A stretch of DNA of 64,000 bases from NCBI RefSeq assembly GCF_009914755.1, contig NC_060927.1; one strand, given 5' to 3'. Each line of letters opens with the position of its first letter. Position 1 is the stretch's first letter. Positions 1 through 64,000 of this stretch are shown one piece after another. The notes under the pieces were generated by a model that made no database searches, was not told the DNA's origin, and saw nothing but the letters and a program-made list of their open reading frames with translations. The DNA is from the human T2T-CHM13v2.0 reference genome, Homo sapiens. Position numbers and translations under genes: made by a program.

Positions 1-3869
<3,869 letters not shown>

Positions 3870-6664
3870 ATAATTAATCTTTTTTTATTAACCACTAAAA
3901 CAGTGCCAAGGGCCTTGAAGTGAGGATTTGTGCCATGGCTCTGTGATGCTGTTTCTCCTTTTTCTTGATCTGCAATTGTCCTTAACTCATTTTTGATGCT
4001 CTTTGTGATCTACTAAGTTGCTTGATAGCAAAATGAAATTATGAAGTTTCCTTTTTATAGAATTCTATTTTCTTCTAGGATGAGTTCTTTGTGTTCTGCT
4101 TCTTTCACTTTCATTTTTAAAGGAAGTGTACATGGCTGTTTCCTTTTGTATTGTTTAGGGAAATAAACTTAGGGGGTTTTTTTGTATGTGGGGGGAAGGG
4201 GAAGAGCATAAACTAAAGAGAATGGAAATCTTCACTTTAAAATTAAATTAGGAAAAGGAATAGAGAAATAGAGGTATCCACATCTAAATCCTCCATTTCA
4301 CTTATTTCTTCTCAGGTCAGCAGCTATTTCCTTTACTCTGTTTGGAAATATTAAGTGAGCATTTTCATGACTTTGTCTACTGTGACTCTTTTGTTTCTTT
4401 CCTTGCCTGTTTTCTTTTTTGGTTACTATTGCTGATGTTTTTCTTTGTGGTTGATGATTTCAAAAATTATGTTTTGTGCATTATTTTATGTATTGAGATG
4501 GGAAAATTCTGCGAAGCATTTGCATTCTACCACACTAGTTTGGTCCTAGTGTTTCAGGTCCAAAGACCTGTAAAGGATCTGAAGCAAATTTAGGAGTCTA
4601 GAGGAAGGTGGGTGGAGTGGAGGCCTTTAGAAGATACATTATAAATTTTAGATTTCATCTTAAGAGAAATAGGAAGCCACTGAAGGTTTTAAAAAGCAGG
4701 TTCCTGAAATGATCAGATTCCTCTATTTTAAAGGTCACTCCAGCAGCTGTGTGGAGGAGAAAGAATTGGAATGGGGCATGTGTAGATGCTGGGAAACGAG
4801 TTAACAAGCTATTGCAGTGATCCAAGTGAGATGATGGTGGCTTCTAGCCCAGCATTCTAACTGATATCCATAATGATGACCCTGAGTTATTATAAAAGGG
4901 CTTAATTGTATCACATATATCCTGTTTAAGATTGCAGGAAAATGTGTGATAGGTTTTAATAAGATTTCTCTAGAGATTTATATGGTGGGGAAAAATTATG
5001 CTCAGCCATTTGGAAAATAGTACCCACAGTTACTCAGTGTCCAAAGAGGTCTACCTCTGAAAACATTATTTTCTATTAAAATTCTGTGGTTAATCTACAC
5101 ATGACCTAGTGTTTTCATTTATACATGGAACATGCAGAAAGAATATACTATTAGTATAAAATTATTTTAAACATTGATCCTAAAAATACAGAGGAAAACA
5201 GGTTTCAAGCAGGCCAGCTTTTAACATCTACTAAATGAATCTCTCTTAAACATTTGTTTGGAATCAGCACATTCTGCGCACAATGACCTTCACACAAACA
5301 TGGGTCTCATATTTCTGCCACTGCAAATGTAGAGTTTGAAGGAATGAAAGCAATATTGTTTTACCTATGGGATATTTGGGTTTTAATCAAGAGGTTTTGC
5401 AATGACAGCTTATAATGAGGCAGCTGGTATTACCAAAAAAGCCATATGGAACTATCATAGTGCTGCTGCAAATGGTATCAATTAACTGGTTTATTTTCAA
5501 AACTTCCATTTAAGTAAGTTTGATCACAGAGGCCTCGGGAAAATAAACATAGGATTTATTTGAGGGAGGGGTAGGATGGCAGAAACCTGACAATAAAAAT
5601 AGATTCTATTTTTAAATTAAATTAGAAAAAATATAAATGAAGGAGGATATTCACATCTAAAAGTCCACAGTGAGAGATCTAGTGACTACAAACAGCCTTT
5701 TTATTTTGTTGATTTAAGTGTGGTTTAAGTTAGACTATTTTTATATATGAGGGGATTTAGATATATGTCTTTCCAAAATCTTCATTAATCTAAAACAAGT
5801 TTTAAAAATTGGCAATAGTGGCAATACTTGAGGGAATAATCAATAGGAGAGATATTACAAAAGCAGATTTGAGAAATAAAAACTACTCCTTCCTTTTTGG
5901 TGATTATGCCACAAACTCAATGTTTAAATCTAATTTTCATATCTTATTTTTATAAAAAGAGGTTGGATAATAGAACTCACTTGTGAAAATTCTGAGGCCT
6001 CTTAATTAAAAGCATCCACAAATGATTAAAGAACAATAGGAAATTAAAACTCTCAAGTGGAGCAACCAAATTAAAGAATGCAGTCTCCGAGAGAGTGAGT
6101 CATATAAACCTGGTGTTGCCAAACATGGCTTATCTGGCGAGATTCCTAGTGTGATAAAATTAATGAGATTTTGTTGTTGCTATTTTCTTGATGTTTACTC
6201 CTTGAGTTTTGTTTTAAAAAAAGCTTTTAAATGAGAATAATACTTTCAAAAGTTAGGTATAGAAGAATGAGGACAGGACCCACAACAGACTGGGGCTCTA
6301 GCTCCAGATCTTCCATTAATCAATTACAGCATGTAAGGCAAGTTAGAGTCCCTACCTGTTTACCATGCTATGAAGATAAACAGGAAAATGCCAATTACCT
6401 CTGCTGTCATTATCACATATTTAGTACCAAATATCATAGGACAGTACAGTCATAGTTATGCTCACAAGCTTTAGATGAGTTAGACAGCTTGAATTTAAAT
6501 CTAAGTTCTATCCCCTATAAGTAGTGTAACCCCACACAGATTGTTTAACTTCTCTAAGTTTTATTCATAGACAGGGAAATATACATATAGTATCTTTCTG
6601 TAATGTCAATCAAAAGAGCTAATGCGTTCAAAAATTTTAGTGCTGTGCCTGGTATACATTAAGG

Positions 6665-6992
6665 CAGGGGTTCCCAACCCAGTCCGTGGCCTGTTAGGAA
6701 TTGGGCCTCACAGCAGGAGGTGAGCAGTGGGTGAGTGAGTGGAGCTTCATCTGTATTTACAGCCACTCCCCATCACTTGCATCACTGCCTGAGTTCCACC
6801 TCCTGTCAGATCAGCAGTGGCCTTAGATTCTCATGGGGGTGTGAACCCTATTGTGAACCCCACATGCAAGGGATCTAGGTTGCGTGCTTCTCATGATTAT
6901 CTAATGTGCCCTCCCACCAGCCCCTGTTTAACCATGGAAAAATTGTCTTCCATGAAACTGGTCCCTGGTGCCAAAAAGGTTGGGGACTGCTG
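6665..6992. mobile_element. MER1B-like hAT-Charlie non-autonomous DNA transposon
   Basis: Termini caggggttcccaaccc ... ggttggggactgctg. Perfect 8-bp TSD CATTAAGG at 6657-6664 and 6993-7000. Confidence 0.85.
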
Positions 6993-7896
6993 CATTAAGG
7001 GTTCCATAGATATTGGCTGGTATTACTATTATTATTTTAATTATTATTGGTAATATTATAAAATATCTTTTTCCTATGAGATATTTTATCAAGTAAGAAA
7101 TTCTGCAATTATATAACCATAATAGAAAAACTACTTTGTAACAACCAAATAAAAAACATAAAAATAATTGTAAAACTTTAGCATGGTAGCTGATGATGAT
7201 TTCAACAAATGCAACTTCCTTTTTGAGAGGGCATGGATCTTTAATAAGTAACATGGACTCTGGAAAAATACACATATGTACTTAGAGACAAAATGTTTCA
7301 AGAAGTACAAGGATCTCCAAAGTCTGTTCTTGGATGTCTTTCCCAGGTTAGAAATTCAGGCTCAGGATCAGTGGATGCAAACTAGGGTCCAGAGGATTGA
7401 ATTGGACTTGGAGATGTGTTTTGTTGGCCTGCAGAGGGCCTCACAATTTGTCAATGTGAATGCCTCTAATAGGGCAAACATGTTTAGTGCACCATAATTC
7501 TGCCATACTCTGTGGTACTAATCTCAGGCAGCTTCACTTTTTTGGGCTATATGCCCAATCTCTGTAGGCCTCTGAGTTTGTGACATTGGCTTTACACACT
7601 TCAAAATCCATTCTGTGCCAGACTGGGTCTTTCCACTCTTACTCTAATAATCAAGCAGGCTTTTTTGTACTAAGGAAGCTGGCAAGATAAAAACCAAACA
7701 CATTTCCCTGACTCGTGTACAGTTAGGGGTCCACATGCAATCTAGGTTTTGCCATGCAGATAAGTATGAGACTTGGGAAGTGGATTACAGTTAGATCAGG
7801 TGGCAGCCACAAGTACAAGGATCAGATTTTCTGCATGGAAGATGGCAAAAGCCTTGGTTCTTCTAGGCAGCTGTGGCAAAGATTCTAGATCTAGTC

Positions 7897-8120
7897 TAGA
7901 GGTTGGCAAATCAAGGCCCGTGGGTCAAACTGGGTCTACTACCTAATTTTATCAATAGAGTTCTATTGGATCAACAGTCATACCTGTCATTTGCATATTT
8001 TCTACAGCTGCTTTTGCACTACAACAGTAGAGTTGAGTAGCTGTGACGCAGACCATATGGACCATGAAGCCTACAATTTTTACACTCTGGCTCTTTACAG
8101 AAAAACTTTATTGACCCTTG
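7897..8120. mobile_element. MER58A-like hAT element
   Basis: Ends agaggttggcaaa ... ttgacccttg. Internal motif ctgcttttgcactacaacagtagagttgagtagctgtgac. Confidence 0.7.
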
Positions 8121-8394
8121 GTCTCATCCCTAGATATGGAGTGGTGGGTGACAGCTGTAGTAAAGATTTTCTCATGATGTAGCTTCTCCTAGTTACAAAA
8201 TATTCCTGGTTCTGCAGCATCCAAGCTTAGTTTGTCTGGTCATTCAATAAATGCTGTAGGTTACTTAATACCATGCAATCCCCTTTTCTGCTGAAAATAG
8301 CTAGAGTGGTTTCCATTGCTGCAACTAAAAACCCTGAATGTGACACAGTAACAAAAGACAAATAATTAGGATATAAAGTTAAAAAAATACTTAC

Positions 8395-8463
8395 ATTGTG
8401 TATCATCTCAAAGTATTTTTGACAGGCTACCTGGTAATGTGTCCCCTTTACTAAATCCAAAAT
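8395..8463 (-). CDS. PRIM2: PRIM2-type exon (equivalent to exon 13, residues 411-433, 69 bp)
   Basis: [23 protein letters not shown]. Pyrimidine-rich acceptor ending ttttAG (8464-8465), donor GTaagt (8393-8394). Phase 0 at both ends. Contains C424. Confidence 0.95.
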
Positions 8464-11400
8464 CTAAAATGAATGAGGAAAAAGAGAAATAAAAATTAGA
8501 AATTAAGTTTTCTTCTAAACCACTGTAGCTCACAGTTGTTGGCCTTTTCATAATCTTCATTCCAGACAGGAAATGCAATAAATCATGTAGCATGTTGTAC
8601 TTCTGCAGCCTGGACACTGTGATAATTCTGACATTATACAGTAGTGGTTTAGGTCAGCATTAAACCACAGATGACAAGAGATAGTGATCTTTCTGGCCTA
8701 CCAACTGTACATTTTAATAACTTTACCTCAACAACAAGATGAAAATGGATCCTGGTATGATGACTTTGACAGTTATTGTCAGAACATCATATTGCAACAT
8801 CTCTCCGAAAACTGTAGATAGAAATCTAGTAATCTAATGGTTGGTGCATGAAGCAATCAAGTGTACTATTTAGATATGTATTTTCCACATTAATGGTTTA
8901 TACAGATACAGCATAAAATACTGCTGTGTGCCCATCAGGAAAATTTAATGTAAACCCTTTTGGACAAGTATCTGTGAAGAGGGAATGCTTTTACCTTCAG
9001 TCAGATTTGTCCTTTTTGAAATGAAGTTATTTCTAGCAAAGCTCAGCAGAATATGAGAGTGAATAGCCTATTCTGAACACCTATTAGGAACATCATCCTA
9101 TCTTTCGTAAATACAATTTGCTTTCCAATTCTACTTCATGTAATCTCTTCAGAGCGGTGCAAACTCCCATCCTTATCAGCAGACTGCAATGCCAGTTGAA
9201 ATTTGTAAAGTTTCATTGCTTCCCCCAAGCCCTCAAATAAATAAAACACATATTTGGCCTATTTATCAAATGCAGTAAAATGCTGGAATTAAGAGATAAC
9301 CTCAAATGAATGGAAACATAATTCTGGAGAAATGTTAATTTCTATTCCTCTTTTATTTTTTAAAAGGCTGATCTTCCTGTCACAAAAAGAAATGAACATG
9401 GGGTCTCAAATTCTTGCTATCTTCATTATTGAGTATAGCTTAATGTCATTTGACAGATACACAAAAAAAATTACAGTTACAGGACAGGCATTATACAATA
9501 CTGACAAGAATGTGCTTCAAAAATTGTTTTTCTCTGATTGTCTTATAGATTACATTTCTGAATTTCGTGTCACCTTTTATTTAATCATATATGAAAGACC
9601 TGTGTAAATTCCAGCCAACCACAGAGGCCAGGTTTCTGCCAGTCTGCCTATCTGGCCTGTCTACTTTTCTTGAATTATTAGAGCAAAATATGAAAAATCA
9701 GTTTGAAATGAGACTTTCTTCATTTTTAAATTTATTCTGCAAGTTTTCCAAGTAACGCTAACACTGAGTTCATGTTGTCTGATGCTCTTCACAAAGATTT
9801 TCAAATTGTGATGAGATAAACTTGCAAATAATTACTGACAAACATCTATAATCATATATTAATATCTGAGTTAGAATTTTGGAGAAGTAAAGACTTCAAA
9901 CATAAATTTAAGCTTTAGATGATCCCATAAATTACCTGAAGAGGAAATGGATTCACAGAAATAAAAAAGCTCAACCATATAAAAAGTAAATATGTAACAT
10001 GATATACATACATACATACAATCTAGTATGTATATGTTTGGGAAACGTGCTATAAAGAAATAATAAATCATATTAATAAAAAATTTATTTGGGTAATCCA
10101 CACGTGTAAAAAACTTACTAAAGAAAACTGACATAAAAGCCACAGAATGTGAGAAAAACAGATGTATTGCAAATTTTAGGTTCAATTTTTAGGGTCCATA
10201 AAAAATTAAATTTAAATTAATCACACTACAATCTTCCCCTGACCTGACCCAACTCGCAGAGAGGGCTCTTCCTAAACAAAAATAATTTACTTTTATTTTT
10301 GTTTTATTTTATTAGGATGAATTTTTATTTAAAATCTGCTTGAAATCTATAAACAAGTCATTCAACTATGATCAGGATAGCTTAAAGAACTTTAATCATG
10401 TCCCAGCATATTTAAGATAAGTGAAGGTTTCTATAAATAAGTAAAGGTGTGATGAGAAAAAAAGGCAATAGAGGTTTTTGAGGTAAACAAGTATTATTGG
10501 TAGATACTTTTATCTTCACTTCAGAAATGAGGAAATATATTAAAATTGGAGTATCTGTCTCCTGAGGGTGAGGGCCATTAACCGCAGAAAGAATTTTAAA
10601 AATCACATACAAATTAATAATCTTTCTTTTAAAGGAAGATAACTTACATGCTTTTAAAATTAAGGTAGAAAATATAAAACATTACTCCAAAAAATCCAAC
10701 TAATGAATATATAGTTTCATTTCAGATTATGATCTATATTACAGAGATATAGGAAAAGAAAAGATGGACCAAGGAATGAAGTTTGACTTTTTCTCTGAGT
10801 AAAATGGGGAGATAATACAATATTCTATGTGCAGGACTAAAGTGAACTGACATTTACAGAGGGTTCATTTTTGCCTGCTGTGCTGGGAACAGATTGGAAA
10901 GGACAGAGGTAGAAACAGGGAGCTCATTACACGAATTCAGGGAATAGATGGTAGATCCATGGACCACGGTGGCAATATCAGTGGCGATGGTAAGTGGTCA
11001 GATTTGGAGACAGGAGCATTTCCCACTTAATGGCTATAAAATATTTCTAAAATCAGATGTTCTCCATGAAAACACTCAAGAGGAACCTGTCCTCCAATGT
11101 CTTAAAATAATGCATGAGCTACCACTCAACCCCTTCCCCTGCCAACTGATTTCCTAAATAACTAGTTCTAAAACTCGGGAAAATGCCAATATGAAAAACA
11201 AACCTATCATATAAAATAAATGTAAAATACCCAAAATATCACGTAGTAGCCACTAAACAATATGATTAACAAACAGATATTTTCTGTGTAGAAACAGGAG
11301 TATGATACCTCTTGTCTCTTAGAGTTAGGACTTCTTAGATGCACACTTTGCTGATGTCAAAATCTTCCCAAGTGATTCTGATGTTCTAGAATTTGTATAT

Positions 11401-11734
11401 GGACTGCAACCTGAGACTTCTTCTGCACTTTGTTTTGTTAAATTTTTCCAATATGAACATCACCACTAAGCACTGTATTAAGATATTCTGCAGGTCACTC
11501 TATTTTGATGTTGATACTAATATAACTTGCTGAGGGGGTTTGATGACTCCAAGGCAGGAAATACAAACTAAAAATCAGGTGAAGGAAATGAAGCATTAAG
11601 GTATGACCAAGACACTAAAATTCAACTTATGATATAGGATCAAAATTAAAAACCTGGCAAACACCAAAATCCAAGAACAGATGCCTAAGGTACACTGCGT
11701 GAAACAGAACTTAGGGTCAAATTTCCACAAGATA

Positions 11735-12105
11735 CTTATACACCATGGAGTACTATGCAGCCACAAAAAAAGAACAAAATCATGTCCTTTATGGCAACAC
11801 AGATGCAGCTGAAGGCCATTATCCTAAGCAAATTAATGCAGAAAGAAAATCAAATACCACATGTTCTCACTTAAAGTGGGAGCTAAACATTGGTTATACA
11901 TGGACACAAAAAAGGCAACAATAAACACTGGGGATTCTAAAACTGGGGGGAGGGAGACAAGAGTTGAAAAACTACCTATCAGGTACTATGTTCACTACTT
12001 GGGCAATGGGATCATTAGAAGCCCAAGCCTCAGCATCATGCAATATACCCATATAATAAACCTGCACATGTGCCCCCCTGAATCTAAAATAAAAATTTTA
12101 AAAAA
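11735..12105 (+). mobile_element. L1PB-type 3' end fragment
   Basis: caccatggagtactatgcagcc ... gttgaaaaactacctatcaggtactatg ... cctgaatctaaaataaaa. Confidence 0.8.
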
Positions 12106-12903
12106 CGTATTAAAAAACTGAAATACTCCACAAAGTAATGAAGGTGTTGTTAGGCAAGAGTACTTTTTGCCTGTGTTTGTTTCTGCAGCATAGCTTCTGA
12201 AAGCCCAGACCTCCATCCTCACAAGCTGGTCTTGGCTCCTAAAAAGATAGCTTCCCAAGATGGCAGGCCAGGACTGCCCAGAGTGAGGGTCAGAAATAGA
12301 ATAGGTCAGGAAAACACATACTACATAGAGGTGGAAACCCATCAAGAGGAAGAAATATAATGAAGAGACAAAAAACAAGAATAGGAAGAAAAATGTGGAA
12401 AGCCAGAGAAATGGGATAAGTAAATGGAGTCCATGGCTTGCTATTTATGTGGTTTGCAAGCATCAAAGTCTAACCCACAGCTCACAAAAGATGTTTCAAT
12501 GAGCATTGACAGTAACTCTCCAGTTTTCATGTTCCATTCTGAAAGAACCAGAGCACCTTATGAGGTCCTCTTGCATATTGCAATAATACCAAAGAACAGT
12601 TTTCCAAAGGTCAGAGGAAACCAAATCAAGGGTCCATTCTGATGGTGGGGCCAGAAGTTTCCTAAATCTGTTTTAGAAAAATATCAAACAATTTGAACAA
12701 TCATATCAAAGACATTTAAAAACACAATTTTTATTTGAAGAAAAAACTCATATAAAGATCTAAGAATATTATACAAATGGCAATATGACTTAGTTTTTAA
12801 TGCCAGTATTTCCAGATAAAGTACAAAATGTCAAGTGTAACAATCCACTTACTGTTCTAATCCAGTTCATCAGTAATCAAAAGGCTAAGAAAAAGTGAGT
12901 AGT

Positions 12904-13200
12904 GGATGGGCACGGTGGCTCACGCCTGTAATCCCAGCACTTTGGGAGTCCAAGGCAGGTGGATCATGAGGTCAGGAGTTCAAGACCAGCCTGGCCAACA
13001 TGGGGAAACCCCATGTCTACTAAAAATGCAAAAATTAGCTGGGTGTGGTGGTGCGTGTCTGTAATCCCAGCTACTCAGGAGGCTGAGGCAGGAGAATCGC
13101 TTGAACCCAGGATGTGGAGGTTACAGTGAGCCAAGATTGCAACACTACACTCCAGCCTGAGTGACAGAGCAAGACTGTCTCAGAAAAAAACAAAACAAAG
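12904..13200 (+). mobile_element. AluS element
   Basis: Full dimeric Alu. TSD AAGAAAAAGTGAGTAGT at 12887-12903 and, displaced by the later L1 insertion, at 15931-15947. Confidence 0.93.
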
Positions 13201-13215
13201 AAAGAAAAAGTGAGT

Positions 13216-15789
<2,574 letters not shown>

Positions 15790-15925
15790 GATTTGTCCCA
15801 TTTACAACTATGATGATTAAGGGAGCTAATGTTTGTATAAATGCTTAAGTACAATAGAACCATAATTTATTGTAAAATTACATAATAAAGATAATGAGGT
15901 CCCTGAATGTGAAAAGAAAAAAAAG
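15790..15925 (+). other. L1 3' transduced segment with its own polyadenylation signal and second A-rich tail
   Basis: Non-L1 ~122 bp between the L1 poly(A) and the 3' TSD. AATAAA at 15884-15889, A-rich tract from 15912. 19-bp TSD AAAGAAAGAAAAAGTGAGT at 13197-13215 and 15926-15944. Confidence 0.85.
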
Positions 15926-15942
15926 AAAGAAAGAAAAAGTGA

Positions 15943-16315
<373 letters not shown>

Positions 16316-16388
16316 TCTCTTTATTTTTAACTATTCTCTATCAGTTGAATAAAGTCCACCAGTAAGAATATTACGGATTTTAAAAATA

Positions 16389-16721
<333 letters not shown>

Positions 16722-18168
16722 TCATATTTGTATTTGCTAAGTTTGCTAAAAGCATTAATTATACTTCATCTACTATTTCATCCTCAAGATGAATTACTGA
16801 TTTTTTTTTTCTGTAAGAGAATTCTAGTAAAGCACCTCACCAAAGACATCTTTGCAGTTGAGGAGCAAAAAGCAAATAAGGTGATATTTTTCTGATTTAA
16901 TCAGTGATGGAACATAGATGATACAGAACACTGGTGGGAAATGCTATAGGTATGTCTATTTATAACACACACATATACAAAAATAGAACTCTCCTCTTTT
17001 TATACACACACAACATTTTATAACTTTGAGCCACACTTCCTCCCTCTTGCTAATTCTCTTAATATTTCTAGCCAGCTGCAAATTCCTCTCTCTCTTTTGC
17101 TTCAATGCCTGCCAACGAGGTTCAGATGATTACCTGGCAGCAGAATGCAGCCACCTGCCCATCTTTGGCTTTGGTGAGCAGAGCGCTGTACAGCTAGGTA
17201 CGCTGCACTCACCAATTAGATATGTGGCTAATCTAATTCAAGGTCAAGTTTTGTCTTATTTGAAAGTGATAACAAGCTTGCTTCTTCCTAAAAAACTCAA
17301 TCTTTCAAAACTAGACTGGGCTGATATTTTTCCACTCCATTTCTAACCTTCCCATATTTCAAAGGTGAAAGAAAAATGTGGTGGAGATGCCAAGTCTTGC
17401 ACATTTTTGAACATACGACTTTGCTCCCATTTCTCACACACTCAGCACAGCTTAGCCTGCTGCTGCCTTGCTGTGACCTTCACTTACTGGCAGATCAGGG
17501 CCAAGTTTCCCTCTCTTGAAGATGTACTTTCATTTCTTTAAAACATTATATGTCAAGAATTTTTCTGACTCTTTATTATCTATAAACAAAGTTATCTGAG
17601 TCAATTCTACCTCCAAATGTCATTAAAATCTACCCTTTTCTCTCCATTTTTGAAGTCTTTATCATTCTCTTTTTTATTGGAAAGCTTCTTGATTTATACT
17701 TTCTTCACTCAAGATAGCTGCCACATTGCCACAAGAGTACCTTTTCTAAAGGCCAAATCTAATCCTGGCATGGCTGGGGCACAAACTTTTCATCATGATT
17801 CAAAGGCTCCTACCCTGTCCTACCTGGCCACTGGATCCTCATACTCTGGTCCAGCTTCTCCTGCAATGTGCTCTTTGGAACTTTAGCTCACAAAATCCTA
17901 GTGATGATCGGGGGTTTTCTTGTCTAATAACTTGTTTAACTGGCTTTAATCCACAATTACCTAAGTTTCTTCACGGCAGAACTTAATAGGGTAACGTTTC
18001 TCAAACTAATTTGTCCCCAGAATCCATTTTTCATAGATCTCTCAGGACTAGGGTTCCTCAAAACACACCAAACAACCTTATTTAAATTAATAGAGTCACC
18101 TCCACAAGTCTCATTCTTCTCTCTTATCCTGCCATAGTTTTATTTCACTACACTTACTTGTTTATCTG

Positions 18169-18536
18169 CGATATATGGTTTGGCTCTATCCTCACCCAAA
18201 TCTCATCTTGAACTGTAGCTCCCATAATTCCCACATGTCATGGGAGGGACCTGGTGGGAGATAATTGAATCATGTGGGCAGTTTCCCCCATACTGTTCGC
18301 GTGGTAGTGAGTAAGTCTCACGAGATCTGATGATGGTTTTGTAGGGGAAACCCCTTTCACTTGGATCTCATTGTCTCTCTTGTCTGCTGCTATGTAAGAC
18401 GTGCCTCTCACCTTCCACCATGATTGTGAGGGCTCCTATGCCACATGGAACTGTGAGTCCATTAAACCTTTTTTTCCTTATAAAGTACCAAGTCTTGGGC
18501 ATGTCTTTATCAGCAGCATGAAAACAGACTAATACA
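18169..18536 (+). mobile_element. THE1 (MaLR) solo LTR
   Basis: tatggtttggctctatcctcacccaaatctcatcttgaactgtagctcccataattcccac ... gaaaacagactaataca. 5-bp TSD-like flanks atctg/gtctg. Confidence 0.88.
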
Positions 18537-20980
18537 GTCTGTCTCCCCACTGGAATATCAGCTCCATGAAGGTAGAAGTCTCACTAGTTTTAGTCATCAT
18601 TATATTCCCAATGTCTTGAACAGTAAATGGAATACAATCCTCACGCAATTATTATTTGTTGATGTTGAATGAATGCTGCTCCTTTTGCCTAATCTGCCTT
18701 ACATCAGGCACAGGGGAAACTCCTACTCAACTTTCAAACCCAATTAAAATGTCACTTCTTATATGAAGCATTCTCTTCTGCTCCCTCTTCAACAGAAGAT
18801 CTTTCCCCTCTGGCACTTTGAATATATTTTTATAAAAGCATTTAGCATACTTTATAATAGTTAATTATTAAAGCACTTATCATACTCTATTGTAGTTAGG
18901 TACCAATAAAAGGATTGTTGAGAAGCAATTTAAACTGCTACCCAAAATACTGATTTTCTTAGTGCACATTAATACCAACATTTTGGATTAAAGAATTTAA
19001 GCTCTTAGGGAACATTAACAACTAAGTAAACTTAGAAAGCAAGGAGGGAAGGAAAGAGAAGGAAGAAGAGAGGAAAGATAATGAGGGGGAAGGTAGGACA
19101 AACGAGAAGACACATGTAAAGCCTGCTTAGAGATACGGAGAAATGTATTGTCAAACCTCAGTTCCATGGTTCAGTTACTAATTATTACTGTGCTTTGAGT
19201 ATTCTATTTTTTGGCCTAATATAAAAGCAAGCCAATTCAGAATCACTATGCTCTATGATCTTTATGAAAATAATGAAAGATATTTATACTGATTATATAA
19301 TTACTTTAGAAGATTATGCTTATTAAAAGATGTATCATGTACTAATTTAATAATTACTTTAGATTGTTTATTAAAAGATGTATCATATCTCCTGGATATG
19401 CTATTGAAAACAGAAGCTAATGTTAAAATCTGTCACTTAAGAATTAAGAAGTAAAAATAATCATATAAATTCAGAGATAGAAACTTTAACAAGAAATACA
19501 TTGCAAATTGATGGTAAACACCACCAAGAAGAATGAAATGACTTAAAGCTACCCAGTCTAAAAATCTAAACTACTTGCTTTATGAAATAAATTTACTTAA
19601 CCTTCTGGGTACCTTAAGCTTACTTCTTCAAAAGAAGCTGGGATGCCTCTGGGAGTATACTCTATAAAACTGATCAAGAAATAGAACTAAGTTAGAATAG
19701 TTTTATGACTATAGGTAGTTAGGTTTGACTTTACAAAAATATCCTAAGTGACAGTATCATATGTGACTGAATAAAATTCTTCCATAGGTATCAGTAGTTT
19801 TTCATGTAATGAATACATAATAAATATAGAAAGATGTGTAACTATATGAACAGAGTATTAAATTTTAAGAAAGGATGTTTTCCATTTGAATGCAATTTTA
19901 ATGAATATAAGTTTTAATTAATAGGCTTAGCTAACAATGACATATGTTACTTGACTTTCAAAGTGATTTTTCTTTGAACCACCTTGAACATTAAATCTTC
20001 AAGCAACCATTTATCTTCAGCCTATAAGAAAGGAAGGATATACACAGAAATCAAGTATTAAAGCCAAAAGTACAACCATGGCCTGGTGACACCAATTCTA
20101 ATGCTCAACTTCCCATCTTTTCCTTAATGCAGTTCTGAGTTTTACCAAGAACGTTACACATCTTCAACTACAACACTAAGAAAAGCAAAGCTAAGTGCAG
20201 CAATCAAACTACCGTTCTCAAAAATCAGAAGAGATACTCCTGAAGACGAAATAGATACAAAAGCTCCCCTTAAAAGCAGTTACTTTCCATAAAGTAATAG
20301 ACAGCCTGAATACTATCATCCACTGGTAAGTCCCCCTTACCTAAGAAAATCATAGGAGTTTTTAGGTAGCTCAGATTTTTAGGAACATTAAATAAAGAGT
20401 CATTGAAATTTATCTTTATCATAAAAACTTCTTGACAAAGAGTTACTTTTAAGTCTTTTAAACTGTCCCCTTTGAAAGATTTCTTCATTAAAAGGCATTT
20501 GCCAGTTTTAGATTTAATATAGTCACTAACTTCTTGAGAATTTTTGACTGTGAAAAACAGAGGTTAACCAACCTCTCAAAAAGCAATAAGAGCATACATT
20601 TTTTCATATTTCATGGCTTTAATTCACTCTTAAGTTTCTTAGAAGCACCAATTAGATTTGTTTTAAAAATCATTAATAGTTGAGTGAAAATTCTAAAACA
20701 CATTTCCTTCCTCTATTAAAAAAACTAAAATGAGAAATAAAAAGACAGTTTTAAAAACATTAGTGCAGAAATACATTTGTAAATAATGTATCATTTCAAT
20801 CAAAATCTTGAAAAATGAATAGCCTTATGTATACTTACTTATGGGCCAACATGTAAAAGTAAGTATTGGTTGTAATAGGTCTAACACAATTGTACAGCAG
20901 AAGCAAACATTAAAATACACTGTAGAAACAGAACCTAATCACTCGAATACTCAACATTCTCAAGTGCTCGACACTTAAAG

Positions 20981-21394
<414 letters not shown>

Positions 21395-21399
21395 TCAAC

Positions 21400-22338
21400 C
21401 AAGATTCATAAGGAAAAAGTAAGACATTCCCAGATAAACAAATGCTGAGGGAGTCTGTTGTTAGTAGACCTGCCCAACAAGAAATGCTAGAGTAAATCCT
21501 TCAGGCAGAAAGAAAAGATCACTACAAAGTAACTCAAAGCCATTCAAAAAGAATGAACACGAGCTAAGGTAACTATATAGGTATTAAAAATCCAGTATTA
21601 TTGTGTTTTTGATTTGTAACTCTTCTTTTTTCTCAAATGATTTAAAAGACGATGCATAAAACAGTAATTATAAGTTAATGGGCACACAATGTATGAAGAT
21701 GTAACTTGTGACAACAATATAAGGGGGAGGGACAGAGCTATACAGAAGTGGAGTTTTGGTATATAATAGATGCTAAGTTGATATTAAAAATTGTTATACA
21801 TATAAAAGGTTACAGTCTCCAGGATAACGACTAAGCAAATAATGAGAAAAAAATACATCAAAAAAAAAGTGATGGGAATAAAAATGGTACTATGGTACTG
21901 TGGTCTGAATGTGTCCCCTCCAAAGTTCAGGTGCTGCAAATCTGCTAGTATTAAGAGGTGGAACCTTTAAGACATGATGAGGCCATGAGGGCTCATTCCT
22001 CATTAATAGAACTAAGGCCCTTATAAAGAAAAAAAGCAGCAGCAGCTTCAGATGGCATTTGGCTAGCTTGTTCTCTTGTCCTTCTGCAATGTGAAGATTG
22101 AACAAGAAAGTCTTCATCAGATCAGAAATAGGCTCCTCAACCTTGGACTTCTCAGCCTCTATAACTGTGAGAAATAAATTTCTTTCATTTATAAATTAGC
22201 TGGTCTGTGGTATCCTGTTACAGCAGCACAAAACAGACTAAGTACACTACCAAAAAAAAATTTAATGCAAAAGAAGGTACTAATGGAGAAACTGAGGGAC
22301 AAAAAAGACATGACATCATTGAAAGCAGTGAGCAAAAT
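21400..22338 (+). mobile_element. Old L1M fragment (end of ORF1 and inter-ORF region), interrupted by an MST LTR
   Basis: aagacattcccagataaacaaatgctgagggag ... agacctgcccaacaagaaatgcta matches the L1M ORF1 3' end. Confidence 0.65.
21895..22246 (+). mobile_element. MST (MaLR) solo LTR
   Basis: tgtggtctgaatgtgtcccctccaaagttcaggtg ... cagcagcacaaaacagactaagtaca. Confidence 0.8.
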
Positions 22339-22371
22339 GCCTGGCATGGCAGCTCCTGCCTGTAATGCTGT

Positions 22372-25008
<2,637 letters not shown>

Positions 25009-25011
25009 CTC

Positions 25012-26695
25012 TTTATACACAATCTACAGATTCAGTGCAATCCGTATCAAAGTTCTAATGGCTGTTTTTGCAGAAATAAAAAAGTTGATCCTCAAATTCA
25101 TATGGAATTGCAAGGAGCTCCAGATAGCCAAAATAATATTGAAAAAGAACAAAATTGGAAGATTCCATGCTTCCTGATTTCAAAACTCAATACAAGGTAC
25201 AGAAATCAAAACAGTGTGGTACTGGCTGGCATAAGGACAGACATATAGACCAATACAGTAGAAATTGAGATTCCAGAAATTATCCCATACATCTATGTCC
25301 AATTGAGTTTTGACAAGGGTGCAAGACCATCAATGGGGAAATTGTCTCTTCAAGAAATAGTGTTAGAAAACTGGATATTCACAAGCAAAAGAATGAAGAT
25401 AAACCCCTACATCATACCATCTACAAAAATTAATTCAAAAGGGACCAATGACCTAAATATAAAAGCTAGAGCTATAATACTTTTATACAAGGCCATAGAT
25501 GTCAATATTCACAACCTTGAATTTGAATATAGATAATTATGACACTAAAAGTACAAGTAACAAAAGAAAACAAAGTTCATCAAAATTAAAATCTTTTGTC
25601 CACCGATAGACATTAAGAAGTTGTTGACAAGAAAATCTACAGAATAGGAGAACATATTTGCAAATCATGTATCTATCTGATAAGAGTCTTGTATCCAAAA
25701 TATATTAAGAACTCTTAAACTCAACAAAAAGACAACCCAATTCAAAAATAGACAAAGGAATTGGATAGACATTTCTTCAAAGAAGATGTACAAATGGCCA
25801 AAAAGCATATAAAAAGATGTTCAACATCATTATTCATTAGAAAAATGCAAATCAAAACCACAATGAGATATCACTGCATACTTAAAAGGATGGTGTTATG
25901 AAATGAATTGTGTCCCTCAAATAAAGATATGTTGAAGTCCTAACTCCCACTACTTAAAAATGTGATCTTATTTGGAAATAGGGTATTTACAGAGGTAATC
26001 AAAATGAGGTCATTAAGGTAAGCCCTAATCCAATATTACTGGTGTCCTCCTAAAAAGAGGAAACTAGACAAAGAATGCACAGAGCAAAGATGGTGAGAAG
26101 ACGTACAGGGAGGAAGCCATGTGAAAATAAAGATAGAGTTTGGAGTGATGCATCTACAAGTCAAAGATTGCCAACAAACCACCAGAAGCTGGGGAAAACG
26201 TGGGAACAGATTCTCCCTCACAGCTCTCAGAAGGAACTAACCTGCCAGCACCTTGACTGCTGGCTTCCAAAACTGTGAGATAAATTTTTAAAGTCACCCA
26301 GTTGGTGGAAACAACCCGGTGTCCATCAAAGGACGAATGGATAAACAAAATGTGGTACAGACATACAATGGAGTATCATTCAGCCATTCAAAAGAACAAA
26401 ACACAAATGAACTTTGTAAAAATGCTATATGAAGTAAGCCAGACAGTGTATGATGCTATTTTATGAAATATTCAGAATAGGTAAATCCACAGAAATAGAA
26501 AGCAGATTATTAGTTTCTAGGGGCAGCAGGAGGTGATTGTTTAATAGGTATGAAGTTTTCTTTGGGGGTGATGAAAAGGTTTGGAACTTGATAGAAATAG
26601 TAGTTGTAAAATATTGTGAATGTACTAAATGCACTGAATTGTACATTTTAAAATAGTTATTTGTATGTTATGTGACTTTCACCTCAATAAAAAAA
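25012..26695 (+). mobile_element. L1MB-type ORF2 3' part and 3'UTR, interrupted by MLT1
   Basis: aatctacagattcagtgcaatcc, acagtgtggtactgg, caaatcaaaaccacaatgagata; ends cacctcaataaaaaa. Confidence 0.8.
25894..26305 (+). mobile_element. MLT1B/C (MaLR) LTR
   Basis: tgttatgaaatgaattgtgtccctc ... gttgaagtcctaactccc ... gtgatcttatttggaaataggg. Confidence 0.78.
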
Positions 26696-27424
26696 GCAAT
26701 CAGATCTTTTGAAAATCTGTTACCATATATAATTTACATTTTCTGAATTATTCTCATCTTTATTTCACATTTGTCAGTGTTTCAACAATGCATTATACAT
26801 TTTCTTAGGTTTAGGTACATAAGAATTACCATTCACTTCACAGTGATGGCTTTCCATGAAAGAAGAAACCAAAAAGAATTTCAACTGGATTTAAAATAGA
26901 AAAATACTACAGAGAATCAGAACAATGTATTGTAAGAAACTTCAGCTTCACTGTCAGGCATAGGTGTGAATTCTGGCCTTATCATATATTAGTTCTATGG
27001 TTCTGAGCAGTTTCTTGCCTTCTCCAAACCTCAGCTTTCTCATCTATAAAATAGGGATAATGTAGTGGTGGGAATCAAATGAGATACAGTTTATTTGTGT
27101 AAAGCCTCCATCACAATGCTTTGCATAAGCAGGCCAAAAATAAAACAAACTACCATGGCTTCAAATTGTTCTATTTCCAGAGACAGATCAAGCACACCCC
27201 TCATTACTACATAATAAGAAAAAAAAACTATTAAGGAGTAATAGCATTCAGAGATTACAATAAAAGACGTTAACTTCATTGTGGCATATATTACAATGAA
27301 CTACCACTTTTAGATTAGTCTGTAGGCAGCAATTATTGTTTATTTATTAAGTTCTGTGAGAACTAAGGATATGCCGCAAGTGATTCAGTATAACAAAAAG
27401 ACAATTTTCCTATAAACTTTATGT

Positions 27425-27713
27425 ATTTATTGTTTGTTAATTTTTGGAGAGATGGAGTCTTGCTGTGTCTTCCAGGATGGAGTACAGTGGCACAATTATA
27501 GCTCACTGTAACAATTACTAGGCTCAAGCAAGCTTCCTGCTTCAGCCTCCCGAACAGCTAGAACTACAGGTGTGCACCACCACAACTGTTATTTTTATTA
27601 CTTTTTTAAAGGCAGGGTCTACAAGGTGGTCTCCAACGCCTGGCTTCAAGCAATCCTCTCACCTCGGCCTTCCAAAGTGCTGGGATTACAGGCGTGAGCC
27701 ACTGTGGCCAGCC
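27425..27713 (-). mobile_element. AluJ
   Basis: Diverged antisense Alu. Confidence 0.88.
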
Positions 27714-27883
27714 CCAATTTTTCTATTAAAATAGGACATAGCACACCATTATAAGCCCATGAAACAAAGTACAATTTGAAAATTTCATGTGCATCTTTCC
27801 ACAATAGAAAAAACTTCTGAGAAACAAACCATTTAAGGCCAATAAGAGATTTTACTGTCAATATTTTGAACACATATTCTCAA

Positions 27884-28188
27884 TTTTTTTTTTTTTTTTT
27901 TTTTGGAGACAGGGTCTCACTCTGTGGCCCAGGCTGGAGTGCAGTGGCATGATCATGGCTCACTCAGTCCCCATGGGCTCAAGCAATCCAGCAATCCTCC
28001 CACCTCAGCCTCCTGCATAGCTGACACTACAGGTGCATGCCTCCATGCCTGGCTAATTTTTATATTTTTTTGTAGAGACTGGGTTTTGCCAAGTTACCCA
28101 GGCTGGTCTCGAACTCCTGGGCTCAAGCAACCCATAGGTCTTGGCTTCCCAAAGTGCTGGGATTCAGGCATGAGCCACCGCGCCCAGC
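27884..28188 (-). mobile_element. AluJ
   Basis: Poly(T) plus antisense Alu. Confidence 0.9.
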
Positions 28189-28390
28189 TCTAAAATTTCT
28201 GTATCTCAAAATATAAATATTTCTATCATAAAATTGCAGGTTTTTAAAGGAAAAGCTGAAGTGGAAAATAAAAGCTAAAAAACAAAAGTGTTTTTAGAAT
28301 AATTAGAAACTTCAGACATCTAACTTAGGCAGAAACTATTGATAATAGATACGATACCCAAACTAACAAAACATTGAAAGGATTTTTTAA

Positions 28391-28755
<365 letters not shown>

Positions 28756-28964
28756 AACGTACACCAATATTTTAAGGAGAAAAAGCTGAGGTTCCAATAA
28801 GAAGTGACCAATATAGATTGTATATCTATATATTATTCACTGGTCATCAGCTATGTATTCCTGAGAAATAACTTTCCAATAGTCTTAAATTTCTGAACAT
28901 TTTGCAAATAGAGGCAACAACGGCCTTTACTTCAGACCATTTTTTCAAAGATGTTCATATAATA

Positions 28965-29585
<621 letters not shown>

Positions 29586-30343
29586 AAATTAAAAGAGTAG
29601 ACATACTTACTGTCCATAATAAAAGGTTCAGATTCCCTAAATTCAGGGTTTCCCTCCTCCAACACAAGCAAGCCACTGCATGTGCAGGTAGTACCTGGCC
29701 TTCATGTTGCTCTGTGGGAAGTAGGGCTCAAGGAACAAATGCAAGAAAAGGCTGACATACTGCTATTGCTGGAATTGTCATGTCTTCTGCCAGAATCCAT
29801 AGAAGTGTGGCAGCTAAGTTCTTAGCTTGCAAGTAGGGTAAAATCTCAGATCCTTCACAGTTCCTAACATGGATCAGATACTATGCTAGGTACTGGGAGC
29901 TCAGAGGGATTAGGGTTAGAATTTCATACCCAAAGACCTTGCAGTCATCTAGTACTACTGCTATTACCATCTATCCATTAGGCACACGACCATTTAACTT
30001 AAACTTCATTAATAACATTATACTTTCTTTCTAACTTTTAATCAAAGTAATGTATGTAAGGAAAAAAACTGAAGTACATTATGGCTTATTATTAAAATCA
30101 ACAGTTCTCATATCACATTTCTTCCCACTGCTTGGTTAGTTTCCAAGAGGCAATTACTTTAACCATTTCCATTTTTTATTACATAAGATGTTGTCTATGT
30201 CACTCTAAATTATATGTTTATACTTTAAGTTCCTGATATAAACTTAATCCACTGCATTTTTACTATGAAAACTAAATATTTTGGCTCATTATGCTACTTA
30301 CCATCTACCCTTTCTTTCTCCCCCCATTAAAAAAAGAAATTAA

Positions 30344-30662
30344 GTGGCTCATGTCTATAATGCCAGCACTTTGGGAGGTCAAGGTGACAGGACTGCTTGA
30401 GCCATGAGTTCAAGACCAGCCTAGGCAACACAGCAAGACCTCTATCTCTACAAAAAAGTAAAAAATTAGCTGGGCATGGTGATGTGCACCTGTAACCCCA
30501 GCTACTTAGGAGACTGAGGCAAGAGGATCACTTAGGCCCAGGAGTTCAAGGTTGCAATGAGATATGATCACACTACTGCACTCCAGCCTGCGTGACAGAG
30601 CAAGACCCTGTCTATTAAAAAAAAAAAAAAAAAAAAAAGCGAAAAGAAAAAAAAGAAAAAAA
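30344..30662 (+). mobile_element. AluJ
   Basis: gtggctcatgtctataatgccagcactttgggagg ... long poly(A). Confidence 0.9.
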
Positions 30663-30759
30663 TTTAAGGTATAATTTCCACACAGTAAAATATATCCCCT
30701 TTTTACTCAGGGACTAAGTTTTTCCTAAAAAAGTAAAAGTTTTTAAATAAAATATATTT

Positions 30760-32800
30760 CCTTTTATCATAGTTCTGCAACATTTGACAAATTCACTTTT
30801 GATATTACCCTGCAATCAACACAGATCATTCCCATTACCCAAAAATATTTCCCTTGTCCTTTATAACACCTCTCCTGCTCCCAGCAATCACTCTGTACCT
30901 ACAGATTTGTCATACAAATAGAATTATACACCATAGTGCTTTTGAGTCTGACTTCTTTCACTTAGTATAATGTATTTGAGAACCTTACATGTTAATGGGT
31001 GTACCAGTAATTTATTCCTTTCTATTGCCAGGTAATATTCCATTGTATGACTATACCACAATTTGTTTATCCAATCACACACTGAAGAACATCTGGGTTG
31101 TTTCTAGTTTTTGGCAATTATGAATAATGCCTACACTATAAACACTTAGGAACAGATTTTTATGTGTACTTATGCTTTTATTTCAATTCTATAAATACTA
31201 GTTACAGGTATCACTGTGTCACATAGCATGTGTAAGCTTCATTTTATAAGAAGTTGCCACACTCCTTTTCAAAGTGACTCTATGACTTGCATTTCCTCCA
31301 CTATTGTATGAGACTTTCAGTCACTCTGCATCCTCACTAGCACTTAGTATTGCTTGATTTTTTTAAATTAGACCAATTCTATTTGGCATATCATGGTATT
31401 CATTGTAGTTTTAAATTTCATTTCACTAATGAGCTATATTTTTTCCTGTGCTTATATTTACCATTCACACTTTTTCTTTGGTGAACTGTCTACTCAAATG
31501 TTTTGCCCATTTAAAAAACTGTTTTCTAATTACTGAGTTTTGAGAGTTCTTTATATCTTTTGGATTCACATCTTTTATGAAATTTATGATTTGCAAATAG
31601 TTTCTTCCAGTCTGTGGCTTATCTTGTTCTCTTAAAGCTGTCTTTTGCAGAGCAAAATTTTTAATTTTGGTAAAGTCTAATTTATCACTATTTTCTTTCA
31701 GGGAACACACCAAACCCAAGCTCGTGCAGATATTCTGTTTTCTTTTGTTAAGTTTCACATTTTACAGTTACTTAGTTCTATAATCAATTTTTAAATAATT
31801 TTTATATAAGCTTGGAGGTATATGTCTAGGATTTTTGCATTTGGATATCCAATTGTTCTAGATCTACTTGTTCTAGAACTCTGGAGTTGTTCTGGAACTC
31901 CACATTACCATTTCCTTATTAAATTGCCCTGGCACCTTTGTTTAAAAATCAGTTGCCCGTATATATGTGGGTCTACTTCTGAACTCTATTCTGTCCAATT
32001 AATCTGTCTTCATCATTTCCCTAATACCACACCATCTTAATTACAATAGTTTTCAGTAAGTTTTGAAATCAGGAAATATGTGTCTCCACTTTTTCATTTT
32101 CATCAGTCTTTCATGTAAAGATCTCATGTATATTTTGGATTTCTGGTACTGCTGTATATGGTATTAGGTTGCTACAAAAGTATTTGCAGTAAAAGCCACA
32201 ATTATGTTTGCAGCAAACTAATACTTTTTGAAATGTTTAATTTCCAATTGTTCACTGTAAGAAATAGAATTGATTTTTGTATATTGAGTAAGTATCCTTC
32301 CACCTACTAGTTACAGTAGCATCTTGCTAGGTTCTTTGAGATTTTTTACACTGATAATCACTTTGAGAATAGAAAAAGGTTTTCTTTCTTCTTTTCTAAT
32401 CTTTTGTTTTTCTTGCTTTATTGCTCTGCTTTAAATCCTACTTTATAGGATTTCAAATTATTTACATTTGTAATGGATTTTAAAGACCTAGACTATGATC
32501 TACCTGGGTTACTATTTCATGTCTCCTGTTGCTGGGTAACATGTTCTACAGATGTTAATTAGGTAAAGTTGGTTGACAGTATTGTTCAAGGCTTCTATAT
32601 CCTTCCTGACTTTCTGCCTGCTTCTTCTGTTAATTATTAAGAGGAGTGCTGAAGTCTCCAAATGTAACTGTGGATTTTTCTAGTTCTCTTTTCAGTTCTC
32701 TATTATTAATTCATGTATTTTGAAGCTATGTTGTTGGGGCATAAATATTTATAATTTTTATATCGTGTTGGTGAATTGACTGCTGTGTATTTCTCTTTTC
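30760..32800 (-). mobile_element. Old L1M (MB/MC/ME-type) fragments
   Basis: cttctttcacttagtataatg, tattccattgtatg, catctgggttgtttctagtttttgg. Minus ORF 31465-31758 (DKLDFTKIKNF) resembles ORF2p. Confidence 0.72.
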
Positions 32801-33056
32801 GGGGAGGAGAGGAGAATAAATGCAGGGGTACCCATTTTCTTTGGCCATATTCTGTTGTTTAATTGCTGTTTCTTAAGCTGGATACCAAGCTCATTAATTT
32901 TCAGTGATTTTGTAACACTATTAAGGTTAATTAAAAAGGAAAATGAAATGTGATCCTGTAAGTATGCTTTATAAAAAAAATCAGCAACACCAGCTGAGTC
33001 ACAATGATCTCTTTTCTGATCACCAAAATTCTGATTATTTAAAACATCTATTTCTT

Positions 33057-33366
<310 letters not shown>

Positions 33367-34691
33367 CTATTGTTGAAGGTATCTTTTTCAAGTAGTTTTC
33401 TCTGAGATAAAAATAACCACATGGAGTTCTACCTTACGTACATTTTAATGATGTTTTTCTTAACTCTCATTCAATATTTTAATGTACGCTTGGAGTTTTC
33501 AAGATCTAATCTGCACTTAGGCCAACCTGCAAAATTCAACCTCATCAAAATGTTTTACATGGCATTTTCATTCATTGACTCTCTGCCCTTTAGAATACAG
33601 TCCACCAGCTGCTTCACTCTAGTGAGATCCACTCAATAAAGACATCATATAAAAGCAAGACATTATTTACAGCTTGCTGGCATGCACTATACATCTGTGT
33701 TCATCTCAGATAAAAGGTTACAATGCAGGTCTAAAGGGTAATGTGAAAATTACTAACCAGCTTCAGCTAAGTAAGGAGTATCCTTGTGGATCAAGGGCAA
33801 ATGGAGAAATACAGTGGAGTCAAAAGCAAAGAGTATACAAACATGGTCATTACTATTAACTATAAACATTAATTTTCTTGAGATAATGTTAGTATATTAA
33901 GATTTTTTTTAAAGGTGATTCTTTATGACTGCTAAAAAACGCCTCTAATTTCTTCTAGATTCCCTATCACATTTGTTGGTGGTAGTTTCTAACATTTTCT
34001 ATAACCAGAATATCATTCATAACCCCTTTACTCTCCAGCTGATGACCCTCCTTACTTTATTTACAAGGAAGAGTGAGACCAGTTGATACACTCCATCAAC
34101 TTCCCTTTGCTGTGTCTTAACTATTTCCTCTATGTTCCCACATTGCTGAGGGGTATGACTTTCTCTGTCACCATTCTTTGGTTCAAGTACATATCGTCCT
34201 TCCTCCAATAAGTTACTTTTTCACTTGTGTCTTTGAGTTCCTATTTGCCTCTCTCTGCATACCACCATGCATACTCTAGCATCCACCTCATACCTAAATA
34301 TGCCCATTCACTCTTCCAACATTTTTAAAGCACCTAACAAGTGTAACTCATTGGATTGCCATGAGACAGAAAGTTAAGTAAAAATCCAGTCCTCCTTTCG
34401 GGAAACTCACAAACTATTGGGAAAGATGAACAGGTAAACAAATAATTACAATCAAGTGTAACAAATGTTAAGAGCAAAGGCATGTACAATCCAGTCATGG
34501 TATAAAGAAAAGAGAACTTAATTCTGCTTGGTTAGAGAGATATTTTCTTTCTTTTATATCTTCATCAAGCCCACCCTCTCTGACAGTTCTTTCTTCTCCT
34601 CCTCTTTCTACAGATAGGCTCAGGTCTTAAACCCAGAAATGAACAATGATGCTTAAGCTAATACCACTATAGCATCCCCTTTACTGGCACT

Positions 34692-34978
34692 TTTTTTTTT
34701 TCTTGAGACAGGGTCTCACTCCATTGCCAATGCTGGAGTGCAGTGGCATGATCACGGCTCCCTGGAGGCTCAACTTCTTGGGCTCAGGTGATTCTTCTAC
34801 CTCTGCCTCCTGAGTAGCTGAGGCTACAGTTGCATGCCACCACACCTGCTAATTTTTTGTAGAGACAGGTTTTTGCCATGTTGCCCAGGCTGGTCTTGAA
34901 TGCCTGGGCTCAGCAATCTGCCTGCCTCAGCCTCCCTACTAAGTGCTAGCATTACAGGTACAAGCCACTGCACCTGGC
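34692..34978 (-). mobile_element. AluJ
   Basis: Poly(T) plus antisense Alu. Confidence 0.9.
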
Positions 34979-36975
34979 CTGACACATTTTTTGGAAAGGT
35001 TATTTACTGTCTTTCATTAATTTTTTAAGCAAGTATAATCTTGCTTTTGGTTTCCACCATTTTACTGACACCTCACCAAAGTCAAAGTCAAATAATCCTC
35101 TCAGCATATCCAACCACCTTTTCTTAGTTCTCTCCATGAAAAGAAATCTCTGCTACAAGGGACTCTGTGGAACTTATTCTCTTCTCAAAATTTTCTCCTT
35201 GACTTTTGTGATACTTCACTACCCTAATGTATTTTCTCCCTCTCTCCCCATTTCTGTTCAGTCTTCATTGATCCCACCTCCTTTTAATGCTTGACAAAGA
35301 GAAGGATTAGCCAAGATTACATTTTCAAACACAGCTTTTGACACCCTACCTCTTCTCTCCCTCCAGCAAACTCATGATAATAAGCTCTAAAGTAGAGTGG
35401 AGTTCAGGGAAAAAAAAAAAATCTTAAGAGTCAGAAAGCCTGGCTTCAATTTTTGGTTCTGCCACTGACTTCCTACCTATGCACCATGGCATGTCACATC
35501 CTAGGACTCCAAAAAAGAGAATGGCTTTCTACCTATGCTACAATTCTAACTGAAAAGACCATCAGATTTCTAGTCCTAAATTATCTAATGCCCTAAATCC
35601 ACATTAATACCATTTAAATGCAGACATAATATGTTAACATAGATACACTAAGAACTTGTATTGTTTTCAAAAAGGTGATCCTTTATGATTGCTTAAAAAA
35701 AAGCCACTAATTCTTTATTTCTAGATTCCTTATCAAATATGTTAGCAGCAGTTTATAACCACTAAAATTAAGTCACTCAAACCGAAACCAACTATACTTC
35801 CTTTAAGTTACCTATTAGTATTTATGTATTGGTGCCACCATTATCCTAAGCTTGAAATCTTAATACTCCTATAGTCTTTCATTTGTGCATTCTCTCTCCC
35901 TAATTCCCAACCTTCGTGCAAGGCCTAATTCAAAGGGCATCTCTTCCATAAAGGGTTCCTTGACCTCTTCAGCTGGTTATAGTCTTTCCCTCATCAGAAG
36001 ACCCAAAACAGTCTATGTGTACCTCTCATGACACTTGGTTTATGTTTTTTTTTTTTCAGACACTGGTTTTGTGGGAGCAGGATTTATATCTGATTCTTCC
36101 TTGCATACTCTATGGCACCTTGAACACTGCTTTGCTCAAAGTACTAAAAAACTGTTTAAGATTTGTTATCTGAACTTTGGACACAGAAGCAGCTGTAAAG
36201 TTGTCTAGAGTAACAATTTTCTTTAAATAAAAATAACAGTTTAAAGATGTATGATGATTTAGATGTTCTAACTCTAAAATATATAATGTTCTTCTTAAGC
36301 TAAGGAAGCAGAAGCTCTTCCCCTATTCCTTCAAAATTCCAGTCAACTTGAAAGCACACTATAGAAAATAGTCTTTGCTATGTCACAATATTAATTTTTT
36401 AAAGGTAGAGTTACTACTACTAAAAAATGTACTGTTTCACATTTGGTTTTACAATCTGAGCATTTCCATTGTTCATAAGACAAAGTATTTTGACAAACTA
36501 TTTGATCTACCATCAGAAGTGTAGATTAAACACAGCAATAACTGATGCCTATCAGAACATTCAGCCAGTATGTACTACATTATCATCTGCTCAGAAAATA
36601 ATTTCCCAAACTGCAATATGCTGTCATTAATTTTCAGCTTCATTAATAAGCTTCCATGCATTGCTCAAAAATTTTATTTTTAAAGATGTAGTCCCCAGTT
36701 GAGATAGTAAAACAAACTGAGGTGTGGAGGAAGGTTTCCAGCTTCCTTTATGACTAGGAAAAATAAAAATGCAGCTTAGCAGACAGAAGAACTAGAATTT
36801 CCCAAGAGTCTAAACCAGATAAGTCAAGGTTTTAACTTAATTCATCTTGAAGATAAGATGTCTGGTGTGAGGCCTGACAAGTGGTACACAGCATCACTGC
36901 AAGAACATTAAATAAAACCGACAGATCTGTCTAAGGCCTCATTACTGCAGATGCAGAGAGAAGAATATGACCTAC

Positions 36976-37058
36976 CTGGCTTATCCCTCCAGGAGAGATC
37001 TTGTATGACTGCAACTTTTGCTTCAGCAGCTCTGGATCACTGTGACGGAATGGGCACC
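36976..37058 (-). CDS. PRIM2: PRIM2-type exon (equivalent to exon 12, residues 383-410, 83 bp)
   Basis: Read by hand, not in the ORF track: (G)[27 protein letters not shown]. Acceptor tttttttgttgtcAG (37059-37060), donor GTaggt (36974-36975). Phase 1 start fits the previous exon. Contains C384. Confidence 0.95.
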
Positions 37059-38449
37059 CTGACAACAAAAAAATAAGCCAGCACACAAACAAGGTTATTT
37101 ACCCACAACTTAGTACAATACCACACTCGAGAGACCATCTAAGCTCCCCTTAATTGTCTAACAGCTTATTAATAAAAAAAGGTAATTGCCCATGGGTGCA
37201 ACTGCTTTCCTCTTTTCATCTAAATGATTACTTAGCTGTATGGTTATCAGGGCACTCCAGGCTCAAGAGTTACATAAAACATTGCAGCATTCTCAGGCTA
37301 AGATGTCCATTCAACAGGAAGAGGGAAAACAGCTTTAATTATGCTCCTTGCTAACAAGCACAAATAATCACAAAATAGCTATGTAATAGTTTATTTTAAA
37401 ACTTTAACAATCTTCTTATATTCTAGTCTAAAAATTATATAAAAGGCATATGAGAGAAGGAAGATAGATAAACAAAATGAAAAACATGCAAACTCTGAGA
37501 AAGAAAAAAATTCAACATCATTTTCAAACGTAAATTATATGCCTATTTCCTAAAGCGTAGAATCTATGAAAATGTAAAAGAATCATGGATGGAAATGAGA
37601 TGAAAAAATAAACTATTTCATAGAAAAACAATTTATGGTGGATATGTGTCATCGTTATATTATTTCATGAAAAAAATGAAAGACCACTAGAAATATTCAC
37701 ATAAATAAGAATACAGAAGAATTTGAAATACAAAAGCTGTTTTAGGACAAAATCTAGAAAATTTTAGATATTTTAACAAACTGCAATGGTAAGTCAAAAT
37801 GCTTATTAAAAATTTAATACAGAAAAGTCTTTTTTTTCAGTCATACAGATGATAGATTTGTAAGTTAATAATTGTGCATTTTTCACAAATTAGAAAATCT
37901 AGAGGAAATGACTAAGTTCCAGGAAACACACAACCTTCCGTGACTGAAGCAGGAAGAAAGTGAAAATCTGAACAGACCAATAATGAGGTCTGAAATTGAA
38001 TCTGGAATAAAAAACCTATCAACCAGAAAAAGCCCTGGACCAGGTAGATTCACAGCCAAATTCTACCAGATGTACAAAGAAGAATCGGTACCAATCCTAC
38101 CAAAACTATTCCAAAAAACTAAGGGGGGCGACTCCCCCCATTAACTCAATTTATGAAGCCAGCATCACCCTGATACCAAAATCTGGCCGAGACACAATGA
38201 AAAAAAGAAAACTTCTGGCCAATATCTCTGATGACCATAGAATCAAAAATCCTCAACAAAATACTAGCAAACTGAATCCAGCAGCACATCAAAAAGCGAA
38301 TTCACCATGATCAAATAGGCTTTATTTCTGGGATGCAAGTCTGACTCAACATATGCAAATCAATAAAAGTGATTCACCACATAAACAGAATTAAAAACAA
38401 AAAACATATTATCTCAATAGAAAAAGCTTTCAATAAAATCCAATATCCT

Positions 38450-38749
38450 GGCCAAGCGTGGTGGCTCACGCCTGTAATCCCAGCACTTTGGAAGGCCGAG
38501 GCAGGCGGATCACGAGATCAGGAGATCAAGATCATCCTGGCTAACACGGTGAAACCCCATCTCGACTAAAAATACAAAAAATTAGCTGGGCATGGCGGCA
38601 GGCACCTGTAGTCCCAGCTACTCAGGAGGCTGAGGCAGGAGAACGGCATGAACCCAGGAGGCGGAGCTTGCAGTGAGCCCAGATCGCACCACTGCATTCA
38701 AGCCTGGGAAACAGAGTGAGACTCCATCTCCAAAAAAAAAAAAAAAAAA
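38450..38749 (+). mobile_element. AluY-like
   Basis: gatcaagatcatcctggctaacacggtgaaaccc; gcggagcttgcagtgag. TSD aaaatccaatat on both sides. Confidence 0.92.
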
Positions 38750-39150
38750 TCCAATATTCCTTCATGATAAAAACCCTCAAAAAACTAGATACCAAAGGAA
38801 TATACCTCAAAATAATAAGAACTATCCAAGAGAAACCCACAACCAACACCATACTGAATGGGCCAAAGCTCAAACCATTTCCCTTGAGAATGGGAACAAG
38901 ACAAGGATGCCCACTCTCCCCACTCTTACTCAAAATACTACTGGGAGTCCTACCCAGAGCAATCAGGCAAAAGAAAGAAATAAAAGCCATCCAAATAGGA
39001 AAAGAAGTCAAACTATCTTTCTTTGCTGATGATATGATTCTATACCTAGAAAACCCTAAAGAATGCACCAAAAAGGCTCCTGGAATTAATCAATGACTTC
39101 AGCAAAGTTTCAGGATACAAAATTAATATATAAAAATCAGTAGCATTTCT

Positions 39151-39408
39151 TTTTTGAGACAGAGTCTCACTCTGTCACCTGGTGCAGTGGTGCCATCTCA
39201 GCCAACTGCAACCTCCGCCTCCTGAATAGCTGGAATTACAGGTGCACACCACCACGCCTGGCTAATTTTTGTTTTGCTTTTTAATTTTAGTAGAAATGAG
39301 GTTTCACCATGTTGGCCAGGCTGGTCTTGAACTCCTGACCTCAAGTGATCTACCCGTGTTGGCCTCCCAAAGTGCTGGGATTACAGGCATGATCCACCAC
39401 GACCAGCC
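39151..39408 (-). mobile_element. Alu (internally deleted)
   Basis: 20-bp TSD TAAAAATCAGTAGCATTTCT at 39131-39150 and 39410-39429. Confidence 0.9.
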
Positions 39409-40029
39409 TTAAAAATCAGTAGCATTTCTACATACCAACAATGTTCAAGCTGAGAGCCAAATCAAAAACACAATTCTGTTTACAGTAGCCACCAAAAAAT
39501 AAATAAATAAAATATTTAGGAATACATCTAAGCAAGGAAGTGAAAGGTCTCTACAAGAAGAACTACAAAACGCTGCTGAAAGAAATCAGAGACAACACAA
39601 ACAGAAAAACATTCCATGCTCATGGATTGGAAGAATCAATATCATTAAAATGGCCATACCACCCTAAGTAATGTACAGATTCAATGCTATTTCTATCAAA
39701 CTACCAATGTCATTTTTCACAGAATAAGAAAACAACTATTCTAAAATTCATATGGAACTAAAAAAGAGCCTAAATGACCAAAGCAATCCTAAGCAAAAGG
39801 AACAAAGCCAGAGGCATCACTCTACCTAACTCCAAACTATACTATAAGGCCATTGTAACCAAAACAGTATGGTACTGGTACAAAAACCGACACATAGACT
39901 AATGAAACAGAATAGAGAATCAGAAATAAGACAGCATACCTACAACTATCTGACCTTCAACAAAGTCAATAAAAATAGGCAATGGAGAAAGGACTCCCTA
40001 TTCAATAAATGTGTTGGAATAACCAGCTA

Positions 40030-40605
40030 GCAGAGACATGAAAATTCTAAGAACAAAAAAGAAATGCTAGTGATCAAAAACACTGTAACAGAAATGAAGA
40101 ATGTCTTCAATAGGTTCATCAGTAGACTGGACATGACTGGGGAAAATCCTTGGATCTTGTGGATGTGACAGATAGAAACTTCTGAAACTAAAAAGCAAAG
40201 AGAAAAAAGACAAAAACAAAACAAAACAAAATACAATACCTAAGAACTATGGGACAACTATAAAAGGTATAACGTGTGTGTAAATGAAATCCCAAAAGGT
40301 GAAAAAAGAGAGAAAAGAACAGAAGCACAGATGGGGAGAAAACATTTGCAAAAGACAAATCTGATAAAGTACTGTTATGCAAAATACACAATGAACTCTT
40401 GTAAACTATGGGCTTTGGATGATAAGGATTTGTCAATGTAGGTTCATCAATTGTAACACATGTACCAGTGTGGTGTGGGATACTGACAGCAACGGAGGTT
40501 GTGCGTATGTTGGGGCATGGAGGTATACGGGAACTCTGAACTTCCCACACGATTTTGCTGTGAACCTAAAACAGCTCTAAAAAATTAAGTTTATTACTTT
40601 TTAAA
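40030..40605 (+). mobile_element. L1M (MC/MD-like) mosaic fragments
   Basis: gaaatgaagaatgtcttcaataggttcatcagtagactggaca (ORF1-like), and a 3'UTR-like end ttttgctgtgaacctaaaacagctctaaaaaa. Confidence 0.65.
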
Positions 40606-40923
40606 AACGGAGTAAGTAAATGTCCAACAAATAATGAGTTCATTGAGTGCTAAGTATAATATTTCTTGACTGACAGAGTTGAACTTAGAAACAAAATAAT
40701 AACATAAAGCACTGGGATAACAAGATACAACTTAACAGAAATAAAGTTTTGCATTTAAGCTAAAGAAAACCAACTAATTAAGAGACAAATGCTAGAACCT
40801 GGAAATTTGCAGACAAATCCCTGGGAGTTTTACTTGGCCACAAGCTTAATCATAAGTTGACTGCCTGGTATGGCTGCTAAGCTAAAAAAGGCTTCAGGCT
40901 TCCTCAACAGAAGTACCTGGACC

Positions 40924-41050
40924 CATGGTTTTCAAACTTTAGAAGACATAAAACTCACCCAGTGTACTTGCAAATAAAGTCTGATTTTATATGACTGAGG
41001 GTGCACCCTGAGAATCTGCATTTCTAAAAAAGTACCTCAAGGGACTCTGA
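40924..41050. mobile_element. MER5A-like fragment
   Basis: catggttttcaaactt ... ccctgagaatctgcatttctaa. Confidence 0.55.
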
Positions 41051-41072
41051 AATAAGTGATAAAAACCACTCA

Positions 41073-41373
<301 letters not shown>

Positions 41374-42214
41374 TCTATGTCTATATATAGATCTATCTTA
41401 TCTGCCTATCTATATAACTAGTGCTGGCCACTTCTTCATCTATTAACTAATGAATATATAGGCATTTTTTAATGATTTGGTCACATAGAATGTCTTTCTA
41501 AAAATATTGTTTATGATTATTTGATCTTTAGCAGTCCAAAAGTGTGCAGTCTTTTAAAAAGTGTTTAAGATTCTAAAACAAAAATAAGTTTTGACACATA
41601 CTGTAGTAAGCTTTGATAATCCAGAAAATTTACTGATATAAACTATTAATTCATTCTTGGACATACCAGACAAATGAGATGTTTTGTTTTTCTTTATAAA
41701 TAACTCAGGCAAACTGATAGTTATGGCAGATATCACGACATGTTAAATTGCCCACTTAATCTTTGTTGGTTAATCAGATGATGGTGATAAGAAAAAAACC
41801 TCACACTTTTCCTTAGTAGTTAGCCTTTGGAAAATTAATGAATCTACTATTCCAAACTTAGAATATTCTAATTTCAAAAAGCTTTGTAAAACTTACATCG
41901 CCCTCTAAGACACTCGCAGAACACTGCAGAAGATGAGGGAGACAGAGAACAGCGGGAAGGAAGAAAGTGAGAACTGAAAAGCCTAATCCAGCACAAACTG
42001 AAGTGCAGCTGAATGAATTTCTCTTGCCTGACCTAGTTCAGTAATAAGACAAATTGTTCTAAGAGTAATGGAGCTCTAGCTTGACAGTGACGACTGACAT
42101 AAGCTACAAACTAGGTCCTGACAGGAATGCAAAAAGCCGCAGCATTGTTTCAGTGTTTCCAACAGAGCTCTTGGATTTCTGTACTTGGCCAACATATCCA
42201 GTGGAGGCACTTAC

Positions 42215-42341
42215 CATGATAATCCCCTTGGCTTGGTGGATTGGATAGAATAATCTTCAGGCAACTGAAAGGTGTATAGTCTGTCCTCTTGCCTTCCTTT
42301 CCAAAGCTGTGACAGATGTTGTAAGAGCAACCTTTACCAAA
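42215..42341 (-). CDS. PRIM2: PRIM2-type exon (equivalent to exon 11, residues 341-383, 127 bp) carrying D342G/Y345C/R350C
   Basis: Minus-strand translation [42 protein letters not shown](G) matches recalled PRIM2 [43 protein letters not shown]. Acceptor tccatttcctcccaatcAG (42342-42343), donor GTaagt (42213-42214). Contains C367. Confidence 0.95.
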
Positions 42342-42778
42342 CTGATTGGGAGGAAATGGAAAAAGAGACAAAGTCAGCCAATAATTATACTAGTGAGGTC
42401 AGCAACACAAGCTAGAATCAAAGAGTGCAAAGCAATATTTTCTAGAATAAATTCAGCATTCACAGGCAGATGTACATTCATGCCATGTATATTATTTAGG
42501 TCCTTTATGATACAAATAATTTCTTTTTTAAAAAAAGGTACAAAACTTATAGAAAACAAATTTATCAGGTAGAAGACAGCTAATGTTACCTATACGTTTA
42601 AAGATAAAGTAAATCTTTTCCTGAGAAGAATAATCAATTTGCCCTTCTTCGTTTGATTCCAAAGATTATAGAAGAAAATCAGTTTAGCCTCTTTTCTATC
42701 CACCTTCCCCTAATTCTCCCTGAATTCCTGTATCTAACCCATTCTACTTCCTAAATGCCTATAAAATAGTTAATCCTA

Positions 42779-43088
42779 GGCCAGGTGCAGTGGCTCATGC
42801 CTGTAATCCCAGCACTTCAGGAGGCTTAGACGAGAGGATCGCTTGAGCCCAGGAGTTCAAGACCAGCCTGGGCAACACAGTGAGACCCATCTCTACAAAA
42901 AAATTAAATATTAGCTGGGTGTGGTGGCATGCACCTGTCGTCTCAGCTACTCAGGAGCCTGAGGTAGAATTATCACTTGGGCTGGGGGGTTGAGGCTGCA
43001 GTGAGCCATGATTGTGCCACTGTACTTCAGCCTGGGCAACATAGTGAGACCCGGTCTCAAAATATAATAACAATAATAATAATAACAA
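42779..43088 (+). mobile_element. AluJ with (AAT)n tail
   Basis: ggccaggtgcagtggctcatgcc ... ataataacaataataataataac. Confidence 0.9.
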
Positions 43089-43451
43089 TCCCTTCCTCTG
43101 GATTTCCACTATACAAAGTAGTCAGCAAATGCTTAATGAATGAAGTACTACAACTGCCTCCTACCCAGAATCCTTGCCTCCATGTTCATAAAACAAGCTA
43201 ATGGGACAGAAGGGACTTTGAACTGGGTCAGACAGGAGAACAAAAGGAACCAGCATATAATGAAAAGTGACCAGGTGCCAGGCATTTTGTAGGAGCTTTT
43301 AAAAGTGTAATCCCATTTAATCATTTAGATAATCACAACTCCTCTATGATGCTACACTTGAGAAAACTGAAGTTCAAAGTATGAAGCAATGTGATGCATG
43401 ACAGTTATTAAATGGTAGACATGTACAGACAAGTCTGATTCCAAAACCCAA

Positions 43452-43590
43452 CTCTACAAAAAAATGAAATATTAGCTGTGTGTGGTGGCATGCACCTGTC
43501 GTCTCAGCTACTCAGGAGCCTGAGGCAGTGAGCTATGATCGTGGCATTGCAGTCAGGGCAACAGAGCAATATTCTGACTCTAAGAAAAAT
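43452..43590 (+). repeat. Chimeric Alu fragment whose first 74 bp duplicate 42891-42964
   Basis: 72/74 identity, including non-consensus bases (gtcgtctcagc, ggagcctgagg). Confidence 0.85.
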
Positions 43591-44104
43591 TAAGAATTAA
43601 ATTTAAAAAGTCACTAACCATCATGCATTGGAAAACATTTAATGGAAGCAGAATAATGGGTTGATAGCTTCCTAATGCTATAGTAGACCAAGGAGTACTT
43701 CACACTTTTTTCTTCATGCATGCTGGTACTGAGGTGGGTGCAAAGATCCAATAGACAGATCTTACCTCAAGGAGTTTATGGTCCTGGAGGAACTAATCAA
43801 CTATGTGAATGCGTGATTAATAGAAAATAACATGATAATGTGTCATAAAAGAAGTAAAGTGCTATAAAAATCAAATATGTTATGAAGATAAATCTTCTAG
43901 AGAGGTCTAGGTATAAGTATAGGTAAAATGCTATTGAAATATGTAGGAAGAAGAGATTTTGGACCACAAAATGAAGTATCATTTAAAACGGAGTCTGAAA
44001 GAGAGAAGTTATGTCCTAAAAAGATTTAACTGGAAGTTATTACTTTTAAATATTTTGTTATTTCTTATTACTAAGGAAGTGTGGTATTACAGAAAGAGTG
44101 TGGG

Positions 44105-44319
44105 CTATATTCAATTCACTTCTGACACTAACTAGAGCTCATGCAGATCTCTCATGGATTAAGAGCTCAGTCTCACAAGACTGTGCCCTACTTCATATAC
44201 CAATTGCAAGCAGTAGGTTCCCAAGTCACCACAACTTCTGACCAGTTTGGCCACAAGTGGGAGGTTACCAGAACCCCCTTCTCAGGTTCAGTAATGTGCT
44301 AGAGCAGCTCATAGAACTC
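44105..44319 (-). repeat. Inverted duplicate of MER21 segment 47471-47685
   Basis: 212/215 identical to the reverse complement, with no indels. Confidence 0.95.
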
Positions 44320-44499
44320 CTGGGCTCAAGTGATCTTCCCACCTCAGCCTCCTGGGTGACTAGGACTACAGGTGTGTGTCACCAGACAAGGTCTTGCTAT
44401 GTTGCCCAGGCTGGTCTCAAACTCCTGGGCTCAAGCAATCCTCCCACCTTGGCCTACTAAAGCCCTGGGATTGCAGATGTGAGCCACTATGTCGGGCCC
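44314..44499 (-). mobile_element. Deleted AluJ fragment
   Basis: gaactcctgggctcaagtgatc ... gtgagccactatgtcgggcc. Confidence 0.85.
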
Positions 44500-46469
44500 T
44501 TGGTTGATGATTTTCTAATTCCACTACTAGGTGACACTCATCTGGCATAACAACCCATACCCCATTGGTCAACCAAAAGCAGACAATGTACCTTTGACAA
44601 GATATCTGGCAAGAGCAAATATTCAATACTGGTGGAATCTTGGACAAAAATCTAATTTTCCTGGGAAAGAGGTAGGGGTTAGGGTGGGTGTCCCATGTTA
44701 AGTGGTCATTTGGGCAAAAACTACAAACCTAAAACCAAGTTTCTAAAATGAATTTTAGAGTACGGCAAATGACTGATTTAGTCAAAAATTTATCTTCTAC
44801 TCTGAAAAAAATACATGTTTGTTTAAAAGACAAACCTTGCCACTTTTATACTGGAGCACAATCTTAAACTACCACTCAGTGATCTCTCAAGGCTGGCACA
44901 AACAGAATTATCAGAAGCTGTGAGTGGCTGTGGAGCACATCAAATGTTCCTACATGGTACATTAAGCAACACTTGTTAAATAGTGAGAAGCCAGATTGCC
45001 CAAATAACAAGTCATTTTCAAAGGGCAAAATCTTCAAGGTTCTCACTCTAATAATTAGAGTGAAATGGCTATAAAGAGCTTATAGTTTTTACTGCTATGA
45101 TTCTTTAACTTATAAAATGGATACTGTAGAAAGCTTAGAGAATGATTACTTGGCAATTTTTCATACATGAAATTAAAGTATCATGTAGATAGAAATAAAA
45201 ATAAAACAGATTATTTTGAGTTTATAAATAATTATACATATTGGCAATGAACTGAAACTTAAATACAAAAGGTGGGCAGGCCATATTTTGGAAAACAGGT
45301 AAATCCCCCCTCTTTTAAGTGACTGCAAGACACTTCAGAGTTGCCTTGGCTTGCTTTCTCTGGGCTCATACTAAGAGCAACACACACAGAGTAGGCATTT
45401 TAAAGATCCCAGGCTTGGGAGGCAAAGAAACCTGGGAAAGAATCCCCAGCTTGTCCACTTATAAAGGGTATTACTTCAATCCTCAATTTTCCTAATCTAT
45501 AGGGACAGTAATATTAATGCATTAAATTGCTATGGAGATTATATTAAATTAAATTAAAACATTAAGCAGAGTACCTGTCACATCCTTTGTTCTCAATAAA
45601 TATTAGCTGCTATTGGTGAGGGAAAAACCGGAAAATATTTGGTGTCCTAGTTTAAACACTGACTATGCTACTGCAAAAGACTTCTATTTCAGTAGATACT
45701 AACAGAACCTTTACCTAAAGGTTTAGGGAGAATAAAAGACTCACTAAACTATTCAATTACACTTCTAGTCATCTTCTTAAAATGTCCCCCTTCTTCCAAC
45801 TCCTATCCACAACTCTAACTATTCATACAAACTGGCTCAAATGTCACTTCCTCTGTGGAATCTTCCCAAGCACCCAAGGCAGAAGACATTGCTTCCTCAA
45901 AAGAATGCACAGCAGCAGTTTGTACAGTGCTGTACCTTTCTTGTTGCAATGGAATTTAGTTTTGTATTTATCACTTCTAAACTAGGAATGCTGTTAAGGG
46001 CAGGGACTTGGTTGCGTACTCATCGTAGCATGCCTACTCAGTATCTGATAAAACATCTACTCATAGGAGGTGCTCAATAACCTTCACTTGAATGAAAGAG
46101 CAAATAAGCAGTAGCTGTCTGGAAAGATGAATGTATAAATATGCTTCAAGGGATTTTAACTTATCAGGATTAAATAACTTCAAAAACTTGCCAAATCATT
46201 GCAAGTTTACACGGCTGTGCTATTTTGTTCTTCTGGATAGCTTTTCTTCTTCACTGTAACAACAACAACAAAGACTGAAAAAGAGTTTAAATGATGCCCT
46301 ATATAGAGTATAGTGGATACATTAAAAGATAATAAAAGTAATAAATTTTATTTTCTTTCAAAAATTGCCTCAGTATAGTGGGACTGGGCTGTCCAATACT
46401 TTAAGAGAATAAGAAAGAGAGTCAGAATAAGAGATAGGAAAATACCTTGCTATTTTTTGTGTGAGATTT

Positions 46470-48825
46470 TTTAATTTGAGGTTATAATTTAAATATAGTG
46501 AAATGCAGATATCTTAAGTCTATAGTTTGATCAGTTTGGGTAAGTGACTATACCTATATAACCCACACCCCTACCAGAAGATAGAACATTTCTATCAACC
46601 TGTAGAATTCCCTCTTGCTTCTTCTCAGTCAACATTCCCCTCCCTCCACAACCAGAAGCAACTACTGATCCGATTTTTGTTACCACAGATTAGTTTTAAC
46701 TATTCTATAACTTTATATCAATGGAATCATACGGTATAAAGTATTTTGTGTCTGGCTTCTTTCATGTCCTTTAATGCTTCTGAGATTTATCCTTGCCATT
46801 ACATGTATCAGCAATTTGTTCTTTTTTATTGCCGAGCAGTGTTCTACTGTATGGATATACCAGATTGCTTGTCTAGGCTCTTGCTGATGGGCACCTGGAT
46901 GTGATATTGTGATACAATAAGAAATGTGTATTTGATCCCTGACCCTGGTTCCTCGCAGAGAGTTCCCAAAACTCTTGTAATTTCCTGAGCAAGAGGGATG
47001 CTAGGTGCATCTTTTGTTCTAATATTTGGTCTGTGGCGCCAGTTTCTAACAGAGTTGCTAATCCCTTGGAACTTCCTGGGCATTGATAAGAGTGTCTTTT
47101 GTTCTAATGAGGTGACTCTTGGTGGGCTCCTGGATGGGGGCTGGTCACCAGAAAGACCAAGCCATAATTAGAAGCCTGGAACTTTCAGACACACTATGCC
47201 ATCGTCCAGGAAAAGGAGGGGGCTGAAAAATGAGTTAATAAATGCTCAGCCTGTATGATGAAGCCTCCATAAAAATCCCTAAACTACAGGGTTTAGAAAG
47301 CATCTGGGATGCTGAAGACATGGAGATGATAGGAGGGTGGAACACCCAGAGAGGGCATGGAAGGTCCATGCCGCTTCCTACATATCTTACCCAGAGTACT
47401 TCTTTGTCTGTTCACCTGTATCCCTTAAAACAATCCTTTATAATAAACTGATAAATATAAGTGTTTCCCTGAGTTCTATGAGCTGCTCTAGCACATTACT
47501 GAACCTGAGAAGGGGGTTGTGGTAACCTCCCACTTGTGACCAAACTGGTCAGAAGTTGTGGTGACCTGGGAACCTACTGCTTGCAATTGGTATATGAAGT
47601 AGGGCACAGTCTTGTGAGACTGAGCTCTTAATCCATGAGAGATCTGCATGAGCTCTAGTTAGTGTCAGAAGTGAATTGAATATAGGCTATCCGGCTAGCA
47701 TCAGAGAATTGGTCAGTGTGAGAAAAATCCACACATCTGGTCACTATACCCTTTGTGTTAAGAGTACAGTAGGAGAAAATTGGTTTTTTCCTACCATACA
47801 CACTGGGCTTTTACAGTTTTTGGTTATTCTCAATCAAGTGGCCATGAACATTCTTACATATGACTTTTGTAGGTATATATTTTCATTTCTCTGGGATAAG
47901 TACATAGAAGTGGAATTGCTGCCAAACATTTTCCAGAGTAGTTGTACTATTTTATACCCCCACCAGCAATCACTGACAGTTCTACATTCTCCCCAACATT
48001 TGGTATGATCAATCTTGCTAATTTTAGCCATTCTGGTGGGTAGCCAGTGGCATCTCACTTTGCATTTCCCTGATGACTAATGATCATGAGCACTTTTTCA
48101 TGTGCTTTTTGACCAGTGATATTCCTTATTTTATGAAATGTCTGTTCAAATCTTTTGCCCATTTAAAAATGTTGATTGCCTTCTTTTAATAATTGAATAA
48201 TTCTTTATATATTCTGGACACAAGCCTTTTGTCAAATATAATTGTAACAAAGGCTTATCTACTTGACGTTATCTTCTGATGAGCAGGTGTTTTTATTTTT
48301 GATGAAGTCCAATTTATCAACTTTTTAATGGTAGTGCTCTCTGTGTCCTAAGATAAATTGCAAAGATATTTTTATGTTGTCCTTTAGAAATTGTAATGTT
48401 TTAGCTTTTAAGTCTAGGTCCTGATTCATCTCAAGTTAATTTTTGTCTGTGGTGTAAGGTAGGAATCAAAGTCCTTTTTATTCTGCATGTGGAAAAACAC
48501 CTTTCCGAACACCATATGTTGAAGACACTTTCTTTTTCCCATTAAATCACGTCAGCATCCTCATCAAATTTGACCACATATGTGTAGTTCTATTTTTGGA
48601 ACTGGATCTGACTGGATCAGATCCAACTGGATCCCATTGATCTATATGTCTGTCCTTTTGCCAATAACACAGTCTTGATTACAATAGCTTTAGAGTAACT
48701 TTCAAAGGTAAGTGAGTCCTACTTTGTTCATTTTCAAGATTATTTTGGCTATTCTACGTCCTTGCATTTCCATATAAATTTTAGAATTGGCTTGCCGATT
48801 TCTTTTAAAAAGAGAATGCTGAAAT
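46470..48825 (-). mobile_element. Old L1M (MB/ME-type) 3' region, interrupted by MER21
   Basis: tttgaggttataattt ... aatggaatcatac ... gcatttccctgatgactaatg ... catttccatataaattttagaat. Confidence 0.75.
46900..47802 (+). mobile_element. MER21 solo LTR
   Basis: Starts tgtgatattgtgatacaataagaaatgtgtatttg, ends ...cataca(ca). TSD-like ctgg on both sides. Confidence 0.82.
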
Positions 48826-49510
48826 TTTTAACAATCGGTAGTTTATGTCTTCACAACTGCTATCTGTCCACAAGTAACCAATAACCAGAAAAACAAATAG
48901 CATTTCAAAGAAAAGAAAACTTTCAAGAAAGAAGAAAGACTTTCAAGCCATCATTAATTTAACTGGTGAAAACAAGGACATTAAAATTTCCACCAAACAC
49001 TTTATAAACAACTTCTGTTTGTTTCTTTAGTCATAAACATGAACTATAATCTTTTTTGTGAAAACTTTTAGGTAGGAATTGAATTTAATTAGATACAAGA
49101 TTTCAGTTATGTTCATCACAAAATAGGGAAAGAACATTTTGGTAAGCTATTCTGTTAAAATAATAGAAAGCTAATCTCTCTAAAAGAGAAAAGCTAGAAG
49201 TATTAACTTCCCTCTTCTTTCCAATTCATGTACTGCCTTTGTATACATGTCTAAAATTTGGACTCTTCCAAGCCTACTGGAAACAAGAAAAAAATAAAAA
49301 TAAATGAAACTTGGATCTTACTAAGCTTTCAAACTATCCATGTATTTACCAAACAAATTGTCATCTCTGGTTTTCAAATTTACAAATTCAAGAAATATTG
49401 TACAGAGACTGTATTTACTTGGAGATATTTTTTAGCAAATACTTTATAGGTCTTCATATCCACAACTCAAAGGAAAACCTCTAAGCATTGGGTATGAAAA
49501 GAGGTAGGAA

Positions 49511-49796
<286 letters not shown>

Positions 49797-50285
49797 GAGG
49801 TAGGAAGAAATAAATAGAAAACATATGTTTCTGTCTAGGCTCTTCCCTCCCACTCCATTCATTCAGTGTGGGGAAAGGCCAGAAAGTCAAGACAGGTCTG
49901 AAGGTGGGTACGTGGCAGTTTGCAACCTTCAAAATTAGTCCAGACATCCCAGCTGTGGCACTGGCAATACACCAATATGCATTCCTATCAAAGACAGCAG
50001 TAAGTTACTTTCAGAGGCATTGTGTTAAATGATGAACTCAAGAAAAACTGTAAAGCAGGCACACCTTTATCTAGTTCCAACTCTGTTCTCAGAGCCTCTT
50101 TCGCAACTTTGTCTTCTATCCCAAGCCCACCCAGGGTCTAGTGACCTTATTATATTTTTTAAAGTATTTATGCCCAAATCTATTCAAACACTATGGTATA
50201 AACATCTCTTTGCTGACATGGACAGTGCATTGCATGGTCTTCCTTAGAATAAAGTCTTTTCTACAAGGAAAAAAACACAGACTAA

Positions 50286-50597
<312 letters not shown>

Positions 50598-50789
50598 TAC
50601 TACTCCTATTTTCAAAGCAACAAAAACTTCACTATACAAGGTCGGCTTGAACAATAAAGTGAGAATGGTTAAAAAGTATCCTTTAGAGAGAGATTTGTAT
50701 TCAAAAAGGAACATCTTCTTGACCTAAATGAGGCAAAAGAGCCATGTATATGTTCACAGAAATCAGCATAAGGATATGGCATTTAAAAA

Positions 50790-51465
50790 TTTTTAATTTT
50801 TAAATTTATTACACATGCAGGTTTGTTATACCATTATATTGTGTGAAGCTGTTAGGGCTTTTAATGATCCCATCACCCAAGTAGTGAACAAAGTACCCAA
50901 TAAGTAGTTTTTCAACCCTTCTTCTTTTCCCTCTCTCCTGGCTCTAGGTCCTCAGTGTCTATTTTTCCCATATTTATGTCCATGCGTACCCAGTGTTTAG
51001 CTCCTACTTATAAGTGAGAACATGCAGTATTTGATTTTCTGTTCCTGTGTTAATTCACTTAGGTTAACGACCTCCAGCTGCATCCATGCTGCTGCAAAGG
51101 ACATGATTTTGTTCTTTTTATGGCTGTGTAGTATTCCTTCGTGTATATGTACCATATTTTCTTTATCTAATTCACCTTTGATGGGTACCTGGGTTGATTT
51201 CATATCTTTGCTATTGTGAATAGTGCTGTGATAAACATAAAAGTGCAGGTGTCTTTTTGGTAGAACAATTTATTTTCCTTTGAGTATATACCTAGTAATG
51301 GGATTCCTGGGTGGAATGGTAATTCTATTTTAGTTTGAGAAATCTCCAAACTGGGGATTTCCTCAGGGGCTGAACTGATTTGCATTCTCGCCAGCAGTGT
51401 GTAAGGATTCCCTTTTCTCCACAATCTCGCCATCATCCATTAATTTTTGGCTTTTTAATAACAGC
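50790..51465 (-). mobile_element. L1 (L1PA15-16/L1PB) 3' end fragment
   Basis: Minus ORFs 50997-51436 resemble the ORF2p C-terminus (IPLLGIY...TCTFMFITALFTIAK; KYCMFSLISRS). Confidence 0.85.
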
Positions 51466-53786
51466 CAGATACAACATTTCTTCAGGAGGACATTTTAACC
51501 TTCTTTTTAGTGGCAGGTGTTTCTTACCTTCAAGAACTTGGAACTCTAATTTCCATATTAAAAGAAACAAAGTGAGAGTCTGCTAAACTACAAAGTGACC
51601 TCATTATTACTCACCAGTGCCCAGAATTTAGGATACCAAAATCATTAGAAGCAGGTCCTATGAAGATTAGTTATCATAAGTACTAACAGAAACTCAAGCT
51701 CAGCATCAGGGTCACACATATAAGTGAACCTATCAGGAGGAAAAGGGCATGAAACCATCTTATGGCCTTTTCTTAGCACACATTCTTGTGATAATTTTTT
51801 GACCTATTGATTATGTTGTCTTGAGTCACTACCTTAAAGTCTAATGTATAATTTTAATAACCAGAGTGATGTTATAGGCATTTAATATATGGTGCCCCCT
51901 TTTAAATTCTTATGTAACTAAATTACTCAATTACTATCTATTAAACTAAATTTGTAATCAGTCACCTATAGATCCAAATACTTCCCTTTAACTCTTAACT
52001 TCAAACACAGTTTAACTCTTAGAGATCATTGAAACATCACACATATTCTAACCAAACAACACACCAAAGGAGATGTGGAGGCCCCAAGGAGTCCAGGAGG
52101 CAGTAAATACTAATGGTTGAAGTCAGATACTCAAGTTTAAATATTGTCTCTAATACATGCTAGCTGTGTGACCTTGGACAGTTTACTTAACTTCTTTGCA
52201 ACAATTCTCTTTTATGTAAAAAAGGAGTTATATCTATCACATAGGGTTGACTTGGGGATTAAGTTAGCTCATTTTCATAAAGTACTTGGTATAGCGTCCT
52301 GCACACAGTGATAAAATGCTCTCCTTGACCAAACTTTAGTCAGGCTCTTCTGAACCTCATCTCAACTAGGCCTAGAGCTTTGGATTTCTGTGTTCCTCTT
52401 TACATCACCCAGTTGTAACAGGAATCTTACAAGGTCAGTTGAGAAAGAACTCCCCAGATATTGAAATCACCCTCAATATCTGATCAAATTCCTCACTGCC
52501 ACCCTTGGTATCTTATCACCCTGGCCAACCTGCAGCAAGGATCCTGTTAGTTCTGTTTAACCAGAATCGCCTTACCTGTGATGTTTCTTTCCTCTTAGTA
52601 ATTTTTCATCCACTGACCCCCATCCCTGCTCTCTTGACCATGCTATTTGGAATTAGGAATCCCCACTTGTGCATGCTCTCTATATGGAATTAAGCCCAGT
52701 TCTATACTGGAATCCCTTCTTCTATTGCAGCTTTTCCTGAATAAAATCTGTTTTTACCATTTTAACTACTATCTCTTATTTTTCTTTAACAGTTTTTCGT
52801 CCATGATTCAGATCTGGATCTGAACCACCATTAGACTCTTGGACACAATAACCAATCTCTAAGCATACACCAAGACTTTGTCTTCAGTCTGCTTGCTTTT
52901 TGGGTATCTGGTGGTGAGTGACTCCAATATCCAGTGCTCCAGATAAATGTCCATCGAATCACAGTGAGGAAAGATTTTGATTAAGATTCTGATTACATTG
53001 TCTGAAGCTGGATTAGAGGCCCAGACTTCTTTGTTTGAAAGGCATCTACTCAGCTAGACGTCTTTCTTTCTGGGGCTCACTGCGTCAAGAAGACATTTAC
53101 TCCCTGACTCCTGAGCCTGGCTCTTGGCTGGAAAATTCTTCCTGGATCTTTGTCTCCTGGGATGAAGACTTTTCCTGGCTCTTTGTTTCCAGTGGGGATC
53201 CACTCCCCAGTGCCTGGGCTGGAATTTTTTCCCTGCTCTTTATAAGGCCTCTCTCTTCTGTCTGTTTAATCCTGCTTCTCCCATGGGAACTTCTCAATTG
53301 AAACCTCACTTTATCAAACTCCTGCTTTGCCACTATAGTTCTAATACTGTCTGCTTGCTTTCTCACTGGCAAAGCCTTACCAAAAACTCTCTTCAGCTAT
53401 GGTGGGGGCTCCTCGTATATCCCTAAATTAGTCCATCTAAAAACAGCCCTAGAGCAAAAAGGAACAAAGCTTTTGGATGCACAGCGGTCTGCTTATTTCA
53501 CTTGGTATTAAGAAGCCAAAAAACAGCTAAATAATTCAAATCTCAGTCAAACTACTGAGGCTCTTTCGCACTGTCTGTAGAAAAATTTTTCTGACTCAGT
53601 AAAGTTCCTAGAGCTCTCAACAGCACCTCCATATTCCCCTCCCAGCTTTCCTTTATAGCCTCCTCTCCCAAACTCTCTTCCACCATCTGCCCCCTCCTCC
53701 AGTCCCTCACCTCCCTGTAACCAAAAGGTTCACTGGCCTCCATCTCCTTCAGATGAAGCCCAGGATCAGCCAGTACCTGTTCCCAA

Positions 53787-54089
53787 GTGAGGCTAATAGA
53801 AGAGAGAACATTTAAACCTTGGTCTAGGTCTGAATTGCATCCTATCACCAAATACTTTCCTGACCACAGAAAGGAAAGGGAAAGGTTTGTTGAACAATTT
53901 AGAATCATTCTAGGTGCATACTTTCTGGGATTCCGTGATTTAAATCAACTTATCTGCCTGTTGGTTGGGCCTGGAAATGCCTCCCTTTGCTTTGAAAAAG
54001 CTAAATGGACCACTATTTCTGATGAACCTCAGTTCCTTCCTTGGGTGCACAAGGGTCTCAGGCTACCCCTGATACCCCGAGGGAAGTAA
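53787..54089 (+). pseudogene. ERV gag capsid-like remnant
   Basis: FKPWSRSELHPITKYFPDHRKERERFVEQFRIILGAY..GFRDLNQLICLLVGPGNA resembles ERV1 gag. Surrounded by stops. Confidence 0.6.
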
Positions 54090-55411
54090 GAAATTACTAG
54101 GAGCCATCCATCAAATCTCTCCCATTAAAATTGATTGGTCACATATCTAACATTGTAAATAACAAACTGATGAAACTGTGGCTATCACCATCAATTAAAG
54201 ACAACATGGAAAGAGAATTCAGGGGTGGAACTGACTTTCCAAACAGCCTCTGCTCAGGCCATGCAATCTTTGTAAATAGTTTCAGGCCAGACCTCCATGA
54301 CACATTACAGAAAAATAATATTAATTAACAAAATGTATACACGTCTAGGCTCCAGACATTAGCCCAATAATATGAAAATAGTATTTCAAAAACATTGGAA
54401 AATATACAATGTAAGCTTGTGGCACTGCAGTTAAAACAACTGGAAAAACCTGAAATTTTTAACTCACAGCAAGCTCCACAATGGAAGGCTCCCATTGATC
54501 TCAACAATGTGCTGATATCGTGAGGAAAAAAGACACTGGGCCTGGAATTGCCCAATGCTCAAGAGGAGGGAAAAACCCAAGTCCCCCTCCTCACCAGAGA
54601 ACTGTCTATTTTCCTCCAGAGAAGCAAATGTCCCAATGCCCTCAACTACTACTAAACTTGCATGAAGAAATAATGCTACAAGTTAAAGGGCCTCCACGTC
54701 TCTCATCGATACCAGGACAACACATTCTACCCTCAACGTGACCTCACTTCCTGCCCCCTTCCCCACAGTCACCAAACTTTACCAGTGGTGGGTTTTGATG
54801 CTTTGCCCCCAGCTCATCCTCATATCTCTAAGGGACCTCTTAAAGGTCAACATAATTTTCTACTCAGCTCCACTACCCCAGTAAACTTGTGTGGAAAGTA
54901 TCTTCTCATGAATGGAGGTACAAAAATTCCTGCTGGACTGCTTCTACCCACCCCTGAGTCTTCCTCTTCATGTCTATGTCCCCTAATGGTTTTGTCTGAC
55001 TTCCCCTAAGCAGAGAGTTCCTTTGCCCACTTCAACCTATCTACTTAAATAAAGATTTAAGCAAACTATTAAAATTATCTAAGGTATATGCGATACAGAA
55101 CCCATATAAGGTAGAAACAGATCCTTCCAAGCCTCTCCCCAGGATTCCCCAATATCGTTTAAAACCACAAGGACTAGCAGTTGCTCTCCCTGATAATGAG
55201 AGGCTTATTAGACATAAGACCCCACTTCTAATCCATGCATTACTCCCATTTGGCTATTAAAAAGTCAAGTGAGAAAGGATATCAGTTCCTTCCTGGGATC
55301 TATCAATTACACTGTCAAATCAAGATTTCCCTTGGTGCCTAATCCTAACACTATCTGTCTGTTATCTCTTCCAACATGCAATATTTCATGGTGATTCATT
55401 TGTGTTCTGCC

Positions 55412-55706
55412 TTTTTTTTTTTTTTTGAGACAGAGTCTCACTCTGTCGCCCAGGCTGGAGTACAGTGGCTTGATCTCAGCTCACTGAAAGCTCTGCCTCC
55501 CAGGTTCACGCCATTCTCCTACCTCAGCCTCCCAAGTAGCTGGGACTACAGGCATCCACCACCACGCCCAGCTAATTTTTTGTATTTTTAGTAGAGACGG
55601 GGTTTCACCATGTTAGCCAAGATGGTCTCGATCTCCTGACCTTGTGATCAGCCTGCCTCAGCCTCCCAAAGTGCTGAAATTACAGGCATGAGCCACCGCT
55701 CTCGGC
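55412..55706 (-). mobile_element. AluY-like inserted in the ERV pol region
   Basis: TSD tgtgttctgcctttt at 55401-55415 and 55707-55721. Interrupts the RT-like motif [11 protein letters not shown]. Confidence 0.92.
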
Positions 55707-58700
55707 TGTGTTCTGCCTTTTATAATATTCCCCTCATAAAGAATCTCACTACTTTGCCTTCACCTGGGAAAATAAACAATACACCTGGACTGTTATGCCC
55801 CAACGATTTACTATGGCCCTACATATTTCTCATGAACCTATTTGATGGACTTAAAATTCCCAGAAGACTCCACTGTAATCCAATATGTAAATGACCTCTT
55901 TCTATGCACTTTCAGTTATGACAACTCCCTTTAGGACACTGAATACTTTAAGGCAATGGCAAGAAAAGACCACAAAGTTTCTAGAGGAAAAGTTTAATTA
56001 TTCTGTGTGTTCAATATCTGGGTCATGGTATTTCAGCTGCAGGTAAAATTATCTTCACAGGCAGAGCTTCTACTATTCATCATTTTCCTCTTCCTGAAAC
56101 AAAATAACAGAGGTTTTTGGATCTTGTGGGCTATTGTAGGATGTGGGTACCTAATTTCTCATAGACTGATGATTGCCTTTAAGGTTCACAGCCTTCACTA
56201 TGACTTTTCCTCATCTGAGATTAGTCTTCTCTTACATTTTTCTGTCCCTAAATTTAGGAGCTCCTTGTTCTCGCCCAGCTCTGCCTTTTCCTTATCTGTT
56301 AGCAAGACTATTCATCCACAGAGCCTTTGGCAAGCCTGGGCTGGACTAGTCACCACTTCCCATAACGCCACAGACTGAGGGTACTGTGCTTCCTTTCCTG
56401 TGGGCACATCTGGCATTTCCAAGATTCCTGTGAGAAATCAGAATTCCTATTTTGCTATACCTTCCCTCTCTTTTCTTACACCATTTTAAACCAGACAAAT
56501 ACCCATTGTGAGAAAAACCTCTGAATATGCTCCAGTCTATCCTTGCAAGGGTCATGTCCACTCGCATCATAATTTTACCATCAATTCTTTTCTGGGAACA
56601 AGCATTTGTCATTACACTTCTCCAGCCATCATTAAATGTAACATAATGCCTCCAAGCCACTACAGGTTCCTGGACATCTCTCATACGAATGGAAATGTCC
56701 CCACTTCCCCTCTCAGCCTAATTTCTCTCACCCAACCCAACCACACACAGACCACCTCCAAAAAATCCTTTCTCAATCATCGAAATGTTTATTCTTTGGT
56801 CACCTTCAGCCATCAGATAATTATCTTATGACTCCAGGCTAGCGCTCAATGATTCTTATTCTGTCTGTGGAACTCAAACCTATTAGCTGTTACCAGCCAA
56901 CTGGAATGGATCTTGCTACCTCTCTAATCTTACTAATCCCTTCATCTACTTGATTCCCCACAATTTCTTTCCTTTTTTAAAGTTATCTCTAAAACAATCA
57001 CCCACTCCCTCCAGTTGACCTCACTCTCACTATGAGAGCAAAAGAGGTATCCAGAACATTGCAGGTCTGTTGTAGGTGATCTTGGTTACTCAGGTGGTGA
57101 CTTAGAAAGAACAGCTACACGAACTGGGCATAAGTTCTACCCATGATCTCAAGACATTAAGAAGTCTCAACAGATGGTTCAGCTCGTCTTTACTGAAAAG
57201 GAACTGAACACAAGATGGACTTAGATTGCTGAGAGAAGAGAATAATGCTTATTTCCTCAAACAAAAGGAGCAACTGACAAGATGCCTTCCTTGGCCAAAC
57301 TTAAGTCAGGCTCCTTGGAATCCTCTTCTCAACTAGACCTTAATCTTTGGTTTCAATTTTGCATAGCACAGTTGTAGTAAGAATCTTGCAGTCAGTTTAG
57401 AGAGAATCCCCTACCCTCACTATCTGTTCACCTTCAATATTTGATCACCCTCAGTATCTAATCAAATTCCGCATCCCTGCACTCTCCAACACCCGCCTTG
57501 GTATCTCAATACTCAGCCTGTCTTGAGCAAGAATCATTTTAGGTTGGCTTAACCACAATCTCCCCACTCCTTAAGTTTCTTTCATCTCCGTAATTTTTCA
57601 TCCATTAATGCCATCTTGCTCTTTGGCTATAAATCCCCATTGGTCTATGCTGTATTCAGAATTGAACCCTGTTCTATACTAAGGTCTCTCTTCCCCTATT
57701 ACAGTAGTTCCTGAATACAATCTGTTTTTACCACTTTAACTAGTGTAATGTACAGCTCCGCTTTTCTGTAAAAAATAGTAAGCACTCAATACTTTAGAGT
57801 TACTAACATTACCAAGGTTGTCAGTTTTACTATTAACTAGGAAAAGCTATCTTGAGTAGGTCAGACCCGGTGTGTTGTTTAATATTACTTAAATTACTTA
57901 CGTTTTGCCTCCAGCTTCTTCATTAGAAAAACCTGCATCTAGTTACTGTCTCTAACTCCTCATTGGAGCTTAAAAAAATCAGTTAAGCAATTTGAAGTCT
58001 GTAACACAGCTGGAAAACATTGCTTTTGTTATTCTAATTCAGCCAATTACCTCCTATGGTGTATTAAATATTCCTTTTTCTGCTCTGTAAGAGTTAATTC
58101 ATTTCTCATCGGTGAGAACTTTTCACAGGCTTGTGAAGCAGCAAGGTGTTACAGAGATAACACAGATTTTGGTTCTAACTCTGCCACCTACTAGCTGAAT
58201 TATGTTAGGCAATTATAGGTTACCTCAGTCTCTTTGTAGACTAAACTGTAAGAATGTATTATATGCTACAATTATGTGTATAAAATTTGTAGAAACTAGT
58301 TTGTGCCATTTTTGAAAGGTGAAATTTATAAAATAGTTCATTTTATAATCAAATATATCTCTGAAGACTCCTGGGAGTTCCCCTGAAAAGGTGTTAAAAA
58401 TTGTAAAAATTTCACCTATTATGAAGGTTCCATCCAAAAAAGCAGGACACATGTTCTTCATCTTCATTTCTTAATCTCTTCCCCTGAAGTCATGGAGAAC
58501 ATTTTCAGTTCTGGACTCCAGAGTATACAGAATTTCTTTCTCAAATTTCCCGTGGGGCAAGGTCAAGACACAGTTTTAAAATTTTCATCGACCACATTGT
58601 TTTCAGAAAATGGAAAGGAAATAGTGAAATGCCAAAAATCCATAGAATAAGTATTAAATAGAATAACCTTATGTAAACTGATGTGGCCACTCATTAAGCA

Positions 58701-59299
58701 GAACACTTTCAGTGATGTCAATAGATCAAAAGAAAGGTCAGCTGTGTATCAAAGGCTCTGCCATAATCATCAGAGGAAAATGGAGAGCTATCTGTTCAGG
58801 AATACTGGAGGTAGGCTGGCTAGTGGGTTTGTTTCATCTTTTTCACTATACCCAAATAGACTCAGAAAACAAGATTTGAGGGCTATTTGTCACCTGGGGC
58901 TCTGTGATTTGCATCATTCTAACTATATCTATTATATTCAGTCAGATATTTAATAAATAAAATTTCTAAATTCCTAATGGGGAATTGCGTACAAATGCAC
59001 TACTGTTATTAGCAAAAAGAAAAAGAAAAACAAAAACAAAAACAAAAAAAACCAGGGTAACACTTAGTGATGTTTCAACAACAGTAGCTTACATTTCTAC
59101 AGATCTTTAGTGTTTAACAAGATGATTCTTCCTGGACTTTTCACTAACTGTAAGGTATGCAAATTAGATATCTGTATTTTATAAATGAGGAAACTAAGGT
59201 TTCCAGAAGTCAAGTGGATAGTTATTTCAGTTACTTAATGGGAAACCTGAAATTAAAATCCTAGTCTTCTACATTCTAGAAAATATTATAAAATTATAA

Positions 59300-59936
59300 T
59301 ATTGGTGGGACTGTAAACTAGTTCGACCATTGTGGAAGTCAGTGTGGCGATTCCTCAGGGATCTAGAACTAGAAATACCATTTGACCCAGCCATCCTATT
59401 ACTGGGTATATACCCAAAGGACTATAAATCATGCTGCTATAAGGACACATGCACACATATGTTTATTGCGGCACTATTCACAATAGCAAAGACTTGGAAC
59501 CAACCCAAATGTCCAACCCAAATGTCCAACAATGATAGACTGGATTAAGAAAATGTGGCACATATACACCATGGAATACTATGCAGCCATAAAAAATGAT
59601 GAGTTCATGTCCTTTGTAGGGACATGGATGAAATTGGAAACCATCAGTCTCAGTAAACTATCGCAAGAACAAAAAACCAAACACCGCATATTCTCACTCA
59701 TAGGTGGGAATTGAACAGTGAGAACACATGGACACAGGAAGGGGAACATCACACTCTGGGGACTGTTGTGGGGTGGGGGGAGTGGGGAGGGATAGCACTG
59801 GGAGATATACCTAATGCTAGATGATGAGTTAGTGGGTGCAGTGCACCAGCATGTCACATGTATACATATGTAACAAACCTGCACATTGTGCACATGTACC
59901 CTAAAACTTAAAGTATAATAATAATAATAATAATAA
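59300..59936 (+). mobile_element. 5'-truncated L1 (about L1PA3) 3' end with (TAA)n tail
   Basis: ORF2p C-terminus and 3'UTR. 22-bp TSD AGAAAATATTATAAAATTATAA at 59278-59299 and 59937-59958. Confidence 0.93.
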
Positions 59937-60595
59937 AGAAAATATTATAAAATTATAAATGGAGAAAAGAAATAAACACATATAACCAACTATCAGTTAT
60001 CCATTCAACTACAGGTTGCTTCCCCACTGTCACTCAGTTGCTTCAAGGGTCATCTGAAAGTCGCACTGAACCACAGTTAAACAAAATGTTTCTGATTTCA
60101 ATGAAAACCAGAGAAAAATTATCTACTATCTAAAGAAATAGTAACTCTAACAAGTCACTCATATTATTTATCCAGTTTCTAATTTAACAGAACTTTAGAA
60201 TAATAAAATATGGCAAACTTGAAGTTAAAAGTCTGAACTAAAAAATATTAAATAGTGTTTCAGTATGCTTTCAAATGGCCAGTTTTCTTCACATTCCAAC
60301 TTCCTATAATTATCAAGTTGAGGACACGACAAGGAACTGAAGTACAAAATCAGAGAAAAGGAAGTATACAAATGGAGAGGAAAGGATATAGAACACGCCA
60401 TTGCTTATTAAACTAGCAACTTGATCTGGAGCCTTAGCAAATTTAGTTTTCTTACCAGTTAGAATTAGGATTTAAAAGCTGGAACAGGCTTCAGACCTTA
60501 CCTAGTGCAGCCATTATTTGATAGTAAAACAAGGAACAGAGGGTCTAACCCTAAGTTGCAGTTTCTAAGTGAGTTAGGAAAAAAACCTTTCTAAC

Positions 60596-60770
60596 AGGCA
60601 TGGTGGCTCCCACCTGTAATCCCAGCACTTTGGGAGGCTGAGGCAGGAGAACTGCTTGAGTCCAGGAGTTTGAGACCAGCCTGGGCAACATAGTGAGACA
60701 AAAAATTTAAAAAATTAGCTAGGCATGTTGCCCCATGCCTGTAGTCCCAGCTACATGGGATGCTGGTCTG
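60596..60770 (+). mobile_element. Truncated AluJ
   Basis: ggcatggtggctcccacctgtaatcccagcac ... gtagtcccagctac. Confidence 0.85.
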
Positions 60771-61895
60771 GAAGGCCTTAGACCCTGCGTTGCCTAGTTC
60801 ATGCGCCTCTTGTTCACTTCTTTAAACCCTGTGTGTAGCACAAAACCTAGCAAATTGCAGCTGCTCAATGAATGTTTACTTGGCTGAACTGTTAGGAATC
60901 TTTTTTGGACTGTATGTTCATAGGGTCATCCCCACCAGAGGACTGAAAGCTAATCTTATGACATATTTCTCTGTTAACTTTCAGTGCCAAAAAAAGATTT
61001 AGCAAGTAAGTTCCTGCCCCTAAATACTATAACTTAGCATACTATTTAAATAGAGGCCTTCAACAGTTCAACCTGGAGGAAATGGTCAGGGGGAGTTCTA
61101 CGGGAGATAATTTTCATCAGCTATCTGTTCAGACAGGTATGCCTACTATTAACGATATATTAATGATAAAATTTTCACCCTTGTTTTAGAAAAATCTGCT
61201 TTATTCATTGATATGAATGCCACTGATGTAACAGCAATGAAAATTTATTAAACTTCCAAATATAATTTGCCAAAATTTGAGATAGAAACCACAGACAACC
61301 CTTCACTTAGGAAGTAAAACATTTACTAATCACATACTTCTAGCCTAAAAGACTAGATTTAGTAATCCTTAAAAGGTGGTCAATTTAGTCTCTACCTCAG
61401 TAGCAGAAAAGGAGCCAACATAAAACAAGTATCACCAGAAAACCACAGGAGTACGCCGAGTGATGTAGAATTTGCTAGTCCCAGATAGTTGGCTCAGCTT
61501 GAATAAATGGTCTTTTCACTCCACAGAAACAAGAAAACTGAAAACATCATCCAATACTGCATTCAGAGACTGCACAATTAGCTGATCAGAGCTAATCTAG
61601 AGAGAAGCTGCCTTTTCTTCACAGAAACAAGAATTATGATTTTTAAAAATGTTTTGAGGAATTAAATGCAAATTTATTTCACTTTTACTAGATTAGTTTC
61701 ACCCTATTTACTTATTTTCCCAGATTTATTTTCCGTCCCCACCTCCCTTTTTTTTTTTTTTTGCTTTCATAGTTGTTTTTTTAGAACTCATTATCTGGCC
61801 ACTTTACTCAACAGTGAATATTTTCAAGTATTGACTATTTTGATAGAATTTTTAAAATCTAACTTGATCATCAAAAAGATGTCTAAAGATACTAC

Positions 61896-62393
61896 AGATG
61901 GGGTTCAAAACATGTTATTCCAAAATATGGCACTTTGGCATTTCAGGAAATAGCAAAAGCAGAAAAATCACTCTCATTATCCCCTCGACCCTTCTCCCCT
62001 AAAGCAGGTTATAAAACCTAGAAAGAATTCTTTGACCTCTCTTCTCAGTAAGAACTTCATTCCAGAGATGCCCTGGAGGAAAGAAATGTCCTTATCACTG
62101 AAGACACAGGGATACAGAGAAGAATGTGAACAAATAGGCCTTGCAAGCTTCTCCCCAGTTTATTAGATTATATCCCTTTTATCTTATCATACTTCCCTAT
62201 GACCACTTTTCATCAAACTAAGCATAAAAAGTTTTTCCTGTTTGAGTTTTCATATCCTTATGAAGGTTCCCATGTTATATAAAACCCATATGAAATAAAT
62301 TTGTATGCATTTCTCTTATTAATCTGTCTTTTGCTATAGGACCTCAGCCATGAACCTGAAGATGGGTAAGGAAAAAATCTTTTCTCGCCTACA
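61896..62393 (+). mobile_element. MER39/MER34-like ERV1 solo LTR
   Basis: gatggggttcaaaacatgttattccaaaatatggcactttggcatt ... tttctcgcctaca. 4-bp TSD CTAC at 61892-61895 and 62394-62397. Confidence 0.75.
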
Positions 62394-62464
62394 CTACTCA
62401 TAACCTCGTAAAACTATTATGTGCAATGAGTCTAAGGTTTTTAAACTTTCAATTAATTAACTAA

Positions 62465-62595
62465 TTTTATTTTTTGTAAACAGGAGATCTTGCTATGATG
62501 CCGGGGCAGGTCTCAAATTCCTGGCCTCAAGCAACCCTCTGTCCTGGGCCTCTCAAAGGCATGAGGCCTTTGAGCCTCATTGAGATTACAGGCAA
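62465..62595 (-). mobile_element. FLAM/Alu monomer, diverged
   Basis: gatcttgctatgatgccggggcaggtctcaaattcctggcctcaagc ... gagattacaggc. Confidence 0.65.
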
Positions 62596-63599
62596 AGTCT
62601 AGGGTTTTGAAGAGCTACCAAGAAGACTGCAAAATATAACTCCTTAATCCTATGAATGTTAAGAAAAACAATATTTTTATATAAACATTTAAATATTTTT
62701 ATATATTGATATATTTCAATATGTTTCTGGGTGCATAAAGGTTTAGGATTGCCTTATATTAGTAGACTATACCTTTTATCACATATAAAAATATAACTTT
62801 GTCCATTTTAATACTTTTCTCCTTGTACTGCATTTTGTATAACATTGTCACTCCAAGTTTCTTTTAAATTCCCCTTGCTTTTATCTGCACCCTCCCTCCC
62901 CATGCCCACCTTTATTTTCAATCTTTCTGTGTCAGGACAACTTAAATAAGCAGCAAATGGGCAATTGGTTACCCAGGGCTACCCTCTAGTGGTTACTCAT
63001 AGCATATTAAAATATACCTTTTTCTGTCAATGTCAAAATTAATCAAACTTTGCAAAAAAAACAAGATCTTTAGCACACTTCTACTTACACTGTTAATTAT
63101 CAGATTAGCTCCAGAATAACTCTTAAACTAAATTGCTGAAGGATTAAATTATTTTCACAAAGTCACAACAATATCCTGAGATGTTTCACTTATTAGATTA
63201 CATGTTATCTTCTAGTCATCTAAGCATTACTACATAACGGACAACCGAAAGAACAAAATTGCATAAAATTTTTAAAGCTAGCAATAAATAATAGAAGACT
63301 ATAACGTGCCTTGAAATGACAAATGTGATGAGATGAAGTTTTAATTTACTGTGACAAGCCAGACTGTTCCTGTACAATTTCAAGGACAAAGAAAACATGG
63401 ATCTATAAGCCTCCTGTTGTAGGCAAGGGTTTGTTTCTTTTCTAAAGGTCAGGAGCCAATAGTTCACACTTGGTGAGACTAAATTCCCTAAGGGCTGCCT
63501 CTGAAGGAGATCAAGAGAGAAATGTATTAAAAAAAAAAAAAACTGTATCAAGAATTAGAAAAAACGTATGTTAGCTGACAGATGGCTAATTTATTTTTT

Positions 63600-64000
63600 T
63601 AAGAGAATTTACAAGACTTTTTGGAGATGTGGTTGATTCAGGACTGAGGCAGGGAAAATACAAGATGAGTCTGAAGCATCTTGTGGTGCTAGAGAGGATG
63701 TGCTCAAAAGAAGGAAGGAGGTGTGTCAAGAAAGCAAGGGAACCAACCCGAAAGAGCTCCCAGTGGCCAAAGCTGAACATTTTGGACAACAAAATCAACA
63801 ACAAAGACTGGATTATAACCCATAGAATGAAATACATATCCATGAATGTGCACCAACATAAATAACTGAATACATAAATAAATGGGGAGAAAGGACAGTT
63901 TTTCCTTATAGAAACATTCCAATAATAAATGTAGATGGAATAGGGGAAATAGAAAATAACCTTTAGAGCATCTTAGTGATGATACTTGCAGGCAAGATCC
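63600..64000 (+). mobile_element. L1MC/MD-like fragment
   Basis: ggactgaggcagggaaaatacaagatgagtctgaagcatcttgtggtgc ... ggccaaagctgaaca resembles old L1M 3' regions. Confidence 0.55.

What the first reader, a model, noticed from the sequence alone, without database searches (positions are those of the whole stretch)
42312..42338. Paralogue bases could explain apparent PRIM2 SNPs, somatic Y345C calls or A-to-G editing
If the canonical codons are GAT and TAC, two of the differences are sense-strand A>G (GAT>GGT, TAC>TGC); the third, from CGT, would be a CpG transition (CGT>TGT). Short reads from this copy mapped to a reference lacking it would look like heterozygous variants, allele-specific expression or ADAR recoding. 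From memory, Y345C has been studied as a tumour-associated p58C variant. Finding the same codon in genomic DNA here suggests such calls may be paralogous sequence variants. This is inference.
Basis: inference. Interest (0 to 1): 0.7.

Follow-up and report, generated by a model that had tools for sequence, protein, structure and literature searches.

The report
Pseudogene base behind PRIM2 Y345C calls
A broken extra copy of the DNA primase gene PRIM2 on chromosome 3 carries the very base recorded as the human variant Y345C, which shows up as a variant in nearly everyone tested against the old reference genome, so its reported link to stomach tumours is likely a read-mapping artefact.

Summary
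The three changes are real. Against the intact PRIM2 gene (chr6:57.44 Mb), the chr3 pseudogene exon carries c.1025A>G (D342G), c.1034A>G (Y345C) and c.1048C>T (R350C). They equal the hg19 'SNPs' rs9885913, rs9885916 and rs9885751 in alleles and spacing, called heterozygous in at least 96, 94 and 93 of 108 cell-line exomes. Of 46 tabulated PRIM2 SNVs, 43 are differences among three CHM13 copies. hg19's reference for this exon is itself a third, stop-bearing copy on chr6. False SNPs and false monoallelic expression are therefore supported by data. A 2025 paper lists Y345C in all 21 centenarians studied. The 'gastric tumour' label cites COSMIC; I could not see that record or its reads, so the somatic step is inferred (about 0.8). 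Editing mimicry is not supported: RNA is canonical-only at a nearby site in 102 of 103 lines. The clustering of the changes is chance-level. The paralogue and its false heterozygous calls are known; the link to Y345C was not found in ten searches.

The parts
42215..42341 (-). Pseudogene copy (LOC101930420) of the PRIM2 exon encoding residues 341-382 (exon 11 by recalled numbering); intact AG/GT ends
   Evidence: RefSeq row in the finding
42336..42338 (-). Codon GGT; base 42337 = c.1025A>G, D342G, equal to hg19 chr6:57467084 A/G (rs9885913)
42327..42329 (-). Codon TGC; base 42328 = c.1034A>G, Y345C, equal to hg19 chr6:57467093 A/G (rs9885916)
42312..42314 (-). Codon TGT; base 42314 = c.1048C>T (CpG transition), R350C, equal to hg19 chr6:57467107 C/T (rs9885751)
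42246..42246 (-). Synonymous c.1116G>A (L372), shared with the second chr6 copy; hg19 chr6:57467175 (rs4406234); the diagnostic site showing that the RNA is canonical
42321..42321 (-). Third base of codon 347: C here and in the intact gene, G (TAG stop) in the second chr6 copy and in the hg19 reference (rs4535533)
36976..37058 (-). Next exon copy, identical in all three copies
8395..8463 (-). Following exon copy, identical in all three copies
1..63723 (-). Segmental duplication: the window is collinear with canonical PRIM2 introns and exons at about 96-98% identity (59,225 of 64,000 bases covered by the chr6 stretches fetched; two gaps are chr6 stretches I did not fetch, one is an insertion)

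Best explanation
The three bases are ordinary differences of the broken chr3 copy of PRIM2 and are the same bases that GRCh37 pipelines report as rs9885913 (D342G), rs9885916 (Y345C) and rs9885751 (R350C), likely because reads of three gene copies pile onto one locus; the tumour-linked Y345C call is likely one of these. Mechanism: GRCh37 lacks the chr3 copy (from print) and uses the second chr6 copy's sequence for the 3' exons (shown by allele and spacing match). DNA reads from six alleles would map to one place, with the chr3 base in about a third of them, so nearly everyone is called heterozygous (shown in tables). RNA comes mostly from the intact gene (shown at one diagnostic site), so the site looks monoallelic. 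The site is missed in roughly one sample in ten, so a tumour can be called while its normal is missed, giving a 'somatic' call (inferred).
For: Three copies in CHM13; only chr3 has G, G, T at these sites. The five PRIM2 SNVs tabulated for this exon on hg19 have spacings 9, 7, 7, 68 and the alleles of the five columns that differ among the copies. 43 of 46 tabulated PRIM2 SNVs fall on such columns against a 2.8% background. Heterozygous in at least 94 of 108 exomes, far above the 50% ceiling of a true SNP (P about 5e-16). A published table annotates chr6:57467093 A/G as rs9885916, PRIM2 Y345C, shared by all 21 genomes studied. PRIM2 had the most false heterozygous calls (618) in a haploid genome on GRCh37 and 6 variants out of Hardy-Weinberg equilibrium in 1303 exomes. 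The chr3 copy has a +1 frameshift and two stops in the preceding exon. Only 5 of 1863 possible missense SNVs in residues 232-509 are chr3 differences (0.27%), and Y345C is one; A>G is the only single change that turns TAC into a Cys codon.
Against: No reads were examined: cis linkage on single reads and presence in matched normals are untested. The COSMIC record and the paper that introduced Y345C as a tumour variant were not available, so its assembly, method and validation are unknown. Three of 46 table sites are not differences among the CHM13 copies, so true polymorphism exists in these copies. Calls at the three sites are not perfectly matched (96, 94, 93 lines), and R350C is absent from the centenarian lists, although no PRIM2 site beyond the hg19 stop at codon 347 is listed there either. 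One genome (CHM13) defines the copy differences.
Confidence: 0.88

Rival explanations
1. The SNP calls are paralogue artefacts, but the gastric-tumour Y345C record is a genuine, independent somatic A>G change in the intact gene.
For: A>G is a common transition; COSMIC is cited as the source; the paralogue base should be present in normal tissue too and be subtracted.
Against: Coincidence with one of 5 chr3 missense differences among 1863 possible missense changes is 0.27% under a uniform model. The site is missed in about 9% of samples, so tumour-yes, normal-no discordance would be about 8% if calls were independent (rough).
Confidence: 0.15
2. Y345C exists as a true allele of the intact gene in some people, copied in from the chr3 copy by gene conversion, alongside the mapping artefact.
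For: The copies are 97-98% identical. At hg19 chr6:57398154 RNA calls are mixed (59 T inferred, 20 C), and 3 of 46 sites are not fixed copy differences.
Against: No G-only RNA call at Y345 in 94 lines. The mixed RNA calls in the preceding exon sit where the 'reference' call is only inferred and would imply loss of Cys287, so they look like mapping dropout.
Confidence: 0.05
3. Transcripts of the chr3 copy mimic ADAR recoding of PRIM2 at D342 and Y345 in RNA-seq.
For: Both changes are sense-strand A>G; RefSeq lists the copy as a transcribed pseudogene; low-level G reads would escape genotype-type calls.
Against: At chr6:57467175 both extra copies carry A, yet RNA is G-only in 102 of 103 lines. 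The G is present in DNA and has dbSNP ids, which editing pipelines normally filter (general knowledge). A>G is only 14 of 68 differences around the exon, matched by 13 T>C. A search for PRIM2 with editing terms gave two papers whose PRIM2 passages concern allele-specific expression, not editing.
Confidence: 0.1

Closest known systems
PRIM2 cryptic segmental duplication, chr6/chr3 (Genovese et al. 2013, not seen; as cited in 10.1101/072116 and 10.1101/006841, passages read)
   Same: Same locus, LOC101930420; missing from GRCh37; source of hundreds of false heterozygous calls on PRIM2.
   Different: The passages read name no individual codon and do not mention Y345C, COSMIC or the third copy's role as hg19 reference sequence.
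Paralogous sequence variants called as SNPs in collapsed duplications (GPRIN2, DUSP22, PDE4DIP, SRGAP2; MAP2K3, HYDIN, ZNF717)
   Same: Near-universal heterozygosity, Hardy-Weinberg failure, apparent expression of one fixed base.
   Different: Here one such base has been taken up in biochemistry as a gastric-tumour mutation and in ageing genetics as a longevity SNP.
p58C Y345C in the primase charge-transport debate (PMC7690218; abstract, passages and references read)
   Same: Identical amino-acid change and, necessarily, identical base change.
   Different: That paper treats it as tumour-linked and has no occurrence of 'pseudogene', 'paralog', 'SNP', 'polymorphism' or 'germline'. The physical results on the engineered mutant are unaffected; only the disease link is.
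ADAR A-to-I recoding sites
   Same: A>G on the sense strand at two of the three sites.
   Different: The G is genomic, and the RNA examined is canonical.

Membership tests
Paralogous sequence variant miscalled as a SNP | A second genomic copy carries the alternative base | tested here: met
Paralogous sequence variant miscalled as a SNP | That copy is absent from the mapping reference | tested here: met
   From print only: passage in 10.1101/072116 says it was missing in GRCh37; hg19 itself was not searched
Paralogous sequence variant miscalled as a SNP | Heterozygosity above 50% in unrelated samples | tested here: met
   At least 94 of 108 cell lines; variant called in 21 of 21 genomes, genotype not given
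Paralogous sequence variant miscalled as a SNP | Neighbouring copy differences are called together | tested here: met
   5 of 5 in this exon, 43 of 46 over the gene, at table level
Paralogous sequence variant miscalled as a SNP | Alternative bases in cis on single reads; call vanishes on a complete reference | not testable with these tools
   No read data. Every 75-150 nt read over Y345 covers at least one partner site and 69-85% cover both, so the test is easy
False somatic call from a paralogue | Tumour call base-identical to the paralogue base | tested here: met
   TAC to TGC is the only single change giving Y345C and is the chr3 base
False somatic call from a paralogue | Supporting reads carry paralogue markers and occur in the matched normal | not testable with these tools
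   COSMIC record and reads not available
Unprocessed (duplicated) pseudogene | Introns retained and collinear with the parent; reading frame disrupted | tested here: met
   (frameshift at codon 298, G304*, Q325*)
Apparent A-to-I editing site | G in RNA reads, absent from DNA | tested here: not met
   G called in DNA of 94 lines; no G-only RNA call; RNA canonical-only at the neighbouring site in 102 of 103. Low-level G reads not excluded

The most novel reading that the evidence does not exclude
PRIM2 Y345C, used in the primase iron-sulfur charge-transport literature as a gastric-cancer mutation and listed as a deleterious longevity SNP, has never been a variant of the working gene: it is the fixed base of the chr3 pseudogene (rs9885916), and PRIM2 'monoallelic expression' still reported on hg19 in 2023-2025 is the same three-copy collapse.
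Probability: 0.78. Interest if true: 0.5.

Novelty: new member of a known kind. Interest (0 to 1): 0.42.

Why it matters
It would remove the disease rationale from a mutant used in the debate on charge transport through primase (PMC7690218 argues that Y345's relevance is 'indicated by' the tumour link), without touching the physical measurements. It also explains, base by base, PRIM2 signals still appearing in print on hg19: unresolved monoallelic expression and a drug association in cell lines, 'deleterious' SNPs shared by all centenarians, and plausibly the tumour-enriched allele-specific expression in a lung cancer cohort (that study's reference genome and sites were not checked). The biology of the locus is ordinary: a decayed duplicate. 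The value is a concrete, cheaply testable correction.

Tried and rejected
Clustering as a sign of selection or editing: rejected as chance-level. Editing mimicry: not supported; a local fold of the canonical exon left the Y345 adenosine unpaired in one predicted structure, which I count as uninformative. The table's 'RNA reference' counts (75 A, 0 G at Y345) were first read as direct evidence, then downgraded because the methods infer the reference base when no alternative-only call exists, and at several sites this gives the non-canonical base; I rely on the directly called site 57467175. The first mapping of the upstream exons failed through misalignment (the exon-9 part too) and was redone; offsets were fitted per exon, except that the exon-9 offset equalled the predicted one and the single most upstream site was placed by prediction. 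Searches for a published somatic PRIM2 list gave nothing usable: PMC5217664 (intronic renal hotspot, not tested against the copies), PMC6279800, PMC9101377 (hg38; 'breakpoints' in PRIM2 in all patients). Nine paper look-ups were not held, including O'Brien 2017, Genovese 2013 and Chung 2012. Earlier scan findings were not available.

Full report
Observation. Window 42215-42341 on the minus strand is a 127-nt exon with AG/GT ends. Its translation matches human primase large subunit residues 341-382 in solved structures, with substitutions at 342, 345 and 350, and Pfam PF04104. A search of the window's own genome found three copies of this exon: the window (chr3:91.62 Mb), chr6:57.44 Mb and chr6:61.67 Mb. 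The chr6:57.44 Mb copy translates to the structure sequence; over exons for residues 232-509 it is open to its stop. Against it the window has GGT for GAT (base 42337), TGC for TAC (42328), TGT for CGT (42314) and a synonymous change at 42246. The cluster is not special: divergence is 2.1%, nine comparable triples lie in the same 3.2 kb, and 13% of random placements put one in this exon.

What the locus is. The window is collinear with canonical PRIM2 at about 96-98% identity over the 59,225 bases covered by the chr6 stretches I fetched. The chr3 copy begins just before the exon for residue 232 (RefSeq span in the finding) and has a one-base insertion at codon 298 and stops at 304 and 325 in the exon before ours, so it cannot encode p58C. 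In residues 232-509 it differs by five missense changes: G310D, D342G, Y345C, R350C, R453S. The chr6:61.67 Mb copy is also broken: C287Y and Y347* among 13 coding differences in the six exons compared. That the chr3 copy was missing from GRCh37 and added in GRCh38 is in print (10.1101/072116, one passage), as is PRIM2 being the gene with most false heterozygous calls, 618, in a haploid genome (10.1101/006841, one passage). A Korean exome study lists PRIM2 among genes with several variants out of Hardy-Weinberg equilibrium, six in its Table S4 (PMC5565953, passage and one table row).

Test against real variant calls. PMC12105275 analysed exomes and RNA of 108 cell lines on hg19 (passages, one methods section and PRIM2 rows of Tables S15 and S16). 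For this exon it lists five heterozygous sites, 57467084, 093, 100, 107 and 175. Their spacings (9, 7, 7, 68) and alleles are those of the five columns that differ among the CHM13 copies. Over the gene, 43 of the 46 PRIM2 rows of Table S16A fall on such columns with matching alleles: 1 of 1, 7 of 7, 2 of 4, 8 of 8, 5 of 5 and 20 of 21 by region, against a background of 2.8% differing columns (offsets were fitted per region). The misses (57393112, 57393144, 57512874) are low-count sites. The nine PRIM2 sites seen in five or fewer lines (55 minus 46) were not tested. At isoform level D342G, Y345C and R350C are heterozygous in 96, 94 and 93 lines; these are lower bounds out of 108, since only lines called monoallelic are tabulated. 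A true SNP cannot exceed 50% (P about 5e-16 for 94 of 108). The paper leaves PRIM2's status unresolved and has no occurrence of 'paralog' or 'segmental duplication'.

The hg19 reference base equals the chr6:61.67 Mb copy at 38 of 38 sites from 57393112 onward, but the intact copy at the 8 upstream sites. The hg19 distance between the two middle exons (68,930) fits that copy (68,932) and not the intact gene (63,311; my arithmetic). So hg19's PRIM2 is a chimera with a stop at codon 347. Six alleles would map to one place, the chr3 base at about one third, with two to five mismatches per read against the reference. That would explain why the site is missed in roughly one sample in ten.

Longevity claim. 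A search for the rs numbers gave one paper. PMC12506250 (abstract, passages, references, supplement rows; GRCh37) annotates chr6:57467084 as D342G and 57467093 as rs9885916, Y345C, both 'deleterious' and common to all 21 centenarians and supercentenarians, and says rs9885916 was earlier associated with longevity, citing a thesis I did not see. All 9 of its 9 PRIM2 non-synonymous sites are copy differences. R350C is not listed, which counts against strict co-calling; but nothing beyond codon 345 is listed, which fits the hg19 stop at 347 ending the annotated frame (inference).

Somatic claim. PMC7690218 (abstract, passages, first part of references) states that Y345C is linked to gastric tumours and cites the COSMIC database paper for it; it never mentions pseudogenes or SNPs. 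A single-base Y345C must be c.1034A>G, the chr3 base. Under a uniform model a true mutation in residues 232-509 hits one of the five chr3 missense differences with probability 0.27%, whereas the artefact is called in about nine of ten hg19 exomes, and independent misses would give tumour-yes, normal-no in about 8% of pairs (crude, based on cell lines). I put the artefact reading of the COSMIC record at about 0.8. It is not shown: I saw neither the record, its reads, nor O'Brien 2017 (recalled as the paper that introduced the mutant; not held).

Editing claim. The table's RNA 'reference' counts are inferred where no alternative-only call exists, so '0 G' at Y345 is weak. The directly called site is 57467175: both extra copies carry A, which matches hg19 and so maps easily, yet RNA is G-only in 102 of 103 lines. 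Paralogue RNA is thus minor in these lines. A>G has no excess among the differences (14 of 68, with 13 T>C). A literature search found no PRIM2 editing report in the PRIM2 passages of its two hits. Low-level or tissue-specific mimicry is not excluded, since RefSeq lists the copy as transcribed.

Novelty. Ten full-text searches found no paper that ties Y345C, D342G or R350C to the paralogue; others (PRIM2 and the variant names, any two terms; PRIM2, T2T-CHM13, paralogous) returned none. The library lacks most subscription papers and does not search supplements, and Genovese 2013 was not available, so the link may be stated there or in database flags. The locus and the class of artefact are known; the specific identification is a new member of that class. 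Exon numbers and the L1 subfamily label are recalled, not from a call.

Verdict. Observation confirmed; interpretation partly supported: false SNPs and false allele-specific expression supported by published call tables, false somatic call likely, editing unlikely. Interest 0.42.

Noticed in passing
L002 (G000:C6:61666778-61666924) and neighbouring loci: A second broken chr6 copy of PRIM2 (C287Y, Y347*) supplies the hg19 reference bases for the 3' exons, so hg19's PRIM2 is a chimera of two copies.
   Followed up: yes
window 13216-15945: About 2.7 kb insertion absent from the intact gene: a LINE-1 fragment whose 5' part is inverted, ending in a poly-A, flanked by a duplicated site of about 19 bases. 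Its 3' end looks like L1PA2 (recalled diagnostic). Presence in the second chr6 copy was not checked.
   Followed up: partly
window 15790-15915; L043 (G000:C1:206671480-206671602): Between the LINE-1 poly-A and the duplicated site lie about 123 unique bases 98% identical to chr1:206.67 Mb, with a poly-A signal: a likely 3' transduction. CHM13 has no LINE-1 next to the chr1 source, so the donor element is absent there.
   Followed up: partly
L015 (G000:C3:91678462-91678672), outside the window: The chr3 differences G304* and Q325* also appear as hg19 'SNPs' rs71214816 and rs62398999; they would be read as PRIM2 nonsense variants.
   Followed up: yes
PRIM2 locus in PMC5217664, PMC9101377, PMC10115639: Reports of an intronic renal-cancer hotspot, of 'breakpoints' in all germ-cell tumour patients and of tumour-enriched allele-specific expression at PRIM2 are candidates for the same duplication artefact; only passages were read and their sites were not tested.
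   Followed up: no
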